Shown here: positions 1 to 64,000 of the stretch, one piece after another | Position numbering within the stretch: position 1 is the first letter of the stretch | Layout: each line of letters opens with the position of its first letter | Position numbers and translations under genes: made by a program | NCBI GenBank assembly: GCA_964344595.1 | Contig: CAYFNV010000017.1 | Span: 3,660-67,659 of the forward strand | Length of the DNA: 64,000 nucleotides | Source: an uncultured Nitrospina sp. | GTDB taxonomy: Bacteria > Nitrospinota > Nitrospinia > Nitrospinales > VA-1 | Direction of reading: 5' to 3' | Notes under the pieces: model-generated | Told to the model about the DNA's origin: nothing | Databases searched by the model: none | Seen by the model: the letters and a program-made list of their open reading frames with translations, nothing else

Positions 1-1
1 A

Positions 2-817
2 AAGGAATGCCTGATCACGCAAATGACCCTGGCGGCATTGAAAAAAAATGATCCGGCTCTCTGCGATAAAATTCCTGCTTCTTATGAGATATCTTTGAAT
101 AAGTGTAGGGATTATTTTATTCCTAAATTGGGTCATCTCGATTTTCAAAATGAAATTGAGCAGCAAGACTATTACAATATTCTGTTGCAAGGAACTGAAG
201 AAGGAAAGTTCCTGGATGTCTCAGAAAAAGCCGGAATTAAATTTGGTGAATGGGCCTGGAATGCCAAATTTGCGGACTTGGACAATGACGAGTGGCAGGA
301 TGTGTTTCTTGTTAATGGATCTTTTTTAACGCAGGAGTTTACAACAAATAAATTCTTCCGCAATTTGAAAGGGAAAACCTTTGCAACTTCACAAAAAGAA
401 TTTGGGTTGGAAGATTATGATCAGGCTTCAGCTTTCAACTTGATTGATTTCGATAATGACGGCGATCTGGATATAATTACCAATACTAACTATGGTCCTT
501 TCATTTTTTATATAAATAATGAAGCTGAAAACAACAGCCTGACTCTGAAACTCAGGGATGGCAAGGGAAACCGCTTTTGCATAGGCTGTAAGGTTGTTAT
601 TCGGTACGGTGAAGGCAAGAAAAACCATCAGATGAGGGAAATGAAAGCGAGCGGAGGTTATCGCTCGTTCGATGCACCCATCATTCACTTTGGGCTGGGA
701 ACCAATGAGCAGATCAATGAAATTGAGATCCGCTGGTCCGATGGTGTCAAATCGACAATTCCGGGTCCTTTTCCAACCAATCGCGAATATACGATTCGTA
801 GAGATTTGCCCTCATAA
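2..817 (+). CDS. CRTAC1/ASPIC-UnbV family protein with FG-GAP-like repeats, C-terminal part (5' end lies outside the window)
   Basis: The frame is open from base 2, upstream of the first listed Met at 23. FG-GAP/Ca-binding-like motifs are present (ADLDNDEWQDVFLVNG, DFDNDGDLDIITN). The C-terminus has an UnbV/ASPIC-like signature (ASGGYRSFDAPIIHFGLG...IEIRWSDG). Confidence 0.7.
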   Translation, partial: KECLITQMTLAALKKNDPALCDKIPASYEISLNKCRDYFIPKLGHLDFQNEIEQQDYYNILLQGTEEGKFLDVSEKAGIKFGEWAWNAKFADLDNDEWQDVFLVNGSFLTQEFTTNKFFRNLKGKTFATSQKEFGLEDYDQASAFNLIDFDNDGDLDIITNTNYGPFIFYINNEAENNSLTLKLRDGKGNRFCIGCKVVIRYGEGKKNHQMREMKASGGYRSFDAPIIHFGLGTNEQINEIEIRWSDGVKSTIPGPFPTNREYTIRRDLPS

Positions 818-857
818 TCAATTGGGCAAACTTAATATCTTTTGTGCTGTTAAAAAC

Positions 858-1553
858 TCAACTCTGCTTGGGAGGAAGTTCTACTCCTATAGACTCCAGA
901 TACCTGAGGTAAGATTGGAATTCTGGGGTTTTCCAAACTGCCGGAGAGATGGGGACTTCTATATCTTCTAAATCCTTGATCATGTTCTCATAGTTGCGCC
1001 TCATATATTCTGGCAGGCTGATGTCCACTGATTTTAGATATTTCAATACACCTGGGTCCATTAAAATATGCGGAGGTAGTGTGGAAATAGTCTTATTCGT
1101 GATCACATCCGGCGGATCGGTTCTCTTGTTATATGACCGCGATGGGGTTCTGTTCTCAGATACAATATTTGGTTTTCGTGCTGAACGTGGTTTTGAGATG
1201 AGTACTGGTGGACTGCCTGAGTTTTCCTGCAATATCCAAATTCGACTATTGACCAAATCATCGCTCCAGACTTCCACACGGGTATAATCTGTGAATAATC
1301 TGGTTATTGCAGTTTTCCAGTCATCTGCTTGAATATCAGCTGTCAGGTTTTTATTTCGGATGCCATAACCAAGGGTAAAAATAATTCCTGTCTTGTCTGT
1401 GATTTCCTGAGCGGCTTGTTGCAATTCTATAGAATCAAACTTTATGTGTATCCCATTCTTGTCCTGGTAGATTCCATCACCAGCTACTGCATAGGAAGTG
1501 GAGAAACCTAGGGTCACCAAGGTTATTAATGAAAAAACTATATAGTGTTTCAT
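858..1553 (-). CDS. Secreted hypothetical protein, STN/secretin-N0-like domain plus conserved C-terminal LPPHIL module (paralogue of 4547..5323)
   Basis: The ORF track gives 858..1598. The internal Met at 1553 starts a typical signal peptide (MKHYIVFSLITLVTLGFSTSYAVAG). Motifs shared with 4547..5323 are IxA(D/N)DWxTAxxxL, VEVWxDxLxxSRxWxL, LPPHILxxPGVL and ISPxxxxxPxF. Confidence 0.6.
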   Translation of the reverse strand: MKHYIVFSLITLVTLGFSTSYAVAGDGIYQDKNGIHIKFDSIELQQAAQEITDKTGIIFTLGYGIRNKNLTADIQADDWKTAITRLFTDYTRVEVWSDDLVNSRIWILQENSGSPPVLISKPRSARKPNIVSENRTPSRSYNKRTDPPDVITNKTISTLPPHILMDPGVLKYLKSVDISLPEYMRRNYENMIKDLEDIEVPISPAVWKTPEFQSYLRYLESIGVELPPKQS

Positions 1554-1761
1554 GACGTTCATACTTTTTATAAAACCAATGTGTTTATCATAAATCAAAT
1601 TTTATTGAAAAACAAAGCGCAGAACTTGAGCCATGGCTTTAAACATTTCCAGTTAATTGAGTTTTATGACAAATTATTCAGGTTTGTAAAAATTTTTCAG
1701 TTTAACTTTAGGTTTTGTTTTAAAATGAAGTTACAAAAAAATTATTGGTAAGGAGGTTTCT

Positions 1762-2145
1762 TTGAGTGCCCAGTCTTTGTTGAATGAGCTTTTAGAATGT
1801 CTTCCCATACGCGCTTATGGACGTGGAGCCGTGCTGACTCTGCTGCGCGAAATGGGGTTCCAGGTTAAAAATAAAACACCGCTTGAGGTGATTGATGTCT
1901 ATCGAGATGACAATTCAGGTGAGCTGGTCTGCAAATTGAGTCCCGATGGAAAAGGAGAATTCACCGCCGCGCTTACAAATTTGAAGCTTGATATTACCCA
2001 CCCGCTTTACCGAAAAGTCAAAAACTACCAGATTGAAGTTTCTGAAGCTTTAGGGAAACTTGATGTCGAAGACACGCGCCAGTCGAGTATTGATCAGGAA
2101 GACCGTGGAGGCTTCCGTGTTGGAAGTTTATATAAGAATAAGTAG
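1762..2145 (+). CDS. Hypothetical protein (127 aa)
   Basis: The ORF has a TTG start 6 nt downstream of an AAGGAGG Shine-Dalgarno at about 1750-1756. I recognised no family. Confidence 0.45.
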   Translation: MSAQSLLNELLECLPIRAYGRGAVLTLLREMGFQVKNKTPLEVIDVYRDDNSGELVCKLSPDGKGEFTAALTNLKLDITHPLYRKVKNYQIEVSEALGKLDVEDTRQSSIDQEDRGGFRVGSLYKNK

Positions 2146-2197
2146 CCCGCTTTGATTGCCATTGCAGTCGCTCGCGATGACGTTCTGAGGTGTTTAA

Positions 2198-3538
2198 CTA
2201 TGATTTTTCCGAGTTGATGAATTTTTTCAGGAAGGGGAACATGGCGCCACGTTTTTCGATCATCTCTTCGCGTGATTTTTTTACTACAGTTTCATCAATG
2301 ATACGGATGTCACGTTCGGCGGCATACTTCTCAATGCCTTTCACCACCATACCTCGCGCGAAAGATGGAATGCGTTCGAGCCGACTCTTGGCTTCCGGTG
2401 TCCATTGTGTTTGAAACTCGACTTCGAGTCCGAGTGTATCCTCGACTTTTAAGGTAATGGCCTTGCCGCCATATTTTCCCGGTTCGTAATCGCAGGAGGG
2501 ATCCGGATCCATATAATTTCCTGTTTCGGCAAAGGCGCGAGCCCTGCAGCCGGAACACAATGCGGAAAACTCACAGGTACCGCATTTACCATCCAGCCCT
2601 TTGCGGTCTCTCAACTCAATCATCAGCGGTGCATTTTCCCACAGGTCCTTAAAGCTTCTGGACTTTAAATTTCCCACAGACTCTTCGATGAAGGGGCAGG
2701 GTGTCAGATTGCCCTCTGGTGAAATGCGGCTGTAATGTGTGGCCGCCGGGCAGCCACCGGAGTAGGTGCGTGTGTAAACCGATTCGGGATCATTCTCATA
2801 AACAACGCGTTTGTATTGCGGTGCACATTTGGAGTTGATCATCAACTTGCCTTTATATTTCATCTGTTGCTCATAAAGCAGTTTCAAGGCTTCTTCATAA
2901 GCGGCGTTGGATATGTCAGTATTGCCTTGTCCACGCCCTGTGCAGACCAGGAAATATAAATTGAATGCAATGGCACCAATCTTTTCTGTGAACTCAACCA
3001 CTTCAGGAATTTCCTTATAGTTCATATCCGAGACGGACATCTGCACGAGAAAGTCAACACCGACTTCGTTCAGAATGTCAAAGGCTTCCATGGAAAGTTC
3101 CCAGGCTTTTTCTACTCCTCGAAACTTGTTGTGCTTGTCCGGATTCATAGAGTCAATGCTGATTCCCACGCCATGTGCTCCAGCGGCTTTTATTTTTTCT
3201 GCGTTGACACGGTTGATCATGGTGCCGTTGGTGCCTAGCACGACCATGAACTTTTTGTCGGCGGCATAACGAATGATTTCATAAATGTCAGGCCGTAGAA
3301 GAGGTTCGCCGCCTGTGAGAATGAGAAACGCGTTAGGGTTGACTTCCGCAATCTGGTCGATGACGCGAAAACATTCTTCGGTATTGAGTTCGTCCGTCTT
3401 GAGTCCGCCCCGAAACTCTGCATCAAGGTAGCAGTGGTCGCAATTGAGGTTGCACCGCTTGGTGAGGTTCCAGGATATTGAGTAGGCACGGAAATCCATT
3501 TTTTCCGGGCTAAACTCCAGTGTTGGGTTTGTTTCCAT
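2198..3538 (-). CDS. Radical SAM / SPASM-domain enzyme with C-terminal PCP_red-like domain (NirJ/AhbC/AhbD-like family)
   Basis: CNLNCDHC (CX3CX2C) cluster motif and TGGEPLLRPD near the N-terminus. SPASM-type Cys motifs GGCPAA...TPCPF and CGTCEFSALCSGCRARA. The C-terminal ~80 aa (QWTPEAKSRLERIPSFARGMVVKGIEKYAAERD) resembles the PF08369 domain. Confidence 0.85.
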   Translation of the reverse strand: METNPTLEFSPEKMDFRAYSISWNLTKRCNLNCDHCYLDAEFRGGLKTDELNTEECFRVIDQIAEVNPNAFLILTGGEPLLRPDIYEIIRYAADKKFMVVLGTNGTMINRVNAEKIKAAGAHGVGISIDSMNPDKHNKFRGVEKAWELSMEAFDILNEVGVDFLVQMSVSDMNYKEIPEVVEFTEKIGAIAFNLYFLVCTGRGQGNTDISNAAYEEALKLLYEQQMKYKGKLMINSKCAPQYKRVVYENDPESVYTRTYSGGCPAATHYSRISPEGNLTPCPFIEESVGNLKSRSFKDLWENAPLMIELRDRKGLDGKCGTCEFSALCSGCRARAFAETGNYMDPDPSCDYEPGKYGGKAITLKVEDTLGLEVEFQTQWTPEAKSRLERIPSFARGMVVKGIEKYAAERDIRIIDETVVKKSREEMIEKRGAMFPFLKKFINSEKS

Positions 3539-3728
3539 GTTAAATTAGTGGCCTGAGGGCCTGTTCCTGATTGTAAATAGTCTATAGTTGCAAGCTTTTA
3601 CCTATCATAGAAGGTTTCTCCCAATGAAACAAATATTTTACGAAAATCAGGTATTACAGTCCAACCTTGGGAATTCAATATTGAAGCGGATATTTTATGA
3701 AATACGGGCAGTGTGGGCGAATCACTCA

Positions 3729-4544
3729 GTGTCGAAATATAAAAATCGCGGGTTTCTGGTCCTGCTGACCCTTTTATGTATTTCTGCCTGCTCATCGGTA
3801 CCTGAAAATCCACAGGTAGGAGAAGAACGGGTTTTCAGAATCACTCATGCTGATTCTGCGGGTCGTATCGTCTCGGAAATTTGGACCCGGCGAAAGCTGG
3901 AATCTCAAGGAGTACGGGAAATCTCCAGTGAATATTTTGACCGGGCCATGCACACAAGGGATTCACGGTTTTCAACTATCTCCTTTGCCAGCTTGTTAAA
4001 GAAGTTTGCCATGAAACGCGGAGAGGACTCGGTGCTTTTAAATTGCTTTGATGACTATCAGGGCATTTTATCTCTTAATGATATTTACCGGTATGATTTG
4101 CGATTGGCCACAAGAATTCAATTCTCGGGTTCAAAGCCTGATTGGTTAAACCCTCTACTCATCCTGGTGCCTGATGGGAAACGCCCGCCTTTTCAGGAAC
4201 GGTTCATGACGGCCAACATTCGCGAGTTGAAGTTTGTCCGGCTCAAGAGTTATTACGCTCCTTTAGACAAAGCAGCAGGGTTTTCCAAAAGAGCCCGGGA
4301 GGGATTAAAAGTTTTTAAAGACAACTGTTTGTTCTGTCACTCTTTGAAAGGCAGGGGAGGCAATAAGGGTGTACGTCTGCTAGAGACCTACAGGCTTACA
4401 AATATGGCAGACCAAAGAAAGTTTATAACCGATTTTAAAAACTTCCACCATAAAGACAATGCTGATAAACAGGATGTCGAACAGTTTGTCACTCAGCAAA
4501 AACTTGAACGGGTCATCGACTACTTAAAGAACTTTAAGGGATAG
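3729..4544 (+). CDS. Putative c-type cytochrome lipoprotein (single CXXCH)
   Basis: Heme-binding motif CLFCH at the C-terminal third. The ORF track starts at 3588, but an in-frame GTG at 3729 gives a canonical lipoprotein signal (SKYKNRGFLVLLTLLCISAC, lipobox ISAC). The start remains uncertain (3588/3624/3729). Confidence 0.6.
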   Translation: MSKYKNRGFLVLLTLLCISACSSVPENPQVGEERVFRITHADSAGRIVSEIWTRRKLESQGVREISSEYFDRAMHTRDSRFSTISFASLLKKFAMKRGEDSVLLNCFDDYQGILSLNDIYRYDLRLATRIQFSGSKPDWLNPLLILVPDGKRPPFQERFMTANIRELKFVRLKSYYAPLDKAAGFSKRAREGLKVFKDNCLFCHSLKGRGGNKGVRLLETYRLTNMADQRKFITDFKNFHHKDNADKQDVEQFVTQQKLERVIDYLKNFKG

Positions 4545-4546
4545 GG

Positions 4547-5323
4547 TCAGGCTTTTGGGGCCAGGATTCCATTTGAATTAAGGAACTGCTTGAAAGTCGG
4601 GTCGTTGAGGATGTGTGGTGAGATCGGCATATTGGCTGGCAATCCTTCAAGGTTGGGACCGAACATTCTCTTCACGTTTTCAGGGAGCGCGATACCTTTT
4701 GATTTGAAGAAGGTCAATACCCCCGGCTCAAAAAGAATATGCGGGGGAAGATTCTCAATTTTAATTTGAGTATTGGCAACCGGTGCAGGAACTGCCGCGG
4801 CTGGGACCGGTGCAGGAGCCGGAGCTGAACGGAAACGAGGTTGACGTTGAACTGCTGCCCTGGTTTGCCGTGGCGCCCGGGCAGTTTCTGCCACTTCAAC
4901 ATTCCTTCCACCTGATAAAAGCCAGACCCTGCTGGTTGCCAGGTTGTCTGTCCAGACTTCTACACGGCTGAATCCTTTTAAAAGTTTGCGAACCGCTGTT
5001 TCCCAGTCATTAGCCTGAATACGGGCACTAAACGGAACGGTTTCAAGGGAAGGATCAACGGAAAATAAAATGCCGGTTTCGTCCTGAATATTTTTTAATA
5101 CATCCAGCAGAGTCAGGTCCTCAAACTGGAGACTGATCCCTTCAGGTTCTGTTTTGGATTTGTATACGGGATTGGGCGGAATACTTGGAGCGGGAGTGGG
5201 AACAACTTCAGGAGCCGGGAGTTGTTTCTGTTCTTTCAAATCAAGAAACCGCGCATCGGCAGACACCTGCCACAACACGAAACCGGTGCCAAGAACGATC
5301 CCTGTCTGGATAAAACGCTTCAT
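4547..5323 (-). CDS. Secreted hypothetical protein, STN/secretin-N0-like domain, Pro/Ala-rich linker, C-terminal LPPHIL module (paralogue of 858..1553)
   Basis: GGAGGA RBS upstream of ATG 5323 and an N-terminal signal peptide (MKRFIQTGIVLGTGFVLWQVSA). Contains ISLQFEDLTLLDVLKNIQDETGILF...IQANDWETAVRKLL...VEVWTDNLATSRVWLL, a PAPAPVPAAAVPAPV linker, and LPPHILFEPGVL. Confidence 0.65.
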   Translation of the reverse strand: MKRFIQTGIVLGTGFVLWQVSADARFLDLKEQKQLPAPEVVPTPAPSIPPNPVYKSKTEPEGISLQFEDLTLLDVLKNIQDETGILFSVDPSLETVPFSARIQANDWETAVRKLLKGFSRVEVWTDNLATSRVWLLSGGRNVEVAETARAPRQTRAAVQRQPRFRSAPAPAPVPAAAVPAPVANTQIKIENLPPHILFEPGVLTFFKSKGIALPENVKRMFGPNLEGLPANMPISPHILNDPTFKQFLNSNGILAPKA

Positions 5324-5475
5324 CCCGATCCTCCACTACCGAGAAAATTTTCTAATCCGAATTATAGACAAAAACCACTAAAAAAGATAGCTATATCAGG
5401 TCATTGATAATGGATCATTAGCAAAACAACAGATAAATCGCCATTTAAGCCTGCGCTTTTTAGTATCCCAAAAGG

Positions 5476-5508
5476 TGAAAAAAGTATTGAAAGCCGGGGC
5501 CAATACTT
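5476..5508 (-). terminator. Rho-independent terminator downstream of the first collagen-like gene
   Basis: An 8-bp perfect stem (AAGTATTG 5482-5489 / CAATACTT 5501-5508) is followed on the minus strand by a T-run (plus-strand A-run 5478-5481). Confidence 0.6.
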
Positions 5509-5538
5509 CTTCAAGTATTGACTCTGGCTTTTCAATAT

Positions 5539-7566
5539 TCAGTTGGTCTTATACCAGACTCCCAGATCGACAATTTGTGGATTGTAAATCCCACAGAAGT
5601 CGTCTCTGCATTGGCTGGTACCATAAGTCCCGACCCGGCATTGATAGCTATAGCCGATGTTGCAATAGGTATTATTGCCTATTGTTCCACCATACCCGGA
5701 GAGGAAGTCATGGCCTCCTCCAAAGGTGGGGCCGTAGCTACTGTTGTCGTACTGTTGGTGGATGCTTGAATGTTGCCCCGGTGAACTGTGTTTAAAGTTG
5801 TTGGTCAGTGAAAACAGGAAACCGTTTGAGTTCCCGGTATAGTTACCTGCACTCGTCCAAGGCACAGCCGCGTAGCCACCAATTTTCCTGCCAGTGCTCA
5901 AAGTTGCAACCATGAAAGTCTCCCCCTTATTGTCGCACTGGTTGTGGAAGGTTGAAGTGTTGGATCCATCGGTACTGAGACGGTAACACTCTGTCCACTG
6001 TTGACCTGGTGTCCCAAGCCAGGTGTTGATCTGATCGACATCTGACTGGGTGAGTAATGGCGGTGGAGGCGGCGGTGTCGCCGTGTCAAAGTCATCCACA
6101 TATTCAAGCCCAGAAGGTAATACTAATGTGTCATCCGTGATTCCCAGCATGACTGCACGGTATTGTAAGCTGCTAATGTTTTGCGGTCGTGCTGAACCGG
6201 AAACGAAGATGACGGTGCTGGTTTCTTCAGCAGGTATAACAAGGTTAACGATATGTTTATGGGTCGCCTGACTATTAGTGTGTTGCCAAACATCCGCACC
6301 GTTAACCGCAATGCTGGCTTTTTCACCCCACCCTGAATATGCAGTCTGGTGAGTATGCACTGTCCAGGTTATATCGGACGATGTAGTATTCTTGACCCTG
6401 AAAAGAGCGGCAGCATGCTTTCCGGTAGTGGATGAATACATAGTATACTGCTCAGCCCAAACCAGGGCATTTTTGTCCGCATATCCCTTTTTGGTGAAAA
6501 GGTTGCGTATCTTATCAAAATTTTGACCCATCATACCTGCAGTGCCATTTGAATCACCCCATACATTAGGAGCTACACCGCCAAAAAGATTGCTGTCGTT
6601 ATTAGCATACCAGCCACCTGTTTGATCATAATCCATCCAGACTGCCCAGCGATAGATAGCACCTGTGTGGGAATCTCCTGGGTCACCTTTAGGACCTTGG
6701 GGGCCTGTATCACCTTTTGGTCCTTGAGGACCTGTCGCACCCGTCGCACCGGTTGCTCCTGCTAATCCGGTTGCGCCGGTTGCACCCGTGTCACCTTTTG
6801 GACCCTGTGGTCCCGTTGCGCCCGTTGCACCCGTGTCACCTTTTGGACCCTGTGGTCCCGTCGCGCCGGTTGCACCGGTATTACCTTTAGGTCCTTGTGG
6901 TCCCGTTGCGCCCGTTGCACCCGTGTCACCTTTAGGTCCCTGTGGTCCCGTTGCACCAACTGCACCGGTATCACCTTTTGGACCCTGTGGTCCCGTTGCG
7001 CCGGTTGCACCCGTGTCACCTTGCGGTCCCTGTGGCCCGGTTGCGCCAACTGCACCGGTATCACCTTTCGGTCCCTGTGGTCCGGTAGCGCCCGTTGCGC
7101 CGGTGTCACCCTTTGGTCCCTGTGGCCCGGTTGCACCGACTGCACCGGTGTCACCCTGCGGACCCTGTGGTCCGGTTGCACCGACTGCACCCGTGTCACC
7201 CTGCGGTCCCTGTGGTCCGGTAGCGCCTGTTGCACCTGTGTCACCCTGCGGTCCCTGAGGACCCGTTGCGCCAACTGCACCGGTTGGACCTTGTGGACCG
7301 GTATCGCCTTTTGGTCCGGGGGTCAGTTCAATATTGGCGAGTTCCTGTTCCAAGGCATCAATCTCTACCTGGAGAGCGTTGACCTTTTGTCGAAGTCCTC
7401 TTTTGCGCCGGTCATCGTCATCATCCTTATCTTTGTCTTTATCTTTCTTTTTTTGCGCAAAGGCTTGGCTGGAAAATACAGGGTCAGCAATCAACACATT
7501 ACTGACCAGATTAAAGATAAAAAACGAGACTGTGAATAGCGATACTGCTACAGGTAGGCGGCGCAT
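5539..7566 (-). CDS. Secreted collagen-like triple-helix repeat protein with beta-rich middle domain and C-terminal TLDc-like domain (675 aa)
   Basis: GGGGAG RBS. MRR plus a long hydrophobic leader ending AFA-QKK, then a K/D-rich stretch and a heptad segment [25 protein letters not shown]. Uninterrupted Gly-X-Y runs from aa 84 to 298. A PPPPPP linker follows. The C-terminus carries [14 protein letters not shown]...IGGYAAVPW...NGFLFSL...[11 protein letters not shown]...VDLGVWY. Confidence 0.9.
6673..7317 (-). repeat. Collagen Gly-X-Y coding tract built from about 11 tandem near-identical 45-bp (15-aa) units
   Basis: The unit GDTGA(T/V)GATGPQGP(Q/K) repeats back to back. The 45-nt periodicity is visible directly, e.g. 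6788-6832 vs 6833-6877. Confidence 0.9.
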
Positions 7567-7872
7567 AATATTTCTCCCCGATAAGAATTTAAAAGGCGCT
7601 TTATATAGTGGAAAGAGTTTGAATTTTTACTCTTCCTATCATGCGTTATGTGCTTATTTTCAGAAATCGTATTGTTAAGAAAAAATAGGGAGTACTAAAT
7701 CCTACTAAATATAAAGAAAAGCAATTTCAACAAGCGTAAATATATACTGTAAATATGCAGAAAACAACCCTGGACAACTCTAAATTTAGTAGATGTTGCT
7801 GAATTGTAACAATCTACAGAAAGTATATTGGAAAAAGGATATTTGTTTGGAAATTAATACATCAAGACTCTT

Positions 7873-8811
7873 TCAGGTTTTATTTTTTCCCATGGCCGCA
7901 TGGATATTTTTAAAGATTGATAGCCCTGATTTTGATCCGGGTTCAAGGTCCAGATAAGTGCGGGCAGCTGTTTCCGCCTGTTCAAACTTTTTCAGATAAT
8001 AAAAGACATAGGCTTTATTGAGGTAAAGCCTTGCAGGAATTTTATTCTGGGAAGGATGGTTCTTATATAACTGTTCGGCTTTATCATAAACTTCTTTGGC
8101 TTTCAAAAAATTTCCCATTCTCATATAGACTCCACCGAGGTTGAGATGGTTGACAGGGAAAGAAGGGTCAAGACGAATCGCTTCTTTGTAGGCGGAGACA
8201 GCTGCTGGCATATTTCCTCGTCGACTGTAAATGATCCCCATCTTGCTTTGAGCTTGAGACATAAATTTGGGAGAGGGGTTGGACTGCATCAATCCCTGAA
8301 TACTTTCAAACGCCTTATCAAAGTTTAACTCCATTAAATAATGGTGGCTGAGGTTTTGCCATGCACGGGTCTTTCCCGGTGCCTTATTAACCGTGTCCTG
8401 CCATAGAGCGATGTTTGACCGGTGCGTTGCGTTCCGGTCGATCAGCAAAACGGTATGAAGTGCCAGAATCGTGAGAAGCCCAACGGTTACTGTATGGCGA
8501 ATGGTTTTAGATTGAGAGACGAATAAAGAAGTCGCACCTGAAGCCATGAGCAAAAAAACTCCAAAAGACGGGATGTATAAGTTTCGTTCGCTCAGCAGGT
8601 TCAGGTCAATCGATTTCCCAAGACGGGGTATAAAACTGTTGCTAGGTGCTATGGTTAACAAAAACCATAAACTGCAAAAGACAATCCATTTTGCATGCCT
8701 TGGAAAACACCTGGCGGCACCCACCGTTAGAATAATTATTACCAGAAGTGGCCATGCCATCAATGCAGGTTGGGGGAAGAAGCCTTCAGGGAAGTTATAG
8801 TCAAACGTCAA
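7873..8811 (-). CDS. TMTC-like membrane/TPR protein, C-terminal half (4 TM segments + TPR repeats); probably the distal part of a split gene
   Basis: Hydrophobic N-terminal segments with SERNLYIPSFGVFLL (the family motif aeRxlYlPsiG), followed by TPR-like repeats (AWQNLSHHYLMELNFDKAFESIQ, GIIYSRRGNMPAAVSAYKEAIRLDP, LGGVYMRMGNFLKAKEVYDKA). The TTG start is only the first start codon after a stop in this frame. Confidence 0.65.
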   Translation of the reverse strand: MTFDYNFPEGFFPQPALMAWPLLVIIILTVGAARCFPRHAKWIVFCSLWFLLTIAPSNSFIPRLGKSIDLNLLSERNLYIPSFGVFLLMASGATSLFVSQSKTIRHTVTVGLLTILALHTVLLIDRNATHRSNIALWQDTVNKAPGKTRAWQNLSHHYLMELNFDKAFESIQGLMQSNPSPKFMSQAQSKMGIIYSRRGNMPAAVSAYKEAIRLDPSFPVNHLNLGGVYMRMGNFLKAKEVYDKAEQLYKNHPSQNKIPARLYLNKAYVFYYLKKFEQAETAARTYLDLEPGSKSGLSIFKNIHAAMGKNKT

Positions 8812-8846
8812 CCCTATGGGAAATAGTAGTAAGTGCAGTCCATGCC

Positions 8847-9623
8847 CTATGATTGGCTTTGTTGCAGGGCATGATAAAAATCAATTTTTCCCCACCATTT
8901 AATAACCATCGTTGTTATAACCGGAACATTTAAAATGGCAATCGTTCCACAGGCAAGCAGGGGAAGATAAAAGTAATGGAAACGGGTTTTACGGTCACAC
9001 CATTGATCCCCATTCATGAAACAGAAATCGTATAACAGGTAAATGGCAGGGAGGGAGAGGCTGACCTCTTTACTGAAAAACGCCGCTATGAATAGAAGAA
9101 TACAAATTAAATAGCAAATCAGGCGTGATGCTTTAGTCCTTTCCCGAAGCCCCGCGATTATAAAAAACAAAAACGATGAGAAATAGAACAACCCCGCCAG
9201 CCCTGAAGTCCGCCCTGATATATAAGACACGGTTTCGGTGTGGACCGGGCTCAATGCAAAGAACAAGGTGGTGGTCACGGAAATGGGAGTGGCCACCTTC
9301 CTCTCCCACTCAGTTCCCCTTTGAAGGGTTATATGAACAATGAAAAAGATGATGAGGCTTGTTAAAAAATGCAGGGAGATATTGAACACGTGGTAGCCGA
9401 ACGGGTCCAGTTGTCCCAGTTTCTTGTTGATGGCAAAGCTCAGGAAAAACAGGTGCCGGTATTTGGGGGGGAAGGGATCGAAAAACTTCTCATCGCTTTG
9501 GGAAATGACCGTGCTGTCATCAAGGGTAAAGGGAGATTTTAGCGTGTTGCCATAAGCCAGCGCGACAACCAGCAGCAATAGGGCACCAAATGCAACAACC
9601 TGCCTGCGGGATAAGTCCTCCAT
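8847..9623 (-). CDS. TMTC-like / DUF1736-type (GT-C, PMT-related) membrane protein, N-terminal half
   Basis: YGNTLKSPFTLDDSTVI, GYHVFNISLHFLTSL, LSPVHTETVSYISGRTSGLAGLFYF and FSKEVSLSLPAIYLL match the N-terminal membrane domain of bacterial TMTC-like TPR proteins. The ORF ends 35 nt before the next ORF, which is in another frame. Confidence 0.65.
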   Translation of the reverse strand: MEDLSRRQVVAFGALLLLVVALAYGNTLKSPFTLDDSTVISQSDEKFFDPFPPKYRHLFFLSFAINKKLGQLDPFGYHVFNISLHFLTSLIIFFIVHITLQRGTEWERKVATPISVTTTLFFALSPVHTETVSYISGRTSGLAGLFYFSSFLFFIIAGLRERTKASRLICYLICILLFIAAFFSKEVSLSLPAIYLLYDFCFMNGDQWCDRKTRFHYFYLPLLACGTIAILNVPVITTMVIKWWGKIDFYHALQQSQS

Positions 9624-9680
9624 AGATATGATTCTACCAGCCAGTGTGGCGTTGGGCTTAATTTAAAAAGTCTTTTGCGC

Positions 9681-9717
9681 AAATAAAAATGGCCCACGGA
9701 GATGTACCGTGGGCCAT
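9681..9717 (-). terminator. Rho-independent terminator downstream of the second collagen-like gene
   Basis: An 11-bp perfect stem (ATGGCCCACGG 9689-9699 / CCGTGGGCCAT 9707-9717) with a 7-nt loop, followed on the minus strand by TTTTATTT. Confidence 0.7.
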
Positions 9718-9747
9718 CACTATAAAAAAGATTTAGTCGGTAAGCCT

Positions 9748-11097
9748 TTAAAAGTTATTTATACAAATCGCAAAGACTCTATAAAACTTTACCAAACCTG
9801 ATTTAGGTGTAAAACGAACTGTCCACGATTGGGGATCGCTGGGGCTTGAAATAATACCCGAGGGGCCGCTAAAATGAACGGTTATATTTGCATCCCCACC
9901 GTGATTAATACCCCCGCCTGTTACTACTTTACCAGCAGGACAATCAGCTCTTACCTCATGAGTGGATCCATCTGACAATGTAGTAGATTGTACAAATACT
10001 TGTTCCCATCCCAGGGATGGAATTATAGGAACCTCTGGAACAGCCGTGAAGTCAAATGATGAAACGCCATTGCTGTTCAATAGGTGGAAGCGGTGAGCAC
10101 CTTGACCGCTGGCAATAATACTAATTGGGACACGCACAGTAATGGTGTTAATGCTGGCTACCAATACATTCCCGCCGCCCGAAGCCTGTTCCGAATGGGT
10201 GTTCAACAGGGTATTGAAATGCGTCACATTGGGTGCTGTGACTCCATCAACAGAAAGTCCAGAGCCATCAATCAGGAACGAAATGTGAGAAGCAGGTAAT
10301 GGAACACAGGTCTCGTTGCCAACCGAGTCGGTGGTACAACTGAGTTCAGGAGGCAGTTGGATGATACGCCTGATCTCAACACCATCTATTTCATCGTTCC
10401 CACCATCAGAACCTGCCGGCCCTTGAGGTCCTTGTGGACCTGTTGCACCCGTGTCACCTTGAATTCCCTGCAGGCCTTGCGGACCCGTTGCACCGGTTGG
10501 ACCTTGCGGACCTTGTGGTCCTGCCGGGCCTGCCAGTCCGGTATCGCCTGGATCGCCCTTGTCACCTTTATCACCTTGGGCACCGTCGGCACCTGCTGGA
10601 CCTGTTTTACCTTGAGGTCCTGCCGGGCCTGCCGGTCCGGTATCGCCTGGATCGCCCTTATCACCTTTATCACCTTGGGCACCGTCGGCACCTGCTGGAC
10701 CTGTTTTACCCTGAGGTCCTGCCGGGCCTGCCGGTCCGGTATCACCTGGGTCGCCCTTGTCACCTTTGGCTCCGTCAGCACCCGGTAAACCTTGCGGACC
10801 GGGGGTCAGTTCAATATCTGCGATTTCCTGTCCCAGGGCATCAACCTCTTCCTCAAGAGCATTGACTTTTTGCCGAAGTCCGTTGCTGCGCCGGCTATCA
10901 TCTTTATCCTTATCGTCATCACGTTTTCTTTTTTTCTTTTTCTTCGCTTTCTTTTTTAGTTTGATTTTTGCGTCCTGTTTTTTCTGTGCAAAGGCCATAC
11001 TAGAAAAAGTGGGATCAGCAGTCAGCATATTGCTGACCAGACTTAAAAGGAAGAATAAAACCGTGAACAGTGCGATTGATAATTGTTGGCGGCGCAT
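9748..11097 (-). CDS. Secreted collagen-like triple-helix repeat protein with IPT/TIG-like and Cys-bracketed beta C-terminal domains (449 aa)
   Basis: GGAGAAAGG RBS. The leader is [40 protein letters not shown], followed by a poly-K/D stretch and [25 protein letters not shown]. Gly-X-Y runs from aa 100 to 233. The C-terminal ~215 aa is unrelated to that of 5539..7566. Confidence 0.9.
10510..10795 (-). repeat. About 2.7 tandem copies of a 99-bp (33-aa) unit inside the collagen tract
   Basis: TCCTGCCGGGCC recurs at 10519, 10618 and 10717 with near-identical intervening sequence. The protein unit is [33 protein letters not shown]. Confidence 0.85.
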
Positions 11098-11450
11098 AAC
11101 CTTTCTCCGTTTTAAATAATTGTAGATCGACTCAGAAAATTTAGTTTATGTCGGTTGATTTAGTTATGGTGAAAGTATTTGTTAGCAATTAATTTCAAAT
11201 TTGGCAATACCTTAAACAAGGTAAACTGCTATAAAAAAAGGAGAAATTTTATTTTTTCCCGTGAAAACTTTTGATAAAGCGATAGTTTTTGTTTGAGTAG
11301 GGGGATAAATATTTTTTTGGTTTTCCTTTGGTAAGGTGGGGTTTCCCCGATATTTATTGATTATTGGTTTTTGCTTTCCGACCGGGCAGGTGCCGTGCTA
11401 TGGTGAACGCTTCTGAATAACATGTTTAATTTGATAACCAGGAACTTTTA

Positions 11451-11846
11451 ATGTCTTTACCGGTTGTAGCTGTATTTGCCCTGGGCACAGGGGTAGAACT
11501 TTATGGTTTGAAGTATGTGAGTGATGTGATCAGCATTCTCAACACGGTATCCTTAATCATGTTCACTTTTCTGGTGGGTATTGTTGTCAGCCGCAGTTAC
11601 GGTGCTGAGGTCTTTGAAAAAATGCAGAGGCAGTTGAAGTCACGGGAAGTCCCCGGCAACGAGGCCCTGAACGGTGCGGTGATGGGGGTTGCCAGTATGT
11701 TACTCATAACTCCGGGAGTTGTGACGGACATAATTGGTCTCCTGATCATGACTCCGCTCACTCGCGGGCTGTTCATAAAAATTGCTGCGGATATCACACG
11801 AGATAGAATTCAATCCGGTCAACCCTACTTCTTCTTCAAGGACTAA
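11451..11846 (+). CDS. fxsA: FxsA family membrane protein (UPF0716)
   Basis: 131 aa, with N-terminal TM helices and the family hallmark LLITPGVVTDIIGLLIMTPLTRG. Confidence 0.7.
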   Translation: MSLPVVAVFALGTGVELYGLKYVSDVISILNTVSLIMFTFLVGIVVSRSYGAEVFEKMQRQLKSREVPGNEALNGAVMGVASMLLITPGVVTDIIGLLIMTPLTRGLFIKIAADITRDRIQSGQPYFFFKD

Positions 11847-12000
11847 GCACCGGGCGTGAAGCCAATGAGCAACAGGCGAGCCGCATATTGCATGAGATGC
11901 ATGAGAGATGGTAAATCACCCCAGCCCCTCTTTGAAATAGAGGGGTCCATTAACGCTTCTCCTTTCTGGAAGAGAGCAACCTGATAGCTCTCAATGATAA

Positions 12001-12717
12001 ATGCGATCTTTATTTTTTCCTCCACGAAATCTCCGTGACGAACTGCTGGATCTGGACGAAGCTCCTTATGAGGAGGTCCGTGACAGCTTGAGGGATGTTG
12101 CCACCGTCAACCGCTATTTGAGTGGTTACCGGGTTCTTCTACACCATGTAGAGCCATTTTTAAAATCCCATAAACCGGATCGTCCGTTCAGGGTTTTGGA
12201 TGCGGCCACAGGTTCCGCTGACCAGCCCGTGGCACTGGTCAGGCTGGCGCGCCGTCTGGGTGTGCCTGTTCATATAACTGCTATTGATATCAATGCCAAA
12301 ATGCTGAAACTGGCGAGGGAGGAAGTAGTCCTTTATCCTGAAATCAAACTGGTGCAGGGCGACATTCTTTCATTGCCGTTTCGGGATGAGAGTTTTGACC
12401 TTGCGGTGAATTCTTTATCTCTCCATCATTTTAGTTGGGAGAAGGCGGTGAAGGTTTTAAGGTCGATATATAAGGCCGGGAAATTGGGAATGGTGGTGAA
12501 CGATCTGCACAGGAGCCGAATAGCGCATGCGGCGATATTTTTATTGACGAGAATTTTTACGCGCAACAGGCTGACTCGCTACGATGCGCCGGTTTCTGTG
12601 ATGAATGCATTTACCTCGAAAGAGTTCCGTGAACTGGCTCAACAGGCGGAAATAGAACCTTATGAAGTCCACCGCCATTTTCCCTACCGCATCGCTTTGC
12701 TTGGGCGCAAAAGATGA
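12001..12717 (+). CDS. Class I SAM-dependent methyltransferase
   Basis: Motif I-like VLDAATGSADQP, a DIN acidic loop and VNSLSLHHF (post-II/III). The stop overlaps the next start (ATGA at 12714-12717). Confidence 0.8.
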   Translation: MRSLFFPPRNLRDELLDLDEAPYEEVRDSLRDVATVNRYLSGYRVLLHHVEPFLKSHKPDRPFRVLDAATGSADQPVALVRLARRLGVPVHITAIDINAKMLKLAREEVVLYPEIKLVQGDILSLPFRDESFDLAVNSLSLHHFSWEKAVKVLRSIYKAGKLGMVVNDLHRSRIAHAAIFLLTRIFTRNRLTRYDAPVSVMNAFTSKEFRELAQQAEIEPYEVHRHFPYRIALLGRKR

Positions 12718-13985
12718 ACTCCTTTGATGTTGTCGTTATAGGGGGTGGTCCGGCGGGATGCGCCATGGCACTGGACCTCAACCGTCGTGGTTATCGCGTT
12801 GCTCTTTGTGATCAGGCAAAATTCCCACGTGACAAGGTGTGCGGAGAGTTTGTCAGTCCTGGTGCCGACCCCATTCTTGCTCAGCTGGGTGTCCTTGATG
12901 CCATTGAGGCCTTGACTCCAAAGCGCCTTAAAGGTGTGGCGATCTCTTCTTATGAAAGCGAGGAATTGGGGATCGAATATCCTTTTTCTTCGGAAACCGG
13001 CTTGAGGCCTACCAGTTTATCAGTGCCTAGATATCAGTTGGATGAATTGTTTTTAAGACAAGTTCAAAATTCGGGTGTGAAAGTATTTGAACAACATAAG
13101 GTGACAGGTTTTTTGTTTTCTGAGGGTTGTGTTGCAGGGGTTGAAGGGTGGGATGGAAATAAAACATCGTTTTCACTGAACAGCAAAATGGTGGTGGATG
13201 CAGGAGGACGCAATGCAGTTTCTCTTCGCAAGTTCGGTTTGAAGCGTGAACCCAGGGGAAATTCTAAACTTGCTTTTTCTGCGCACTGGCAGGGTGTGTG
13301 TGTCCCGGAAGATTATTGTTATATGCATGTCAGTCAACCGGGTTATACGGGTATATCTTCTGTGGGAAACGGTCGGACCAATGTGGTTCTTGTGGTGGAC
13401 AGGTCTTCAGTTGGAGGCGAAAAGCCGGAAACTTTTTATCATCGTGTTTTAATGAAAAATTCCCGGCGAATTGGAATGCTATCGGACGGAGAACAGATTG
13501 AACCTGTACGTTCTGTTGAGTCTTTGGCGTTTGCGGTCAAGCCTGTTCCTTGTGGCGGGCTGGTTCTGGTTGGCGATGCAACCGGTTTTATCGATCCATT
13601 TACAGGTGAAGGTATTTATCTGTCGTTACGAAGTGCCCAGCTTGCGGGAGAGGTGATTCAAAATGGGTTTAAGTGTTCAGACTTTTCCAGAAAATTTCTT
13701 TCGGCTTATGACAAGCAACGGCAAAAGGAGTTTGGGGATAAGTTTTTATTGAGCCGTATTCTCCAGGTGCTGATATATAACCGTTTTTTTTGTGATCAGG
13801 TTTTTAGAATACTTACTACTGACCGTGCCCTTGCTGAATCTCTGGTTGGGGTTATTGGAGACATCATGCCAGCCAGAAAAGTGGTTTGCATGAAATTTTT
13901 GTCCCAGCTTCTGGCTGGTGCCTTGAAAAGAAAATCAAAGTCAGAGCCATTAGTTGCTTCTAAGGATAGTCTGGGCGGCTTCTAG
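12714..13985 (+). CDS. FAD-dependent oxidoreductase, geranylgeranyl reductase family
   Basis: N-terminal dinucleotide fold DVVVIGGGPAGCAMA, CGEFVSP, and the C-terminal GDATGFIDPFTGEGI motif typical of GGR/FixC-like flavoproteins. Confidence 0.85.
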   Translation: MNSFDVVVIGGGPAGCAMALDLNRRGYRVALCDQAKFPRDKVCGEFVSPGADPILAQLGVLDAIEALTPKRLKGVAISSYESEELGIEYPFSSETGLRPTSLSVPRYQLDELFLRQVQNSGVKVFEQHKVTGFLFSEGCVAGVEGWDGNKTSFSLNSKMVVDAGGRNAVSLRKFGLKREPRGNSKLAFSAHWQGVCVPEDYCYMHVSQPGYTGISSVGNGRTNVVLVVDRSSVGGEKPETFYHRVLMKNSRRIGMLSDGEQIEPVRSVESLAFAVKPVPCGGLVLVGDATGFIDPFTGEGIYLSLRSAQLAGEVIQNGFKCSDFSRKFLSAYDKQRQKEFGDKFLLSRILQVLIYNRFFCDQVFRILTTDRALAESLVGVIGDIMPARKVVCMKFLSQLLAGALKRKSKSEPLVASKDSLGGF

Positions 13986-14810
13986 TCCTTCTTTCGTATT
14001 TTCGATGAGGATTTCCAGTTCATCGGAGTCCAACTCCAGTTTGTCGAGAACACCGTATTCAAGCGGAGCTGTGTCTTCCGGGACAATTCCATTGGAGAAT
14101 CCATTCTGGTTGGCAAGCAGGTTGGCAGTGGTGAGGAGGTGGGCAATATTTTTCACATCAGCATTGTGGTCGGGTGTATCGTGATGAATGCGAATGCTTT
14201 CAACCAAGCCGGGTGAAACCGGCCACCATTTTTCGATGAACCGCGTTCCCAGTTCAGCATGGGTGATCCCGAAAGTTCCCTCTTCATTTTCTGCCAGGGT
14301 CAATTCGGATGATTTTATTTGCTCAAGAAACTCGTTGTATCTTTCCGGAATCAGGTGATCAAAAACTACAATTCCAACATCGTGCATCAATCCGCATAGG
14401 TAAGCGAATTCGATTTCTTCATGAGGTACTTTTACCATGTGTGCCAATGAACGTGTGAGGTAGGCGACTCCCAGCGAATGTGTCCAGAAGTCGAACTGGT
14501 TGAAGCTTTTCGACTTGTTAAACAGTCCCGGGAGTTTTACGGTATAAGCCATATCCAGAACCATTTTCACACCCAGTCTCATAACCGCATCATTCATGTC
14601 TTCGACATCTTCACGCCCTCCTCCAAACAGGACGCTGTTTGCGAGTTTGATCAGTCGACCTGACAACACGGGTTCTGATTCAATAATGCCAGAGACTTCC
14701 AGAATATCGCACTCTGGATCGTTGATTTTTCTTTCCAGGTTCATCAGGATTTCGGGAAGGGGCGGAAGATCTCCCTTCCCTTCAATCAGGTCGATCAGCT
14801 TTTCTCTCAT
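13950..14810 (-). CDS. HDOD domain signalling protein
   Basis: LPPLPEILMNLERKINDP...GIIESEPVLSGRLIKLANS...AVMRLG and CGLMHDVGIVVF...HAELG are HDOD hallmarks. Confidence 0.85.
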   Translation of the reverse strand: MREKLIDLIEGKGDLPPLPEILMNLERKINDPECDILEVSGIIESEPVLSGRLIKLANSVLFGGGREDVEDMNDAVMRLGVKMVLDMAYTVKLPGLFNKSKSFNQFDFWTHSLGVAYLTRSLAHMVKVPHEEIEFAYLCGLMHDVGIVVFDHLIPERYNEFLEQIKSSELTLAENEEGTFGITHAELGTRFIEKWWPVSPGLVESIRIHHDTPDHNADVKNIAHLLTTANLLANQNGFSNGIVPEDTAPLEYGVLDKLELDSDELEILIENTKEGLEAAQTILRSN

Positions 14811-14843
14811 GAGGTCATCGTAGATGTGTAGAGTGACTATTGA

Positions 14844-15071
14844 TTAGCCCTTTGACTCCTCATAGAGGCTTAAAATTTGCTCCATACGATCCTTGAGGCT
14901 CAACTTTTGTTTCTGGTGTTTTTTCTTTTCAACCTCTTGTTCGGGAGTGATGATCTTCGCTTTATTAAGAGCATCAACTTTTATTTTAAGAAGGGTGTGT
15001 TCTTCATAAAGCTCACGAAATTCTGGGTTTTCCTGTTTGAGTTTTTCAAGCAAAGCGGGATTAATGTCCAT
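14844..15071 (-). CDS. DUF465 (YdcH-like) small coiled-coil protein
   Basis: 75 aa. FRELYEEHTLLKIKVDALN....TPEQEVEKKKHQKQKLSLKDRM matches the DUF465 pattern. Confidence 0.65.
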   Translation of the reverse strand: MDINPALLEKLKQENPEFRELYEEHTLLKIKVDALNKAKIITPEQEVEKKKHQKQKLSLKDRMEQILSLYEESKG

Positions 15072-15768
15072 GCTTCACAACCTCCTTGTTAAGAATATTA
15101 CGGTTTAATTCTGCTTCTGATTTCCTGACATAATGAATGGTCAAGGCATCCAGATCAAAACAGGGTTTATTACTGGATTGATTGAATGCTATTTGAGCCG
15201 CGCTTGCGGCAATAGACTGGTTCTTGACTCGAATTTTATTTATAAACTTGTCTCCCAATTGACAAGAAAAGATATCTTTATAAGTTTCCAGTCCTCCGCC
15301 TAAAAAAATAGTTGGCTCATTAATTGTAGAACATAATTCCTGCGCGGAGACAGCCCGGTCTGGGGTTTCTCTGGACAAATGTTCCCCTGTATATTTAAAA
15401 CTTGCTGTATAAACCTCTTTTTTTCTGGCATCCAGAACCGGGCAGATTGGCTGGGGAACGGGTTTGACCAGATTTGCATAAGCTTCCAGTGTATTGATTC
15501 CCCAAAATGGCTTTTCTGTAGCCAAGACCAGGCCTTTTACCAAGCTAACGCCAACCCGGAGTCCTGTAAATGAACCGGGACCTGTTGTGACGCAGAATGC
15601 ATCCACTTTTTCCAATCCACCTTCTAATTTTTCCAAAACCTCATCCACCATAACAAGAAACTGATCTGAGTACATTGAAGAACTCAATGACTCGGCAATT
15701 ATGCGCTCACCATCAAGAAGAGCTACACTTCCTTTTGGTGTCGAGGCATCAATACCCAATATAATCAT
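15061..15768 (-). CDS. tsaB: tRNA N6-threonylcarbamoyladenosine biosynthesis protein TsaB
   Basis: MIILGIDASTPKGSVALL...VTTGPGSFTGLRVGVS is the YeaZ/TsaB signature. Length is 235 aa. Confidence 0.85.
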   Translation of the reverse strand: MIILGIDASTPKGSVALLDGERIIAESLSSSMYSDQFLVMVDEVLEKLEGGLEKVDAFCVTTGPGSFTGLRVGVSLVKGLVLATEKPFWGINTLEAYANLVKPVPQPICPVLDARKKEVYTASFKYTGEHLSRETPDRAVSAQELCSTINEPTIFLGGGLETYKDIFSCQLGDKFINKIRVKNQSIAASAAQIAFNQSSNKPCFDLDALTIHYVRKSEAELNRNILNKEVVKHGH

Positions 15769-16313
15769 TGTTTCATATTTGGGAAAGGATATTGGAATTC
15801 TAAGGAAAGGAGCATTGGACTACTCCAGAAAGTTTAGTGTAAAGATAGGGGATAGGTAGGGGAAAGTCAATGGGAAAGGGGCTTTTTTAAGCTTCAATAA
15901 GGGACCGATTTAGCATGGTATTTTCCCTTAAGATTCATAGGGTTAAAAATATAACAAGACTGAGGATCAGATCATGAAATGTTTTCAAGTATTTGAAAAA
16001 TTTACATTAATTGACGCCTCTCATACTTTGGGTGATAATTCATGAGGCTTGAATGGCTAAGGAAGGTTTTTTTGAAAAGACTGCTATAGCAGGTGGTTGG
16101 TAAGAGTTTTTCATTGCAAAAACAGTGACTTGAAAGTAAGGTTTGATAAATTTGAATAGTGTTGAATTTGATTGTTGGCAATGGAAGGTTATTATTCAAC
16201 CTATTGAATTTAACTATTCCTGACTTTTAAATAATTCCAACCGGATAGCAGTTATTATTTCTGAACTTTTTAAGAACCCGTCTGATCATGCGTTCAATGC
16301 ACCCAGGGCATGG

Positions 16314-16949
16314 TTGCCATTGATACGGCATTTTTCCTATTACCTTACCCGGCTTTTAATAAAAACACCGATAGTGCCAAATCAGGTTACCACGTTGTCT
16401 TTATTATTTGGGTTGGCCTCTGGAGCAGCATGTTTGAAAGGGACTTATAGCTATACACTTCTAGGCGCGTTTTTTTTGCTCATATGCTATGTGCTCGATA
16501 ATTGTGATGGAGAAATTGCCCGCTTAAAAAATATGTGTAGCCATTTTGGCATGAGGTACGACACGTTTGTAGATTGGGTTGTCCACACTGTTTTCTTTGT
16601 TTGTCTGGGCTGGGGTGCGACTGCGGCCATGGGACAGGAATGGTGGCTGTGGGTGGGTATCGTAACAGGGCTGGGGGGCACCATTAATTATGGTATAGAA
16701 CTATATCAAAACAAAACCCAGCTTCATGCCAGCCAATTGCCTGAAAAAGAAACGATGAAAAAAGATGACGATACGGATATAGATCGGTTTGTATTGAACG
16801 CCCGTATGGTACGTAGTGACTTTTGTTTCATCGTGTTGTTTTTAAGCTTGGGAGGGGTGCTTTGGTATCTTCTTCTTCCCGCTGCTATTGGTGCTCAGGC
16901 TTATTGGTGTCTGCAATTTACCCGAAGCGCACGTCGCTGGCACGTATAA
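16314..16949 (+). CDS. CDP-alcohol phosphatidyltransferase family protein (small, 211 aa)
   Basis: Exact family motif DG-x2-AR-x8-G-x3-D-x3-D in DGEIARLKNMCSHFGMRYDTFVD, with multiple TM segments. The TTG start is uncertain. Confidence 0.8.
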   Translation: MPLIRHFSYYLTRLLIKTPIVPNQVTTLSLLFGLASGAACLKGTYSYTLLGAFFLLICYVLDNCDGEIARLKNMCSHFGMRYDTFVDWVVHTVFFVCLGWGATAAMGQEWWLWVGIVTGLGGTINYGIELYQNKTQLHASQLPEKETMKKDDDTDIDRFVLNARMVRSDFCFIVLFLSLGGVLWYLLLPAAIGAQAYWCLQFTRSARRWHV

Positions 16950-16954
16950 CAATC

Positions 16955-17962
16955 ATGAAACCACTAAAGTTATTGTATCTGCTGATAGGAGTAGGTCTGT
17001 TTGGATTTGTGTTGAACCATACAGACCTTCCTTTGGTTTGGTCTCAGTTAAATAAAATAGGATGGGGCATTTTGGTGGTGTTGGCTGTTTATAAAATTGC
17101 TTTTATTGTGGATACTTTTGCATGGCAGATTACTTTACCCAGTACACAGCTCACTAAAAAATGGTTGTATAATCTTTGGAAGGTTCGCATGGTTGGAGCT
17201 GCTTTCGGTAAAATGTTGCCTTTAAGTGCTTTTGGAGGAGCACCCATAAAAGGCTTTGTTCTTAAACGCTATTATGGAATTCAATACAGAGAAGGAACAG
17301 CATCATTGATTCTGGCAGAATCCACTCATTTGATTTCCATGGTTTTGTTTATGGCTACGGGTGTTTTTCTTATTCTGCTTGATTCCAACCTTCCAGGAAG
17401 TTTCCATTTTTTCGCGGTCATTAGTTTAAGTGCTATCGCTATCGGGATTTTTTTGTTCTATCTTGTCCAACGCTACAAGATTACTTCGTTAACTGGTACG
17501 TGGCTTAGCCAGCGAAAGTTTGGGCAATGGTTGGAAAAATTCATCCATCATATCCACGATATGGATGAGAGGTTGGTTCAGTTTTATACTCGTGACAGAA
17601 GTCGTTTTCTTTCAGCGTCATTTTTGAATCTTATTAACTGGTTTTTAGGTGCACTGGAAATATTTGTCATTTTTTATTTTTTAGGCAACCCTATTACAAT
17701 TGTTGAGGCCATAACTCTGGAAACACTTGTTGAGTTGGTCAGGGCAGGAACATTTTTCATCCCTGCTACTTTGGGTAGTCAGGAGGCAGCCTTTATGGTT
17801 GCAACGGGAGCGATAGCCGGGCAGACAACGTTGGGTGTTGCCGCCTCTTTAATGAGGCGTGTTCGGGAAGTTGTTTGGTTGGCATGGGGTTTCATTATAG
17901 GTCTGGAATATTCACAAAAGCCTTTCGACCTTGCAGAAGCTGCACAGAAAGATTCAGATTAA
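16955..17962 (+). CDS. Flippase-like / LPG_synthase_TM (UPF0104, TIGR00374-like) integral membrane protein
   Basis: The ORF track starts at 16823 and overlaps the previous gene. The ATG at 16955 gives MKPLKLLYLLIGVGLFGFVL and sits directly after the upstream stop. The protein is polytopic, with FGGAPIKGFVLKRYYGI and a pattern typical of the family. Confidence 0.65.
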   Translation: MKPLKLLYLLIGVGLFGFVLNHTDLPLVWSQLNKIGWGILVVLAVYKIAFIVDTFAWQITLPSTQLTKKWLYNLWKVRMVGAAFGKMLPLSAFGGAPIKGFVLKRYYGIQYREGTASLILAESTHLISMVLFMATGVFLILLDSNLPGSFHFFAVISLSAIAIGIFLFYLVQRYKITSLTGTWLSQRKFGQWLEKFIHHIHDMDERLVQFYTRDRSRFLSASFLNLINWFLGALEIFVIFYFLGNPITIVEAITLETLVELVRAGTFFIPATLGSQEAAFMVATGAIAGQTTLGVAASLMRRVREVVWLAWGFIIGLEYSQKPFDLAEAAQKDSD

Positions 17963-18025
17963 GGTTTATGTATTTCAGGTTTTGCAAAGTAACGGATAGT
18001 TTGCCTAAACTAGGTAGTTGATGAT

Positions 18026-18742
18026 ATGAAATGCTTGATCATTATAGCTGGAAAGGGTAGCCGCTTAAAGTCTATGTCTGACAGTAAGCCCCTGACTTCT
18101 TTGTTAGAGGTTCCTCTTGTTGAACGAGTTATTCGTTCTGCATTAGAAGCCGGGGTGGATGGATTTTATGCGGTAGTTGGATATCGAGGTGAGCTGGTCC
18201 GATCTTTCCTTGAAGATTTAGCTGGCAAAATTAGTGTTCCCATAACTGTGATAGATAATACTGACTGGGAAAAGGCTAATGGGCTGTCAGTGCTCAAGGC
18301 GAAAGATTTTTTAAGTGAGCCTTTTTTACTATTAATGGGAGATCATCTTTTTGATCCTGGTATTGTCCGAAAAATGATTGATTATCCCTTGGATGGTGAT
18401 GAGCTTGTCCTTGCTGTCGATCACAATTTAAAAAACCCAATGGTTGATTTGGATGATGTGACTCGAGTTATGGAGAATAAAGGCCTGATTCAGAGTATAG
18501 GCAAAGGAATAGGTGAATACAACTGTTTTGATACTGGAATTTTCCTATGTACTCCAGCGTTATTTTCGGCGCTGGAGAAATCTGCGCGGGACTCTGGTGA
18601 TGACTCACTATCGGGGGGTGTCCAGGTTTTGGCTAAGGAAGAAAAAGTTTGCGTTATGCCGATAGACGGTCTGTTCTGGATTGATATAGATGACCCTGAA
18701 CGGTACAGGCAGGCTGAAAACTATTTGATTAATAATTCCTGA
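18026..18742 (+). CDS. Nucleotidyltransferase (NTP_transferase family), candidate inositol-1-phosphate cytidylyltransferase
   Basis: Intact N-terminal signature IIIAGKGSRLK (GxG[ST]R[LM]), LLMGDHLF, and C-terminal FWIDIDDPERY. It lies in a cluster with MIPS and CDP-alcohol transferases. The substrate assignment is inference. Confidence 0.75.
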   Translation: MKCLIIIAGKGSRLKSMSDSKPLTSLLEVPLVERVIRSALEAGVDGFYAVVGYRGELVRSFLEDLAGKISVPITVIDNTDWEKANGLSVLKAKDFLSEPFLLLMGDHLFDPGIVRKMIDYPLDGDELVLAVDHNLKNPMVDLDDVTRVMENKGLIQSIGKGIGEYNCFDTGIFLCTPALFSALEKSARDSGDDSLSGGVQVLAKEEKVCVMPIDGLFWIDIDDPERYRQAENYLINNS

Positions 18743-18749
18743 AAACATT

Positions 18750-20000
18750 TCAGGAACGTTCGGGGCATTTAACCGAATAAAGCTCCATAGAGCGTAAATA
18801 AATAAGATAGGTAGCGAAGATCGTTGCGCCAATTGCTGCGATAGAGATAAACATATGTACCAAATCGAAAACTGTTGTGAACATAAGAAAATGGATAAAA
18901 TCCCTATTGGCGAGTTTATCAACCAATGAGGGTTGTAACTTCGGAGAAGGTTGGTGATTGTTAGAGCTCTTTTTGACAATAGATGCTCCCAGAAGAAAAA
19001 ATGAGGTAAGGCTGGCAAATGCAGCCAATATTCCAATGTATATATACATTTGCTCGCCTGTCGCTTTGCTCATTCCCCACCCAATAGCACTAAACACTAA
19101 GAAGTGAACAATATTGTCGCAAAGAATATCGAGCTTGCCACCTAATTCGGACTCCATGAACTTCAGTCTGGCTATCTCTCCATCTACTCCGTCCACCCAG
19201 GTCGAAAAAACTAGCAAGATGCCACCGTATACATTTGCTTGGTAAGTTCCTTGAAAAAAGAAAAATGCCGAAGATAATCCCATCACAAAACTTAGTAGCG
19301 TAATTTGGTTCGGGCTGATAGGTGTATTTAAAAAAAAGCGGCTGAGTTTTCTGGAAACCGGGCGGGATAAAAGTCTGGTTATTGTGCTGTCATGGTTTTG
19401 GCCAGAGCCTTTAAGCAATTGCTCATGTAAAATATCGAAATCCTTATAGTCTGTTATACGGTGTTTTGTAGGCCCGGATATGTATAGAAAAGCATGTTGA
19501 TCTTCTATGGACTCCTCATATTTTTCTTTGTCATTCGTTTGAATTTTGTGAACCAATGATTCAAGGTGCTTTTCGTTGAGGTGTGAATTTTCAGGAATTT
19601 TTGTGTTGTCCGTATCAGTTTTATCTAATATGGAACTAACTTCTTTTTTATCATGAAGTGCTGAGCCATTAAAAATAAGAACCCGGTTTTTCAGGTTTCT
19701 TAAAGCTTCTTTTAGTTTTTCTGGATCAGAAATCCAATGAATATTTGAGGTGATGCGAAAATCTTCCTCGATAAGATTTGCTAATGGTTTAATATCATGG
19801 GTGTCCATGTATATGATGATGTCATGGAGCCCGCATCTCTGAAGAGTCAGAATGTTTCTTAAAAGGAATGGTACCCCTGCGATGGCCGATCCGTACCACT
19901 CTGTAGCTTTCCATGAATTTGGTGGGGAAGGTAAATAGAGGACTCCACATTTGTTTTGAGGGGAATCTTTGGGTAATAAACTGTTTGTGGTTTCGTTCAT
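18750..20000 (-). CDS. Fusion protein: degenerate nucleotidyltransferase-like N-domain + CDP-alcohol phosphotransferase C-domain (IPCT/DIPPS-like architecture)
   Basis: The C-terminal half has the exact motif DGEIARLKFMESELGGKLDILCD plus about 6 TM segments. The N-terminal ~190 aa has an NTP-transferase-like fold pattern (AIAGVPFLLRNILTLQRCGLHDIIIY) but lacks the GxGtRl loop (VLYLPSPPNSW instead). Confidence 0.75.
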   Translation of the reverse strand: MNETTNSLLPKDSPQNKCGVLYLPSPPNSWKATEWYGSAIAGVPFLLRNILTLQRCGLHDIIIYMDTHDIKPLANLIEEDFRITSNIHWISDPEKLKEALRNLKNRVLIFNGSALHDKKEVSSILDKTDTDNTKIPENSHLNEKHLESLVHKIQTNDKEKYEESIEDQHAFLYISGPTKHRITDYKDFDILHEQLLKGSGQNHDSTITRLLSRPVSRKLSRFFLNTPISPNQITLLSFVMGLSSAFFFFQGTYQANVYGGILLVFSTWVDGVDGEIARLKFMESELGGKLDILCDNIVHFLVFSAIGWGMSKATGEQMYIYIGILAAFASLTSFFLLGASIVKKSSNNHQPSPKLQPSLVDKLANRDFIHFLMFTTVFDLVHMFISIAAIGATIFATYLIYLRSMELYSVKCPERS

Positions 20001-20283
20001 CCGTCAGTGAGTGGATAGAGCCTTTTTAAAATTAGTATATTATAGTGTTCCTCTGATTTTAAGCTGTTTATTTTTATAGATTGTTTTAACAAGGTAGTCA
20101 GGCTTTTGTAAATACTCTAAATTGGAAAATAAAACTGTCCAATACGCTTGCAGGATGTTATTCTCACACAGAATTAAAAAATTTTCCACGATTGTACCTT
20201 ACTTCTTGCTATAACGGCTTTCCGACAGAACCTGTTTGCAACCACTAGAGTGCGATCTTAACAGATTAGGAGATAGACTTTAA

Positions 20284-21636
20284 ATGAATGAAGCTAGTGA
20301 TAACTATAGTGGTTTGGTGAAACAAATTGCACCGCCAAAAGGAAAGTTGGGTGTTTTATTGCCAGGGATGGGGGCGGTTAGTTCGACTCTTATAGCGGGA
20401 GTCTTTCTGGTTAATTCGGGGCATGCCAAACCCATCGGGTCAGTTACGCAAATGTCACGAATACGCCTGGGTAAAAGAGATAACCCGCGGTATCCTTTGA
20501 TTAAAGACTTTGTTCCCCTTGCAGACTTGGATGATATTGAATTTGGTGGATGGGATATTTATGACGATAACTGCTATCAGGCAGCACTGGCTTGTGGGGT
20601 GATTGAAAAGCAGGAGCTTGATCTGGTAAAGGAACAGCTTGAAGGGATAAAACCATGGGCAGCTGTGTTCGATCCCAATTTTGTGAGAAATCTTACCGGA
20701 ACAAATATAAAGAGTGCTCCCAATAAAATGGAGCTAGCCAAACTTTTGATGCAGGATGTTGAAACCTTCAAAAAGGAAAAAGGTTTGGATCGGTTGGTGA
20801 TGTGCTGGTGTGGTTCCACGGAAGCTTATCAGGATTGTATGGACCATGAAGCATTTCAAACATTGGAAGCGTTCGAATCGGCTTTGGAAAATGATCTTGA
20901 TCTGATTCCTCCTTCAATGATTTATGCTTATGCTGCTCTAAAAATGGGAATTCCCTTTGCCAACGGTTCTCCAAACCTTACTGTAGATGTTCCGGCACTG
21001 GTTGAGTTGTCCATCAAAAACAAAACACCTATAGGCGGCAAAGACTTTAAAACAGGTCAAACCCTGATGAAGACGATTGTTGCACCGGGTCTCAAGTCAA
21101 GAATGCTGGGGCTTGATGGGTGGTTTTCCAGTAACATACTGGGTAACCGCGATGGGGAAGTACTGGATGACCCTGATTCATTTCGATCTAAAGAAGTAAG
21201 CAAAGGATCGGTTTTGGAAAGTATCTTGCAGGATGATCTATATCCCGATCTTTATGGTGATTATTACCATAAAATCCGTATCGAATATTATCCACCAAGA
21301 GGGGATGCCAAGGAAGGATGGGATAATATAGATATCCAGGGGTGGTTGGGTCAAAAAATGCAATTGAAAATAAATTTCCTCTGCCGCGATTCAATTTTAG
21401 CTGCCCCTGTAGTTCTGGATCTAGTCTTATTTCTGGATTTGGCTCAGAGGGCTGGGATGAGAGGTGTCCAGGAATGGCTTTCGTTTTATTTTAAATCTCC
21501 TCAATGCAGACCGGATCTCAAGCCAGTGAACTCCTTGTTCGATCAGGATGAGAAGCTGCGTAATACGTTGCGAATCATTATGGGTGAGAAGGTGATTGAC
21601 CACTCAGGCTTGGATTATTACGAAAACAAAGGCTGA
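20284..21636 (+). CDS. ino1: myo-Inositol-1-phosphate (inositol-3-phosphate) synthase
   Basis: 450 aa. N-terminal Rossmann LGVLLPGMGAVSSTLIAG. FANGSPNLTVDVPAL corresponds to NGSPQNTFVPG, and SSNILGNRDG corresponds to SYNHLGNNDG. Also GGKDFKTGQTLMKT. Confidence 0.9.
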   Translation: MNEASDNYSGLVKQIAPPKGKLGVLLPGMGAVSSTLIAGVFLVNSGHAKPIGSVTQMSRIRLGKRDNPRYPLIKDFVPLADLDDIEFGGWDIYDDNCYQAALACGVIEKQELDLVKEQLEGIKPWAAVFDPNFVRNLTGTNIKSAPNKMELAKLLMQDVETFKKEKGLDRLVMCWCGSTEAYQDCMDHEAFQTLEAFESALENDLDLIPPSMIYAYAALKMGIPFANGSPNLTVDVPALVELSIKNKTPIGGKDFKTGQTLMKTIVAPGLKSRMLGLDGWFSSNILGNRDGEVLDDPDSFRSKEVSKGSVLESILQDDLYPDLYGDYYHKIRIEYYPPRGDAKEGWDNIDIQGWLGQKMQLKINFLCRDSILAAPVVLDLVLFLDLAQRAGMRGVQEWLSFYFKSPQCRPDLKPVNSLFDQDEKLRNTLRIIMGEKVIDHSGLDYYENKG

Positions 21637-21748
21637 GTTATTTTTATTATGGAAATGAACAGCGGCTTTCCTGGATTCAAAATCAACAGTTTTTCATCTT
21701 GGTTAGAGAACTAACCTTCCTTCAACAAGTTAGTGCTCTTTTTCAATA

Positions 21749-21779
21749 TAACTGCTATTTAGCAGTTATTGTTTTTTTT
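21749..21779 (+). terminator. Rho-independent terminator after the MIPS gene
   Basis: Stem TAACTGCT 21749-21756 / AGCAGTTA 21761-21768 with a 4-nt loop, followed by TTGTTTTTTTT. Confidence 0.6.
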
Positions 21780-21935
21780 GTACTTGCCTTTTTAATATTT
21801 CTCGCAGGAAATTTTTATCAAACTTGCTTTTAATTAAAGGTCCTTTTCTGTTTATTTTCACCAAATAGGTAGAGTAAATCTGAAGACCATTAGGGGGAAC
21901 CTTAATTAGCCATTGAAAAAGTTAGCTTTATTTGC

Positions 21936-21964
21936 TTGACATCAATTGCTGTTAGCATTATGGT
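21936..21964 (+). promoter_or_regulatory. Candidate sigma70-type promoter
   Basis: TTGACA (21936-21941), a 17-nt spacer, then TATGGT (21959-21964), about 100 nt upstream of the small ORF at 22069. Confidence 0.3.
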
Positions 21965-22068
21965 GAATGTTAGTTGCAGGGTAAATCTTATTTTTTGGTT
22001 TATCACATAGGAGAAAAGCTGCCAGAAAATAAGGCATCAAGGACTTTTTTTTGGAGGCAGGGCGCGTT

Positions 22069-22260
22069 ATGTTCTACGAGGTCAGGATTTTCGACGCCAA
22101 AGGAGAGCTGAAAAAAGTTTTATCCCCTAAAAAGTTAAGCAACCGATTTTGGAAGAATGGTGACCAGAATTTGATCGACTTTGGTGAAAAGGACACTTCA
22201 TCCTCAGATTGGGAGAACAAAAAAATTATCAAGGATGAGTATCAACTTGAAGACCGTTGA
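22069..22260 (+). CDS. Small hypothetical protein (63 aa)
   Basis: ATG at 22069, 8 nt after GGAGG (22053-22057). No family recognised. Confidence 0.4.
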   Translation: MFYEVRIFDAKGELKKVLSPKKLSNRFWKNGDQNLIDFGEKDTSSSDWENKKIIKDEYQLEDR

Positions 22261-22424
22261 TTAAAAATGTTTTAACGGATTATTTAAATTATTAATGGCA
22301 TGGGGCTAATGCTCTATGCCATTTTTTATGCCTTGAAAGAGAGCTTTCCTGTATTATTTTTATACTGTTTATCTCCTGTATTACTTCTGATATAGGTTTA
22401 ATCTGATTACTAAGAGTTGATTTT

Positions 22425-23585
22425 ATGTATATAACGTCCGCCGACCAGTTAAAGGATTTTTGTGAAAATATTAGATCTGCTGAAGTCCTGGCAGTAGATA
22501 CTGAATTTGTCAGGGAAAGGACTTATTTCCACCGTGTGGGGCTGATTCAGGTTGGTACCGGAAAACATTTTGCGGCCATTGACCCTATAATGCTTTCCGA
22601 TTTGACGCCATTATTGGAGTTGTTAAAAGATCCTGAAAAATTAAAAGTCTTTCATGCCGCAAGGCAGGACCTTGAAATTCTGGTGCGTCTATGTGGTCAG
22701 GTGATTCCCCCTATCTTCGATACTCAGATCGCCGCTTCTTTGGTGGGGTGGGGAGCCCAGATATCTTTTTCGAAAATAGTCCACAAAGCTTTGGGAAAAA
22801 AAATTCATAAATCAGAAACTTATACTGATTGGTGCCGTCGCCCTTTGAGCGATAATCAGATTGAATACGCTATAGATGATGTTCGATATTTAATGCCAGT
22901 TTATGACAAACTGGTGGGACGACTTAAGAAAATGGGTCGTTTGGACTGGGTAAGGGGAGAAGTTGAGAACTGGGAAGACCCCAGTACATTTGCTTTGCCG
23001 GATCCACAAAAAAGATTTATGAAAATTAAAAACCTGCGTAGCTTGAGACCCAGAAACTTGACTGTGCTTCAGGAACTTGCCGCATGGAGAGAAGTTGAAG
23101 CAGTCAAAAGAGATTGCTTGGCCAAGTCAATTATCAGGGATGAAACATTGCTGGAAATTGCCCGCAAAATCCCCAGGGATGAAAAAACACTATCCAGAAT
23201 TCGGGGCTTTTATCCTAAGGAACTTAATAAAAGTGGAGCATCCTTATTGTCTGCGATTGAAAAGGCTATGGCGGTACCAGAAGATGCCCTCGTTGCGCTT
23301 CCGGAAAAAAACGGGCACGCCACTACACGAGGGGTGGAAGAATTGCTTTCCGCGTATGTACAAATAAGGTCTGAAGAGTTGAAGATCGAACCAAGTGTTC
23401 TGGCAGATCGCAAACAGATTCACAGCTTTGTTGCCCACTATGAGCAAAATGAAGATTTGGAAAAACATTTCCTGTTTCAGGGATGGCGCAAAGAATTGAT
23501 CGGTGCCCCAATGTTTTCTTTGTTGAGCGGCAAGGTTGGGCTTAAGATTAATCCTTCTGGTCAGATCTGTTTGATAAATTCGTAA
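22425..23585 (+). CDS. rnd: Ribonuclease D
   Basis: DEDD 3'-5' exonuclease motifs (LAVDTEFVRERTY, HAARQDLE, YAIDDVRYL) followed by an HRDC-type region. Length is 386 aa. Confidence 0.9.
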   Translation: MYITSADQLKDFCENIRSAEVLAVDTEFVRERTYFHRVGLIQVGTGKHFAAIDPIMLSDLTPLLELLKDPEKLKVFHAARQDLEILVRLCGQVIPPIFDTQIAASLVGWGAQISFSKIVHKALGKKIHKSETYTDWCRRPLSDNQIEYAIDDVRYLMPVYDKLVGRLKKMGRLDWVRGEVENWEDPSTFALPDPQKRFMKIKNLRSLRPRNLTVLQELAAWREVEAVKRDCLAKSIIRDETLLEIARKIPRDEKTLSRIRGFYPKELNKSGASLLSAIEKAMAVPEDALVALPEKNGHATTRGVEELLSAYVQIRSEELKIEPSVLADRKQIHSFVAHYEQNEDLEKHFLFQGWRKELIGAPMFSLLSGKVGLKINPSGQICLINS

Positions 23586-23588
23586 TTC

Positions 23589-24197
23589 TCAGGGTGCTGT
23601 TAGCGCATTCTTCTTCCATATTTTATACCCATTTGATTGTCTCAAATTGCTGAGATCGGAGTCGCTATCAATTTGGCTGAATTGTTTGAAGCCTTTATCC
23701 ACCGCTTTTTTGAGAGCAGATAGACCCGGCACCAGTTCTTTTCTTAATGAATAATAGCAGGCTAAGTTGTAGTCGAACAAAGGTTCCTGAGGGAATTGGT
23801 GTTGTCCTGTATTTAGCGTTTCAAATGCTTTATCGAGCAGTTGAATTTTCATATATGCAGTGCTCAGGTTTATGAAAGCTTCCTTGAATTTGTTGTTATG
23901 GTGCAGGGCTTTTTCGTAACGAATGATAGCCTCTTTAAAATTCCCTTCCTTTGAAAATTTGTTTCCTTCGTTGTAATGGAAAATAGCCATACGTCGTAGC
24001 CTCTCTTCCTGTGAAAGGTTTTCACCTTTACTGCCTTCTTTGTGGCTACCTTCTTTGTGACTACCTTCATCCATGGTTTTTACCGAATCGGGTGAGGAGA
24101 TAAGCTTGCTTTGAGCTGGAACAAAATAATCTGTAGCGAGAAAAATGATGAATGCGGTGACTCCTAGATGAGGCAGATATTTAGTCATGGTTTTCAC
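23589..24197 (-). CDS. Secreted TPR-repeat protein
   Basis: N-terminal signal/anchor, a SHKEGSHKEGS repeat, and TPR units (AIFHYNEGNKFSKEGNFKEAIIRYEKALHHN...). The start overlaps the upstream gene's stop (ATGA-type junction at 24194-24197). Confidence 0.7.
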   Translation of the reverse strand: MKTMTKYLPHLGVTAFIIFLATDYFVPAQSKLISSPDSVKTMDEGSHKEGSHKEGSKGENLSQEERLRRMAIFHYNEGNKFSKEGNFKEAIIRYEKALHHNNKFKEAFINLSTAYMKIQLLDKAFETLNTGQHQFPQEPLFDYNLACYYSLRKELVPGLSALKKAVDKGFKQFSQIDSDSDLSNLRQSNGYKIWKKNALTAP

Positions 24198-25603
24198 AAC
24201 ACAGAAGAAAAGGCCTTTAATTCGTTCATCGACCCTAAAGAAGAAGCCTGTTCAATTTCAGTACCGTGTGAATAAAGGTTAAAGACACGTGTTTGGGGAT
24301 TCGCTTTTATGATTTGTTCTAAAGTGCGCAAATAACTGTACATGACCTGATCAGTGAGTAGAAAATTACTCTGGATACATTTTACAGGCAGCAGTTTTTT
24401 TTCTTGCGCTTTTTCCTGGTGCAGTTTTTTAAGTGGGGCAATTCTTGAAATTTTACTTTGTAGCTTCAGGTTGAACAGGGAGTGGTTGGAGTAATAACGA
24501 TTTCCAGAAAACGCACAATCCTGACCGACCAGGAAAACCGGATCACATCCAAAGTGAATTAACATATCGAGCCCAAGACAGGCTACTGAACCTCCTGCTT
24601 GGGTTGTGCCCTTTTCTTTCAAGGCAGGTTCGTTTTTTTGGGTAAGTCTATGTCCTTCTTTATAAACTATGTATTGTTCACCGTGAAAATTTTTCATCAC
24701 ATTATGGTTGGAAGTTGGAGTAAATACCAACTTGGTCTTTCCTGCGGGGTAATCTATAAAATGTGCTGTGCTGTCCAGTTGAGGGTCTAGTGAAAAAGTG
24801 TAATCAGGTTGAATATTATTTTTTACAAGAATTGGAAATGCGGTATCAACACAGGCAATCGTAAATTCTTTTTTTATACGGTGTAAGTGAGGGAGGGTAA
24901 GGTCAAGAGATGGACCAGCACTGACCAAAATGCCCGGTTTGCCAGTATGTATACCTTTTAAAACATTGATTCCGGGAGAATCCGATATGACTTTTTGGTT
25001 TAATGAATAATTTTCTTCTTCGAGGTTTCCGAACACAGCGGGAAACCTGCGCTCAAGCAGTAAGACTTCCAACGCATTGGTGAGAGCGGGAAAGTTTGAA
25101 GGGATGCATTTGAAAGAAGGTGTGTGAAACAAAACCTCCAAAGAGTCTGCATGGCCTTCTGTAATCCGAGCCATTTCAAAGGAAATTTCAAGAGAAACTT
25201 TTTTTTCATCAGTTCCATATATTAAATGAAAACGTTTATCTTTAAATATTCCTGTTTGATCTTTCCATTGCAAAGCTGCTTTAAGGATATCGAGATTCAG
25301 CTCGATAACTAATAGATAGCCATCAGGACCTATTTTATCCAGAATGGTACTCAGGTGGTATCCCATCCCAAAGCCATACAGGCAAACGCGGGATCCAGGT
25401 TTTAGCTTTTCGGCAAAACGATAGGCCTCTTTTTCAGGATCATAACCACTATGTAGCAGAATGTTTTCATATCGAAGAGTAGGCTGACCGGAAGATGTTG
25501 AAATGACTGAAACTTTATCAGACAGGGTTTCAGGAAGGCTTCCCGTTTGGGATGAGCAGAATTTCAAAAACTGGATATTTTTTTCGAAGAAATGGTTGTC
25601 CAA
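24194..25603 (-). CDS. Motility-associated-factor (Maf)-like glycosyltransferase family protein, DUF115/MptE-like
   Basis: N-terminus FEKNIQFLK...SGQPTLRYENILLHSGYDPEKEAYRFAEKL. Central VSAGPSLD and ACVDTAFPILVKNNIQPDY are typical of Maf/DUF115 proteins. Confidence 0.7.
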   Translation of the reverse strand: MDNHFFEKNIQFLKFCSSQTGSLPETLSDKVSVISTSSGQPTLRYENILLHSGYDPEKEAYRFAEKLKPGSRVCLYGFGMGYHLSTILDKIGPDGYLLVIELNLDILKAALQWKDQTGIFKDKRFHLIYGTDEKKVSLEISFEMARITEGHADSLEVLFHTPSFKCIPSNFPALTNALEVLLLERRFPAVFGNLEEENYSLNQKVISDSPGINVLKGIHTGKPGILVSAGPSLDLTLPHLHRIKKEFTIACVDTAFPILVKNNIQPDYTFSLDPQLDSTAHFIDYPAGKTKLVFTPTSNHNVMKNFHGEQYIVYKEGHRLTQKNEPALKEKGTTQAGGSVACLGLDMLIHFGCDPVFLVGQDCAFSGNRYYSNHSLFNLKLQSKISRIAPLKKLHQEKAQEKKLLPVKCIQSNFLLTDQVMYSYLRTLEQIIKANPQTRVFNLYSHGTEIEQASSLGSMNELKAFSSVL

Positions 25604-25802
25604 CAGTGCGTCTCCGTATTACATCCTACTCATCATATCACCAATTGACTTGCAATCGTTTCTGAATTGCTTTAAAAAATGGTCAGGTCTTCCGTATTGA
25701 ACTCCGCCTCAAGTAAATGGAGCATGCTTAAACAGGTTTGTTCAAAGCAACCTGAGTCATCATTGTGAGCCAAGCGCATTTTTAGGCGGCTGAAGGATTT
25801 TC

Positions 25803-27620
25803 ATGTCTGTTCCCTCTCAAAAAATATTTCCGCAAATTCGAGTCCTTTCTGAAGAACTGGCTAACCAGATTGCAGCCGGGGAGGTGGTGGAGCGTCCTGC
25901 CTCAGTAGTCAAGGAGCTTGTCGAAAACTCTATTGATGCCGGAGCAACCCTGATTCGTCTCGATATTGAGGGAGGTGGAAAAAAGAAAATCCGCATTATG
26001 GACAATGGAATGGGTATGTCTCCTGAAGAATGCCGGTTGGCTTTCTCCAGGCATGCGACAAGTAAAATCTCCCGGTTTGAAGACCTTGAAGCCATCCAGT
26101 CATTAGGGTTTCGCGGCGAAGCTCTTCCCAGCATTGCGTCAGTTGCCAAAGTGCGCTGTACTAGTGCCAGAAGCGAAAGTGAAGGTGGCAAGTTGATAGT
26201 TGTAGAAGGTGGCGAAATTATGGAAGAAAAAGAAGTGGCTTGTCCACAAGGAACCACATTGGAAGTGGCACAACTGTTTTATGTAACTCCCGCGCGAAGT
26301 AAATTCTTGAAAGGAGATTCCACCGAATTTTCGCACATCACTCAGGTGGTCACTCAACAGGCGCTGGCAAATCCTCAAATTCAGTTTCTGTTGACTCATA
26401 ATGACCGTGAGGTGGTCAACACATTATCTACTGATCAATTACATTATCGAATTGCGGAGTTGTTTGGGCCCGATCTCGCTAAATCTTTGCTTGAAGTTGA
26501 AGCGCAATCAGGTGACTACCATTTAACGGGGTACGTGTCGAGTCCGGTTTACACCCGTTCCAATCGTAATGCCCAGTATTGTTTTATCAATGGACGTTTT
26601 GTTCGTGACAAAGTAATACTGCACGCGACCCAGCAAGGCTATAGCCATCTATTGCCCAAGGGGCAACATCCTGCTTTGTTCCTCTACCTGACTATGGACC
26701 CCAAATTACTGGATGTGAATGTCCATCCCTCGAAGGCGGAAGTCCGTTTCGCTTTTCAACAGGATGTTCACCAGTTTGTTGCGAATAGTGTTCGTGAGGC
26801 GCTGGAGAAAAACCAGCAGATAGATTTGGCCAAGCGTAATGAAGACGATATTCCACTAGGGGAACCTGAATATTCCCATACACCACGTCAAAGCTATCAG
26901 CCTCCAAAGTGGGTAACGGCTCATTCTGCGGAGGGAGATCTTTCGCAAGCTCTGCGAACAATGCTAAAGCCGGAAGACTCAGATTCTTCACCTCAAGTGA
27001 CCTGGTTTGATAAAGCGCCAACACCAGTAGCTAACCTGATCTATTCAGAGTTTGAGCCGTTAGGCCAGTTAGATAGATCGTTTATAATCATGCAGGGGAA
27101 GCAGGGAATACTGGTTGTTGACCAGCACGTAGCGCATGAAAGAATTCTCTATGAACGGTTTCGCGAAGCTGCTAAAAACCGAAAAGTGGAAGTCCAGAAA
27201 TTGTTGTTTCCTCTTCCCCTGGAACTTTCTCCGGAAGAGACCGAAACGCTCATGCCACACCTTGCTCGATTGCTTGACCTCGGTTTGGAACTGGAGCCGT
27301 TTGGCAAGAATGAGTTCCTCCTCAGGTCTGTTCCGGCGATTCTAAAAAACGGTGACCATGAAAGACTAGTAAGGGAAGCGATAGAAGCCCTGCCACGAGA
27401 GGCGTTTGATGATGTGCTTAATGAAAAATATGTAGATGTGTTGATCATGATGTCATGCAGAAACGCAATCAAAGTCAATCACGCTCTAAACCTGGACCAG
27501 ATCAGGAAATTGATTTCTGATTTGGAACAAACTTCCATGCCCTATACCTGTCCACACGGAAGACCCATATCCCTGCTATTCGATATGGACGACATCCTGA
27601 AAAAATTCCTCAGAAAATAA
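25803..27620 (+). CDS. mutL: DNA mismatch repair protein MutL
   Basis: GHKL ATPase motifs (NQIAAGEVVERPASVVKELVENSIDAG, DNGMGM, GFRGEAL), the central transducer domain, and C-terminal dimerisation (LGQLDRSFII...DQHVAHERILYE). Confidence 0.95.
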   Translation: MSVPSQKIFPQIRVLSEELANQIAAGEVVERPASVVKELVENSIDAGATLIRLDIEGGGKKKIRIMDNGMGMSPEECRLAFSRHATSKISRFEDLEAIQSLGFRGEALPSIASVAKVRCTSARSESEGGKLIVVEGGEIMEEKEVACPQGTTLEVAQLFYVTPARSKFLKGDSTEFSHITQVVTQQALANPQIQFLLTHNDREVVNTLSTDQLHYRIAELFGPDLAKSLLEVEAQSGDYHLTGYVSSPVYTRSNRNAQYCFINGRFVRDKVILHATQQGYSHLLPKGQHPALFLYLTMDPKLLDVNVHPSKAEVRFAFQQDVHQFVANSVREALEKNQQIDLAKRNEDDIPLGEPEYSHTPRQSYQPPKWVTAHSAEGDLSQALRTMLKPEDSDSSPQVTWFDKAPTPVANLIYSEFEPLGQLDRSFIIMQGKQGILVVDQHVAHERILYERFREAAKNRKVEVQKLLFPLPLELSPEETETLMPHLARLLDLGLELEPFGKNEFLLRSVPAILKNGDHERLVREAIEALPREAFDDVLNEKYVDVLIMMSCRNAIKVNHALNLDQIRKLISDLEQTSMPYTCPHGRPISLLFDMDDILKKFLRK

Positions 27621-27803
27621 TCCTCTGGTATAGTCTGCGGATCAATAATGTATCCTGTCAGGAAAAAGGTCATATCATCTTGATATGGTTTTGTTCCCTT
27701 TTATAAAAATACCCATCTTTTGAAGCTGTTAATTTATATTGATTTCGGGTAAATTAGGTGCGTTAACTGAAGAAAAATAAATCATCTGCTAAAGCGAACT
27801 TAA

Positions 27804-28541
27804 ATGCTAAAAAATAAAACCGTCTTAGTTGCCGAAGATGATTCGACTATGCAAATGTTTGTCGCTGGAATATTGAGGCAGGAACTACACTGCAACAATG
27901 TGATTACATGCACTAATGGTATACAGGCTTTGACAGTATTGAAGAACCCGGAACAAAGATCTACCATTGATCTGATTCTTTGCGATTGGGAAATGCCTGG
28001 CACTAATGGAGATGAAATTCTTAGTTTTATCAGGAAGGATAAAGAAATCCGCCACCTTCCCTTTATTATGACAACCTCCCGTTCTTCCAAGGATGACTTG
28101 GTTAAGGTCGCAAAGCTTGGGATCAATAATTACCTTGTTAAACCGTTTTCCGCTGCAGATTTAGTGGAAAGAATCAAAAAGGTAATGGAAACAAAAGATA
28201 GCGCAAAGGTAAAAAAGCGATTTAGCAAGAATACAGCACTTGTTGTTAAGCTTGACTTTAAGGGAGGTGACGAGAAAAGCCAATTTGGGACCTTATATGA
28301 AATTTCCTTCGAAAAGGGTGTGGTTCGTGTGTCAAGAGAAGGTAAAGGTGCCCTTAGCTTATATGATCAGTTCAAACTTCAAATTAAATATGTAGATGAG
28401 ACGATAAACTTGGAAGGTGAAATCCGGTCTTTAAAGCCAGATATTGAAGATGAGTTTTCCCGGGATTTTATGATGGTTGGGTTTAAGATCACGCAGATTG
28501 ATGATTTAAATAAAGACACTTTAAAACTTCTTCTTGGGTGA
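27804..28541 (+). CDS. Response-regulator receiver protein with C-terminal PilZ-like beta domain (degenerate motifs)
   Basis: REC domain (VLVAEDDSTM...LILCDWEMPGTNG...LVKPF). The C-terminal ~110 aa has PilZ-like topology, but RxxxR and DxSxxG are not intact (KKRFSKN, EISFEKG). Confidence 0.65.
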   Translation: MLKNKTVLVAEDDSTMQMFVAGILRQELHCNNVITCTNGIQALTVLKNPEQRSTIDLILCDWEMPGTNGDEILSFIRKDKEIRHLPFIMTTSRSSKDDLVKVAKLGINNYLVKPFSAADLVERIKKVMETKDSAKVKKRFSKNTALVVKLDFKGGDEKSQFGTLYEISFEKGVVRVSREGKGALSLYDQFKLQIKYVDETINLEGEIRSLKPDIEDEFSRDFMMVGFKITQIDDLNKDTLKLLLG

Positions 28542-28581
28542 GCTTTTTGGGAGAAATCTTGCACTGATAATGGAGTCCTTT

Positions 28582-29694
28582 TCAGGAGTCAGCAAATTCC
28601 AGGGCAATGTTTCTAAATTCATCTTCAATATTTAACAGAGCGTCAACCATATCAGGGTCAAAGTGTGATCCTTTTCCATGGGTAATAATTCCGATGGCTT
28701 TATTATGGGGAATAGGAGGTTTGTAAACGCGCTTGCTAATAAGCGCGTCATAAACATCAGCCACTGCCATCAGCCTTCCTGAAAAAGGTATATCTTCCCT
28801 TTTAAGCCCGTCTGGGTAGCCCGAGCCGTCCCATTTTTCCTGATGACTGTGGGCGATTTCCCGTGCATACCTTAGAAACGTGGATTCTCCTCCCAGCATT
28901 TTTTCAGCTGCAATGATTGCATCCCGTCCATAAATGGTATGTTTTTTCATTTCCTCAAATTCATCATTGGTCAACTTACCGGGCTTCATGAGAATGCTGT
29001 CAGGAACTCCCACTTTTCCAATATCGTGCAAAGGTGCGGATTTGTATATTAGCTCTATATTGCCATTGGTTAATTCGGAGCTGAACTTGTCATCTTTTTG
29101 CATCTCTATAGCAAGTGCTCTGATATAGTTTTGAGTTCGCTTGATATGCCCGCCAGTTTCCGGGTCGCGAAATTCAGCAACAACAGCCATGCTGAAGATA
29201 GTGACATCTTGAGTGAGAACCAGTTCCTTGGTGCGTTCTTTTACTTTTTCTTCAAGAATGACATTTTGATTTTCCAAACTTTTCTGCGCCATTTTCAGCA
29301 ATAAATGATTTTTTACTCTCTCTTGCACAATGGGCGGGCTGATAGGTTTAGTTATATAGTCAATCGCTCCCAATTCCAGGCCTTTGGTCTCATTTTCTTC
29401 GCTGGTCATGGCCGTGAGAAAGATGACTGGAATTTCTTTTGTTGCTTCTTCGGATTTAAGCCTTTTGCACACTTCGTAACCGTCCATTTCAGGCATCATT
29501 ATATCCAGTAAAATAAGATCGGGCGGGTTATCTGAATTTGCTATTTGTAGAGCCTTTTTCCCGTTAATGGCCACGCTCCGTTTATAATCGGATAAAACTT
29601 CGATAAGGACATCTATGTTTTCAGGAGTATCATCGACTATCAGAATTCTTTGACTACTCAATAGTTTATCCATTTTGTTTTCCTTGATGCTCAA
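28582..29694 (-). CDS. Response regulator with HD-GYP domain (RpfG-type c-di-GMP phosphodiesterase)
   Basis: REC domain (ILIVDDTPENI...LILLDIMMPEMDG...ITKP), then HD-GYP (LHDIGKVGVPDSIL...HHQEKWDGSGYPDGL). An alternative start is at MDKLL. Confidence 0.9.
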   Translation of the reverse strand: MSIKENKMDKLLSSQRILIVDDTPENIDVLIEVLSDYKRSVAINGKKALQIANSDNPPDLILLDIMMPEMDGYEVCKRLKSEEATKEIPVIFLTAMTSEENETKGLELGAIDYITKPISPPIVQERVKNHLLLKMAQKSLENQNVILEEKVKERTKELVLTQDVTIFSMAVVAEFRDPETGGHIKRTQNYIRALAIEMQKDDKFSSELTNGNIELIYKSAPLHDIGKVGVPDSILMKPGKLTNDEFEEMKKHTIYGRDAIIAAEKMLGGESTFLRYAREIAHSHQEKWDGSGYPDGLKREDIPFSGRLMAVADVYDALISKRVYKPPIPHNKAIGIITHGKGSHFDPDMVDALLNIEDEFRNIALEFADS

Positions 29695-29728
29695 ATCTGC
29701 TATGCTAAAGCTATCAAATGATAGACAG

Positions 29729-32700
29729 CTAAGAATCTTTGTTTAATTTGTCCAGTATTTTTGAAATTCCCTCGTCATCAAACTGACCTGCTAATTTTTT
29801 TAATTCAGCGACAAGTCCTCTGCCACCAGGATCAACGTGCTCTATTTTCTCATAAAACCTGTCAAGCTCCAGCAGCATTCCTCTTTGGAGGTATTCCTTC
29901 ATTTCAATAATGAGAGAAGAGGGAAGTTGTATTTTTAAGTAATCGTTGACTCCCGATTCTGCGTGATCTTTTTCAATCAAAACCTGAAGAGAATCTAGGA
30001 CCAGCTCCAGCTCTTTGTGAAATTCTTTAAATAACTTTGTGGGAATTTTCTTTTTCCCATTGCGCAGTGCTTCTTCCAAGGGTTCAGAAGCTTTTGCTAA
30101 ATCTTTTGCTCCAATCGTAGCGGCAACTCCTTTAATGGTATGTACTAATCTTTGCGCAAGCTTTTTATTGCCTTTTTCTATTGCACTTTGAATATCTGAT
30201 TTTGCGTTTAAATTATTCTGGCAGAATTTAATCAGCATTTTCCGATAGAGATCCTCATTGCCATTGACTCGGGCTAGACCATCTTGAATATCAATTTCAG
30301 GGAGTTCGGGGAATTCGGTTTGAGGTTCATTAACATGTGGCGAATTGGAATTTTTTGTGGGTGGGATCCACTTTATAAGGCTTTTATACAATTCTTTGGG
30401 GTCAATGGGTTTTCCCACATAATCGTTCATTCCTGAGTCCAGACATTTTTCCCGATCACCCTGCATGGCATTGGCAGTCATGGCTATTATTGGAAGATCT
30501 TTGAACCTAACATCTTTTCTGATAGCCTTGGTGGCTTGAAATCCGTCCATTTCCGGCATTTGAATATCCATGAGAACACCATCGAATTGTAATGTGTTGA
30601 CACGATCTACTGCTTTTTTTCCATTGCTTGCCACGGTGACAACCATGCCTACTTCTTCAAGCAGTTCAATGGCAATTTCTTGGTTGATTTCGTTGTCCTC
30701 AACAAGTAAAACTCGTGCGCCTTTGATATTTTTCAAGGCTTTGCTTTCTTGTGAATCCAGTTCTAACTGAAAAGATTTTCTCGGTACCTTTCGCTCAATT
30801 TTTTTCCCAAAGACTTCCATGATGGTTTCAAGCATGACGGAAGTATTCATGGGTTTAACCAGAAATGCATCCAAACCTGCTTTTATTGCCTGGTTTGCTA
30901 CCTCTTCACGACCATAAGCCGTGAGCATGATGATCTTGGGGATATGTTTTAGTTTAGGATGATTCTTGATAATCTCGGATGCCCGGATACCGTTCATCTC
31001 TGGCATTTGCCAGTCCATGATTACAAGGTCAAACGGTTTTTTAGAGTCGGCGGACTCAATCATGGAAATGCATTCGGCCCCGGAAGTTGCCATGGAAACA
31101 TCAAAGGAAAGAGATGACAAAGCGTGGTCCAATACTTCTCGTGCGGATTCATTATCATCCACTATAAGCACATTTTTTCCTCTAAGATCCTCGGAAATAA
31201 TTAATGCGCTTTCTTTTTCACCTTCTTCTTTCTTAAAGTTTGCAGTAAAAAAGAAACTGCTTCCTTTGCCGGGTTCGCTTTCAACCCAGATTTCCCCTTC
31301 CATCATTTCAACAAGTTTTTTACAGATTGTGAGCCCCAGCCCTGTCCCTCCATACTTTCGAGTCGTGGAAGAATCTGCTTGGCTGAAAGATTGAAATAAC
31401 CTACTAATTTGTTCCTCATTGAGTCCAATACCTGTATCCCTTACTTCAAACTTAAGTTGAATCTCATCCCTTTCTTCCTTTAATGATATGATTCGAACAA
31501 TAATCTCACCATGCTCCGTAAACTTCACCGCGTTATTAGTTAAATTTGTCAATATTTGACCTAAGCGTAGCGGATCTCCTATAAGATGGCGTGGAACAGT
31601 TCTACCTACAGAGAATAAAACCTCCAAACCCTTTTCCTGGGCCTTCATGGTAACCAATGTGGCAAGGTGGTCCAGCACTTCATCGAGATGAAAACTGGTT
31701 TTCTCAATGGTCATTTTTCCGGCTTCTATTTTGGAAAAATCAAGGATGTCGTTGATAATGCCGAGCAGGGCCTGGCTCGAAACCTGAATTTTGTCTATGT
31801 AGTTTAGTTGCTTGGATGTCAATTCGGTCTTTTTTACTAAGTGACTCATCCCTATAATTGCATTCATAGGAGTCCTGATTTCATGGCTCATGTTGGCAAG
31901 AAAATCACCTTTAGATTGGTTTGCAAACTCAGCCTCTCTCTGTGCCTGTTCAAGTTCTTTGGTTCTTTCTTCAACTTTCAGTTCAAGGTTTTGTCTTTCT
32001 TCAGCCAATGCCGCTTCAACTTTCTTTTCTTCGGTGATATCACGGCTTGTAGTGGCAATTGCCACAATTTTTTCATCCTCATCTTTCAATAATGAAAAGG
32101 TAAGTAGTACCGGGCTGAGCTTTTGTTTGCGATCCCAGCGTACTCCTTCAATATTGTTGAGAGATTCTCCACGTTTGCATCTTTCCAACAATTCATCTGC
32201 TTGTTTGTGTTTTTCAGGAGGGACCAGGCTTTTAATAGGTTTGGAAAGTAGTTCTTCTCGAGAGTAACCATAGGCCTTTTCAGCAGCTCTGTTTAAATCA
32301 ATAATGATACCATTAGAATCCTCAATAATTATTGGATCCGAAGCATCCTCAAAGACTTTTGCAATCCGGCTTTTTTCCTGGGTAACTTTTAGCATTTCCT
32401 GTAGCCTTAACTGGTTTGCTGCTGTATTCAGGGAAATAGCTACCCCTTCTGCTGTGATCCTGATTAGTTCAAGTTGACGATCTAAAAACTTCTCTATCGA
32501 TCCCAGAACTAGAACTCCCAAAGCTTCATTTTCGTAGATAAGAGGGTATATAAATATGTTTCTTGGTTTTATGACACCAACCCCTGCATTAATTTCCATG
32601 TCGTTGTTTTCAGCATCTATATCCTGCAACAAAATTTCCTTCTGGGACTTTGCAGCTTGCCCCACAAGACCTTCTCCGAAGTTAAAAGATTTGTTGTTTA

Positions 32701-34513
32701 GAATTTTTTCAGTAGAAGCATGGCTACCTGCTAATTGGTAGGAGTTGTCTTTCTTATTCCTCATGTAAAGAGCACAAGTTTGAGCATTCAAGTATTCTGC
32801 TATAAACTCCAGAACACTATTGACCATAGGTTCCAGTTCTTTTTCACTCCTTAATCGGTTTGCCAGTTCTGTTTGTCTGGTTTTGGTCCAATCCCTTTCT
32901 TCGTTTTCCGAAGCAGCTGTGCGGAGCTGTGTGACCATTTTATTAACCGCTAAACTTAACTGGTCTTTTTCGCCCCTCATTTCTGTTTGTTGGTTCAAAT
33001 CTCCATCGGCAACGGCCTCACACACATCTGCAACTTCTTTCGCCGAAACCACCATTTTCTTCATGGACTGGAGCAATTGCCCGGTTTCATCATTGGATTC
33101 GATATCAATTTGAATGGAGGTGTCTCCTTTTGCGAGACTGTCAGAAACCTTAAGAGCCTGGCTCATGGGCTTTGATATGTCACGGGAAATTAAGAATGCC
33201 AGCCACAGTCCCAATGCAATTGCAGATAAGCTGACGGAAAGGACACTAAAATTTGCTTCATCTATGTCCTTCTTCATCCTTTCCTTCTGAATTGTTCTGG
33301 CAGCTACGTTTTCTTCATGAGATTGGCGTGCAACCTCAAGCATGGCTGCTTTGGAACCTTTTTGCGCCTCAATCAGGCTTGCATAGTCATCCAGTTCTTT
33401 TTTGTATTTGGAGATAGAATCTACAACTATGTTGATTTGGGCCAGGTCGAAGGTCAGTTTGAATCGGCTTTTTAAGTTATCGGAAAGATCCAGGATTTCT
33501 TTCAAATTTTTCTGGGCAGACTCATAATCCTTTTGATGATTGCCGATGACAAAGTTCTTCTCATCCTTTCGGGCGTTTAAGAAAAGTTTGATGATCCTGT
33601 TTGCGTCGTCCGCCTTGGTGAGCTTGTCAATAACCTTTTCCTTAGAGCTGGCCATTGCTTGAGCTAGTTGTTTTTTCAAGTCAGTTCTCAATGACTCGAT
33701 TCTATTTTCCGTGCCCTCCAGTAATTGCTGAAACCTTCTTTTATCAATATCTTTCCTGGTTTGCAGGTATCGGGTAAAAGTTTTTTCATAATCTCCATAT
33801 CTTTCTATAATTTCATCCGCAAGCTTAATGTGGTAATCCTGCTGAAACTTCTCTTTCAAACTTTTGGAAAGTGCCATCAGCTCGGCATTCGAATCCTTCC
33901 ATTTTTTGAATATTTTTGGGTCATTTTTTTTGAGTAACTGTTCCTGGTAAACGCTGCCCTTGAAGATTATTTTAAACATCCGGTTTGAGTCGTCTGCCTT
34001 GGCTAATCGGTCATTCAGAAACTCATCCCGGTCAGTCTGAATTTTTTCCAATTGGGTTTTTTGGTCAGAGCGAATGGATTCAGCCTGATTTAAAGCATTT
34101 TGACCAGCTGCTCTCATTTCCTGCAACGCGGTCTTTTTTTGGTTTTCAAGACTCACATAAGATTGAAAGGCATCGTCATATTGGTTGACAATATTTTGGA
34201 CTTTCTCGATTTGCTCAACATTTTCCTTCAGCTGGAAGCGTGGTCGGATGGATTCGATCTGTGCACGGATTTCCTGGATTTTATCGGTGATTTTTTTGGC
34301 ATAAATCGGGTCACCACGAAGAATATAGTTTTTCTCTTCTATTCGGGCTTCAAGGATACCCTTTACAAGGCGGTTAACGTCGTCAGCCATGACAATACGA
34401 GTGTCTAGTTTGTTTACCCCCCGGTATCCAAAAAAACCGACAAGACTAGCAAAGATCAGAATTATTGAAAATGACCCGATCAATTTTGAACGTATCGTCC
34501 AGTCTTTCAACAT
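29729..34513 (-). CDS. Hybrid sensor histidine kinase: TM, ~390-aa helical sensor, TM, HAMP, GAF, PAS, HisKA, HATPase_c, REC, REC, HPt
   Basis: The ATG at 34513 is preceded by GGAGG (the track start at 34534 is less likely). H-box [15 protein letters not shown] boxes ([25 protein letters not shown]), two receivers ([10 protein letters not shown]...DWQMPEMNG; [11 protein letters not shown]...[10 protein letters not shown]) and HPt ([12 protein letters not shown]). Confidence 0.9.
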
Positions 34514-34914
34514 GACCTGCCTCCAACAAAGCAAAACTATATATTCTTTTTTGATGAGGACTTTATTGTGTCACTTTATGTTTACATGGTCAACGAATTA
34601 GATTAACAGTTGCGATTATATCGGAAAGAGGATGGTGGGGTTTTCTTTCCAATGAAAACTGTCTGTTGATTTGCGGGATAGCTATAGAGTAATGAATACT
34701 TTAGGTTCACTTCAAGTGAATGATTCAACAAGCCTTTGCTATACCCAAAAACTGGTCAATCTCTCATCCAGTAAACTCGTTTTATGCAATGCACGCGGGC
34801 TAGTTACTACAGAAAGCATTCAGAGTTTTTGGCCCGCATTATTATATGTTTCAAGCAGGGTAAGTAGATTGTTTAAGAAATGGGATAATGCTGGTGATCA
34901 ATAGCGGAATCAAA

Positions 34915-35466
34915 CTAACCGCGGACAGTGATTTTTTTGATGTTTTTGGCGAGTTTTTTCAACTTTACTGCTGTCTGGGCTTTTTCTAGTTTGCGAGGGA
35001 TTTTTTTTGTGTCTTTCAATCGTGATCTGCGGGAGTTATTGAGCATCCATTCCAGGTCCAGTAGGAACTTTTCCCGGCTGGAAGGATTGGCTTTTCGAAA
35101 CAAGGTAAGCAGTTTTTGCTCATCTTTACTGTTGGTAACCAAGTTGTCTTTCAGAAACCCTTTGAGCATCAAGCGTCCCTCATCAATACCACCACCGATC
35201 ACTTCCGGGGACTTAATAATGGATTGAGGTTTTTCCTGATCGGGAGTGTCTAGATCTTCAGGGTAAATTTTAGTCGTTAACAACCTGTCCAACGAAATGT
35301 TTCCCAGTTTGGCAAGTTTTATCATGACCGAAACCGGAGCGTCTCTTTCCCCAGCTTCATAGCGGACATAGGTTCTAAATCCTATTTCCAAAACCTCTGA
35401 AAGGGCCATCTGGGTACAGTTGAGTTTTTTTCTGAGAGTTTTTAAATTTTCAGCAAGAATTGTCAT
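34915..35466 (-). CDS. XRE-family helix-turn-helix transcriptional regulator
   Basis: N-terminal HTH_3 pattern LKTLRKKLNCTQMALSEVLEIGFRTYVRYEAGERDAPVSVMIKLAKLGNISLDRLL. The C-terminal half is uncharacterised. Confidence 0.75.
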   Translation of the reverse strand: MTILAENLKTLRKKLNCTQMALSEVLEIGFRTYVRYEAGERDAPVSVMIKLAKLGNISLDRLLTTKIYPEDLDTPDQEKPQSIIKSPEVIGGGIDEGRLMLKGFLKDNLVTNSKDEQKLLTLFRKANPSSREKFLLDLEWMLNNSRRSRLKDTKKIPRKLEKAQTAVKLKKLAKNIKKITVRG

Positions 35467-35500
35467 GATTGTTGAACCGGGTAGAAAATCCGGTTAAGAG

Positions 35501-36253
35501 TCAAGCCAGCTCAATACCGTTTTTCCTTAAAAACTTATAAGCCTCATCAATCCAAAAGCGCTCTTTTTCAAGTTTATACTCTGGCAGATCTTTGGAGGAC
35601 CCTACAATACTTTTCATGTAGTCAATGGCTTCTTGTTTCTTGCCTTTTTTATCGAGCAAATTGGCGTAGTGATAATATGCTTTAAAAAAGTGGAAGGAGT
35701 TTATAACTTCACCATAAGTTTCCAGAGCCTTTTCTTCGTTGCCGGATAAGCGGTAGCTTTCTGCCAACCCGAAGATTGCATTGCCATAGTCGTATTTCTT
35801 GTCAATGGCGGTAAGTTTTTCAAGGGCTATGGCGGCTTCCTCATATCTGCCTGAACCATGTAGGCATTTAGCAAGACCATAACGGGCTTCCAACATATCC
35901 GGATCACGTTGAATGGCTTCTTCAAACTGTGGAATGGCTTGGTCGAACTTTCTTTGTTCAACATAAGCCTGCCCAAGTTTTTCATAATGGTAGGCTTTAT
36001 GGTGCTTTCCTATTAATTCTTTGAGTTGGAGTGTTTCCTCTGTCTCCACTTCTTTACGAATCGGAGTAACAGGGGAAGGGAAACCAGCCTTGCCTCCGGC
36101 ACGGTTTTTCACGACAAAGAAATAAGCAAATGCCCCAACAGGAAAAAGAATGATCATAATGATGATCCAGACAAAATGTTCACGGCGTTGGATACAGTCC
36201 AGACACATCCAGACCATGAAACCTGCGGCGGCATATATAAATAAATCGGTCAA
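35501..36253 (-). CDS. Membrane-anchored TPR protein with PLDc_N-like N-terminal TM hairpin
   Basis: Two N-terminal TM helices (WMCLDCIQRREHFVWIIIMIILFPVGAFAYFFV), then TPR repeats (YHYEKLGQAYVEQRKFDQAIPQFEEAIQRDP etc.). Confidence 0.7.
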   Translation of the reverse strand: MTDLFIYAAAGFMVWMCLDCIQRREHFVWIIIMIILFPVGAFAYFFVVKNRAGGKAGFPSPVTPIRKEVETEETLQLKELIGKHHKAYHYEKLGQAYVEQRKFDQAIPQFEEAIQRDPDMLEARYGLAKCLHGSGRYEEAAIALEKLTAIDKKYDYGNAIFGLAESYRLSGNEEKALETYGEVINSFHFFKAYYHYANLLDKKGKKQEAIDYMKSIVGSSKDLPEYKLEKERFWIDEAYKFLRKNGIELA

Positions 36254-36311
36254 GGCAACCTCTTCTAAAAGTACGAGTGGTTCGAGTCTGCAAAGGAAAT
36301 CTTAACACCCG

Positions 36312-36662
36312 CTAGTTTTCGACGATTTTATTATTCTCGTCAAGGAGTACGACTTGGGCATTATGGCTTTCCTGATCAATATCTATCATACCATAAGCCG
36401 CAACGATGATGCGATCATTTATCTGTGCCAGGCGGGCTGCTGCACCGTTAATGGAGAATGTTCCAGACCCGCGTTCAGCAGATATGACATAGGTGACGAA
36501 CCGTCCACCAGTGTTAATGTTGTAAATGTGGACTTGTTCTAGAGGCAATATTCCGACTCTGTCCAACAGGTCTTCGTCAATGGCGATACTACCTTCATAA
36601 TCAATTTCCGTACCTGTTACTTTAGCACGGTGAAGCTTGGATTTAAGCATAATTCTTTGCAT
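36312..36662 (-). CDS. panD: Aspartate 1-decarboxylase
   Basis: MQRIMLKSKLHRAKVTGTEIDYEGSIAIDEDLL contains the G-S self-cleavage site and the canonical N-terminus. The ATG at 36662 overlaps the panC stop (TGATG). Confidence 0.92.
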   Translation of the reverse strand: MQRIMLKSKLHRAKVTGTEIDYEGSIAIDEDLLDRVGILPLEQVHIYNINTGGRFVTYVISAERGSGTFSINGAAARLAQINDRIIVAAYGMIDIDQESHNAQVVLLDENNKIVEN

Positions 36663-37531
36663 CAGTATTCCTCGATAATGCAATTATCAATAAGACGTGA
36701 CGAACCGATCTTTACTGCCAAGGCGATCAATGTTGTGTCACAGATTTGTTCTTTTTTTACGAAATTTTTGGGGTCACATATGGAAATATAGTCGATTTCT
36801 ATTTCTCTCTCTTCCGAAAGGCATTGATGAATTAAATTTTTAATTTCATTTGCTGACTTGGTTCCCTGTCGGATAACATCCCTTGCTTTTTTAAGGGAAC
36901 GGGATATAGACAATGCAGTTTGCCTTTCCTGGGGTGATAGATAGCGGTTTCTTGAGCTCATTGCCAACCCATCAGGTTCTCTTACAATGGGAACACGGTT
37001 GATTACAACATCAAGGTTTAAATCTTTCACTAGATTTTCGATGACGGCCAGTTGTTGCCAGTCTTTTTCCCCAAAGAAAGCGTTATGAGGTTGAACGATG
37101 TTAAATAGTTTTAGTACAACTGTGCTTACGCCTCTAAAAAGGTCAGGACGACTTTTGCCACATAAGTGTTCGGTGATACCTTCCACTTCTACATATGTGT
37201 TGTAGTTTTCAGGATACATCTCTGCATTCGTCGGGTGAAACAGAACATCCACACCGATTTCTTCTAGTATCTCGCTATCAGTCTGTAACTGGCGCGGATA
37301 AGTATCCAGGTCTTCATTGGGCCCAAATTGAGTGGGGTTCACAAAAATGCTGACTATGGTTCGATCACAGCTTTCTATAGATTGTTTGACCAGGCTCAAA
37401 TGACCTTCATGGAGGCATCCCATGGTTGGCACCAGTCCTATGATCAGATTTTTTTTCCGAAATGATTTTGCAATTTTTTTCATTTCAGAAACAGAGGTTA
37501 CTTCCTTCAACGTTTTAGCTTCAGCTTCCAT
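36662..37531 (-). CDS. panC: Pantoate--beta-alanine ligase
   Basis: VPTMGCLHEGHLSLV (HxGH), FVNPTQFGPNEDL, FGEKDWQQL, AMSSRN. Confidence 0.92.
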   Translation of the reverse strand: MEAEAKTLKEVTSVSEMKKIAKSFRKKNLIIGLVPTMGCLHEGHLSLVKQSIESCDRTIVSIFVNPTQFGPNEDLDTYPRQLQTDSEILEEIGVDVLFHPTNAEMYPENYNTYVEVEGITEHLCGKSRPDLFRGVSTVVLKLFNIVQPHNAFFGEKDWQQLAVIENLVKDLNLDVVINRVPIVREPDGLAMSSRNRYLSPQERQTALSISRSLKKARDVIRQGTKSANEIKNLIHQCLSEEREIEIDYISICDPKNFVKKEQICDTTLIALAVKIGSSRLIDNCIIEEY

Positions 37532-38366
37532 TATTTACCTGCTTAAGATTGCCTTGTTTTGAAAGATAGGTATGTTCCTGTCCCGGAAAAGTTTTGGACC
37601 TGACATCATGTATGTATTCCGCTACCGCATTTTTCATATGGTCTGCCAAATTGGCATATTGTTTGACAAATTTGGGGATAAAGTCCTGGTTTAGTCCAAG
37701 AAGGTCGTGAAGAACGAGAATTTGTCCATCACAATTCACACCTGCTCCAATGCCTATGGTAGGTATTTTCAGTTCGGCCGTAATTTCTTCTGCAAGTTCA
37801 CCGGGTATGCCTTCAAGTACCAAAGTAAATACTCCGGCACTTTGAAGGTCGCGTGCATCCTGTTTAATTTGTCGGGAGTCGAGATAGTTTTTGCCTTGTA
37901 CTTTGTAGCCGCCGAACTGATGGACAGATTGGGGAGTCAATCCAATGTGTCCCATGACAGGAATTCCTGCTTTAATGATCGCCTGAACTCTGTCTGCCAT
38001 GCGTGCCCCTCCTTCGAGCTTTATGGCAGAGGCTCCACCCTCCTGAATCAGTCGACCAGCGTTGGTTACAGCTTGTTCGACAGAAACCTGGTAGGACATG
38101 AAAGGCATATCGCTTACCACCAAAGCGCGTTTGGCTCCTTGCTTAACGGCGCGGGTATGGTCGATCATATTCTGCATTGTAACTGCAAGAGTATTTTCAT
38201 GGCCCAGAGAAATCATTCCCAAGGAATCTCCCACAAGAATGATGTCTAAATCCGTTGAATCAAGAAGTTTAGCAAAACTGTAGTCGTAGGCAGTCAGGGC
38301 ACTGATTTTTTCCCCTGAATTTTTTCTCCCTGATATATCAGTGGCAGTGACAGGTTTTTTATCCAT
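37521..38366 (-). CDS. panB: 3-Methyl-2-oxobutanoate hydroxymethyltransferase
   Basis: LTAYDYSFAKLLD...ILVGDSLGM...VSDMPFMSY...AIKLEGG...GHIGLTPQS are KPHMT signatures. Confidence 0.93.
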   Translation of the reverse strand: MDKKPVTATDISGRKNSGEKISALTAYDYSFAKLLDSTDLDIILVGDSLGMISLGHENTLAVTMQNMIDHTRAVKQGAKRALVVSDMPFMSYQVSVEQAVTNAGRLIQEGGASAIKLEGGARMADRVQAIIKAGIPVMGHIGLTPQSVHQFGGYKVQGKNYLDSRQIKQDARDLQSAGVFTLVLEGIPGELAEEITAELKIPTIGIGAGVNCDGQILVLHDLLGLNQDFIPKFVKQYANLADHMKNAVAEYIHDVRSKTFPGQEHTYLSKQGNLKQVNNGS

Positions 38367-38545
38367 GTTTGTTTTAAAGATAAGGCTTGGGTCAAACGGA
38401 GGAGGGGATCAAAGGGAAACCATCGGCCAATGCCGTGGGAGAAGCGCAATATTGTAGGAAAAACGTGTGAAATTATTTTAAGGCCTCAGAGAGGTCCCGG
38501 AATAACGTTTGTCCTGTTTTATGAAGCTTGCTCCGTCCCGGTCCG

Positions 38546-39196
38546 TTAGGATCCAAGCGGGTTATAATATTCTCTACCTATTTTATGGTTGTTGACCTTG
38601 TTAATCAACTCTTCAAGGTCGCATTTTTTTTCAACAAAGTCGATCTCATTGGTATTTATGACCAAAAGCGGTGTTTCAGAGTAATAAAAAAAGAAATTAT
38701 TGAATGCTTTGTTTACCGAATCAAGATAATCGGGGTCCATAAAAGCTTCATAATCGCGTCCTCGTTTGGCAACTCTTTCCATCAAAACATCGGTACTTGC
38801 CTGCAAAAAAATGACTAAATCTGGTTTCGGGGCTTTTGGTCCTATGAGATTGAAGATTTGCTCATATAAGCGGTATTCGTGATCTTCCAGGTTAAGCTGG
38901 GCGAATATTTTGTCCCTTTGAAACAGATAGTCGATAACAACCACCGAGTTGAACAGGTCTCTTTGTGCCAGTTCCATATATTGGTTGTATCGGCTCAATA
39001 AAAAAAAAATCTGGGTCTGAAAAGAGTAGGTATCCTGATCCTCATAAAACTTCGAGATAAAAGGATTGGAATCATTCTCCTCCAGAATTACTCGAGCACC
39101 ATATTGTTTTTCAAGTAGACTGACCAGAGATGTTTTACCCGCGCCTATGGCACCTTCAACAGCAATGAATCTAGGCTCGATTGTTTGATGGGTCAT
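38546..39196 (-). CDS. Deoxynucleoside kinase family protein
   Basis: P-loop IAVEGAIGAGKTSL, EENDSNPFISKFYED, ERS-like DYLFQRD, and the LID/RxxxR region ERVAKRGRDYE. Confidence 0.85.
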   Translation of the reverse strand: MTHQTIEPRFIAVEGAIGAGKTSLVSLLEKQYGARVILEENDSNPFISKFYEDQDTYSFQTQIFFLLSRYNQYMELAQRDLFNSVVVIDYLFQRDKIFAQLNLEDHEYRLYEQIFNLIGPKAPKPDLVIFLQASTDVLMERVAKRGRDYEAFMDPDYLDSVNKAFNNFFFYYSETPLLVINTNEIDFVEKKCDLEELINKVNNHKIGREYYNPLGS

Positions 39197-39206
39197 TTTA
39201 TTCTGA

Positions 39207-39572
39207 TCAACCCGCTTTTAGCTGATTGAAAATCTCCTTGATAGTGAGTTTTAGTTCCCTGAGGTCTGCCGATTTGACTACATAGGCATCGGAGGCCCAT
39301 ACTCTGAAATCCTGCTTATACTGACCATAAGCTGAGCAAAGAATTATTGGGATATCACCCTTTTCATCTTTGATTTTTCGCATAACCTCAATTCCATCCA
39401 TTCCAGGCATTTTAATGTCCAGAATGATGAGGTCAGGAAGTTCCTTATCAAGTTTTTTCAAGGCTTCCTCGCCGGTGGCGGCTACCGAAACCTGATAACC
39501 GTCGTCTTCAAGTTCCTCTTTATAAAGAAACCGGATATTTTGTTCGTCATCAACAACAAGGATAGTTTTCAT
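39207..39572 (-). CDS. Single-domain response regulator (CheY-like)
   Basis: ILVVDDEQNI...LIILDIKMPGMDG...VVKS, 121 aa. Confidence 0.9.
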   Translation of the reverse strand: MKTILVVDDEQNIRFLYKEELEDDGYQVSVAATGEEALKKLDKELPDLIILDIKMPGMDGIEVMRKIKDEKGDIPIILCSAYGQYKQDFRVWASDAYVVKSADLRELKLTIKEIFNQLKAG

Positions 39573-39626
39573 GATTGAATGTTATGAGTTCCGGAAAACA
39601 AAACAGACTCACCACGACAGGGGACA

Positions 39627-41534
39627 TTAGTTTTTATAATAATCAGGACTGTTTTGCAACGGTAAATGGAGGTAGACGGTAACCCCTTTACCTAATTGGT
39701 TTTCCACCCTGATTGTTCCGCCATGATTCTCTATGATTTTTCGGCAGATGGAAAGTCCTAGTCCTGTGCCAGTATGTTTGGTGGTGAAAAATGGATTGAA
39801 TATATTCTCAAATACTTCCTGGGGTATACCTCCGCCGGTATCTTCAACTCTTACTGTAATCATTTTCTGTTTCTGGGCATATTCTTCCTGAAAGGTTTCA
39901 ACTTTCAATAGTCCGCCCAGAGATAGGGACTCCAAAGCGTTATAGAACAGGTTTATCAGAACTTGTTTGATTTTCTGTTGGTCAAGGTCTAATAGTGGAA
40001 GATTTGCTTCTAAATGGGTTACGAGATTGATGTTTTTTTCATAGAGACCCGCTTTAAACAGGTAAAGGGCTTCTTCCACCAGTTTGTTAAGTTGGCTTTT
40101 TTCTGTTTCAAGTGCTCCCGATTTAGAATAGATTAAAGTGTTTTTAAGTAATCTTTCGAGACGGTCCACCTCGGTGGAAATAATTTCAGAATAATTGGAG
40201 GCTGATTTTAAATCTTTATTATCCTCCCACTTTTGTGTGAGATCTGTCATTTTATCTTTTAGTCTTCGTGCGAATCCTCCAATTGAAACCAGAGGATTTT
40301 TAATTTCATGGGCTACTTCTGCGGCCATTTCCCCAAGAGCTGAAAGCCTTTCTGCCTGGACCAGTTGTTCTTTCATAGATAAGAGTTCGCGGTTGGTGTC
40401 TAAAAGTTTGGAGAAAAGCCTGGAGTTTTCGATAACCCAACTGGCATAAACGGTAAAGCGTGTAAGGAACCGAAGATTTTCTTCAGTGATGGGTTTTTGG
40501 TCATAGCGGTTATCAACTAGAATGACTCCAAGCACTTCTTCATGAGCTATAAGTGGAACGGTGGCGAACGAATCTACACCTAACGCGTCAAAGAATCCCT
40601 GACTGACTAGTGGGTGCTCTTTGGCATTAGTAATATTAAACGGTTTTTTCTGCAATACTGTTTCGGAAAGAATATTATCATTGGGAGTAACCTTGTAACT
40701 TAATCCACAAACAAAATTGTGAAAATTGGAATCTCTGTGCAGGTCATGCTGGGCTTCCTGTATAGCCCACTGTAACAAATCGCCCTTTTTTTTATCCAGT
40801 TCAGTCCAAATTCTCACCGCGTCTTCATGAGAGTCAGGTCCCAGCCCCATGATTCCTTGAAGCAGGTTGTTTTTTTCATCAAGAGTGAATAACATGGCCC
40901 GGTTGAATCCACCCGCTTCTCCCATTGTTATAGCGCTTAGTATGATCCACAATCCATGCTCCAGTTTCAGGGTTGATTGAACCGCCAGGCTGATATCGTA
41001 TAGAATCCGTGTTTCTCTTAAAGTCATTTGGTTTCGGTGGAATTGTATAGCATTTTTCAGACAACCTGTGACTTGGCTTGCAATAGTTTCCAGAACAGAA
41101 GTTTCTTCCAGATTAAATATTCTTGTTTCAATGCTATGAACATTGATGACACCCAGAGCCGGGCAGTCAGCAAGAATTGGTACTGAAAGCATGGATTTAA
41201 ACTTTTCTTCCTCGATCTCCGGAAAATAGACAAACCGCGGATCCTGCATGGCTTCGCTCAAGGCCAATGAAGTTCCATTTTTCGCGACCCAGCCTGTAAC
41301 TCCCTGTCCCATTTCTAGGTTAATGTGCTTGGCTTTTTCAGGGAGCCCCATGGATGCCTTCAAATAAAGGAGCCCATCTGATTCATTGATCAGGTAAATG
41401 GCGCATGCGTCCATATGCATTTTATTTTTAATTACCTGGATGATTTTCTCCAGAGTTTCATCCAGGTCGAGCGTGGAGTTAGCTATGCGGGTAACTTCTT
41501 GAAGAATTTCCAGACCGAGACTGCTTTCCGTCAT
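39627..41534 (-). CDS. Cytoplasmic sensor histidine kinase with tandem GAF domains
   Basis: No TM segments seen. GAF-like regions lie in the N-terminal ~380 aa. H-box AHEIKNPLVSIGG, N box LFYNALES, and G boxes DTGGGI, GTGLGL. Confidence 0.9.
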   Translation of the reverse strand: MTESSLGLEILQEVTRIANSTLDLDETLEKIIQVIKNKMHMDACAIYLINESDGLLYLKASMGLPEKAKHINLEMGQGVTGWVAKNGTSLALSEAMQDPRFVYFPEIEEEKFKSMLSVPILADCPALGVINVHSIETRIFNLEETSVLETIASQVTGCLKNAIQFHRNQMTLRETRILYDISLAVQSTLKLEHGLWIILSAITMGEAGGFNRAMLFTLDEKNNLLQGIMGLGPDSHEDAVRIWTELDKKKGDLLQWAIQEAQHDLHRDSNFHNFVCGLSYKVTPNDNILSETVLQKKPFNITNAKEHPLVSQGFFDALGVDSFATVPLIAHEEVLGVILVDNRYDQKPITEENLRFLTRFTVYASWVIENSRLFSKLLDTNRELLSMKEQLVQAERLSALGEMAAEVAHEIKNPLVSIGGFARRLKDKMTDLTQKWEDNKDLKSASNYSEIISTEVDRLERLLKNTLIYSKSGALETEKSQLNKLVEEALYLFKAGLYEKNINLVTHLEANLPLLDLDQQKIKQVLINLFYNALESLSLGGLLKVETFQEEYAQKQKMITVRVEDTGGGIPQEVFENIFNPFFTTKHTGTGLGLSICRKIIENHGGTIRVENQLGKGVTVYLHLPLQNSPDYYKN

Positions 41535-41552
41535 TGAATGAGACTCCGTATG

Positions 41553-43001
41553 TCAGCTGCGAAGGGATTTGTGGTAAAGAAGTGAATACTTCTTTGCAGC
41601 TACCTCCCAGCTATTGTCTTTAGTCATCCCGTTTAACATCAACTTCTTCCAAGTTTTCGATTGGTGAAAACAGGATAATGCTTTTTTCAAAGAATTCAGG
41701 AAAAATTTAGCTTCTGGATTTTTAAATTTGAATCCGGTTCCTTTTCCCGTTTTTATGCTGAAACCCTGAACAGAATTTTTTAAACCTCCTATAGCTCGAA
41801 CAATGGGTACGGTTCCATATTTCAAGGCATACATTTGAGTTAGACCGCATGGTTCATAAAGAGATGGCATAAGAAGCATATCGCTACCTGCTAAAATAAG
41901 ATGACCAAGACGTTCATCAAACTTCAATGTTGTTGCAATGCGATCCGGCCTGTCCCGGTGCCATTTTTGGAAAAAGGATTCGTATTTGGATGAGCCTGTT
42001 CCCAGTATCAATAGGGATATGTCTTGTTTGTCAAGTTCATCTTTGGCCTCGACAATCAAATCGATTCCTTTTTGCTCAGAAAGTCTAGTGATCATGCAGA
42101 GAATGGGAGTTTTCTTATTGAGTTGGAGAGAAAACATTTTTATCAGGGACTCACGACAGTGTTTTTTGAGAGATAGGGTTGTTGGTCCATAATTGACAGG
42201 TATCAGAGGATCGGTTTCTGGATTCCAGATCGTTTCATCGATTCCGTTCAAGATCCCATACAGGCAATCTGAGCGTTTTTGAAAGATCCCTTCCATACCA
42301 AAACCCATTTTCGGAGATTGGATTTCTTCACTGTATGCAGGACTCACTGTACTGAGGGTGTCGGCAAACATCAGTCCGCCTTTTAGAAAACTGATCTGCC
42401 CATAAAACTCAATTCCCTCTGGTTGAAAAAAAGAATCATCCAGTCCTGTTGCTTTCAAGTGAGAATGTGCGAAATTACCCTGGTAACCCAGGTTATGTAT
42501 TGAGAAAAGAGTTTTGGTTTGAGCAAACCATGGATCTTTACTGTAAAGTGACTTCAAATATACCGGAATAAGCCCAGTATGCCAGTCATTGCAATGGATG
42601 ATATCGGGTTTAAAATCGAGATGTTTGGCGGCTTCAAGAACAGCTCTGGAAAAAAATGAAAACCGCTCCACGCTGTCAGGGTAATCCGATCCGGGTTCAC
42701 CGTATATGTGCTTTCGATTAAAATAGCCGTTATGTTGAATCAGGTAAATAGGGACTTTGCCTGCCAATTCAGATTCAAATAAAGCACCTTTCTGACTGTG
42801 CCCAGGGATTTTCAGATCGATCTTGAGAGATTGTATTTTTCGTCCAGCGTTGGCAGTGCAGGGATATTGAGGCATTATAACTCGAATATCGTGCCCGAGT
42901 TTTTTGAGGGCAGGTGGCAAAGCACCACTTACATCAGCCAGGCCGCCTGTTTTTGCAAAAGGGTACACTTCGGCAGAGACCAAAAGGATTTTTAGTTTCA
43001 T
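41553..43001 (-). CDS. glgA: Glycogen synthase (ADP-glucose type, GT5)
   Basis: MKLKILLVSAEVYPFAKTGGLADV (KTGGL motif), HCNDWHTGL, and the C-terminal PSLYEPCGLTQMYALKYGTVPIV. Confidence 0.93.
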   Translation of the reverse strand: MKLKILLVSAEVYPFAKTGGLADVSGALPPALKKLGHDIRVIMPQYPCTANAGRKIQSLKIDLKIPGHSQKGALFESELAGKVPIYLIQHNGYFNRKHIYGEPGSDYPDSVERFSFFSRAVLEAAKHLDFKPDIIHCNDWHTGLIPVYLKSLYSKDPWFAQTKTLFSIHNLGYQGNFAHSHLKATGLDDSFFQPEGIEFYGQISFLKGGLMFADTLSTVSPAYSEEIQSPKMGFGMEGIFQKRSDCLYGILNGIDETIWNPETDPLIPVNYGPTTLSLKKHCRESLIKMFSLQLNKKTPILCMITRLSEQKGIDLIVEAKDELDKQDISLLILGTGSSKYESFFQKWHRDRPDRIATTLKFDERLGHLILAGSDMLLMPSLYEPCGLTQMYALKYGTVPIVRAIGGLKNSVQGFSIKTGKGTGFKFKNPEAKFFLNSLKKALSCFHQSKTWKKLMLNGMTKDNSWEVAAKKYSLLYHKSLRS

Positions 43002-43092
43002 ATTTATTCCCTGATTCCCCGAAGTATTTTGGAGGCTTCTTTAAATATTGTTGATATCATATTATTCTGTTTTAAACCAACATGAGAATACC

Positions 43093-43287
43093 ATGCCACC
43101 TAAACATTATAGTTTTAAAGTAAAAGGTGTTTTAATAAGTGATACGGATAAATCCGAAGATGATTTTAGCATTTTCATAACTGCGATGGATGACAATCAT
43201 GCGGTGATGCTTGTACGTGAACATCTTAGAAATCATGCGCCAAAAGGACGCTCTATCATAAAAGGAATAGAAAAAAAAGCGGAATAA
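43093..43287 (+). CDS. Small hypothetical protein (64 aa)
   Basis: ATG at 43093 (MPPKHYSFKV...). No family recognised. It is followed by a terminator hairpin. Confidence 0.35.
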   Translation: MPPKHYSFKVKGVLISDTDKSEDDFSIFITAMDDNHAVMLVREHLRNHAPKGRSIIKGIEKKAE

Positions 43288-43346
43288 AGTATGGGGCAGG
43301 GGGGAGGATCGTACAGATAGCCTTTTTTAGGGTGATTGCCTCTTCA

Positions 43347-43379
43347 AAACCCACTCAGCTCCCCTGGGTGGGTTTTTTA
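43347..43379. terminator. Hairpin terminator between convergent genes
   Basis: Stem AACCCAC 43348-43354 / GTGGGTT 43368-43374, flanked by an A-run upstream and T-run downstream, so it is usable in both directions. Confidence 0.5.
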
Positions 43380-43397
43380 CACCCATTACTTTGTACT

Positions 43398-44393
43398 TCA
43401 TTTGTTATTGGCCTGTGTTTCCCGAAGTATTTTGGCGGCTTCTTCAGGTATTGTGGGATTAATATGAAATCCTGTTCCCTGTTCGAATCCAGCCGTCTTG
43501 GTTAGCTTTGGCATGATCTCGACATGCCAGTGATAGTAATTCAAGTGATCACCATATATTGGTGCTGTGTGGAATACAAAGTTATAAGGAGGAATGTTTA
43601 GAGCATTTCGCATTCTTAATAGACTTTCTTTTAGTATGGGGGCTAGTTCATCAAGATGTTTGCATTCTTCAAACCTGGCTTCATGGAACCGGGGTAACAG
43701 CCACATCTCAAATGGAAACCTGGGAGCATAGGGAACAAGAGTGATGAAATATTTATTCTGGTAGACTATTCTTCTTCCATCTTTCAATTCTTGAGAAATA
43801 ATATCGCAATAGATGCAACTCCCGTTTTTTTTGTAATGTTCTTTGCAACCCATAATTTCTTCATTCACAACTTCAGGGACTATTGGGAGAGCGATCAATT
43901 GCGTGTGAGTGTGCTCCAGGCTGGCACCAGCAGATGCACCCTGGTTTTTAAAGATCAGGATGTATTGGAGCCGTTCATTTTTCTTTAACGCAAATACTCT
44001 CTCACGAAATGCTTCCAAACTGCTAAGAATTTGGTCTTCTGATAAGAGTTCAAGTTCTGTTTCATGGTCCGGGCTTTCAATCACTACTTCATGTGCTCCA
44101 ATGCCATTCAATTTTTCGTAAAGGCCCTCAGCAACTGGTTTCAAATGGCCTTCATCAGCCAAAGCCGGGTATTTATTAGGAACCACACGCAAGGACCATC
44201 CGGGTAAATTTGGTGAGTTGCTCCGGTGTGCCAGAACCTCCGGTGGAGTACAACCTTCATTTCCCTCGCAGAAAGGGCAAGATGCGTGATTATTTTTTTT
44301 CCTGAAAGTGGAAAAATCTTGCGGACGTTTGCCACGCTCACTGGAAATGATGACCCAACGGTTTACAATCGGATCTTTTCTCAATTCAGGCAT
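43398..44393 (-). CDS. galT: Galactose-1-phosphate uridylyltransferase family (HIT superfamily) nucleotidyl transferase
   Basis: MPELRKDPIVNRWVIIS (typical N-terminus; the track start at 44438 is less likely), Zn site CPFCEGNE, and active-site HTHTQLIA (HxHxQ). Confidence 0.8.
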   Translation of the reverse strand: MPELRKDPIVNRWVIISSERGKRPQDFSTFRKKNNHASCPFCEGNEGCTPPEVLAHRSNSPNLPGWSLRVVPNKYPALADEGHLKPVAEGLYEKLNGIGAHEVVIESPDHETELELLSEDQILSSLEAFRERVFALKKNERLQYILIFKNQGASAGASLEHTHTQLIALPIVPEVVNEEIMGCKEHYKKNGSCIYCDIISQELKDGRRIVYQNKYFITLVPYAPRFPFEMWLLPRFHEARFEECKHLDELAPILKESLLRMRNALNIPPYNFVFHTAPIYGDHLNYYHWHVEIMPKLTKTAGFEQGTGFHINPTIPEEAAKILRETQANNK

Positions 44394-44525
44394 ATAAAGC
44401 CAGGGTGGATGTTTGATAGAGCCAGAAATAATTTGCAATACTCTATGGAATAGCAGCTAAAAAGTCAATCTCCACTGTGTCCTAAAAACATTGATTGAAT
44501 GGGATTTAATTCTTATAATCTAATC

Positions 44526-45728
44526 ATGAAAAAAAATAAGGTTGTTTTAGGAGTTTCGGCCAGCATAGCCGCTTACAAATCTGTGGAATTAGTCCGCCTG
44601 TTGGTTAAAGAAGGGGCGGAGGTGCGTGTTGTGATGAGTGCCAATGCGCAGAAATTTGTGGCCTCTCTCACATTCGAGGCACTTTCCGGAAACCCTGTTT
44701 ACCATACGCAGTTTGACTCCCAAAATTCTGCCGAAATGGAGCACATCCGCGTTGCCGAGAATGCGGACCTTCTTCTTGTTGCACCTGCGACAGCTTCTGT
44801 GCTTGGGAAAATGGCACAGGGTCTTGCTGATGATGCTTTATCAAGTTTATACCTTGCGTTCAAAGGCCCGGTGATGGTTGCTCCTGCTATGAATGAAGGG
44901 ATGTGGGGACACCCGGCGGTACAAGACAATATTGCTATTCTCAAATCAAGAGGTGTGCAGTTTATTGAACCTGAATCAGGTGAACTGGCTTGTGGGGTGA
45001 TTGGACCGGGTCGCTTGGCTGATCTTCCGGATATTATAGAAAAGGTCAAAAGTTGCTTTAGTCAGTGTGATGACTTAAAGGGCATTCGGTTTTTGATTAC
45101 AGCCGGTCCCACTCATGAAGCTATTGACCCGGTGAGATATCTGACCAATCCCTCTTCAGGGAAAATGGGTTACGCAATCGCTGAAAAAGCCAGGGAAAGG
45201 GGAGGAGAAGTGACTCTCATCAGCGGGCCAACTTATTTAAAGCCTCCTCATGGTGTGGATTTTAAACCCTGCAAAAAAGCGGATGAGATGAATAATCTGG
45301 TTCAGGAGCATCTTGAGAGTTGTGATGTGCTGGTCATGTCTGCCGCGGTAGGTGACTTTGCCCCTGAAAGGCTGGAAAAGGAAAAGATAAAAAAACACGG
45401 TGAAGACGGCCTGGTTCTCAAGCTTGTCCCTACCAGGGATATTTTAATCGAAGTTGCTAAACGGAACTCAAGTAAACTGGTGGTGGGTTTCGCGGCAGAA
45501 AGTCAAAATCTGGTGGAGAGTGCTCTTGAAAAATTGAAGAATAAAAACCTGGATCTCATTGTTGCCAACGATATTAGTGCGCCGGGTATAGGGTTTCAGT
45601 CCGACTCGAATCAGGTTACGATCATTGATCGTGAAGAAAATATTGAAAGCTTGCCTCTACAGTCAAAAATGGAAATTGCAGATCTCCTGCTTGACAGAAT
45701 CTTAGCCAGACTAAAACAAACTGAATAA
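44526..45728 (+). CDS. coaBC: Bifunctional phosphopantothenoylcysteine decarboxylase / phosphopantothenate--cysteine ligase
   Basis: Flavoprotein domain (VVLGVSASIAAYKSVELVRLL, PAMNEGMW) and CoaB domain (ITAGPTHEAIDPVRYLTNPSSGKMG, AAVGDF). ATG at 44526. Confidence 0.93.
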   Translation: MKKNKVVLGVSASIAAYKSVELVRLLVKEGAEVRVVMSANAQKFVASLTFEALSGNPVYHTQFDSQNSAEMEHIRVAENADLLLVAPATASVLGKMAQGLADDALSSLYLAFKGPVMVAPAMNEGMWGHPAVQDNIAILKSRGVQFIEPESGELACGVIGPGRLADLPDIIEKVKSCFSQCDDLKGIRFLITAGPTHEAIDPVRYLTNPSSGKMGYAIAEKARERGGEVTLISGPTYLKPPHGVDFKPCKKADEMNNLVQEHLESCDVLVMSAAVGDFAPERLEKEKIKKHGEDGLVLKLVPTRDILIEVAKRNSSKLVVGFAAESQNLVESALEKLKNKNLDLIVANDISAPGIGFQSDSNQVTIIDREENIESLPLQSKMEIADLLLDRILARLKQTE

Positions 45729-45731
45729 CTA

Positions 45732-46520
45732 TTACTCTGTTACACTTTTAGCGCAACGAAACCCAACTCCTGTATTCCTTATGCGTGGTGTGGTTGCGTT
45801 GCGATAAGTCAGGTCAACATACTCAGCAGTATTTCGCCAGTTTCCTCCACGAATGACTTTGTATTGCCCCTTTTCGGGACCTGGAGGGTTTTCTTTAGGT
45901 GAAAACAGGTAATACTCTGGGAAATGCCAGTCATGGACCCATTCCGCAGCATTTCCAGAAAGGTCATAGACCCCATAGTCAGACTTTCCATTTTCATAAG
46001 ATCCGACCGGAGTAGTATGCATTTTTTCTTCGTTGTAGTTAAGCTTTTCTGAGTCAGGGGGTGAATCCCCCCAGGGGTATTTGACCGGACGTTTACCCCG
46101 TCCAGCTTTTTCCCATTCCGCTTCTGTGGGAAGTCTTTTTCCACTCCACTTGCAATAGTCTACGGCTTCCTTCCAGGAAACTCCGACTACAGGTTGTTGG
46201 TCACCATTGAAATTTTCCCTGCTCCAACCAAGTGGTTTCCTGGCTCCGGTATCGTTCACATATTTTTTGTATTTAACATTGGTTACTTCGTAAATATCTA
46301 TGTAGAACGCATCGAGATAGACTTCATGAGCCGGGTTCTCTGGCCCCAGGGTATGGCGGTCGGTATTAAATAAATCGTGTGGTTTGAGTTCCAAGAGGGA
46401 TTTTCTGCTCCCCATTTGAGATTTCCCCGCCGGAATTAATACCATATCCTCAACAGAAGAAACTGCAAAACTGGGTGAAACCATGAAAAACGATAAAATA
46501 AAGCTAATAATCAGTTTCAT
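45732..46520 (-). CDS. Formylglycine-generating enzyme (SUMF1/FGE-sulfatase) family protein, secreted
   Basis: Signal peptide, then MVLIPAG...FYIDIYEVTN..Y..Y, PVVGVSWKEAVDYCKWSGKRLPTEAEWEKA, GNAAEWVHDW and RGGNW....., GFRC. Confidence 0.85.
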   Translation of the reverse strand: MKLIISFILSFFMVSPSFAVSSVEDMVLIPAGKSQMGSRKSLLELKPHDLFNTDRHTLGPENPAHEVYLDAFYIDIYEVTNVKYKKYVNDTGARKPLGWSRENFNGDQQPVVGVSWKEAVDYCKWSGKRLPTEAEWEKAGRGKRPVKYPWGDSPPDSEKLNYNEEKMHTTPVGSYENGKSDYGVYDLSGNAAEWVHDWHFPEYYLFSPKENPPGPEKGQYKVIRGGNWRNTAEYVDLTYRNATTPRIRNTGVGFRCAKSVTE

Positions 46521-46638
46521 TTAAATGGAGTTTTCATTTTTAAAAAGTAGGAGTTGGATTATAGGCAATTGAGAGTCTTTGTTCAATCATGAATAATGAA
46601 TATGTAAAGATCGCGAAAAAATCTAAAAGCTTTGAAGA

Positions 46639-46667
46639 TTGACAGTGATATCTATAAGTAATAAAAT
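46639..46667 (+). promoter_or_regulatory. Candidate sigma70-type promoter
   Basis: TTGACA (46639-46644), a 17-nt spacer, then TAAAAT (46662-46667), upstream of the 46792 ORF. Confidence 0.3.
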
Positions 46668-46791
46668 TCAATTACACCTGTAATGAATGGTTTTTTAGGG
46701 CATTTCTTTATTTTTTTCTTACCAAGTGTTACCCGTTAGCCGTAGAGATAGGCAGTAAGGATTTTTTAATGGCCTTCCATCAGGAGCTTTT

Positions 46792-47187
46792 ATGGATAAA
46801 CCTAAAAAAGAACCTGTTACTTTAAACCAGAGTCAGGACAATAGATTGTGCCTGAACTGCGGGTTTCCCAATCGGAATACTGATACCCAATGTATGTATT
46901 GCCGAACCAGTCTGGTTGAAGATGGTGGATTGTTCAACTGGGTTCGCCAGACCTACTACGTCCTTCGCTGGCGGTGGCAACTCAAGCAAAAGCGCAATTC
47001 CCTGGAAAGCAAGCCACCCATCTACCGCTCATTCGGTTATTTTGTTCTTGGCGTGATTTTAAGCGCCGTGGGTATTTTTGTATTCACTACCGCCATGAGT
47101 CAGAACTCATTTTCCAGTGGTCTGATCGCTCTCTTGCTCATTGGTTATGGAATTGTCACCCTGAAAACCTTGTTCAGCAAAAAATGA
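46792..47187 (+). CDS. Zinc-ribbon membrane protein, hypothetical
   Basis: CLNCGFPN...CMYCRTS (CxxC...CxxC) followed by two predicted TM helices. Confidence 0.5.
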   Translation: MDKPKKEPVTLNQSQDNRLCLNCGFPNRNTDTQCMYCRTSLVEDGGLFNWVRQTYYVLRWRWQLKQKRNSLESKPPIYRSFGYFVLGVILSAVGIFVFTTAMSQNSFSSGLIALLLIGYGIVTLKTLFSKK

Positions 47188-47323
47188 AAGGCCTCTTTCT
47201 TTACAACTCCCTTTTCCCCAGGCAATCTTCTTGCCATTGCAATGACAGTTATTAGAATCATTGCCTGAAAATGTGTATCCTTATACAGTAGTAAAGGTTC
47301 TTATTCTATAAACTGAGTTCATC

Positions 47324-49804
47324 ATGCCGGATATAAAACCTGAAAATAAAGACAGCATAACCTTATCCGTCAAGGGTATGAGTTGTGCCAGTTGTTCAGC
47401 CAGGATAGAAAAAAAAGTCGGTGAGCTGGAAGGGGTGATTTCAGCTCATGTCAACTTTGCCGCTGAAGTAGCATCCATCGACTTTGATCCACAAAAAATA
47501 TCTCCAGACCAATTTCCCAATGCCATCGAAAAACTGGGGTTTGAAGTTCCCCGGCAGAGCAAGACTTATCCGGTTGAGGGAATGACATGTGCCTCCTGCG
47601 TTTCTCGTGTTGAGAAAAAAATATTGTCTTTACAAGGAGTCTATTCTGTTGATGTGAACCTTGCCTCAGAACAGGTGCTGATTGATTACATCCCAGCTTT
47701 GGTTGATTTTGATACTTTAAGGTTGGCTCTGGAAGAAGCCGGATACCGCTTGTTACCGGAAAAGTTTCAGGGGACCCTGACTGAGGTTGATGAAGGGCGT
47801 TACCATAAACAATTGGCTGATCTAAAGCTAAAACTGGTATTGAGTGGATTGACCAGTGTTTTAGTTATGTTTCTTTCGATGAAAGGTGGATCGTTTTTCA
47901 ATATTCATTTGCAAAATTTAAATATTATATTATTGATTCTGGCTACTCCGGTGCAGTTTTATGGAGGGGGACAATTTTATCGAGGCGCATTTAACGGCTT
48001 TCGTCATGGTTATGCGGATATGAATACACTTATTGCTGTGGGAACTTCAGCGGCTTATTTCTACAGTGCGTGGGTTGCTATTTTCCCGGACTGGGTAAAG
48101 TTTTCAGGGCTTGAGGTTTATTTTGACACATCGGTCATGATCATCACACTCGTATTGTTAGGACGTTGGATGGAGGCTCGAGCAAAACATAGTGCCTCAT
48201 CTGCAATCAAGAAATTAATGGGACTTCAGCCTAAAACTGCTCATGTTGAAAGAGAGGGCAGGGAAATCGAAATCAGTGTGGAAGAACTCTTGGTGGGAGA
48301 TGTGGTTCGGGTTCATCCCGGAGAAAAAGTTCCTGTTGATGGTATTTTGGTTGAAGGCCAGTCCTCCATTGATGAATCGATGCTGACCGGAGAAAGCGTT
48401 CCAGTAGAAAAGAATCCCGGAGATGAGGTGATCGGCGCGAGCCTCAATAAAACCGGGTTTTTTAAGTTTCGCGTGACCCGTATGGGTAAAGATACCGTGC
48501 TAGCACAAATCATTCAACTTGTGGAACAGGCGCAGGGATCAAAGGCACCTGTTCAAAGGCTAGCAGATAAGATTGCTGGAATTTTTGTGCCAACGGTTAT
48601 TGTTCTGGCTCTCCTGGCTATGGCATTCTGGTGGGGAGTGGGAGATTCTATTACTGCTTTGCCTGTGACACCCTTTCTTTTTGCTTTGATGATCTTTATT
48701 TCAGTCATGATTATTGCCTGCCCATGTGCTTTAGGGCTCGCTACACCTACAGCAATCATGGTTGGAACCGGTAAAGGAGCTGAGATGGGCATACTGATCA
48801 AAAGCGGTGAAGCTTTGGAGCAGGCTGAAAAACTGGATACGATTATATTTGACAAAACAGGAACTCTTACTTTTGGAAAACCGGAAGTCACTGATGTGTT
48901 GTTATCTCCCGCGTCTTCAGTGGATGCGGACCGCCTATTGGAACTTGCCGGTTCAATGGAAAAACAATCGGAACACCCTTTGGCGCAGGCTGTTGTTTTA
49001 GAGACAAAGAAACGCGGCCTGAAATTTGAAGCTGTTTCGGACTTTGAGGCGCTTCCAGGTTTTGGAGTAAAAGGAAAAGTAGGAACTAACGATGTTCTAT
49101 TGGGAAATATCAAATTAATGCAGGACCAACGAATCGACATTTCTTCCTTAAGTGGAGACTTGGAAAAACTGGCTGAGCAGGGTAAGACACCCATGATATT
49201 GAGTGTTGACGGTGTGGTCGCCGGCCTCATCACTACTTCTGACAAACTAAAACCTTATGCTAAAGAATGTGTACACCATCTCAGAAAAATGGGTATGAAG
49301 GTAATGATGGTTACTGGTGACAATCAGAAAACCGCACAAGCAGTTGCACAGCAGCTTGGTATAGATGAAGTGATCGCAGATGTTCTACCTTCGGGAAAGA
49401 GAGACGAAATCAAAAAACAGATGGCTGATGGTAGTAAGGTCGCTATGGTGGGTGATGGAATTAATGATGCCCCTGCGCTGGCTGAATCTACCGTAGGCAT
49501 TGCTTTAGGAAGTGGTACTGATGTTGCAATGGAGGCATCCGATATCACTTTGGTCACTTCAGACCTTCGCATTGTCCCTCAGGCAATAGAATTGAGTCGA
49601 CACACATTGACAAAAATCCGGCAAAATCTTTTCTGGGCATTTTTTTATAATGTGATGGGAATTCCTATTGCGGCGGGGGTCTTGTATCCTTTTTATGGAG
49701 TTCTCTTAAAACCTATATTTGCCGCTGTAGCCATGTCATTGAGCTCTGTTTCGGTAGTTGGAAATTCTCTTTTGTTAAAACGCTTTTCTCCTTCCAAACT
49801 TTAG
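47324..49804 (+). CDS. copA: Copper-translocating P1B-type ATPase with two N-terminal HMA domains
   Basis: Two GM(S/T)CASC metal-binding domains, TGES, CPC in TM6 ([12 protein letters not shown]), DKTGTLT, and GDGINDAP. Confidence 0.95.
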
Positions 49805-49813
49805 GGACAGGTT

Positions 49814-50998
49814 GTGGCCCCTGCTGAAAGTTCAAAAACGATACAGTCGCTTTGTTTTTCTATAGTGGTAGTTTTTTTCTTTTTTGGATTTGTTGAGTTG
49901 CTTCTCAGGTTATCGGGATTTGAACCTGTATTACGCTATAAATCTTATACCATTCCATCCTGGATGGAAGAGATGGACCCAGTCGTATTGGAAAAGTACC
50001 AGCAATTTGTGGATGGACAGGGTTTCGTGAATGAGGATGTTTATGCCTATAAGCCAGATTTTCGGTACGGCTATCTTCTAAAACCAGGCTTTACTACCAC
50101 GGTTCAGAATTATTCCTCTGCTTTTATGGTGGACAAGCTTCCTTCATGGACAATTATTGCTGACTCAGAAGGGTTTCGTGCTTCCCCCCGAAACAAGGCC
50201 ATAACTGAAGCTAATGGAAAAACATTGTATGTATTGGGTGACTCCAGCAGCTTCGGCTGGGGAGTGGATTACGAAAAGTCATATACATATTTATTAACAG
50301 AAAAATTAAATACCATTTCTGCTTTTAGTTTAAGTAACTTTTCACTTCCCGGCTTCTCTTCCTTTCAGGGAAAATTGCTTTGGCAGGAAATTGAAGGTGT
50401 GGAAAAGGATGATTGGGTCATCCTGTCCTATGGTTGGAACGATTCCTATCCCTCATTTCAAACTGATCAACGTCAATTTGAACTGCGAAACTCTCTGGCA
50501 GGAAAAGTTGTTTGGAAATTGAAGCAACTTTTACTTTATCGATGGATGACAACATGGGGATTGCCAAATTTTGCTCACAAAGAGAAGGAAGGCACGCGTG
50601 TTCCATTAGAGCAATACCGTGAAAACCTTGAATCATTAATCGAGGGTGTCCAACTGATGGGTGCAAAGCCCTTACTTGTCAATGTTTGTAACCCAGACTC
50701 ATATCAGAATGTGGTTGAGCAGATTGCAAAGAATAAAAAAATATCCTTTATAAACTTTCCTTCAGCATTTAAGCCCTACTTATCAACGGTTCACGACCGG
50801 TTTCCCGACTTGTTTGTTACCTATTTTGAGGCCTACGGGGAGGATATGGAAGACGACTCTATGTTGGCTTTCTTGTTTCCTGACCGTTGTCATCCTAATG
50901 AAATTGGTCATGGGCTGATGGCTGAGATAATTTTTGAAGCTCTAAAGAAGGAAATCCGCAATGCAAACGAAAATAAAATTATAAATAGCGAAAGTTAA
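49814..50998 (+). CDS. Membrane-anchored SGNH/GDSL-family hydrolase
   Basis: N-terminal TM segment, block I YVLGDSSSFGWG, block III GWND, block V DRCHPNEIGH. GTG start. Confidence 0.7.
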   Translation: MAPAESSKTIQSLCFSIVVVFFFFGFVELLLRLSGFEPVLRYKSYTIPSWMEEMDPVVLEKYQQFVDGQGFVNEDVYAYKPDFRYGYLLKPGFTTTVQNYSSAFMVDKLPSWTIIADSEGFRASPRNKAITEANGKTLYVLGDSSSFGWGVDYEKSYTYLLTEKLNTISAFSLSNFSLPGFSSFQGKLLWQEIEGVEKDDWVILSYGWNDSYPSFQTDQRQFELRNSLAGKVVWKLKQLLLYRWMTTWGLPNFAHKEKEGTRVPLEQYRENLESLIEGVQLMGAKPLLVNVCNPDSYQNVVEQIAKNKKISFINFPSAFKPYLSTVHDRFPDLFVTYFEAYGEDMEDDSMLAFLFPDRCHPNEIGHGLMAEIIFEALKKEIRNANENKIINSES

Positions 50999-51023
50999 AA
51001 AATAACAGGGCAAGTTCGAAGAA

Positions 51024-52778
51024 CTACTTATCGAATCCGGATACGAGAACTTCACGGTTGTAAGCGGCGACAACTTCACCGCGATTGACCATGCCTATCA
51101 CTCGTTTTGGATCGTCCGGGCGGACTACAGGGAGCTGTTCCACATCAAGTTTAGCAAACATCTCCATCGCCTGATTGAGGTTGTTTTCCGGAGTGAGAGT
51201 CATGACGGATGTCACCTTTAAATCATTGGCAACGATCAGGTCACCCAGGTCATCTTCAAATATCATTTCCCGTATCATATGAAAAGATAACAGGCCAGAC
51301 ATCTCTCCTTCGGTATTCACCACAGGAAAATAAAAGTTCTTGGAATAGGAAACGGTTTCCAGAATTTTTCGAAATGGCATGCCTTCTGGAATCGTAGTGA
51401 TATCTTTGCTTAAAACATCACTGACCTTAATTGCGTTCAGGATAGATACTTCGCGTCCGTGTTTGATATTGATTCCTTCCTTTAAGAGCTTTTGTATATA
51501 GATAGAATTAATGTCAAATGCGCGAAACGTGTAAGCTGAAACGATGCAGGTGATCATGATTGGTAAGATAATGGTGTAATCGTTGGTCAGCTCAAACAAC
51601 ATCAAAATATTTGTCAATGGTGCCTGCATTACGGCACCCGCTACGGCACCCATTCCTACAAGCGCATAGGTCTCGGGTGAAGCGGTGAGACTTGGGTTGA
51701 TCCCATGCACCAAGGCTCCAAATGTAGAGCCCAGCATAGCTCCGATAAATAGTGAAGGTGCGAAGACCCCACCCAAACCTCCTGAACCTAAAGTTGTGGC
51801 CGTGCTGATGATTTTCAAAAAAATCAAACCGAAGGCAAGTCCCCAGAAAAGTTCCCCGTTCAGAGCTTTTTCCATAAATTCGTAACCATTACCCAGGATC
51901 GCTGGAAAAGCAATGGAGATTAACCCAACGATCAATCCTCCAAGGGCTGGTTTCAAGGGTTTGGGGAGATGGACCTTCGTGTCAAAAACTTCAAAAGCTT
52001 TGAAATATGAAAAAGTGAACAACCTTGAAACCACACCACACAAAAAACCCAGAAACAAATAAAAAACTATTTCGGAATAGCTGACCAGTTCATGAACCGG
52101 CACATGGAAAGTGATTTCGTTGCCTTCCATTGCCCTGCCGGTAGCCGTACCAATTACTGAAGCAACTACAATGGGACTGAACGTATGGATGGTAAAGTCA
52201 GTAAGAATAATCTCAAGAGCGAACAAAACACCAGCCAAAGGAGCATTGAAGGAGGCAGCGATTCCCGCTGCTGCGCCACAACCGACCAAAACCTGGACTC
52301 TTTCATGGGAAAGGTGAAACAGGTTGCCAAGAGCCGAACCCACTGCTGATCCTATCTGTACGGTAGGTCCTTCGCGTCCTGCTGAACCTCCAGACCCAAT
52401 AGTGAGTGCCGAGGTGGTAGAGCAGGTCAGCAAAGTTCGTTTGCGGATTTTGCCTGCCTTCATTGCAACTGCGTGCATGACTCGGTGTACCCCGTTTTCT
52501 TTAACTGCATCAGGAAAAAAGTGGCAAATGGCGCCTGTAATGATCCCACCTATCATTGGCATGAGCGGTAACAGAAGTGGAACTACAGAGCCCGTTATAC
52601 CAATGACTGCCAGTCCGTCAGCCGAAAAAATATCTCCAAAAAGTTCTATCAGCCTGCGAAATAGGGTAGATGCCAGACCTGCAAGAAAGCCGATCACAGC
52701 CGCCAGTAATAGCAAATTATGATCCTGCATTAAGAGGTTCTTGATCCTCTCACGGAGATTTTCAAGTATGGTCTGCAT
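51024..52778 (-). CDS. ClC-family chloride channel / H+-Cl- antiporter with C-terminal CBS pair
   Basis: GSGGSAGREGP, GIAASFNAPLAGVLFALE and GGVFAPSLFIGA selectivity motifs, plus two CBS-like repeats in the last ~140 aa. The ATG at 52778 is preferred over 52829. Confidence 0.9.
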   Translation of the reverse strand: MQTILENLRERIKNLLMQDHNLLLLAAVIGFLAGLASTLFRRLIELFGDIFSADGLAVIGITGSVVPLLLPLMPMIGGIITGAICHFFPDAVKENGVHRVMHAVAMKAGKIRKRTLLTCSTTSALTIGSGGSAGREGPTVQIGSAVGSALGNLFHLSHERVQVLVGCGAAAGIAASFNAPLAGVLFALEIILTDFTIHTFSPIVVASVIGTATGRAMEGNEITFHVPVHELVSYSEIVFYLFLGFLCGVVSRLFTFSYFKAFEVFDTKVHLPKPLKPALGGLIVGLISIAFPAILGNGYEFMEKALNGELFWGLAFGLIFLKIISTATTLGSGGLGGVFAPSLFIGAMLGSTFGALVHGINPSLTASPETYALVGMGAVAGAVMQAPLTNILMLFELTNDYTIILPIMITCIVSAYTFRAFDINSIYIQKLLKEGINIKHGREVSILNAIKVSDVLSKDITTIPEGMPFRKILETVSYSKNFYFPVVNTEGEMSGLLSFHMIREMIFEDDLGDLIVANDLKVTSVMTLTPENNLNQAMEMFAKLDVEQLPVVRPDDPKRVIGMVNRGEVVAAYNREVLVSGFDK

Positions 52779-52933
52779 GGGCATTAAAATAGTGGGGTAA
52801 AAGTCCACCATTATAATGAAATAAGTCATTCAGTTCCAGAGGCTTTGTCTTGATGGATTATAAAAATGGAACGATTTATCTGCTTATGCTATGCTTCGTC
52901 CGGTTTATTTTTCTTTGATAGAGGTAGCTAATA

Positions 52934-53599
52934 ATGGCCGAGAAAAAAGGTGGGGTGATCGTTGCTCCTTCAATCCTCGCCGCAGACTTTTCCCGGCTGG
53001 GAGATGAAGTCAAGGCGGTAGAACAAGCTGGGGCTGATTGGATCCATGTTGATGTTATGGATGGGCATTTTGTGCCTAATATTACTATTGGTCCCGCTGT
53101 TGTCGAATCTATACGAAAAGTGACAGAACTGCCGCTGGATGTTCATTTGATGATTGAAAATGCTGACAATTATATTGGTGAGTTTATTTCAGCAGGGGCT
53201 GACATAATTACTGTCCATGTTGAAGCTTGTCCTCATTTGAACCGTACCATTCAGTTGATCAAGGATCAGGATAAAATGTCGGGAGTAGTGTTGAACCCTG
53301 CAACTCCGCTTTCTTCACTAGAAGAAATTTTGCACGAGATTGACATGGTTTTACTCATGTCAGTCAACCCGGGCTTTGGTGGCCAAAAGTTTATTCCATC
53401 TATTTTGGACAAAATCCAGAACCTGAGTGAAATCACCACACATTATGAAAACCCTATCGCACTGGAAGTAGATGGTGGTATCAACTCTGATAATGCCGCT
53501 GATATTGCAGAGGCAGGGGCAAGCGTATTGGTTGCCGGATCGGCGATTTTCAACTCAAAAGACTATAAAAAGGCGATAGAATCCCTTCGTCAGGGCTGA
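52934..53599 (+). CDS. rpe: Ribulose-phosphate 3-epimerase
   Basis: APSILAADFSRLGDEV, HVDVMDGHFVPN, DVHLM, SVNPGFGGQKF, VDGGI. Confidence 0.94.
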   Translation: MAEKKGGVIVAPSILAADFSRLGDEVKAVEQAGADWIHVDVMDGHFVPNITIGPAVVESIRKVTELPLDVHLMIENADNYIGEFISAGADIITVHVEACPHLNRTIQLIKDQDKMSGVVLNPATPLSSLEEILHEIDMVLLMSVNPGFGGQKFIPSILDKIQNLSEITTHYENPIALEVDGGINSDNAADIAEAGASVLVAGSAIFNSKDYKKAIESLRQG

Positions 53600-53751
53600 A
53601 AGGGGCTCTGCTGACTTGATTGAGGCCATTTCCCCTTGTAATCACTTATAAAAAAAAGCTAAACTGCAGTAATATCACTTAAGAGTTTCTGTAGGTAGAT
53701 GCCCTGCAAGAGGCCGGAAGCCTGTTATCAAATACTGGGAGGATAAGAATT

Positions 53752-54123
53752 ATGATGGGAATTGGTTTTCCTGAGTTGATGGTCATTTTGATCATCATTA
53801 TGATTATTTTCGGGGCAGGAAAGCTTCCCGAAATCGGAAGTGCTTTTGGCCGCAGTATTAAAAACTTTAAAAGTTCCATGAAAGAAGCGCAAGAAGATGA
53901 CGAGGCGGTAGCAGTGGAAGAGGGCGAACAAGTTGCCCAGGTCGAAGAAGGTAAGGCCGAGGAAGATATGACTGACGAAGAAAAAGAAGCCGCGATTCGA
54001 AAAAAAGCTGAGGAAGAAGGGGAAGCTAAAGATAAAGCTATGAAAGATGCCGCCGATAGCTTTACGGCATCTCTTCCCAGAAAAGGATCTTACGACTTCA
54101 GTAAAGACCAGGAAAAAAGTTAA
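53752..54123 (+). CDS. tatA: Twin-arginine translocase TatA/E family protein with extended acidic C-terminal tail
   Basis: [40 protein letters not shown] (TM helix, FG hinge, amphipathic helix), followed by ~75 aa rich in E/D/K/A. Confidence 0.85.
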
Positions 54124-54144
54124 AAGAGAAAAGTACTGTTTTAT

Positions 54145-54181
54145 AAAAAACCCCGTGCCAACAGGCACGGGGTTTTTTTTT
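54145..54181. terminator. Strong bidirectional rho-independent terminator
   Basis: A-run, then a 9-bp GC-rich stem CCCCGTGCC 54151-54159 / GGCACGGGG 54164-54172 with a 4-nt loop, then T9. It sits between convergent genes. Confidence 0.8.
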
Positions 54182-54268
54182 GCGCTCCGGTATAGATTCG
54201 AAATGGGAATTCAGGACTGTTTTGAACTGAACCTAACGAACAAATAACAATTGCTAATATCCCCATTG

Positions 54269-54589
54269 CTAGTTTTCATCATACTCCCAGGGTTCTTTAA
54301 GGTTGTCCATGGTCCAGATAGTCAATCCATCCATATCTTTATAGATACCACGTGTAAAAAAATTGAACGGATCAAAAAACCGCACACCTTTTTCCGGGTC
54401 AATTTCAAAGTTTACCTTTTCCTTCTGAATAGGGTGGGCCTTGCATTCCAGAAACTTTTCACCATCCACTTCTGAAAGTTTAAAGATTTCTTCAATTATA
54501 TCAGGAGGGTACTGCCCCGAATCGACCACTTCCTTCACCTTTTGCATGACCGCTTCTACTTTTTCCTTATCCAGATGATGCATCTTCAT
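54269..54589 (-). CDS. Hypothetical protein (106 aa)
   Basis: Clean ORF between a terminator and an AT-rich upstream region. No family recognised. Confidence 0.45.
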   Translation of the reverse strand: MKMHHLDKEKVEAVMQKVKEVVDSGQYPPDIIEEIFKLSEVDGEKFLECKAHPIQKEKVNFEIDPEKGVRFFDPFNFFTRGIYKDMDGLTIWTMDNLKEPWEYDEN

Positions 54590-54796
54590 ATAATTTGCCA
54601 GCCTCGCTTGAACATTGTTTGTGTTTTGGTAAGGGAATAATTATATCGTAAAAATTTTTTTTATTTGAAAGTTTATGAAAAATAACCTGTTATTGAAAAA
54701 TTCCATCAGCTATTCGCTCTTTGGTTAAGTTATTGGAACTCCGAACCGATCGGTAATAGACTTCATTAATTGCTAATACCGAGGAGAAAACGAACT

Positions 54797-55723
54797 ATGA
54801 AAAAGTCATTTACATTAGTGTTGATATTCACCGTTTCTTTAGTCTGGGGCTCAATGGTCAATGCAGAAAACACAGCCGATGAAACGGTACGTATCTCTGC
54901 AACTGACACCACTTCGGGTAAGCTAGCGGATAAACTTGCCGAAGGGTCGGGTATAAACATCGATAATCTGGTTACCGGCATCAATGAAAAGTTGACGATT
55001 TCTGCTCAGGATAAACTGTCCACCAAAGGTGACCTGTTGACCAACTCCGGGTCCGGAGATACGACATTGGCAGTTGGTACCGATGGTCAGGTGCTGGTGG
55101 TCGACTCCGCTGCCTCCAATGGAATCAAATGGGCGGACTCGCTTGACCTTTCTGCACCCGGTCCCATAGGTGGAACTACTCCTGGCACCGGCGATTTTAC
55201 AGATTTAAGTGCTCAAAATCTTATTATTAAAAATGGCTCTGAAAGAGCTAAACGAATCGCTTTTGCCATCACAGTAAGCAACAATGGGTCTTCTATTCAG
55301 CATAAGGCTAAAAGCTTGGTTGACCCTGTAAATAGTTCAGCTACTTCCTTTCCTTTTCCAAATGAAGTAACTGGTTTATCCGGGACGATTGCCAACACCC
55401 CACTAATAAATTCGTCAACCGATTTTGCTTCAGGAGTGGGTGTATTATCTTCAAACAAGAAGGAATTATATTTTGACTGGATTACTGAACAGGGAAGCTC
55501 CCAATTGAATCATATAACTGGAAAAATTCTCTATAACACTACTGGGACAACTTATTTTTTACGGCCTACATTTCGTAGTATTAACGTAAATGGTTCTGCG
55601 AAGCATAGAATTGGTCTGGTATTACAGAATCCCAGTTCTAGCACCACTTACAACTGGGATTCAGGAACAATTGGTACGAATAAAGAAATTACCTTTATAG
55701 TAGAAGGTTGGGTTAAGTTTTAA
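54797..55723 (+). CDS. Secreted phage-tail-fibre-like protein
   Basis: GAGGAG RBS at 54781 with ATG at 54797 and signal peptide MKKSFTLVLIFTVSLVWGSMVNA. Tail-fibre-type N-terminal motifs are VRISATDTTSGKLADKL, STKGDLLT...LAVGTDGQVLVVDSAASNGIKW and GPIGGTTPGTGDFTDLSA. Confidence 0.6.
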   Translation: MKKSFTLVLIFTVSLVWGSMVNAENTADETVRISATDTTSGKLADKLAEGSGINIDNLVTGINEKLTISAQDKLSTKGDLLTNSGSGDTTLAVGTDGQVLVVDSAASNGIKWADSLDLSAPGPIGGTTPGTGDFTDLSAQNLIIKNGSERAKRIAFAITVSNNGSSIQHKAKSLVDPVNSSATSFPFPNEVTGLSGTIANTPLINSSTDFASGVGVLSSNKKELYFDWITEQGSSQLNHITGKILYNTTGTTYFLRPTFRSINVNGSAKHRIGLVLQNPSSSTTYNWDSGTIGTNKEITFIVEGWVKF

Positions 55724-55742
55724 TTGGTGACTTTGAAATGGA

Positions 55743-55777
55743 AGCCGGGAGTCTATCAGGGCTCCCGGTTTTTTTTT
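55743..55777 (+). terminator. Rho-independent terminator
   Basis: Stem CCGGGAG 55745-55751 / CTCCCGG 55762-55768 followed by T9. Confidence 0.7.
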
Positions 55778-55848
55778 CTGGAGAAAGGTAAATTAAGCCG
55801 AGAAAAATTCTTTATTGCCGGGAAAGCAATTGCTCGTTAGTTCCATGC

Positions 55849-57285
55849 CTAATGGGAGGCGAGGGCGATGATTGCGTCGGGGAAGATACCTAGGTTGATG
55901 GTGCCGATCACACCGATAAAGATTACAAAAAGGGTCATGGGTGTCAGGGAAACTTTAAACTCTGCTTCCTGGTCTTTCATATACATAAAGACAATGACTT
56001 TCAGATAGTAATACAGGGAGATGGCGCTGTTGAGTACGGCGATGATAACCAGTGTGAGCAATCCTTCCTGAATTGCCGCGCTGAAGATATAAAACTTGGC
56101 AACGAATCCCGCAAATGGTGGAAGACCACCCAGCGACAGGAGAAAAATAGTCATACACAAGGATATAACGGGATGCTTGTAGGCCAGGCCTGAATAGTTT
56201 TTGATTTCCAGATTCTCTTCACCTTTTCGACCCAGAATAATGATGATACCGAAAATTCCAAAGGTCATGAAAGCATAAGCCAGCATGTAAAACAGGAGGC
56301 TTGAACTGCCGAGAGAATTTTTGGCAATGACCGCTATCAATATGTAACCTGCATGGGAAATACTGGAAAATGCCAGCATTCTTTTGATGTTGGTTTGCAT
56401 GATAGCACCCAGATTACCCACGAACATACTGAGAACGGCGATAATGCTGAGAAGCAGTTCCCAGGACGGTGACATTTCTGGAAAGGTCTCGGCAAAGACC
56501 CGGAAAAAAGCGGCAAATGCGGCGGCTTTTGGTCCTACTGCCATGAAAGCAGTGACGGGGGTTGGAGCGCCATGATAAACATCCGGAGCCCACATATGAA
56601 AGGGCACAGAGGCTACTTTGAATCCAAATCCAATCACAAGAAGTACCAGTCCCATCAAGAGTAAGGGGTTGGCCTGTGCCGATGGATGCTGTACAAAATC
56701 TGCTATTTTAAACAGGTTTGTGGAACCGGTTGAGCCATAAACCAGAGTCATTCCATACAACAGGAAACCGGTTGCAAATGCACCAAGCAGAAAATACTTA
56801 AGAGCCGCCTCGTTGGACTTATGATCTCCCCGCCTGATTCCAGCCAGTACGTAAAGGCAAATTGAGACGATTTCGATGCCCAGAAAGATCATAATCATAT
56901 CTGTCGACGATGCGAGAAGAATCATCCCCACTGTACAGAACAGGATGAGAGCATAATACTCTCCCGCACCTATGCCTTCTCGCTCGTTGTATTCTGCAGA
57001 TAAAAGAATCGCCAGTGCGGAACTAATGGTGAATATACAAATGAAGAATAACGAAAGATGATCAACAACATAGCTGTCGTTAAAGGAATAAGCTGGAATC
57101 GGATGTTTGGCAAACGCACTGATGGCTGTCATTAAAAGACCAACCAAGCTGGCGAACATCAGGAGAGATTTATTTCGTCCTCCCCAAAGGTCTACCACCA
57201 GTACCATCATTGCGAAAACACTCAGCACAAGTACAGGTGCCAGGGCAATCAGGTCAATAGATTCAGGTGCTAGAATGGGTTCCAC
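55849..57285 (-). CDS. nuoN: NADH-quinone oxidoreductase subunit N
   Basis: 478-aa polytopic antiporter-like subunit, last gene of the nuo run. Conserved FKVASVPFHMWAPDVYHGAPTPVTAF. GTG start. Confidence 0.9.
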   Translation of the reverse strand: MEPILAPESIDLIALAPVLVLSVFAMMVLVVDLWGGRNKSLLMFASLVGLLMTAISAFAKHPIPAYSFNDSYVVDHLSLFFICIFTISSALAILLSAEYNEREGIGAGEYYALILFCTVGMILLASSTDMIMIFLGIEIVSICLYVLAGIRRGDHKSNEAALKYFLLGAFATGFLLYGMTLVYGSTGSTNLFKIADFVQHPSAQANPLLLMGLVLLVIGFGFKVASVPFHMWAPDVYHGAPTPVTAFMAVGPKAAAFAAFFRVFAETFPEMSPSWELLLSIIAVLSMFVGNLGAIMQTNIKRMLAFSSISHAGYILIAVIAKNSLGSSSLLFYMLAYAFMTFGIFGIIIILGRKGEENLEIKNYSGLAYKHPVISLCMTIFLLSLGGLPPFAGFVAKFYIFSAAIQEGLLTLVIIAVLNSAISLYYYLKVIVFMYMKDQEAEFKVSLTPMTLFVIFIGVIGTINLGIFPDAIIALASH

Positions 57286-57288
57286 GGT

Positions 57289-58890
57289 TTATTCCTTAAT
57301 AAAAGCTTTTTGGGGCATTTGAAGCTTATGGTTCAAACTTGCCATTTCAGTTTGTGTAATGAGTTGAGCGTGCTCTCCATGACCACCATCATGATGTTCC
57401 TGACTGGGACGAAAATTGTCAGGGTTCACTTTTGATACCAGATGGTTTACCGAAGCATCAAATGTTTTCATGAAAGGTTTGGGATATAAACCTATCCAGA
57501 AAATCAAAACGACCAGGGGAGCGATCGTAAACATTTCCCTGGTATTCATATCTTTCAGGACTTTGTTCTCAGGATTATTCAATTCAAGAAACATGACACG
57601 CTGGAACATCCAAAGGATGTAACAGGCTGCGAGTATGACCCCCGAAGTGGCACAAGCCGCCCAAACCCCGTTGACTTGAAATATTCCAAGTAACACCAGA
57701 AACTCTCCAACAAACCCATTCATACCTGGTAACCCAATCGAAGACAGGGCCACAATCATAAAACAAATTGTGTATTTAGGCATAATTTTGGCGAGCCCGC
57801 CAAATTCTGAAATCAACCTTGTATGACGTCTGTCATAGATGATGCCTACCAAAAGGAAAAGTGCGCTGGTACTGATGCCATGGTTGATATTTTGGATCAG
57901 CGCTCCTTGGATTCCGTAGGGATTTAACGCAAATATTCCAAGCATGACGAATCCCAAATGACTAACGCTGGAATAAGCAACCAGTTTCTTTAAATCTTCC
58001 TGCACCATTGCTACCAGTGCCCCGTAAATGATGCCGATGATCGATAACCAGGCTACCATGGGAACAAACTCATAGGACGCCTGAGGGAAGAATGGCAGGT
58101 TGAAACGCAGGAAACCATAAGTTCCCATCTTCAACAAAACACCAGCCAGAATAACAGAACCAGCAGTAGGTGCTTCAACGTGTGCGTCTGGCAGCCAGGT
58201 ATGAAATGGAAACATGGGTACCTTGATAGCAAAAGCCAGAAAAAAGGCCATCCACAGCCATTTCTGAGTATCAAGTGAGACGTTAAGGTGTTCGGTTATA
58301 TAAAGAATGTCTGCGGTTCCCACACCGGTGGTCTGCTGGATATGAAAATAGATCCAGATGATGGCGACCAACATGAGTAGAGAGCCCACAGCGGTGTATA
58401 AGAAGAATTTGACGGATGCATAAATGCGACGGGGACCTCCCCAAACACCGACAATTATGTACATGGGTACCAGCTGGAATTCCCAGAACACATAAAACAT
58501 GAATAGGTCGAGGGCGATAAAAACTCCCAGCATGCCAGTTGAAAGAGCCAGCATGGCCATCATGTATTCACGGATATGTTTCTTTATATCCCAGGATGCT
58601 ATGACGCAGATCATAGTCAGGAAAGTGGTCATCACGTAAAGCAAGAGCGAAATACCATCCATACCAATGTGGTAGTTGATGCCCCAGGATTCGATCCACG
58701 GGATGTTCACCCCAAACTGCATTTTGTGTGAAGTGTTGTCGAAGTTTGTCCATAGAAATAATGACAACAGAAAATCTGCTGCCGCGATGGCAAGCGCAGT
58801 CTGTTTGATTGCGTTTTCATTTTCCTTTGGCATGAAAGCCAGGAAAATTGCCCCGAAGAAAGGCAGAAATGTGACAAAAGTTAAAAACAT
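57289..58890 (-). CDS. nuoM: NADH-quinone oxidoreductase subunit M
   Basis: 533 aa. AFAIKVPMFPFHTWLPDAHVEAPTAGSVILAGVLLKMG is the NuoM signature. Confidence 0.92.
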   Translation of the reverse strand: MFLTFVTFLPFFGAIFLAFMPKENENAIKQTALAIAAADFLLSLFLWTNFDNTSHKMQFGVNIPWIESWGINYHIGMDGISLLLYVMTTFLTMICVIASWDIKKHIREYMMAMLALSTGMLGVFIALDLFMFYVFWEFQLVPMYIIVGVWGGPRRIYASVKFFLYTAVGSLLMLVAIIWIYFHIQQTTGVGTADILYITEHLNVSLDTQKWLWMAFFLAFAIKVPMFPFHTWLPDAHVEAPTAGSVILAGVLLKMGTYGFLRFNLPFFPQASYEFVPMVAWLSIIGIIYGALVAMVQEDLKKLVAYSSVSHLGFVMLGIFALNPYGIQGALIQNINHGISTSALFLLVGIIYDRRHTRLISEFGGLAKIMPKYTICFMIVALSSIGLPGMNGFVGEFLVLLGIFQVNGVWAACATSGVILAACYILWMFQRVMFLELNNPENKVLKDMNTREMFTIAPLVVLIFWIGLYPKPFMKTFDASVNHLVSKVNPDNFRPSQEHHDGGHGEHAQLITQTEMASLNHKLQMPQKAFIKE

Positions 58891-60864
58891 TTAAAACATG
58901 ACCAGCAAAAGACTAATAAACCCGACAACAATAAATAATGCGTAATTGCGGACAAACCCTGACTGGAACACTTGTGCCTGGCGACTAAACCAGCCAATGG
59001 TATTGGCAGTGCCATTTACGGTGCCATCAATAGCTTTGGCATCGCATTCCTTCCATAAAAGCTTGGATCCTTCTACTGTGGGCTGCACGATTGATTCGTC
59101 ATAAAGTTCATCCACATAATATTTGTTTGTAACCAGATCCACTCCCCATTGACCTTCGGTAAACTTATCTGGCAAGTCGGGGCGTTTTATGTAAAACATA
59201 TAGGCGCCAAATATTCCTGTGATCGCAATTGCCAGGGAGAAGAACATTAGCATCAGTTCGATCCACCACTCGTGTTCAGCAGGCTCCAACAAATGCGTCC
59301 AGGAAGGAGCATGGCGTCCTACTTCATGAAGCAAGTGTTCAGAGTGTTCCAATGCATGAGCGAGATCAAAATGAAGGACTGGTTCCAACCAGCTGTGTAA
59401 AATATGGATATGCCACCAATGGTGGAATGGTATTCCCAATAAACCTCCAACAGTTGCAAGCCCGGCCAAAATAACAAGAGGCATGGTCATTACTTTTGGG
59501 GACTCATGGGGGTGGACAGAAGGATCGACACGGGATTCTCCATGGAATGTCATGAAGACCAGTCTGAACATATAAAAAGCGGTCAACAACGCTGCAGAAA
59601 TTCCCATCCCCCAAAATATAATATTGCCATCCAATAAAGAGTGGTAGAGCACCTCATCCTTACTAAAGAAACCTGATAAGGGAAAAATTCCGGCTATCGC
59701 TAGAGTTGATACCAGGAATGTCCAGTAAGTGACAGGCATGTGGCTTTTAAGTCCACCCATTTTACGCATGTCCTGTTCGCCATGGATTCCATGAATGACG
59801 CTGCCGGAACCCAGAAAGAGACATGCTTTAAAGAAAGCGTGGGTCACAAGATGGAAAATGGCAGCAGTGTATGCACCAACACCGCAAGCGAGGAACATAT
59901 AACCTATCTGACTGACAGTAGAGTATGCCAGAACACGTTTGATATCGAATTGGGTCATTCCTATAGTTGCCGCCATCACCGCGGTGCCACCTCCTATAAA
60001 CGCTACAACGGTCATGGTTAGAGGTGATAAATTAAATAGCGCGTTGCAGCGGACGACCATATAGACACCAGCCGTTACCATTGTGGCTGCGTGGATCAAT
60101 GCACTAACAGGTGTCGGACCTTCCATAGCGTCTGGAAGCCAAGTGTAGAGTGGAATCTGCGCTGATTTACCTGTTGCACCGACAAAAAGCAACAATGTGA
60201 TAATGGTCACTATTTCTCCGCCATAGATAAGTTTTTCCGGAGCCATATGCATGACATCGGAGAAATCAATAGTGCCGAAAATATTAAAGATGTACATGAC
60301 CGCCAATAGAAAGGCAAAGTCACCCACTCGGTTTACAATGAAGGCTTTTGTGCCTGCGTCACATGCTGATTTTTTCTCGAAGTAATACCCAATGAGAAAA
60401 TAGGAACAACAACCAACCCCCTCCCAGCCAATGAACATGAGCAAGAAGTTATTGCCCATAACAAGAAGGAGCATGGCAGAAGCAAACAGGTTGAAGTAAG
60501 CAAAGAACCGGTAGTAGCTGAACTCCTCATGCATGTAACCAATGGCATAGACATGGATGATGAAGCCAACACCAGTAACAACAAACATCATAACCAGTGT
60601 TAGAGGGTCGATCTGGAAACCAAAATCAACATTGAAATTACCAGCTCCGAACCAGGTCCATACAACCTGCTCGTAAATATGTTGCCCCTCTGGTAACAGC
60701 AGGTAGCCGATATAAATAAGGATGGAGGTAAGAAAGGAAAGGGCCATACTGCCACAAGCCACAAGCCCTACAGCATTCTTGCCAATTTTCAGTCCAAAAA
60801 ATCCATTGATGATGGATCCGATCAACGGAAAAAGAGGAACCAGACAGGTTAATTTTAGCAACAT
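58891..60864 (-). CDS. nuoL: NADH-quinone oxidoreductase subunit L
   Basis: 657 aa. GWEGVGCCSYFLIGYY, GKSAQIPLYTWLPDAMEGPTPVSALIHAATMV, and a long C-terminal extension consistent with the lateral helix. Confidence 0.92.
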   Translation of the reverse strand: MLLKLTCLVPLFPLIGSIINGFFGLKIGKNAVGLVACGSMALSFLTSILIYIGYLLLPEGQHIYEQVVWTWFGAGNFNVDFGFQIDPLTLVMMFVVTGVGFIIHVYAIGYMHEEFSYYRFFAYFNLFASAMLLLVMGNNFLLMFIGWEGVGCCSYFLIGYYFEKKSACDAGTKAFIVNRVGDFAFLLAVMYIFNIFGTIDFSDVMHMAPEKLIYGGEIVTIITLLLFVGATGKSAQIPLYTWLPDAMEGPTPVSALIHAATMVTAGVYMVVRCNALFNLSPLTMTVVAFIGGGTAVMAATIGMTQFDIKRVLAYSTVSQIGYMFLACGVGAYTAAIFHLVTHAFFKACLFLGSGSVIHGIHGEQDMRKMGGLKSHMPVTYWTFLVSTLAIAGIFPLSGFFSKDEVLYHSLLDGNIIFWGMGISAALLTAFYMFRLVFMTFHGESRVDPSVHPHESPKVMTMPLVILAGLATVGGLLGIPFHHWWHIHILHSWLEPVLHFDLAHALEHSEHLLHEVGRHAPSWTHLLEPAEHEWWIELMLMFFSLAIAITGIFGAYMFYIKRPDLPDKFTEGQWGVDLVTNKYYVDELYDESIVQPTVEGSKLLWKECDAKAIDGTVNGTANTIGWFSRQAQVFQSGFVRNYALFIVVGFISLLLVMF

Positions 60865-60871
60865 ACTTTTT

Positions 60872-61186
60872 CTACCACTTTAACAGGTTAAACTCATCCA
60901 GGTTGACAGTCGGTTTATTCCGATGCAAGGCAATGATAATAGCCAGCCCAACCGAAACTTCGGCAGCGGCCACACACATCACCATAAAACTAAAGATTTG
61001 TCCGCTTGAAAGATTCATAAAATGATCAAACGCGATCAGCGAAATATTCACTGCGTTCAGCATAATCTCAATGGACATGAACACAACGATGACGTTCCTT
61101 CGAATGAGGACGCCAACGATTCCGATCACGAACAAGGTCGCGCTCAACATCAAGTAATGAGATAAGGGAACAGTATCTTCAAGCAT
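60872..61186 (-). CDS. nuoK: NADH-quinone oxidoreductase subunit K
   Basis: 104 aa, three TM helices. [11 protein letters not shown] and [13 protein letters not shown] signatures. Confidence 0.9.
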
Positions 61187-61189
61187 GAG

Positions 61190-61699
61190 TCAGTCCAATT
61201 TGGTTTTAGCCAGAACAACCGCCCCGACCATTGCTGCAAGTAAAAGTATTGATGCCACCTCAAAAGGCAACACGAAATCCGTAAACAAGGTTTCACCAAC
61301 TTCTGCTACCGTGCCAAAACTATCTGGAAGGATAGCTGGTGTACCCATTTTTGTGCCTAGAATAATATCCGAAATTTTATATATAATCCCTACAGCAAGC
61401 AGTCCGGTTAAAACCGAGAGCAGTAAATTTTGTTCTCTTGCTATCCAGCCTTTGTCATCACCCTTTTTCAAGTTCAAGAGCATGATCACAAACATAAAAA
61501 GAACCATAATGGCTCCGGCATAAATGATAATTTGCAAAATGGCGATGAAGTGTGCCTGTTGCAAAACAAATATTCCTGCAAGGCCCAGCATCATTCCAAT
61601 TAATGATATGGCTGAACCTACCGGACTGTTGTTAAAAACAACGCCCAAGGCAAGTATCACGCAGAGTCCAGCCAGTGGATAAAAAATCAGTAGTTCCAT
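61190..61699 (-). CDS. nuoJ: NADH-quinone oxidoreductase subunit J
   Basis: 169 aa. FIAILQIIIYAGAIMVLFMFVIMLL, with position between nuoI and nuoK. Confidence 0.88.
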   Translation of the reverse strand: MELLIFYPLAGLCVILALGVVFNNSPVGSAISLIGMMLGLAGIFVLQQAHFIAILQIIIYAGAIMVLFMFVIMLLNLKKGDDKGWIAREQNLLLSVLTGLLAVGIIYKISDIILGTKMGTPAILPDSFGTVAEVGETLFTDFVLPFEVASILLLAAMVGAVVLAKTKLD

Positions 61700-62256
61700 T
61701 TTGCGTACATATTTCGGGTGAATTCAATCCGCTTTTGTAAATCAGCGACTGGTGTCAAAAGCTGCTCCTTGGTATAAAGCATCTTCTTTCTGTCCAGCAT
61801 GGATATTTCGCAATCATCACTCATAAAAATGGCTTCTTCAGGACAAGCCTCTTCGCAATTTCCACAAAAAATGCAGATTGCGTAATCAATGTTGAACACA
61901 TCCGGCCATCTTTCATACTGGTTTTGCTTGCCGGTGTTTTGTCCGGGTTCAATGTGTATGCAATAAGCAGGGCAGGCGATTTCGCACAGCCCGCACGCAA
62001 CACAAGCAGGATGCCCGTCTTCATTCTGGGCCAGAACCGGCCTTCCTCTGTAAGCAACCGGATACTCAACCTGTTCTTCCGGGTAGTAAACTGTCATGAT
62101 CCTTCTATCTTTTTCCGTGCCAAGGAAAAAAGGAATGAACCCAAACAGGTTATGAAAAAAACGTCGGGAAGTGAGCCACATCCCCTTTAATATTTCCGGG
62201 ATATAAGACTTCTCCCACCATGTCATTTCTGGTCTTCTATTTACATAATAAGCCAT
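61687..62256 (-). CDS. nuoI: NADH-quinone oxidoreductase subunit I (2x[4Fe-4S] ferredoxin)
   Basis: CVACGLCEIACP and CIFCGNCEEACP cluster motifs. 189 aa. Confidence 0.92.
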   Translation of the reverse strand: MAYYVNRRPEMTWWEKSYIPEILKGMWLTSRRFFHNLFGFIPFFLGTEKDRRIMTVYYPEEQVEYPVAYRGRPVLAQNEDGHPACVACGLCEIACPAYCIHIEPGQNTGKQNQYERWPDVFNIDYAICIFCGNCEEACPEEAIFMSDDCEISMLDRKKMLYTKEQLLTPVADLQKRIEFTRNMYAKWNY

Positions 62257-62269
62257 GAGCGTACTCCTT

Positions 62270-63346
62270 TTAATTCAGCGCCAGGATAACAAGCCCGGTA
62301 ACAAGAATATTCGCCAAGGATAAGGGAAGAAGAATCTTCCAGCCCAGCTTCATGATTTGATCATAACGGAATCGGGGAAGTGTCCACCGAATTATCATTT
62401 GCAAATAAATGAAAAATACCACCTTGGCAAAAAACACGCCTACATGAATTAACATTACGACAAGGTTTGACCCTGTAGTGCCAAGAAAGTCAAACCAGGA
62501 AAGCAATGTGGCAGTTGTTAAAAAGGGGATATGCCACGCTCCTAAAAATAAAATGGTCATGATCGCACCGATCGTGACCATCTCAACAAATTCGGCCATG
62601 AAAAACATTCCGAATTTGAGTCCACTATATTCTGTGAAATATCCTGCAACCAACTCCGATTCTGCCTCCGGGGCATCGAAGGGGATACGTTTGTTCTCAG
62701 CAATGGATGCTGTCAAGAACATGAAAAAACCAACAGGCTGGAGAAAAATTCCCCACCTCCAGAAATCTTCCTGAATTGCACCAATTTCAGTCAACTTCAT
62801 CGAACCATAAACCATCAGAACTCCAATGATGGTTAAACCCATAGTGACTTCATAGGAAATCATCTGAGATGCTGTTCGCATGGAACCTAAAAGAGACCAG
62901 TTATTGTTAGAGCTCCAGCCGGCGATTACATATCCGTAAGTTGCTAATGATGCAATTGCAAATACGAATAAAAGTCCGACATCAAGATCAGAAATTACCA
63001 AATTTATTTTTGTATCAAACAGTGTGTATTGTCCGCCGAAAGGTACAACCGCAAATGTCAGGAGGGCAGGGACCAGAGCTATAATTGGGCTGATAGTATG
63101 AAGAACCTTGTTGGCACCCTCAGGAATAAAATCTTCCTTGGTAAACATCTTCAACGCATCTGCAATGATGTGAAACAGACCCAGTACCGTAAAGCCCATT
63201 ATGTCTGCACGGTTTGCTCCAATACGATCCTGCATGAGCGCACTCTGCTTTCGTTCCACCCAAGTCAATACCGGAGCAAAAAAGCCAACGGTGACCGCGA
63301 AGACAAATAAGATTTTAATCAGCGTTATGATTAAGTCGACCCACAT
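62270..63346 (-). CDS. nuoH: NADH-quinone oxidoreductase subunit H
   Basis: 358 aa. VERKQSALMQDRIG.NR, ADALKMFTKEDF, and the EAESELVAGYFTEYSG signature. Confidence 0.92.
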   Translation of the reverse strand: MWVDLIITLIKILFVFAVTVGFFAPVLTWVERKQSALMQDRIGANRADIMGFTVLGLFHIIADALKMFTKEDFIPEGANKVLHTISPIIALVPALLTFAVVPFGGQYTLFDTKINLVISDLDVGLLFVFAIASLATYGYVIAGWSSNNNWSLLGSMRTASQMISYEVTMGLTIIGVLMVYGSMKLTEIGAIQEDFWRWGIFLQPVGFFMFLTASIAENKRIPFDAPEAESELVAGYFTEYSGLKFGMFFMAEFVEMVTIGAIMTILFLGAWHIPFLTTATLLSWFDFLGTTGSNLVVMLIHVGVFFAKVVFFIYLQMIIRWTLPRFRYDQIMKLGWKILLPLSLANILVTGLVILALN

Positions 63347-63355
63347 GGTCTTTCC

Positions 63356-63841
63356 TTAATTCAGCGGCCCTATCAGAGGCTGCCTTTTGTTGACAGGATA
63401 ATCTTTGCGTAAAGGATGTCCTTTAAACTCTTCGTAAAGCAGAATCCGCCTTAAATTTGGATGATTGCGAAATTTGATGCCATACATGTCCCAGATTTCA
63501 CGCTCATACCAATTTGCTGTTTTCCAGAGAGGAGTTACCGAGTCAGTAATACAATCCTCCGCAGATACAGGAATTTTTACTCTTAAACGATGGTTATATT
63601 TTAAGGAGTAGAAATGATAAACCACCTCAAATCGCTCATCCTTTTTAGAGAGATAGTCTACCGCAGTAATGTCCATCAAAAAATTGAACGCTAATTCCGG
63701 ATCATCACGCAGGAACTTGAAGAACTCATTACCACAATCTTTTTTTACAGTGACTGTCTGGTCATCACGGAAGCTGTGGCTGTCGATCACGGAAGAACCG
63801 TAATGCTCTTTAATGCGTTCAATAATTTTTTCTTCAGGCAT
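63356..63841 (-). CDS. nuoC: NADH-quinone oxidoreductase subunit C (30-kDa subunit)
   Basis: 161 aa. FLMDITAVDY, FEVVYHFYS, WYEREIWDMYGIKFRNHPNLRRIL. It is not fused to a NuoD domain. Confidence 0.9.
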   Translation of the reverse strand: MPEEKIIERIKEHYGSSVIDSHSFRDDQTVTVKKDCGNEFFKFLRDDPELAFNFLMDITAVDYLSKKDERFEVVYHFYSLKYNHRLRVKIPVSAEDCITDSVTPLWKTANWYEREIWDMYGIKFRNHPNLRRILLYEEFKGHPLRKDYPVNKRQPLIGPLN

Positions 63842-63889
63842 CGTTTTTAATAATTAATAGTGTGACCAAAAAAGCTGGTCTTTTAATTC

Positions 63890-64000
63890 TTATTCCCAGT
63901 CGAGTCCGCCACGTTTCCAGACATATAAAAGTCCAATGCCGAGAATTAAAATAAACAGCAGCATTTCTATGAAGCCAAACATACCTAATCGTTTAAACAG
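63890..64000 (-). CDS. nuoA: NADH-quinone oxidoreductase subunit A, C-terminal end (rest lies outside the window)
   Basis: Manual minus-strand translation gives ...LFKRLGMFGFIEMLLFILILGIGLLYVWKRGGLDWE*, matching the NuoA/Nqo7 C-terminus (YxWkkGaLeW). The stop is at 63890-63892. Confidence 0.75.
   Translation of the reverse strand: MFKRLGMFGFIEMLLFILILGIGLLYVWKRGGLDWE

What the first reader, a model, noticed from the sequence alone, without database searches (positions are those of the whole stretch)
2..11097. Locus-level co-occurrence of extracellular-matrix-type domains (CRTAC1-like, collagen x2, TLDc-like, TMTC-like) with redox/radical enzymes
Within 11 kb the window encodes:
- an ASPIC/UnbV FG-GAP protein of the CRTAC1 family;
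- two collagen-like stalk proteins;
- a TLDc-like head;
- a TMTC-like GT-C/TPR membrane protein lying between the two collagen genes on the same strand;
- two paralogous STN-like secreted proteins;
- a radical SAM/SPASM enzyme;
- a c-type cytochrome lipoprotein.

Nearly every product has a signal peptide, lipobox or TM anchor. In animals, TMTC enzymes are protein O-mannosyltransferases. In Bacillus, collagen-like BclA is heavily glycosylated. A working hypothesis is therefore a dedicated envelope-fibre system, with the collagen-like fibres as structural components and the TMTC-like protein as their glycosylating or assembly factor. Gene adjacency is the only evidence for functional linkage.
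Basis: inference. Interest (0 to 1): 0.7.

Follow-up and report, generated by a model that had tools for sequence, protein, structure and literature searches.

The report
Collagen-like fibre genes with dedicated glycosyltransferase
In a marine nitrite-oxidising bacterium (Nitrospinota), two secreted collagen-like fibre genes flank a broken TMTC-type membrane glycosyltransferase gene; this fibre-plus-enzyme pair recurs across related genomes, while the neighbouring redox and radical SAM genes are unrelated conserved backbone.

Summary
The 11 kb is not one system, though.

- **Backbone.** It runs fxsA | N0/STN-like protein, cytochrome c lipoprotein, AhbD/NirJ-like radical SAM, 127-aa protein. 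Nitrospinota relatives keep this order with no collagen or TMTC-like gene.
- **Cassette.** About 6 kb (5539-11097) lies between fxsA and the STN-like gene. It holds two Sec-exported collagen-like fibre proteins with a shared N-terminal module and different heads, flanking a TMTC-clade GT-C/TPR gene.
- **Pairing.** All nine lineages with a TMTC-like orthologue (at least 51% identity) have a leader-bearing fibre gene beside it, in four genomic contexts. None of 76 more distant TMTC-like loci does.
- **Best reading.** The fibre is the substrate and the enzyme is its dedicated periplasmic O-glycosyltransferase, the same logic as pilA-tfpW in Pseudomonas. Glycosylation itself is inferred.
- **Pseudogene.** Here the TMTC-like gene has a one-base deletion (CGA to CA near 8854/8855). 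It is identical in four assemblies, so the gene is a recent pseudogene or a split gene.

The ASPIC/UnbV, cytochrome and radical SAM genes are incidental neighbours. Verdict: a new variant of a known kind, of moderate interest.

The parts
2..817 (+). C-terminal 271 aa of a 1052-aa ASPIC/UnbV FG-GAP protein. The full protein has an N-terminal ArsP_1 permease domain. Not part of the fibre module.
   Evidence: Pfam UnbV_ASPIC 57 bits and FG-GAP_3. Full gene on the source contig, L001 12722-15880. Absent from this position in every relative examined; five loci carry a type II secretion operon there.
858..1562 (-). STN/N0-like secreted protein 2, a lineage-specific paralogue of the 4547-5323 gene.
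   Evidence: 34% identity, E = 1e-35 to STN-like-1. Gene call of 234 aa. The proteins at this position in relatives are not homologous to it; they resemble GspC/PilP.
1762..2145 (+). Conserved 127-aa protein of unknown function with no signal peptide. Backbone gene.
   Evidence: Found next to the radical SAM gene in L005, L011, L012, L101 and L103. No Pfam or PHROG hit.
2198..3538 (-). Radical SAM/SPASM enzyme of the AhbD/NirJ clade with a C-terminal PCP_red domain. Backbone gene.
   Evidence: Pfam Radical_SAM, SPASM and PCP_red. NCBIfam NirJ2 316 bits and AhbD 303 bits, both below the 500-bit cut-offs. Conserved in relatives with and without the cassette (E near 1e-300).
3624..4544 (+). c-type cytochrome lipoprotein. 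Backbone gene.
   Evidence: Pfam Cytochrom_C 23.8 bits. CLFCH motif and ISAC lipobox read from the translation. Conserved next to the radical SAM gene in all relatives.
4547..5323 (-). STN/N0-like periplasmic protein 1: signal peptide, N0-like alpha/beta domain, Pro-rich disordered linker, C-terminal helical repeats. Family seen only in Nitrospinota. Backbone gene.
   Evidence: 149 homologues; every one that carries an organism name is from Nitrospinota. AF2 pLDDT 86-94 for residues 61-140. Foldseek top hits are PilQ, InvG and GspD N0 domains and PupR/FpvA STN domains, at E = 0.1-1. Present in cassette-free relatives.
5539..7566 (-). Fibre protein 1 (675 aa): Sec leader, K/D-rich segment, coiled coil, 72 GXY triplets (residues 84-299, nt 6670-7317), 'mid' head domain (nt 6082-6678), poly-Pro linker, TLDc head (nt 5554-6057).
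   Evidence: Pfam Collagen and TLD. Leader HMM E = 1e-37. Thr occupies the Y position in 36 of 72 triplets. Tandem 45-nt and 135-nt DNA repeats. Mid and TLD modules are widespread in marine bacteria.
7873..9623 (-). TMTC-clade GT-C/TPR glycosyltransferase gene disrupted by a one-base deletion. The TM half is ORF 8847-9623 and the remaining TM helices plus TPRs are ORF 7873-8811.
   Evidence: Two frames. A TM-only profile aligns the whole TM domain of animal TMTC4-like proteins, E = 1e-31 to 1e-33. DD motif conserved: D35 invariant, D36 nearly invariant across the wide alignment. AF2 model of orthologue P0121 has pLDDT 88.6, about 11 TM helices plus TPR.
8853..8856 (-). Frameshift site. The orthologue consensus ...ALQQxRIIGHG... 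reads here as AGC CAA TCA TAG, which fits loss of the G of an Arg CGA codon. It is not in a homopolymer.
   Evidence: Sequence, alignment to 7 orthologues, and identity in 4 assemblies from runs ERR2281801, -03, -04 and -05.
9688..9718 (-). Terminator-like hairpin (12 pairs, 8 G-C, then a T-rich tail) between fibre gene 2 and the TMTC-like gene.
9748..11097 (-). Fibre protein 2 (449 aa): Sec leader, K/D-rich segment, coiled coil, 45 GXY triplets (nt 10396-10800), beta-rich head ending C-I-N-N-F (nt 9751-10392).
   Evidence: Pfam Collagen. The N-terminal 85-100 aa are homologous to fibre 1, and the 5' DNA is 71-77% identical over about 280 nt. The head is homologous to fibre heads next to TMTC-like genes in L011, L012, L014, L101 and L103-L105.
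11451..11846 (+). fxsA, the conserved left boundary of the cassette slot.
   Evidence: Pfam FxsA in the gene table. fxsA lies about 240 nt (L005) or 170 nt (L007) from the STN-like gene in cassette-free relatives.

Best explanation
**Shown.** The region is a composite of two things.

- A Nitrospinota chromosomal backbone: fxsA on one side; STN/N0-like protein, cytochrome c lipoprotein, AhbD/NirJ-like radical SAM and a 127-aa protein on the other.
- A variable cassette of about 6 kb carried between them.

The cassette encodes two paralogous secreted fibre proteins. Each has a Sec signal peptide ending AxA|Q, a lysine/aspartate-rich segment, a short coiled coil, a collagen-like GXY stalk and a swappable C-terminal head. 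Between the two genes lies a TMTC-clade GT-C glycosyltransferase gene. Its orthologues have about 11 TM helices, a DD motif in the first periplasmic loop and a C-terminal TPR domain.

The fibre gene plus TMTC-like gene is a conserved two-gene module in one Nitrospinota subfamily.

**Inferred mechanism.**

1. Protomers cross the inner membrane by Sec.
2. The TPR domain of the TMTC-like enzyme captures them in the periplasm.
3. The GT-C domain transfers a sugar from a polyprenyl-phosphate donor to Ser/Thr. Half of the Y positions in fibre 1 are Thr.
4. The coiled coil nucleates trimerisation and the triple helix forms.
5. The fibre is exported and displayed on the surface with its head outward, possibly by the type II secretion system as for Legionella Lcl.

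The genetic logic is that of pilA-tfpW in Pseudomonas aeruginosa.

**In this population** the enzyme gene carries a fixed one-base deletion. The fibres are therefore either unmodified or served by a paralogue. The ASPIC/UnbV, cytochrome c, radical SAM and STN-like genes are neighbours, not components.
For: **Composite structure.** L005-L008 keep fxsA, the STN-like gene, cytochrome c and radical SAM with only about 170-240 nt between fxsA and the STN-like gene.

**Pairing.** A leader-bearing fibre gene lies beside every TMTC-like orthologue of at least 51% identity.

- In the fxsA slot: the window, L011/L020/L103, L012, L013/L021, L101 and L104. L105, a 1.9-kb fragment, shows the pair only.
- In three other contexts: L022 (divergent orientation), L100 and L102.
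- None of 26 Nitrospinota paralogue loci (437 kb) and none of 50 loci from other phyla (746 kb) has one.
- Reciprocal search with the fibre-2 head found 3 loci, all with a TMTC-like gene directly downstream.

**Enzyme identity.**

- Database hits to animal TMTC4-like proteins and to PMT_2/PMT-annotated bacterial proteins.
- A TM-only profile aligns over the full TM domain.
- Conserved D35-D36: D35 invariant, D36 nearly invariant in the wide alignment.
- A confident model with about 11 TM helices plus TPR.

**Fibre features**.

**Precedents.**

- TfpW has 11 TM helices, a DDX motif in loop 1 and a periplasmic TPR domain. Its gene lies immediately downstream of its substrate gene pilA (10.1101/2020.04.19.049825).
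- The GT-C enzyme PgfM1 is required for glycosylation of the adhesins Cnm and WapA in S. mutans; Cnm is encoded in the same Pgf cluster (PMC11092751).
- Lcl is a collagen-like surface adhesin that depends on type II secretion (PMC11162425).

**Frameshift**.
Against: - No glycosylation data exist, and no TMTC-like enzyme from a prokaryote has a known substrate.
- The cassette has no gene for a polyprenyl-phosphate sugar synthase or flippase. None was found among the 20 larger ORFs scanned in the rest of the window.
- Thr-rich GXY is not universal. The L012 fibre is (GAD/GAP)n with no Thr in the stalk, so the acceptor site is undefined.
- The enzyme gene is broken here while both fibre genes are intact. 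This argues against an obligate partnership, or else indicates a very recent loss.
- Six of the nine lineages share the same fxsA slot, so part of the pairing could be inherited synteny.
- Pfam DUF1736 was not detected, and Foldseek against the PDB returned only TPR matches.
Confidence: 0.55

Rival explanations
1. The fibre and TMTC-like genes are functionally linked, but the TMTC-like protein does not glycosylate the fibre. It might modify an envelope lipid or polysaccharide, as ArnT does, to create a docking site for the basic N-terminus of the fibre. Or it might act through its TPR domain as a periplasmic chaperone or assembly factor.
For: ArnT is the closest solved structural relative of TMTC N-domains (PMC7801869). 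The fibres carry a very basic K-rich N-terminal segment. No common Ser/Thr-rich acceptor is shared by all the fibres. The same conserved pairing supports this reading too.
Against: The catalytic DD motif and the other family-invariant residues are conserved, so a purely non-enzymatic role is unlikely. The characterised GT-C enzymes that have periplasmic or lumenal TPR domains (TMTC1-4, TfpW) act on proteins.
Confidence: 0.2
2. There is no functional link. The fxsA/STN-like junction is a hot spot for variable genes, and the collagen-like and TMTC-like genes travel together only through shared descent or hitch-hiking.
For: Six of the nine lineages have the pair in the same slot. The cassette shows presence/absence polymorphism. 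The enzyme gene is a pseudogene here while the fibre genes are intact.
Against: The pair also occurs in three unrelated contexts, once in divergent orientation (L022, L100, L102). The fibre partners differ greatly in stalk and head, yet the TMTC-like gene stays adjacent. None of 76 other TMTC-like loci has a collagen-like neighbour.
Confidence: 0.12
3. One reading: all nine genes in 2-11097 (ASPIC/UnbV, STN-like x2, radical SAM, cytochrome c, collagen x2, TMTC-like, 127-aa) form one envelope-fibre system.
For: Physical adjacency in this window. The STN-like gene lies directly downstream of the cassette in six lineages, and a truncated copy lies near the pair in L102.
Against: The STN-like, cytochrome c and radical SAM group is fully conserved without the cassette. 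The pair occurs without that group. ASPIC/UnbV is unique to this genome at that position. STN-like-2 has no counterpart in the relatives.
Confidence: 0.06
4. The collagen-like genes are remnants of phage tail-fibre genes or of a tailocin, not cellular surface fibres.
For: PHROG tail-fibre families hit both proteins at E down to 1e-65, and some hits extend past the collagen region. An integrase fragment lies next to the pair in L100.
Against: The hits lie mostly on the GXY repeats. Both proteins have Sec signal peptides. No other phage genes are nearby. The fibre-2 head has no relative in 2.9 million viral contigs, and the mid-domain family has one.
Confidence: 0.04

Closest known systems
Pseudomonas aeruginosa group IV pilin glycosylation: pilA-tfpW (TfpW, a GT-C arabinofuranosyl/oligosaccharyl transferase)
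   Same: [quoted passage not shown] The genetic logic matches too: the enzyme gene lies immediately next to the gene of the surface-fibre subunit it modifies, across species.
   Different: The substrate here would be a Sec-exported collagen-like trimer, not a type IV pilin. The enzyme belongs to the TMTC/PMT-like clade by sequence; its relationship to TfpW was not tested. No sugar-donor genes are clustered. The activity is untested.
Metazoan TMTC1-4 protein O-mannosyltransferases
   Same: Homologous N-terminal GT-C domain: the profile aligns across the whole TM domain, including the F-x-F-D-D, H-x-x-N-I-x-L-H, P-V-H-T-E and S-K-E motifs. A TPR domain sits on the non-cytoplasmic side. The targets are adhesion-type extracellular proteins (PMC7801869).
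   Different: Only 21-27% identical. Pfam DUF1736 was not detected. The protein is shorter, at about 590 aa. The donor in a bacterium would be an undecaprenyl-type lipid, not dolichol. TMTCs modify folded cadherin domains, not collagen stalks. The prokaryotic homologues are uncharacterised.
Legionella pneumophila Lcl (collagen-like adhesin exported by type II secretion)
   Same: A Gram-negative secreted protein with signal peptide, N-terminal region, GXY repeats and C-terminal head, displayed on the cell surface. It is the best NCBIfam hit for fibre 1, at 155 bits.
   Different: The score is far below the equivalog cut-off of 500 and comes from the GXY repeats. The heads differ: TLDc and a C-x-N-N-F head here, DUF1566 in Lcl. 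The Lcl paper never mentions glycosylation (0 occurrences) and reports no dedicated glycosyltransferase. Dependence on type II secretion is untested here.
Bacillus BclA and other Thr-rich bacterial collagen-like proteins (from established knowledge, not tested here)
   Same: A GXT-rich collagen stalk with a globular C-terminal head. The BclA threonines are O-glycosylated. Fibre 1 has Thr at 36 of 72 Y positions.
   Different: BclA is modified by cytoplasmic, nucleotide-sugar-dependent enzymes in a Gram-positive spore. Here the candidate enzyme is a periplasmic GT-C.
Streptococcus mutans Pgf cluster (GT-C enzyme PgfM1 and the adhesins Cnm and WapA)
   Same: A GT-C enzyme acting outside the cytoplasm that is required for O-glycosylation of surface adhesins, at least one of which (Cnm) is encoded in the same gene cluster.
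   Different: A Gram-positive organism with a different GT-C family. That cluster also encodes the GT-A lipid-sugar synthase and an epimerase, both absent from the cassette here.

Membership tests
TMTC / PMT-like GT-C glycosyltransferases | N-terminal multi-pass GT-C domain homologous over its full length to TMTC N-domains | tested here: met
   A TM-only HMM of the Nitrospinota orthologues aligns positions 10-402 to residues 35-477 of animal TMTC4-like proteins, E = 1e-31 to 1e-33. Whole-database hits at E = 3e-11 and 5e-8.
TMTC / PMT-like GT-C glycosyltransferases | Acidic DD/DE catalytic motif in the first extracytoplasmic loop | tested here: met
   F-T-L-D-D at residues 32-36. D35 and D36 are both invariant in the 26-sequence Nitrospinota alignment. 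In the 35-sequence alignment that includes animal TMTC4-like proteins, D35 is invariant and D36 nearly invariant.
TMTC / PMT-like GT-C glycosyltransferases | 11 TM helices, with the C-terminal TPR domain on the non-cytoplasmic side | tested here: met
   The AF2 model of orthologue P0121 (pLDDT 88.6) shows about 11 long helices and then TPR hairpins. Pfam finds TPR_1, TPR_2 and TPR_8. The topology is inferred from the odd helix count and the basic N-terminus.
TMTC / PMT-like GT-C glycosyltransferases | Pfam DUF1736 (PF08409) loop between TM7 and TM8 | tested here: not met
   Not reported by hmmscan even at E up to 10. The corresponding L-L-L-F-P-x-x-L-T-F-D-Y segment does align to the animal proteins in the profile alignment.
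TMTC / PMT-like GT-C glycosyltransferases | Intact reading frame in this genome | tested here: not met
   A one-base deletion splits the gene, identically in 4 assemblies.
TMTC / PMT-like GT-C glycosyltransferases | Protein O-glycosyl (mannosyl) transferase activity using a polyprenyl-phosphate sugar | not testable with these tools
   No biochemical data. No donor-synthesis gene found among the window ORFs scanned.
Bacterial collagen-like surface proteins (Scl / Lcl / BclA type) | Long uninterrupted Gly-X-Y repeat region | tested here: met
   72 and 45 triplets. Pfam Collagen scores 111 and 74 bits.
Bacterial collagen-like surface proteins (Scl / Lcl / BclA type) | Export signal plus a non-collagenous trimerisation or head domain | tested here: met
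   Signal peptides ending AxA|Q in all family members. A heptad-like segment lies before the stalk. Heads are TLDc and a conserved beta-rich head. Trimerisation itself is inferred.
Bacterial collagen-like surface proteins (Scl / Lcl / BclA type) | Equivalog membership in Lcl, SclA or SclB (NCBIfam cut-offs; LPXTG anchor for Scl) | tested here: not met
   Fibre 1 scores 155, 133 and 126 bits against cut-offs of 500, 325 and 400; fibre 2 scores lower. No LPXTG motif appears in either translation.
TLDc domain | Pfam PF07534 above the gathering score | tested here: met
   80.3 bits against 24.5, residues 504-671. Collagen+TLD architectures recur in Nitrospina and a Desulfobacteraceae MAG among the named hits, and in many unnamed metagenome proteins.
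STN / secretin N0 domain | Sequence match to Pfam STN, or fold match to N0/STN domains | tested here: inconclusive
   No Pfam hit even at E up to 10. The AF2 domain is confident. The Foldseek top hits are PilQ, InvG and GspD N0 domains and PupR/FpvA STN domains, but only at E = 0.1-1, rmsd 3-5 A over about 75 columns.
AhbD / NirJ radical SAM (haem-type tetrapyrrole maturation) | Radical SAM + SPASM domains, and an equivalog-level score | tested here: inconclusive
   The domains are present. The best models are NirJ2 (316 bits) and AhbD (303 bits), both below the 500-bit cut-offs. It belongs to the clade, but its function is not assigned.
ASPIC/UnbV FG-GAP (CRTAC1-type) proteins | UnbV_ASPIC domain with FG-GAP repeats | tested here: met
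   57 and 46 bits. The full-length protein also carries an ArsP_1 permease domain.

The most novel reading that the evidence does not exclude
Prokaryotic TMTC-clade GT-C/TPR enzymes are dedicated O-glycosyltransferases of collagen-like adhesive fibres. This would give the uncharacterised bacterial TMTC-like proteins their first substrate class. It would also suggest that the metazoan TMTC pathway, which O-mannosylates cadherins, descends from an ancient 'adhesin fibre plus adjacent GT-C' module. In hydroxyproline-free bacterial collagen, glycosylated Thr at the Y position could stabilise the triple helix in cold sea water.
Probability: 0.3. Interest if true: 0.7.

Novelty: new variant of a known kind. 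Interest (0 to 1): 0.5.

Why it matters
- **A testable substrate.** Bacterial homologues of animal TMTC O-mannosyltransferases are numerous, but my literature searches found no described substrate or function for them. A conserved, substrate-like neighbour gives a direct experiment: co-express a fibre with an intact orthologue and look for a mass shift.
- **Ecology.** Nitrospinota are the main nitrite oxidisers of the ocean (from established knowledge). A presence/absence-variable cassette of surface fibres with swappable heads is a plausible source of strain-level differences in particle attachment, or in recognition by phages and grazers.
- **A natural comparison.** The pseudogenised enzyme in this population allows modified and unmodified fibres to be compared in nature.
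- **A caution about method.** The finding also shows that co-occurrence in a single window over-groups genes. Most of the 'system' here is unrelated backbone.

Tried and rejected
**Searches that gave nothing useful**

- Pfam on the TM half and on the repaired full protein found only TPRs.
- phmmer of the TM domain against PDB sequences found nothing. The profile search returned only TPR proteins.
- Foldseek of the TMTC-like model against the PDB returned only TPR matches.
- The project accession PRJEB17505 was not found in the paper library.
- Literature searches found no paper linking TMTC-like enzymes to bacterial collagen-like proteins or to Nitrospina.

**Ideas tested and dropped**

- *Programmed frameshifting.* The shift maps to a deleted base inside an Arg codon. 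There is no slippery heptamer between the two stop codons.
- *The D-P-x-F-S-S motif after the leader's hydrophobic core as a juxtamembrane acceptor site.* It is absent from the L022 and L013-TLD leaders, and all leaders end in a normal AxA|Q cleavage site.
- *GXT as a universal acceptor.* The L012 stalk has no Thr.
- *Phage origin of the heads.* Viral contigs gave 0, 0 and 1 hits.

**A correction to my own earlier reading**

I first took the 237-259-aa proteins upstream of gspE in relatives for orthologues of STN-like-2. BLASTP shows they are unrelated, and they resemble GspC/PilP.

Full report
**1. Source and gene content**

The window is part of a 135.8-kb metagenome contig (ENA ERZ930069, project PRJEB17505). 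Homologues of its genes that carry an organism name are from Nitrospinota/Nitrospinaceae.

| Coordinates | Product |
|---|---|
| 2-817 (+) | ASPIC/UnbV FG-GAP fragment |
| 858-1598 (-) and 4547-5323 (-) | Two paralogous secreted proteins, 34% identical, E = 1e-35 |
| 1762-2145 (+) | 127-aa protein |
| 2198-3538 (-) | Radical SAM/SPASM/PCP_red enzyme; best models NirJ2 and AhbD, 316 and 303 bits against 500-bit cut-offs |
| 3588-4544 (+) | c-type cytochrome with a lipobox |
| 5539-7566 (-) | Collagen + TLDc protein, 675 aa |
| 9748-11097 (-) | Collagen-like protein, 449 aa |

Between the two collagen genes, on the same strand, lies a membrane/TPR gene. It is split into two ORFs in different frames: 8847-9623 and 7873-8811.

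**2. The TMTC-like gene is real but broken**

Pfam sees only TPRs in it, even after I repaired the frame. PDB sequence searches see nothing or only TPR proteins.

A database search with the repaired TM domain was more informative.

- It found intact 577-600-aa orthologues in Nitrospinota, 51-66% identical over 100% of the query.
- At lower scores it found bacterial proteins carrying PMT_2 or PMT domains.
- It also found animal TMTC4-like proteins, at E = 3e-11 and 5e-8.

A profile built from the TM domain alone aligns across the entire TM domain of those animal proteins, at E = 1e-31 to 1e-33. The aligned motifs include F-x-F-D-D, H-x-x-N-I-x-L-H, P-V-H-T-E and S-K-E. D35 and D36 are both invariant in the 26-sequence Nitrospinota alignment. 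In the 35-sequence alignment that includes the animal proteins, D35 is invariant and D36 nearly so.

The AlphaFold model of the closest intact orthologue has pLDDT 88.6. It shows about 11 long helices followed by TPR hairpins. These are the defining features of TMTCs given in PMC7801869, except that the Pfam DUF1736 model does not fire.

Alignment to seven orthologues places the frame break at ...ALQQS(R)IIGHG.... The window reads AGC CAA TCA TAG. One extra base, CGA, would restore the consensus. The site is not a homopolymer. The same sequence occurs in four assemblies from four sequencing runs. No slippery site lies between the two stop codons. It is therefore a genuine one-base deletion. 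The deletion is recent, because all family-invariant residues are still present.

**3. The region is a composite**

Relatives that carry the STN-like gene have a conserved order: TsaD, HDOD protein, FAD oxidoreductase, methyltransferase, FxsA, then STN-like protein, cytochrome c, radical SAM.

In L005/L006 and L007/L008, fxsA and the STN-like gene are only about 170-240 nt apart. There is no collagen or TMTC-like gene between them. The 6-kb block at 5539-11097 is therefore an accessory cassette set into a conserved slot.

The rest of the window is the same housekeeping backbone.

ASPIC/UnbV is not conserved at its position. In L005, L011, L012 and L101 the 127-aa gene is followed by a GspC-like gene and a gspE-F-G-H... 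type II secretion operon. STN-like-2 has no counterpart there.

**4. The fibre-TMTC pair is a conserved module**

Every locus with a TMTC-like orthologue of at least 51% identity has, directly beside it, one or two genes for secreted proteins that share the N-terminal module of the window's collagen proteins.

| Locus | Arrangement |
|---|---|
| L011/L020/L103 | 379-aa and 658-aa fibres, then TMTC-like |
| L012 | 586-aa (GAD/GAP)n fibre, then TMTC-like |
| L013/L021 | Fibre, TMTC-like, then a 294-aa collagen+TLD protein |
| L101 | Fibre, then TMTC-like (fxsA slot) |
| L104 | Fibre, then TMTC-like, STN-like, cytochrome c, radical SAM (contig starts inside the fibre gene) |
| L105 | Fibre, then TMTC-like (1.9-kb fragment) |
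| L022 | Two fibres divergent from the TMTC-like gene; unrelated context |
| L100 | Among two-component genes, next to an integrase fragment |
| L102 | Next to NADH dehydrogenase genes |

Sources.

That makes nine lineages and four genomic contexts. The control is clean. None of 26 Nitrospinota paralogue loci (34-44% identity, 437 kb) carries a leader, head or GXY ORF. None of 50 TMTC-like loci from other phyla (746 kb) does either.

A reciprocal search of metagenome contigs with the fibre-2 head found three loci. All have a TMTC-like gene immediately downstream.

The lineages are related, so the Fisher p of 2e-12 is not a true probability. The persistence of the pair across contexts, orientations and very different fibre bodies is the real argument.

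**5. Anatomy of the fibres**

All have a Sec signal peptide ending AxA|Q. Most continue with a K/D-rich segment and a coiled coil of the type GLxKKVxALQxxxxxLQxQ(I/V)DxIELTPGP. A repeat stalk follows, either GXY or A-V-T-x-x-K-L repeats.

The heads are swappable:

- a beta-rich head ending C-(I/V)-N-(N/D)-F, or a related variant ending C-L-(T/S)-(V/I)-P;
- TLDc;
- a 'mid' domain that normally ends proteins with GLEYVDDLDTATGGWEQ;
- S-V-S-G-G repeats;
- Kelch-like repeats.

Fibre 1 has two heads: the mid domain, a poly-Pro linker, then TLDc. Its stalk has Thr at 36 of 72 Y positions.

The two genes in the window are 71-77% identical at the DNA level over their first 280 nt or so. The mid and TLD modules occur in marine bacteria of other groups, for example a SAR86 MAG, a Neolewinella MAG and a Desulfobacteraceae MAG. 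They are almost absent from 2.9 million viral contigs. PHROG tail-fibre hits lie mainly on the GXY repeats.

A strong terminator-like hairpin separates fibre gene 2 from the TMTC-like gene.

**6. The STN-like proteins**

The family was seen only in Nitrospinota. The model has a confident alpha/beta domain, a disordered Pro-rich linker and C-terminal helical repeats.

Foldseek's top matches are secretin N0 domains (PilQ, InvG, GspD) and STN signalling domains (PupR, FpvA). E-values are only 0.1-1. The label is plausible but not established.

Because the gene is retained without the cassette, I treat it as backbone. A truncated copy near the pair in L102 is the only hint of any link.

**7. Mechanism**

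*Shown:* the composite structure, the conserved pairing, the GT-C/TMTC homology and the frameshift.

*Inferred:* the TMTC-like enzyme O-glycosylates the adjacent fibre in the periplasm, using a polyprenyl-phosphate sugar. The TPR domain selects the substrate.

The closest precedent is P. aeruginosa TfpW. It has 11 TM helices, a DDX motif in loop 1 and a periplasmic TPR domain. Its gene lies immediately downstream of pilA, whose product it glycosylates. Other precedents are the GT-C enzyme PgfM1, which is required for glycosylation of the S. mutans adhesins Cnm and WapA, and Legionella Lcl, a collagen-like surface adhesin that depends on type II secretion.

Weak points:

- no donor-synthesis gene is nearby;
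- no acceptor motif is shared by all the fibres;
- the enzyme is inactivated here while the fibres are intact.

Three genomes in the sample carry a second, more distant TMTC-like paralogue (L022 with L028, L020 with L048, L021 with L033). A paralogue might compensate for the broken copy here.

**8. Verdict**

The wider 'system' does not.
- I found no report of this pairing.
- It is best classed as a new variant of a known kind: a surface-fibre gene with an adjacent dedicated GT-C/TPR glycosyltransferase.
- Interest is moderate, at 0.5. It offers a concrete, testable first substrate for bacterial TMTC-like enzymes, but rests entirely on gene context.

Noticed in passing
L001 12722-15880 (continues window 2-817 beyond the left edge): The ASPIC/UnbV FG-GAP protein is 1052 aa and has an N-terminal ArsP_1 'predicted permease' membrane domain. 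That is an unusual fusion for this family. It occupies the position where five related loci have a type II secretion operon.
   Followed up: partly
L005 13706-20519; L011 15794-21776; L012 9670-15700; L101 11218-15054: In relatives, the 127-aa gene is followed by a GspC/PilP-like gene and then gspE-F-G-H-I-J-K. This operon is missing from the corresponding place in the window's genome, where STN-like-2 and ASPIC/UnbV sit instead.
   Followed up: partly
L101 1877-3101; L013 7391-9911; L022 3489-5940: Fibre genes next to intact TMTC-like genes are themselves split by frameshifts in three other loci. In L101 the cause is an extra A in a short A-run of the lysine-rich segment. This could be assembly error in repeats, or on/off switching of the fibres. 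The window's fibre 2 has a 7-A run in the same segment (10930-10945).
   Followed up: partly
window 6082-6678 and 5554-6057: Fibre 1 has two heads. The 'mid' domain belongs to a widespread marine family that normally ends proteins with GLEYVDDLDTATGGWEQ. Here it is followed by a PPPPPP linker and a TLDc domain.
   Followed up: partly
window 16823-21636: A cluster of an LPG_synthase_TM protein, a CDP-alcohol phosphatidyltransferase and a myo-inositol-1-phosphate synthase, conserved in relatives (L005). It suggests synthesis of an inositol-containing phospholipid, which is uncommon in bacteria.
   Followed up: no
window 24194-25603: A Maf/MptE-like protein of the flagellin glycosyltransferase type, which has a small TPR protein beside it in relatives. 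In L007 and L013, fliD-fliS lie just beyond the radical SAM gene.
   Followed up: no
L102 7197-7766: A truncated STN-like gene (189 aa, missing most of the N0-like domain and the linker) lies two genes upstream of a fibre-TMTC pair in a non-fxsA context. It is the only hint that the STN-like family may be connected to the cassette.
   Followed up: partly
L100 11942-12568: A 208-aa phage-integrase-family fragment lies directly downstream of a fibre-TMTC pair in a non-fxsA context. It hints at how the module moves.
   Followed up: no
window 2198-4544: The AhbD/NirJ-like radical SAM enzyme has a C-terminal PCP_red domain and is always divergently paired with the cytochrome c lipoprotein in Nitrospinota. 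This could be a dedicated haem or tetrapyrrole-modifying pair. Its function is not assigned.
   Followed up: no
window 29729-34534: A 1601-aa hybrid sensor kinase (HBM, HAMP, GAF, PAS, HisKA, HATPase, two receiver domains, Hpt), followed by an HD-GYP-type response regulator at 28582-29694.
   Followed up: no

Follow-up and report, generated by a model that had tools for sequence, protein, structure and literature searches.

Two collagen-like proteins of a Nitrospinota genome with a common N-terminal module and unrelated C-terminal heads

Two collagen-like genes and their neighbourhood

The window, a 64-kb stretch of DNA, encodes two collagen-like proteins, p1 and p2, on its reverse strand. The source genome belongs to Nitrospinota and is of the marine nitrite-oxidiser type. 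Both open reading frames have the extents and lengths given in the preliminary description of this DNA, and the common N-terminal layout reported there is borne out by modules that are 65-68% identical. Module plus stalk align with E 1e-58 (BLASTP), and the nucleotide alignment that had been drawn by eye is real (gene positions 113-260 versus 163-308, 78.5% identity, E 1.6e-30). The heads are mutually unrelated by BLASTP, as had been stated, and tblastn finds no copies of the N-terminal module within the window other than those of p1 and p2. The features of the locus are as follows.

4547..5323 (-): secreted-looking ORF of 258 aa downstream of p1, with homology over aa 62-150
5478..5537 (-): terminator-like hairpin and U-run after p1 (fold -24.9 kcal/mol, z -5.6)
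5539..7566 (-): p1, 675-aa collagen-like protein (ORF; Pfam Collagen and TLD matches)
5554..6057 (-): p1 TLDc domain, aa 504-671, 6 Cys (PF07534)
6058-6084 (-): p1 PPPPPP linker ahead of TLDc (sequence)
6085..6669 (-): p1 middle head domain, aa 300-494, beta-sandwich with helical insert, CBM/PA14-like fold (AF2 and Foldseek)
6670..7317 (-): p1 collagen tract, aa 84-299, 72 uninterrupted GXY (triplet scan; Pfam Collagen)
7318..7398 (-): p1 heptad coiled-coil segment, aa 57-83, ending IELTP and directly abutting the first Gly (heptad pattern in relatives)
7399..7455 (-): p1 K/D/R-rich polyampholyte spacer, aa 38-56 (sequence)
7456..7566 (-): p1 leader, aa 1-37, with MRR, a long hydrophobic stretch and [11 protein letters not shown] (predicted signal peptide, cleavage after AFA)
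7873..9623 (-): multi-pass membrane and TPR gene between p1 and p2, frameshifted into ORFs of 258 aa and 312 aa
9688..9718 (-): intrinsic terminator after p2, 12-bp stem, 8 GC, U-run (fold -25.0 kcal/mol, z -3.9)
9748..11097 (-): p2, 449-aa collagen-like protein (ORF; Pfam Collagen match)
9751..10395 (-): p2 head, aa 235-449, two all-beta domains (predicted structure, homologue search)
10396..10800 (-): p2 collagen tract, aa 100-234, 45 GXY (triplet scan; Pfam Collagen)
10801..10881 (-): p2 coiled-coil segment, aa 73-99, ending IELTP (alignment and heptad pattern in relatives)
10882..10986 (-): p2 K/D/R-rich spacer, aa 38-72 (sequence)
10987..11097 (-): p2 leader, aa 1-37 (alignment with p1 and the family)

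In order, p1 consists of leader, K/D spacer, coiled coil, 72 GXY triplets, CBM-like beta-sandwich, proline linker and TLDc domain, and p2 of leader, long K/D spacer, coiled coil, 45 GXY triplets and two all-beta head domains. The p1 sequence recurs identically in an independent contig (L021); the p2 gene is also present there and in P0116, minus one 99-nt unit. In line with the ribosome-binding sites and clean terminators first described, SD-like GGAG motifs precede both starts, and a strong hairpin with a T-run lies downstream of both genes. The upstream regions of p1 and p2 share no similarity.

The membrane/TPR gene, broken by a frameshift in the window, is unbroken at 577 aa in L015 and is repeatedly found beside collagen-like genes; its membrane part has no family or structure match, and its product is a possible accessory factor. 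The 258-aa ORF downstream of p1 shows homology, over aa 62-150, to the N-terminal domain of a signal peptidase I (L012) whose gene immediately follows a family member, a faint hint that the product may be a partner of p1. The flanking genes (fxsA, a ubiE-like methyltransferase, a tsaD-family gene, radical SAM, cytochrome c, mutL and nuoLMN) are syntenic across several Nitrospinota MAGs and constitute a housekeeping rather than a prophage context, and the GC content is not deviant. No route for translocation across the outer membrane is evident in the window.

The N-terminal module and its distribution

In the family alignment, alanine occupies position -3 in 36 of 36 sequences and position -1 in 35 of 36, with a bulky F or Y at -2. 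These near-invariant alanines ahead of the spacer, together with the canonical 24-aa signal peptides of two relatives (P0158 and P0164) that end at the identical AFA (SSVAFA, then KK), indicate cleavage by signal peptidase, and the leader is probably a signal peptide cut after AFA. The hydrophobic stretch of the leader, at about 24 residues, is long enough for a membrane anchor, and its conservation is unusual for a signal peptide. Fifteen of the 27 residues identical between the p1 and p2 leaders are encoded by different codons (68% nucleotide identity), which indicates that the conservation is selective and not due to recent gene conversion. The spacer that follows differs in length among family members.

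Across 36 relatives, the fraction of hydrophobic residues is 0.97-1.0 at positions 58, 62, 65, 72, 76 and 79 and 0.76 at position 69, a 4-3-4-3-4-3 spacing that keeps the a/d pattern of heptads. In both p1 and p2 the heptad segment ends in IELTPGP, running into Gly-X-Y. The two proteins may trimerise, with the coiled coil as putative nucleator of the triple helix.

Homologues of the module beyond these two genes, which the preliminary description had left to a search, are numerous: a profile of the N-module, run exhaustively with HMMER against 1.84e9 representatives, identified 56 protein clusters at E<=1e-3, 33 of them at <=1e-10. Nineteen of the 56 are fragments or frameshifted, and all 38 full-length members scanned match Pfam Collagen. 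Among 185,579 species genomes, the complete module (residues 1-82) is confined to Nitrospinota MAGs, with up to four copies in one MAG. The helix-to-collagen junction IELTPGPQG is also found in other phyla and, on viral contigs, in large fibre-like proteins; the complete module is absent from viral contigs, where matches comprise residues 61-82 only. In L014, from Actinomycetota and related through the junction module, the coiled coil is preceded by a cytoplasmic N-tail and a transmembrane segment. By sequence comparison, the lineage-specific part is the leader and charged spacer only, the coiled-coil/IELTPGPQG junction not being unique. The earlier impression that the module is not a described family stands: scans of p1 and p2 assign it to no Pfam or NCBIfam family, and a literature search found no publication describing it. 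The family to which p1 and p2 belong is sizeable and previously undescribed, a variant of bacterial collagen-like surface proteins. Cysteines are paired in the p1 and p2 heads, and a DsbA-like gene adjoins a family locus in L005; both are taken as indicators of an extracytoplasmic location.

Collagen tracts and heads

Both tracts match Pfam Collagen (p1, E 1.6e-32; p2, E 5.7e-21). The triplet counts of 72 and 45 agree with those first reported, but the earlier ranges were one residue short (the tracts end at 299 and 234). The p1 tract is made of 45-nt repeats (11.3 copies, 84% matches, 6766-7272), with Thr at 36 of 72 Y positions and Pro at 29 of 72 X positions. The p2 tract holds a 99-nt tandem repeat (10510-10767, 2.6 copies, 95% matches), with one unit more in the window than in L021 and P0116, a difference that could reflect short-read assembly collapse and not true polymorphism. 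The estimated rod lengths are ~62 nm for p1 and ~39 nm for p2.

The middle domain of p1, first described as beta-rich, is indeed beta, and more exactly belongs to a widespread CBM-like beta-sandwich family with about 60 homologues in marine bacteria. It has no Pfam match; its AF2 model has a pLDDT of 95.5, and its best PDB matches by Foldseek are PA14, CBM35 and CBM6 (E~3e-4, with low TM, 0.24-0.38). The TLDc assignment of aa 504-671 is confirmed (PF07534, 80.3 bits against a cut-off of 24.5, E 2.1e-22), with weak PDB matches to the TLDc domain of NCOA7. To our knowledge, no biochemical activity has been established for TLDc.

The two domains of the p2 head are each bracketed by a Cys pair (C254/C264 and C386/C445). 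The head has only five close homologues, the named one being from Nitrospinota. It has no Pfam match at E<=1 and no significant match in a fold search, so the IPT/TIG label given to it earlier is unsupported; its weak resemblances are to tail-fibre tips and H-type lectin domains (BFVD, E 7e-4 to 3e-3, TM ~0.3). Pfam scans detected no C1q/TNF-like domain in p1 or p2.

An exchangeable head, as originally proposed, has strong comparative support from the 56 clusters, in which the module is joined to about 16 head classes (BLAST). Pfam identifies, among 38 members, DUF1554 (5), Endostatin (2), CTHRC1_C (4), TLD (3), MopE (2), Kelch (1) and TSP1 (1), and a beta-helix head also occurs. The orthologous slot beside the fxsA and ubiE-like genes varies in its head from species to species, with two beta domains in the window and a Kelch propeller in L015; in NIOZ-UU48 the copy in the fxsA slot has a p1-type leader, its head missing at the contig end.

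Known systems and proposed function

The Legionella pneumophila adhesin Lcl has a signal peptide, GXY repeats and a C-domain and assembles into triple helices; it mediates both adhesion and biofilm formation, and its polymorphic repeat number tunes adhesion (PMC6460258). Lcl (NCBIfam NF046116) resembles p1 and p2 in being Gram-negative and in its signal sequence, GXY repeats and unique C-terminal domain, and its repeat polymorphism is paralleled by the one-unit, 99-nt difference of p2 between two assemblies. In contrast, it lacks the K/D spacer, the coiled-coil/IELTPGP junction and TLDc or CBM-like heads, and is a single gene rather than a multi-head family; p1 and p2 score 155 and 86 bits against the 500-bit NF046116 cut-off, in the collagen region only. 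In Scl2 of Streptococcus pyogenes the trimerisation domain is N-terminal and adjoins the collagen part, and bacterial collagens need no hydroxyproline for stability (PMC4066190). The candidate coiled coil of p1 and p2 likewise directly precedes collagen, but Scl1 and Scl2 have an N-terminal variable (V) domain and a C-terminal LPXTG anchor, whereas p1 and p2 have no LPXTG, a constant N-terminus and a variable C-terminus, and fall below Scl family cut-offs.

As in Bacillus BclA, which forms a surface nap, and C1q-type proteins, the collagen stalk presents a C-terminal globular head. The BclA stalk is glycosylated, and its Thr-rich GXT triplets are paralleled by the Thr-rich Y positions of p1; BclA trimerisation is driven from the C-terminal head, whereas the candidate nucleator of p1 and p2 is N-terminal. 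In the EHEC prophage proteins EPclA-D, globular ends accompany a trimeric coiled coil and a triple helix of collagen type (PMC3368898). Phage fibre proteins in viral contigs have the IELTPGPQG junction in common with p1 and p2, but EPclA-D and phage fibres lack a Sec leader and charged spacer, differ in domain order and coiled-coil sequence, and, in the case of EPclA-D, reside in prophages rather than among chromosomal housekeeping genes.

In p1 and p2 a hydrophobic segment at the N-terminus is followed by a spacer, an alpha-helical coiled coil, a collagen rod and a C-terminal head; animal class A scavenger receptors, collectin-12 and the membrane collagens XIII, XVII, XXIII and XXV have their parts in the same order, with a recognition head at the C-terminus. 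Animal membrane collagens and scavenger receptors are nucleated by the coiled coil and fold from N to C. The likeness is an analogy, with no homology outside GXY, and the hydrophobic segment is probably cleaved in p1 and p2, unlike in the animal proteins. Relatives of p1 and p2, not p1 and p2 themselves, repeat two animal layouts, that of collagen XV/XVIII (endostatin) and that of CTHRC1: DUF1554/Endostatin-like domains (PF06482, E 4e-7) lie at the C-terminus of P0123, P0126 and further members, and CTHRC1_C at that of four, but these proteins are bacterial and much shorter, with N-termini unlike the animal ones.

The explanation favoured here, with moderate confidence, is that p1 and p2 belong to a family, specific to Nitrospinota, whose products are exported as homotrimers with stalk and head; they are most likely secreted surface or adhesin proteins. 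The very hydrophobic 37-aa leader would direct the nascent chain to the Sec translocon, probably co-translationally, so that the self-associating coiled coil and collagen stay out of the cytoplasm, and signal peptidase I would cut after A-x-A (between AFA and Q). The mature N-terminus would be a flexible K/D-rich polyampholyte, perhaps a spacer or an electrostatic tether to the envelope. The 3.5-heptad coiled coil ending in IELTP would set three chains in register and nucleate N-to-C zippering of hydroxyproline-free Gly-X-Y into a rigid rod, at whose C-terminal end three copies of the head would be displayed: a CBM-like beta-sandwich with a disulfide-rich TLDc domain in p1, and two Cys-bracketed beta domains in p2. 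Heads would be cassettes swapped on a constant base, and stalk length would change through tandem-repeat copy number.

The foremost alternative, itself unlikely, is that the leader is an uncleaved signal anchor, which would make p1 and p2 type II inner-membrane proteins with stalk and head in the periplasm, a layout matched by class A scavenger receptors and membrane collagens. It would account for a hydrophobic segment after MRR that is conserved among paralogues under purifying selection, and for the membrane topology of the actinomycetotal junction relative, but the small residues at -3 and -1 and the charge at +1 are a signal-peptidase I signature that an anchor would not need, P0158 and P0164 carry a standard signal peptide instead, and rods of 39-62 nm are longer than the typical Gram-negative periplasm (a textbook width, not that of this organism). 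Ranked next, and likewise doubtful, is that the proteins are not adhesins but build a structural matrix, sheath or coat, in which rods would self-associate and heads would mainly fold, cap or cross-link them. TLDc proteins are linked with oxidative-stress resistance in eukaryotes, and in such a matrix the TLDc domain might be redox-protective at the surface. Endostatin-like, CTHRC1_C and TSP1 domains of relatives are of matrix type, and Lcl builds large supramolecular complexes (PMC6460258); however, the extreme variety of heads carried by a constant base, and their replacement at a fixed locus, fit diversified binding better than a uniform lattice, and neither fibril-forming periodicity nor cross-link motifs were identified.

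Very improbable is a phage origin, whether as tail-fibre-like genes or as recent acquisitions, in place of a cellular surface role: phages are known to encode collagen-like side-tail proteins (PMC3368898), the junction occurs in viral fibre-like proteins and the p2 head faintly resembles tail-fibre tips and H-type lectin domains, but the syntenic housekeeping flanks, normal GC content, Sec-type leaders and lack of a complete module in any viral contig all oppose it. Least probable of all are artefacts or pseudogenes of a repetitive GC-rich tract, for although long spurious ORFs arise on both strands of repeat tracts and frameshifts affect the neighbouring membrane/TPR gene and many database relatives, the in-frame triplets of p1 and p2 are bordered by conserved non-repetitive domains with high-confidence folds, p1 is identical in an independent contig, the leader is under purifying selection and both genes have SD motifs and terminators.

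If p1 and p2 are exported stalk-and-head proteins, exchange of head cassettes on a constant base would equip the cell with a range of binding specificities at its surface or outside it, for attachment to particles, glycans or partner cells or for a surface coat.

Two collagen-like genes with a common N-terminus

The two collagen-like genes and the gene between them are encoded as follows:

5539-7566, minus strand: p1, 675 aa; leader, K/D-rich spacer, coiled coil, 72 Gly-X-Y triplets, predicted CBM-like beta-sandwich and TLDc domain
7873-9623, minus strand: membrane/TPR gene, in two frames of one gene: a multi-pass membrane ORF of 258 aa and a TM/TPR ORF of 312 aa
9748-11097, minus strand: p2, 449 aa; leader, K/D-rich spacer, coiled coil, 45 Gly-X-Y triplets and two all-beta head domains

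ORF calling placed p1 and p2 where the preliminary description had put them, and their Gly-X-Y tracts are uninterrupted, as described; they span aa 84-299 in p1 and aa 100-234 in p2; Pfam Collagen (PF01391) matches p1 with E 1.6e-32 and p2 with E 5.7e-21. The feature is real, and both are bacterial collagen-like proteins in the broad sense. GXY-coding repeats commonly give rise to overlapping ORFs on both strands, and those within the repeat tracts are by-products of this kind. The reported N-terminal likeness also held: the pre-collagen regions of p1 and p2 are 65-68% identical, the DNA of the coiled-coil regions aligns with 78.5% identity over 149 nt (E 1.6e-30), and C-terminal of the stalk the two proteins have no relationship. 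Their common N-terminal part (leader, spacer and coiled coil ending in IELTPGP), referred to here as the N-module, has only these two copies in the 64-kb window. The signals that had been assigned to each gene separately were recovered as well, with SD-like motifs 5' of both starts and a strong hairpin plus U-run after both stops (-24.9 kcal/mol, z -5.6 for p1; -25.0 kcal/mol, z -3.9 for p2).

Pro occupies 29 of the 72 X positions of the p1 stalk, and Thr 36 of its 72 Y positions; the p2 stalk has more charged triplets (GDK, GDT, GKT). Both compositions are of kinds found in hydroxyproline-free bacterial collagens. At 0.286 nm per residue, the predicted rods would be about 62 nm (p1) and 39 nm (p2) long. 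The p1 stalk is built of 11.3 copies of a 45-nt unit, and the collagen tract of p2 contains a 99-nt tandem repeat (10510-10767; 2.6 copies, 95% matches). A 135-kb ENA metagenome contig of project PRJEB17505, L021, corresponds to window positions 4001-17000 with 100% identity over 13 kb except for one indel in the p2 tract, where the window differs from L021 and the related protein P0116 by exactly one 99-nt (33-aa) unit. Stalk length thus differs by whole repeat units between assemblies, which may represent a real polymorphism, like that of GXY repeat number in Legionella Lcl (PMC6460258), or a short-read assembly collapse. An exact-sequence look-up of the p1 and p2 proteins returned no match, though L021 encodes an identical p1, so the protein index is incomplete for these proteins.

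Within the N-module, the leader is laid out as MRR, a hydrophobic core and an invariant A-x-A. Across 36 aligned family members, Ala at -3 (36/36) and Ala at -1 (35/36) are the sole invariant or near-invariant leader positions, accompanied by bulky F or Y at -2 and by Q, K or D at +1. The A-x-A pattern is a signal-peptidase I signature, and p1 and p2 bear an export signal as judged by sequence pattern. Because of this signature, and because two relatives (P0158 and P0164) have a textbook 24-aa signal peptide with the identical end SSVAFA|KK, cleavage is predicted after A37. The K/D-rich spacer, a polyampholyte of variable length, would then be the N-terminus of the mature protein. The hydrophobic core is long and rich in Phe, a feature suggestive of co-translational targeting of the SRP type; such a route would be apt for a passenger prone to self-association. 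Of the 27 leader residues that are identical in p1 and p2, 15 are encoded by different codons, which attributes conservation of the leader to purifying selection on the peptide and not to recent gene conversion; high synonymous divergence likewise rules out recent gene conversion as the source of similarity across the N-module. A common promoter or 5' region is ruled out by upstream DNA that has no similarity between the two genes. One 125-aa relative, P0139, shares the leader and K/D-rich spacer, continues into a helical region rich in Lys and Glu and lacks a collagen tract, so the leader module is not strictly tied to collagen.

The coiled coil has hydrophobic residues at positions 58, 62, 65, 69, 72, 76 and 79 (p1 numbering), a 4-3-4-3-4-3 spacing that amounts to about 3.5 heptads with a clean a/d pattern in the 36 relatives; the hydrophobic fraction is 0.97-1.0 at each of these positions except 69, where it is 0.76. 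A fixed four-residue step, ELTP, separates it from the first Gly. Triple-helix formation has precedent in bacterial collagen-like proteins (PMC4066190, PMC6460258). Since the coiled coil abuts the tract and N-terminal trimerisation domains drive the folding of bacterial collagens (PMC4066190), the most economical reading, by analogy, is that the coiled coil would set the register and the Gly-X-Y tract would then zipper from N- to C-terminus.

Head domains and extent of the family

The TLDc domain that had been proposed for one of the heads is present in p1 (PF07534, aa 504-671, 80.3 bits against a cut-off of 24.5) and contains six Cys; Pfam finds no TLDc domain in p2. TLDc domains behind collagen tracts also occur in Nitrospina, Desulfobacteraceae and unbinned marine contigs. 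The PEP-CTERM TLD model NF038124 gives p1 84 bits, below its 100-bit cut-off, and p1 has neither a PEP motif nor a C-terminal TM segment. The middle domain of p1 (aa 300-494) matches no Pfam family; its roughly 60 homologues come from a variety of marine bacteria, SAR86 and Neolewinella among them, and often lie behind a collagen tract or beside P-domain or CBM modules. Three of these homologues (P0030, P0042 and P0072) carry PF26696 in precomputed annotations; the local Pfam search assigned no family to P0030 and P0042. AlphaFold2, given the homologue alignment, models the middle domain with high confidence as a beta-sandwich (pLDDT 95.5). Its top PDB matches are PA14, CBM35, CBM6 and CBM36, all sugar-binding beta-sandwiches, at E of about 3e-4 and low TM (0.24-0.38), and a reasonable guess is that this domain binds glycans.

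The p2 head has only five close homologues, the named one from Nitrospinota. Its earlier IPT/TIG label is not supported: no Pfam family matches at E<=1, PDB Foldseek gives no significant match (best E 0.018), and among the fold matches a single viral IPT/TIG protein stands at rank 17 (E 0.022). The model has two all-beta domains at moderate pLDDT (75.8), each bracketed by a Cys pair, and weakly resembles phage tail-fibre tips and H-type lectin domains. The Cys pairs predicted in the heads of both p1 and p2 fit an extracytoplasmic location.

A HMMER search with the N-module profile against 1.84 billion representative proteins yielded 56 clusters at E<=1e-3, 33 of them at <=1e-10. Pfam Collagen is present in 38 of 38 full-length members scanned, with 12-67 triplets, and by BLAST the C-termini fall into about 16 unrelated classes. 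Pfam identifies heads of the types DUF1554 (five), CTHRC1_C (four), TLDc (three), Endostatin (two) and MopE-type Cys repeats (two), as well as Kelch propeller, TSP1 and HYR; a right-handed beta-helix head also occurs. A terminal domain of about 190 aa (...RLYCFQQ) with a DUF1554 match was observed among family members (P0123, P0126, P0128, P0136, P0138, P0157 and P0159, and locus L011). Two members with such a DUF1554-matching end also match Pfam Endostatin (E 4e-7), and this bacterial layout of collagen plus endostatin-like domain recalls collagens XV/XVIII.

When patterns from an eight-sequence subset of the N-module alignment were run against a single genome for each GTDB species, the full-length N-module was found in Nitrospinota only, with up to four copies in one MAG, and all named relatives are from Nitrospinae, Nitrospina or Nitrospinaceae MAGs. 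The helix ending (N/T)IELTPGPQG is also found outside the family, in Actinomycetota, Spirochaetales, Elusimicrobiota, Scalindua and another Nitrospinales MAG (L014, L016, L017, L018 and L020), where it sits behind ordinary signal peptides or other N-termini. It occurs as well in large fibre-like proteins of IMG/VR viral contigs (L023-L025), sometimes twice per protein, and looks like a widely reused junction module. With the full module confined to Nitrospinota and the junction present elsewhere too, the leader and charged spacer are lineage-specific and the helix-to-collagen junction is widely shared.

Fragments of less than 200 aa make up 19 of the 56 clusters, some clusters are frameshifted, and many database entries are truncated or out of frame within the GXY tract. 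In related MAGs, the syntenic contigs break off before the collagen gene is complete; the sequences affected by truncation or frame errors include L001-L004, L006 and L013 and P0001-P0007. Short-read assembly thus damages this family systematically, and this partly explains why it is undescribed: literature searches on Nitrospina collagen, bacterial collagen-like TLDc/PEP-CTERM proteins and collagen-like proteins of marine MAGs found no description of it.

Chromosomal setting and neighbouring genes

The near flanks encode fxsA, a ubiE-like methyltransferase, an FAD oxidoreductase, an HDOD protein, a tsaD-family gene, a radical SAM protein and a cytochrome c, and the farther flanks mutL, nuoLMN and glycogen synthase; these last, with a Cu-ATPase and a CLC channel, are among the ordinary chromosomal content of the rest of the window. 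At 29729-34534, the minus strand encodes a hybrid sensor kinase of 1601 aa (HBM sensor, HAMP, GAF, PAS, HisKA/HATPase, two receiver domains, Hpt). An origin of p1 and p2 from a prophage or phage tail fibre was rejected in view of the housekeeping flanks, which are syntenic among MAGs; none of 2.9 M viral contigs carries the N-module in full.

In the window, p2 occupies the slot that lies between fxsA and the membrane/TPR gene; in the related locus L015, a Kelch-headed member sits there. A third copy in the fxsA slot, in the Nitrospinota MAG NIOZ-UU48, is cut off at the contig end, and its leader is almost the same as the p1 leader. These sequences are evidence for apparent replacement of the head at a fixed locus.

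The membrane/TPR gene is intact in L015 (7431-9164; 577 aa), and its frameshift in the window recurs in the independent contig L021. It or a distant relative lies beside collagen-like genes in the window, in L015 and in L012, three loci in all. For the membrane part of the gene, sequence searches of Pfam, NCBIfam and PDB found no match. The gene had been suspected by eye to encode a GT-C (PMT/TMTC-like) glycosyltransferase; these searches do not support that identity, which is a suspicion and no more than a lead. In L012 (Nitrospina sp. SI048_bin14), a family member whose head is a beta-helix is followed after 27 nt by a gene for a signal peptidase I (S26; TIGR02227, 115 bits; 6800-7573). This peptidase has an unusual N-terminal domain of about 90 aa, which in the window occurs without the peptidase in a 258-aa ORF downstream of p1 (4547-5323) and in a paralogue of this ORF (858-1598). 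An STN-like domain was suspected in the former and has no Pfam match. With one to three instances each, the signal peptidase I and membrane/TPR neighbours are leads to possible dedicated processing factors.

Relation to known systems and significance

The closest functional analogue is Lcl, an adhesin with a signal peptide, polymorphic GXY repeats and a unique C-domain (PMC6460258); its model NF046116 gives p1 155.2 and p2 85.6 bits, well below the 500-bit cut-off, and matches the coiled-coil/collagen region only. The Scl1 and Scl2 models (NF038330, NF038329) give p1 and p2 101-133 bits, below cut-offs of 325-400. Neither protein has an LPXTG motif, a PEP-CTERM anchor or a C1q-type head. In order of parts (hydrophobic N-terminus, coiled coil, collagen, head), the closest are animal class A scavenger receptors and membrane collagens, by analogy only. 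What is new is the Nitrospinota-specific leader/spacer base, the size of the N-module family, the breadth of its heads, including animal-matrix-type domains, and the apparent replacement of heads at a fixed locus.

It is fairly probable that p1 and p2 are secreted, trimeric stalk-and-head binding proteins. A bolder joint reading, considered improbable, is that the 37-aa leader and K/D spacer would form a Nitrospinota-specific sorting or anchoring module with dedicated accessory genes, and that the cells would build a programmable surface coat of collagen fibrils, with fixed loci at which head cassettes (endostatin-like, CTHRC1-like, TSP1 and TLDc domains among them) would be exchanged. The candidate accessories would be the specialised signal peptidase I directly after one family member and the recurrent multi-pass-membrane/TPR protein, which might glycosylate the Thr-rich stalk. 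If true, this abundant group of marine nitrite oxidisers would have a bacterial equivalent of the animal-type extracellular-matrix toolkit.

Bacterial collagen proteins that end in endostatin-like, CTHRC1-like, TSP1 and TLDc domains bear on the origin of matrix-type domain combinations, and the family offers natural examples of putative coiled-coil-nucleated, hydroxyproline-free collagen that are of interest to makers of recombinant collagen. Nitrospinota are the main oceanic nitrite oxidisers, and to our knowledge almost nothing is known of their cell surface. With its constant base and many heads, the family provides candidates for surface or extracellular proteins as a defined set that can be searched for; these proteins could mediate attachment to particles, glycans or partner cells.

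Follow-up and report, generated by a model that had tools for sequence, protein, structure and literature searches.

Within the window (the whole stretch of 64,000 nucleotides analysed), we found a complete gene for a 675-aa collagen-like protein, flanked by further genes of a variable island (Table 1). The encoded protein is composed, in order, of a leader, a charged tract of acidic and basic residues, a short putative coiled coil, a collagen helix, a globular domain that we term MID, a PPPPPP linker and a TLDc domain. The reading frame carries the residues quoted in the original prediction, among them the PPPPPP linker and the terminal VDLGVWY, and the intervals assigned there are correct, with 5542..6054 corresponding to aa 505-675 and 6082..6669 to aa 300-495. 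Two homologs (P0005 and P0001) have a comparable PPPP linker just before the TLDc domain. Judging from substitution rates, the gene is under purifying selection, because dN/dS is ~0.2 over both globular domains when measured against the gene of P0001, a 79%-identical homolog. A scan for promoters and terminators around the gene gave counts no higher than the shuffle expectation and a single weak -35/-10 match, which overlaps the start codon.

Table 1. Features of the collagen-TLDc gene and of the surrounding island, in window coordinates.
Feature	Position	Strand	Basis or remark
hyp258, conserved 258-aa neighbour downstream, N-terminal hydrophobic segment; right edge of island	4547..5323	-	24 metagenome loci
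Complete gene, 675-aa collagen-like protein	5539..7566	-	ORF list; stop codon 5539..5541
TLDc domain, GPTFGGGHD subfamily, aa 504-675	5542..6057	-	PF07534, subfamily profile vs PDB, fold model
PPPPPP linker, aa 498-503	6058..6075	-	Read from sequence
MID head (unnamed), aa 300-497	6076..6669	-	Beta-sandwich with helical insert
Collagen triple-helix region, aa 84-299	6670..7317	-	72 uninterrupted G-X-Y triplets; Pfam PF01391, E=1.6e-32
Short heptad-like segment, aa 57-82	7321..7398	-	Read from sequence
Highly charged K/D-rich tract, aa 38-56	7399..7455	-	Read from sequence
N-terminal leader, aa 1-37	7456..7566	-	Sequence and hydropathy
Membrane-plus-TPR protein ORF, in island	7873..8811	-	ORF list, L105 pair
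Multi-pass membrane protein ORF, in island	8847..9623	-	ORF list, L105 pair
col2, paralogous collagen-like gene, 449 aa	9748..11097	-	Same leader and coiled coil, 44 triplets, different unnamed head
FxsA-like gene, left edge of island	11451..11846	+	Pfam FxsA match on L081 ortholog

The leader starts with MRR and continues with a long hydrophobic stretch, a putative AxA-type signal-peptidase site, at which cleavage would be expected, and QKK. Its motif FSSxAFAQ is common to the 675-aa protein, the paralog col2 and the Nitrospina homologs P0010 and L081. The heptad-like segment is also kept in col2 and in the L081 genes; as a putative coiled coil, it would bring three chains together and start the triple helix.

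The collagen stalk that had been predicted is real, with an unbroken run of triplets in which Thr occupies the Y position in 36 of 72 and Pro the X position in 29 of 72. At the DNA level it is a 45-nt tandem repeat (11.3 copies, 6766..7272). The triplets have a high Pro/Thr content and adjoin the heptad segment; a trimeric triple helix, should one form, would be ~62 nm long if fully helical.

By the criterion of a long uninterrupted G-X-Y run recognised by the Collagen HMM, the protein fits the generic class of bacterial collagen-like proteins. With Scl1/Scl2 of Streptococcus, BclA of Bacillus and Lcl of Legionella it shares a leader, a long uninterrupted Thr/Pro-rich stalk, non-collagen globular domains, the coding of the stalk by tandem DNA repeats and a polymorphism of stalk length between strains. 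It does not, however, belong to the named families: the NCBIfam models NF038330, NF038329 and NF046116 score 125-155 bits against equivalog cut-offs of 325-500 (155 versus 500 for Lcl, 133 versus 325 for SclB), and these matches cover the collagen repeats only. Moreover, the LPXTG anchor of Scl is absent, and neither MID nor TLDc is related to the V domain of Scl or to the C1q-like head that BclA carries.

The C-terminal domain is a bona fide TLDc domain, and the TLDc head of the original prediction was borne out by each of the tests proposed with it, namely HMM, profile and fold comparison. On the whole protein, PF07534 scores 80.3 bits (E=2.1e-22, gathering cut-off 24.5) and is matched from position 7 to position 167 of its 170. 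Chance falls far short of explaining this: taken by itself, the interval 5542..6054 reaches 81.7 bits (E=8e-23) over positions 8-167 of the profile. All PDB structures retrieved with the profile of the subfamily (A2) are TLDc (mEAK7, 1.7e-12; NCOA7, 3.6e-9; Skywalker/TBC1D24, 4.3e-9; OXR2, 7.5e-8). Finally, the predicted model (pLDDT 95.9) superposes on solved TLDc structures, with best matches at TM 0.66-0.75. Its 16 best PDB fold matches are all TLDc (NCOA7, OXR2, mEAK7, Skywalker, Oxr1 and Rtc5p; E 4e-9 to 8e-4, TMq up to 0.75), and the next, non-TLDc match is found only at E=0.23. The domain call in itself is a routine Pfam match.

Research on TLDc has dealt almost entirely with eukaryotic cytosolic proteins, in the context of neuroprotection, epilepsy and deafness genes, and V-ATPase disassembly. 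The Nitrospina domain belongs to the same PF07534 family as these proteins (OXR1, NCOA7, TBC1D24/Skywalker, mEAK7/TLDC1 and yeast Oxr1/Rtc5), has the same fold and shares the core motifs FH..C, GGY/GGF..W, FLFSL and GGG.D. It is nevertheless distant, being only 15-19% identical to solved TLDc domains, with a single-sequence phmmer search reaching only E=0.009. While the eukaryotic proteins are cytosolic and bind the V1 part of the V-ATPase in PDB complexes, the domain described here comes after a collagen stalk and a leader for secretion, and probably contains three disulfides.

All six cysteines of the protein sit in the TLDc domain (aa 527, 544, 635, 643, 653 and 658). Because cysteines are lost in pairs among TLDc relatives (pattern CC-CC- four times, CCC--C and --CCCC once each), these six probably form three disulfides. 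Together with the leader and the stalk, the putative disulfides argue against a cytosolic location, and if the domain is outside the cell, a role in V-ATPase regulation would be impossible.

We considered whether such a head could instead be catalytic or protective, for example in redox or ROS-related chemistry, with the stalk merely positioning an enzyme outside the cell. TLDc was at first predicted as a 'domain catalytic', which this idea echoes together with the 'oxidation resistance' name. Both GPTFGGGHD, with its near-invariant His-Asp, and FHxxCD are conserved across bacterial and eukaryotic members of the subfamily, and TLDc proteins have been credited with protection against oxidative stress (PMC12930195). 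However, the eukaryotic phenotype is now tied to V-ATPase binding, as seen in PDB entries, and the cysteines of the Nitrospina domain behave as structural disulfide pairs rather than as free redox cysteines. In addition, TLDc fills the C-terminal slot that binding-type heads fill in the paralogs, and we know of no enzymatic activity demonstrated for any TLDc domain. An enzymatic head is thus improbable.

Judged by sequence pattern and domain partners, the GPTFGGGHD subfamily occurs widely among bacteria, in architectures of a secreted or surface type. The pattern GPTFGGG[HY]D occurs at 97 places in species-representative genomes, and TLDc domains of the GPTFGGGHD type are found in at least 10 bacterial phyla; those with the pattern include Nitrospinota, Myxococcota, Bdellovibrionota, Bacteroidota, Planctomycetota, Verrucomicrobiota, Acidobacteriota and Proteobacteria. 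When C-termini were listed and read for PEP-type tails, about 20 of 80 subfamily genome loci had PEP-CTERM tails. Other members are joined to Stig1-like repeats rich in cysteine, and animal members to EGF, C-type lectin and Ig domains. The TLDc domain is nearly always C-terminal in its proteins, and the same is true of MID.

This distribution bears on whether the domain was recently acquired from a eukaryote, such as a marine invertebrate or a protist, without any established role in bacteria. The subfamily does extend to corals, rotifers and protists, at 30-40% identity, and the literature treats TLDc/OXR1 as eukaryotic, with OXR1 stated to be absent from prokaryotes (PMC3462732). The closest relatives of the Nitrospina domain are nonetheless bacterial, at 50-60% identity; the pattern is spread across many bacterial phyla with bacteria-specific partners such as PEP-CTERM; and the dN/dS of ~0.2 likewise speaks against it. 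We therefore regard recent acquisition as very unlikely.

A TLDc head on a collagen stalk had been put forward as an architecture not known to be described. This stands for the literature searched, where we found no paper describing a protein with a collagen stalk and a TLDc domain, but not for sequence databases, where 15 metagenomic protein clusters, some of them from Nitrospina and Desulfobacteraceae MAGs, combine collagen with TLD, as do coral proteins. Going by these protein sets, the architecture is not unique; only the tandem of MID and TLDc is rare, being found in the 675-aa protein and in its 79%-identical relative.

Among named bacterial families, the PEP_CTERM-anchored TLD domain-containing protein (NF038124) is the best NCBIfam TLD match (E=1e-23) and has a bacterial TLDc of the same GPTFGGGHD type. 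The 675-aa protein scores 84 bits, below the family cut-off of 100, and ends directly after the TLDc domain, whereas members of NF038124 are of ~230-300 aa, have no collagen stalk and close with a VPEP motif that is followed by a hydrophobic stretch and a basic tail. Secreted-type cnidarian proteins (Orbicella, Montipora and Porites; P0103, P0105 and P0110) also join a collagen repeat to a TLDc of the same subfamily, but with Ig domains in between and with a TLDc identity of 33-36%. These are probably an independent combination, by analogy with collagen and the Cthrc1 C-terminal domain, for which independent combination in bacteria and metazoa has been argued (PMC7058181).

Next to TLDc, the MID head is a separate, unnamed family with ~450 cluster representatives. 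The original prediction could name no motif in aa 300-495, and accordingly we found no match to MID in Pfam even at E<=1, in NCBIfam or in PHROG; searches of PDB sequences with MID and hyp258 gave chance-level matches only (elastase 0.058, endoglucanase 0.049, KCNQ2 0.33). MID is C-terminal in 110 of 136 sampled proteins and sits on a collagen stalk in 29 of the 136. An invariant Asp-Asp lies in the motif YVDDLD.

The model of MID (pLDDT 94, pTM 0.91) resembles a PA14/CBM35-like beta-sandwich. Foldseek against the PDB gave PA14, CBM35/36 and Flo/Epa adhesin domains with a probability of 0.95-1.0. The carbohydrate-binding modules of the PA14/GLEYA/CBM35-36 type, which share the beta-sandwich core, are the top matches in both the PDB and a viral library, but at a TM of only 0.24-0.40 against the PDB and with no match at the sequence level, so that the predicted resemblance to lectin modules is weak. 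The Cthrc1 C-terminal domain has been reported on bacterial collagen stalks (PMC7058181). As an identity for MID it was rejected at an hhalign probability of 0.1%, a weak negative given that the human CTHRC1 query sequence was approximate.

Across all libraries, MID finds its best structural match in an uncharacterised Caudovirales protein (TM 0.61), and tail proteins come next. Phages often have collagen-like stalks that bear C-terminal receptor-binding domains, and the locus is strain-variable, which would suit a phage tail fibre or a prophage remnant. Yet PHROG has no match for any of the domains examined (MID, TLDc, the col2 head and hyp258), no phage genes are near, the flanks are housekeeping genes syntenic across Nitrospina, and the protein starts with a Sec-type leader, for which a virion protein has no use. 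We consider such an origin extremely unlikely and, with no PHROG matches and housekeeping neighbours, rejected it.

The gene belongs to an island of collagen-like genes that varies from strain to strain, with stalk length and heads differing between close relatives. An exact-sequence look-up of the protein in public assemblies gave no record, and its taxonomic assignment is based on the synteny of the neighbouring genes with Nitrospina sp. MAG contigs. The backbone TsaB-HDOD-FAD-MT-FxsA-(island)-hyp258-cytc-radical SAM keeps an aa identity of 62-97%. Within this backbone, the island is empty in L094, L098, L099, L100 and L103, contains collagen-TLDc genes with 48-102 triplets in L088, L089, L092 and L093, contains a different collagen set in L105, and is represented in L090 by a TLDc fragment at a contig edge. 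Overall, the stalk ranges from 42 to 102 triplets among relatives, and paralogs with the same leader and stalk bear other heads; the head of col2, for instance, shares 41% identity with a gene in L105.

The pair of membrane and TPR ORFs (7873..9623) separates the two collagen-like genes of the window. L105 has the same two-ORF arrangement at 60-62% identity, which rules out a frameshifted pseudogene. hyp258 is 66-82% identical across its metagenome loci and adjoins collagen-TLDc genes in close relatives; as it is present where the island is empty, we ruled it out as an obligate partner. Pfam and NCBIfam gave nothing significant for hyp258, the membrane ORF or the col2 head.

The original prediction placed the stalk outside the cell. 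An extracytoplasmic setting is probable because of the AxA leader, the location of all six cysteines in TLDc and the partners of the subfamily (PEP-CTERM, Stig1-like, EGF, lectin and Ig); to this extent the placement agrees with leader, disulfide pattern and domain partners, and it remains an inference. The protein has none of the recognised outer-surface anchors (LPXTG, PEP-CTERM, lipobox or T9SS C-terminal domain) that would account for its crossing of, or attachment to, a Gram-negative outer membrane.

The protein might be extracytoplasmic without being exposed at the surface. Held at the inner membrane by an uncleaved N-terminal anchor, or moving freely in the periplasm, it would then give the envelope structure or spacing. 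With ~24 residues, the hydrophobic segment of the leader is long enough to stay in place as such an anchor; the protein shows no signal for targeting to, or anchoring in, the outer membrane, and disulfides suit the periplasm as well as the outside. On the other hand, the typical Gram-negative periplasm is narrower than the ~62 nm rod, a range of 42-102 triplets between relatives is hard to fit with a spacer of fixed dimension, and presence or absence between strains is more typical of exposed accessory structures. We hold a periplasmic element to be rather unlikely.

We favour, with a probability of about 0.6, that the 675-aa protein is a secreted collagen-like fibre of a Nitrospina-related bacterium, a trimeric rod displaying MID and TLDc as ligand-binding heads; its most likely function would be that of an extracytoplasmic fibre presenting these heads. 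Under this hypothesis, the protein would be exported by Sec and its leader cleaved, and three chains would zip via the coiled coil into a rod of ~60 nm. At its far tip the rod would present each head in triplicate, much as BclA/Scl/Lcl or collectins, ficolins and C1q do. MID and TLDc would be binding modules, probably for glycans, mediating attachment to particles, cells or matrix, and the island would vary because selection acts on a structure exposed at the surface. The TLDc fold would here be an extracellular binding module unrelated to V-ATPase regulation. To our knowledge, glycan binding has not been demonstrated for any TLDc domain.

Collectins, ficolins and C1q are the defence collagens of animals, with a collagen stalk, a coiled-coil neck and C-terminal recognition heads in threes. 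The likeness to the Nitrospina protein is one of design principle alone, an analogy only, and the heads are not homologous: in the fold search with TLDc, fibrinogen-like domains appear only at E>0.2 and TM<0.3.

More broadly, and quite tentatively, the extracellular disulfide-bonded TLDc may be an old and widespread class of ligand-recognition head; the cytosolic, V-ATPase-regulating TLDc of eukaryotes would then be a single specialised branch of a fold that serves binding in general. The Nitrospina protein, with its tandem of two unlike recognition heads, would correspond in bacteria to the collectins and ficolins. Such a reading places TLDc on bacterial collagen stalks, PEP-CTERM anchors and giant adhesins, and on invertebrate Ig, EGF and lectin proteins.

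Current knowledge is not overturned by this locus. What it offers is a clean and well-folded representative of a class that is large and has hardly been studied, the bacterial TLDc that is, as far as can be inferred, secreted and disulfide-bonded. Because the TLDc domain occupies, on a collagen stalk, the slot where paralogs carry other heads, the hypothesis that TLDc is a binding module becomes testable. Our analysis also defines the MID family, mostly C-terminal heads, and identifies a hypervariable island of collagen fibres in Nitrospina, the main marine nitrite oxidisers, which may bear on particle attachment and on escape from phages or grazers.

The residues named in the original prediction are present in the translated ORF, and three independent tests (Pfam, PDB profile search and fold) agree that the protein ends in a TLDc domain. 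Pfam TLD (PF07534) aligns aa 504-671 with profile positions 7-167 of 170 (E = 2.1e-22; 80.3 bits, gathering cut-off 24.5), and the interval 5542..6054, predicted to encode this domain, scores 81.7 bits alone. A profile built from 39 sequences of this TLDc subfamily, run against the whole PDB, retrieved TLDc chains only (mEAK7, 1.7e-12; NCOA7, 3.6e-9; Skywalker/TBC1D24, 4.3e-9; zebrafish OXR2, 7.5e-8). As a single sequence the TLDc domain reaches only E = 0.009 in the PDB, indicating that the subfamily is divergent. The AlphaFold2 model based on the same alignment (pLDDT 95.9, pTM 0.91) has 16 Foldseek matches in the PDB at E <= 1e-3, all of them TLDc (TMq up to 0.75, identity 12-19%), and the 17th match has E = 0.23. 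With a significant HMM match and a fold that superposes on known TLDc structures, the TLDc reading stands.

Features of the collagen-MID-TLDc protein and of the window (MID, unnamed globular domain; col2, paralogous collagen-like gene; hyp258, 258-aa neighbour)
Feature	Position	Strand	Description
Leader	aa 1-37		MRR, hydrophobic stretch of ~24 residues, 10-residue segment, then QKK
Charged tract	aa 38-56		K/D-rich
Heptad-like segment	aa 57-82		
Collagen region	aa 84-299		72 G-X-Y triplets without interruption
MID	aa 300-497		globular domain
Linker	aa 498-503		PPPPPP
TLDc domain	aa 504-675		
hyp258 paralog	858..1598	-	33% identical to hyp258
Radical SAM/SPASM	2198..3538	-	C-terminal PCP_red (protochlorophyllide-reductase 57 kD-like) domain
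hyp258	4547..5323	-	conserved backbone gene; N-terminal hydrophobic segment, Pro-rich linker
Collagen-MID-TLDc	5539..7566	-	675 aa
TPR ORF	7873..8811	-	membrane-plus-TPR, in another frame from the membrane ORF
Membrane ORF	8847..9623	-	multi-pass
col2	9748..11097	-	449 aa, 44 triplets, 99-nt tandem repeat
Block between TsaB and RNase D	16314..21636		LPG_synthase_TM-like protein, CDP-alcohol phosphatidyltransferase, myo-inositol-1-phosphate synthase
Hybrid sensor kinase	29729..34534	-	1601 aa; HBM, HAMP, GAF, PAS, HisKA, HATPase, two receiver domains, Hpt

The stalk matches Pfam Collagen (PF01391, E = 1.6e-32); taking 0.286 nm for each residue, it corresponds to a rod of ~62 nm. Of the 72 triplets, 36 have Thr at Y and 29 have Pro at X, and the coding DNA is a 45-nt tandem repeat of 11.3 copies. 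The protein has six cysteines, none of them outside the TLDc domain. We regard the domain assignments as almost certain.

The domain between stalk and linker had been described as unnameable, and indeed aa 300-495 has no match in Pfam (even at E <= 1), NCBIfam or PHROG. A 43-sequence MID profile run against 1.84 billion representatives matched 450 proteins with E <= 1e-3, of which 296 reached E <= 1e-30. Among 136 newly retrieved representatives, MID forms the extreme C-terminus in 110 (usual ending ...LEYVDDLDTAT) and follows at least 8 collagen triplets in 29, and none carries a TLDc motif. Elsewhere MID follows coiled coils or P-domains, or occurs as three tandem copies in giant proteins; large members (P0121-P0130) reach 3554 aa with three tandem copies, and in the protist transcripts P0066, P0085 and P0086 it stands behind a long coiled coil. 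MID and TLDc were found together in the first search in one homolog alone, P0001 (79% identical), from short marine-metagenome contigs. The dN/dS values relative to that gene (MID, 0.20; TLDc, 0.195) indicate that both heads are under purifying selection. The AlphaFold2 model of MID (pLDDT 94, pTM 0.91) is a beta-sandwich with an N-terminal helical insert whose Foldseek matches in the PDB are partial (TM 0.24-0.40): the PA14 sugar-binding domain of a Marinomonas RTX adhesin, CBM35/36 modules and yeast Flo/Epa adhesin domains. In BFVD, an uncharacterised Caudovirales protein ranks first (TM 0.61, E = 1e-7), ahead of PA14, GLEYA and tail proteins. We conclude that MID is a head family as yet without a name, whose modelled beta-sandwich is lectin-like; PA14 or CBM membership is not demonstrable. 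A relationship to CTHRC1 was rejected on a weak negative. That the gene is a phage tail-fibre remnant is extremely unlikely, since its flanking genes are ordinary chromosomal ones, MID has no PHROG match and the protein starts with a putative Sec-type leader.

A homology search with aa 293-675 recovered PF01391 and PF07534 together in 15 bacterial or metagenomic clusters, with names such as 'MAG: Nitrospina sp.' and 'Desulfobacteraceae bacterium', and four coral proteins combining collagen, Ig and TLDc. Among 80 species-representative loci, two have the combination (one Nitrospina, one Desulfatibacillum). The original observation and its interpretation are correct, and the novelty is more modest than first thought: our literature search for bacterial or collagen-borne TLDc found no paper, so that the architecture seems undescribed in print, but it recurs in sequence databases and is not unique, while uncommon among species-representative genomes. 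The rare part is the MID-TLDc tandem head. The Cthrc1 C-terminal domain offers a precedent: it was found attached to collagen repeats in bacteria and, independently, in metazoa (PMC7058181).

Hallmarks of the subfamily are GPTFGGGHD, FHxxCD, GGY..W and FLFSLTN. Its six cysteines, all present in 18 of the 39 aligned sequences, are lost pairwise: exactly C3 and C6 are missing in four, C4 and C5 in one, and C1 and C2 in one. This covariation suggests three disulfides (C1-C2, C3-C6, C4-C5) and hence an oxidising, extracytoplasmic location, and the domain partners agree with this. In a scan of a single genome for each GTDB species, GPTFGGG[HY]D was confirmed at 97 places, including Nitrospina, many Myxococcota, Bdellovibrio, Bacteroidota, Planctomycetota, Verrucomicrobiota, Acidobacteriota and Burkholderiales. 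PEP-CTERM-type tails occur at about 20 of the 80 retained loci, as read from the listed C-termini; further ones have fusions to cysteine-rich Stig1-like repeats or lie within very large multidomain proteins, and the homologs P0003 and P0002 have two and three tandem TLDc domains. Secreted TLDc domains are common in bacterial genomes and partly curated, as in NF038124 (NCBIfam 'PEP_CTERM-anchored TLD domain-containing protein'). The window protein lacks the PEP-CTERM tail and scores 84 bits against that family's cut-off of 100, and so does not belong to it. Eukaryotic proteins of the subfamily bear EGF, C-type lectin, Ig or BTB domains; a recent transfer from a eukaryote is very unlikely given the broad bacterial distribution and bacteria-specific partners. 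The function of OXR1 was said to be one that 'is not found in prokaryotes' (PMC3462732), and a 2026 paper gives only oxidative resistance and V-ATPase interaction for TLDc (PMC12930195). That the TLDc head works outside the cell as a catalyst or antioxidant is, in our view, improbable.

The flanking genes are syntenic with Nitrospina sp. MAG contigs (L001, L081, L082), with amino-acid identities of 97% for radical SAM/SPASM, 84% methyltransferase (MT), 81% HDOD, 80% hyp258, 77% FAD oxidoreductase, 74% TsaB and 62% cytochrome c. This synteny suggests a Nitrospina-related bacterium as the source of the window; an exact-sequence look-up of the protein in public assemblies found no entry. Using hyp258 as bait, we compared gene orders at 24 metagenome loci and found a conserved backbone, TsaB-HDOD-FAD-MT-FxsA-[island]-hyp258-cytc-radical SAM, with varying island content. 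The island is empty in five loci (L094, L098, L099, L100, L103; FxsA-hyp258 gap ~240 nt in four), holds one collagen-TLDc gene of 48-102 triplets without MID in four (L088, L089, L092, L093), a TLDc fragment at the contig edge in L090, and two other collagen-like genes with a membrane and TPR pair in L105. In the window it comprises col2, the membrane ORF, the TPR ORF and the collagen-MID-TLDc gene. An extra collagen gene with a different head lies after hyp258 in L088/L081, L089 and L090. Genes are thus present or absent, and stalks vary in length, at one chromosomal site. All the collagen genes have the leader FSSxAFAQKK and coiled coil in common, and the heads are exchanged: where MID-less homologs (P0010, P0005, P0003) have a two-cysteine mini-domain (C-x-[VIL]-x-D-x-G-x-G-T-A-x-L-x-C-x-D-G-T) between collagen and TLDc, the window protein has MID.

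Leader and coiled coil of col2 are as in the TLDc gene; its different head of ~215 aa has no match in Pfam, NCBIfam or PHROG and is 41% identical to an L105 gene. The membrane and TPR ORFs between both collagen genes have no family match and are not a frameshift artefact, because L105 has the same two-ORF layout (60-62% identity). To the eye, the pair looks similar to GT-C/TMTC-like glycosyltransferases in its first loop (FTLDDS) and its TPR tail, and it could glycosylate the Thr-rich collagen. hyp258, without family match, has residues 64-130 that look STN/secretin-N-like by eye; it is not an obligate partner of the collagen genes because it remains where the island is empty. The further collagen gene with the same leader after hyp258 (L081 12726..14047, broken by a scaffold gap of Ns; L088 6842..8569) has a head of ~140 aa ending ...EVYTQVKITKLN, which looks like a C1q/BclA-type jelly roll.

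We propose, with a probability of about 0.6 overall, a surface fibre. The protein would be exported by Sec with leader cleavage, and three chains would join via coiled coil and triple helix to form a ~60-nm fibre presenting three copies each of MID and TLDc. These heads would bind ligands, probably glycans, and may serve attachment or surface architecture, and selection on exposed structure may drive the island variability. The design parallels BclA, Scl and Lcl of bacteria and collectins, ficolins and C1q of animals. Weak points are that the search of the collagen-MID-TLDc protein for outer-membrane anchors and export signals turned up none of the recognised ones, and that its long hydrophobic leader could instead hold it in a membrane; a periplasmic or inner-membrane-tethered structural protein is an unlikely alternative, with an appreciable residual chance. 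The modelled likeness of MID to lectin modules is weak, and to our knowledge V-ATPase is the only ligand for which binding by a TLDc domain has been demonstrated. Added here are the definition of the MID family, the disulfide evidence and a hypervariable collagen-fibre island in Nitrospina.

Elsewhere in the window, the radical SAM/SPASM protein is 94-97% identical across the compared Nitrospina relatives, far above its neighbours. The block between TsaB and RNase D is missing from the matching interval of L081/L082, and its genes suggest inositol-phospholipid synthesis; part of it adjoins TsaB in L103, which points to a second variable region. The hybrid sensor kinase appears unrelated to the collagen-TLDc finding.
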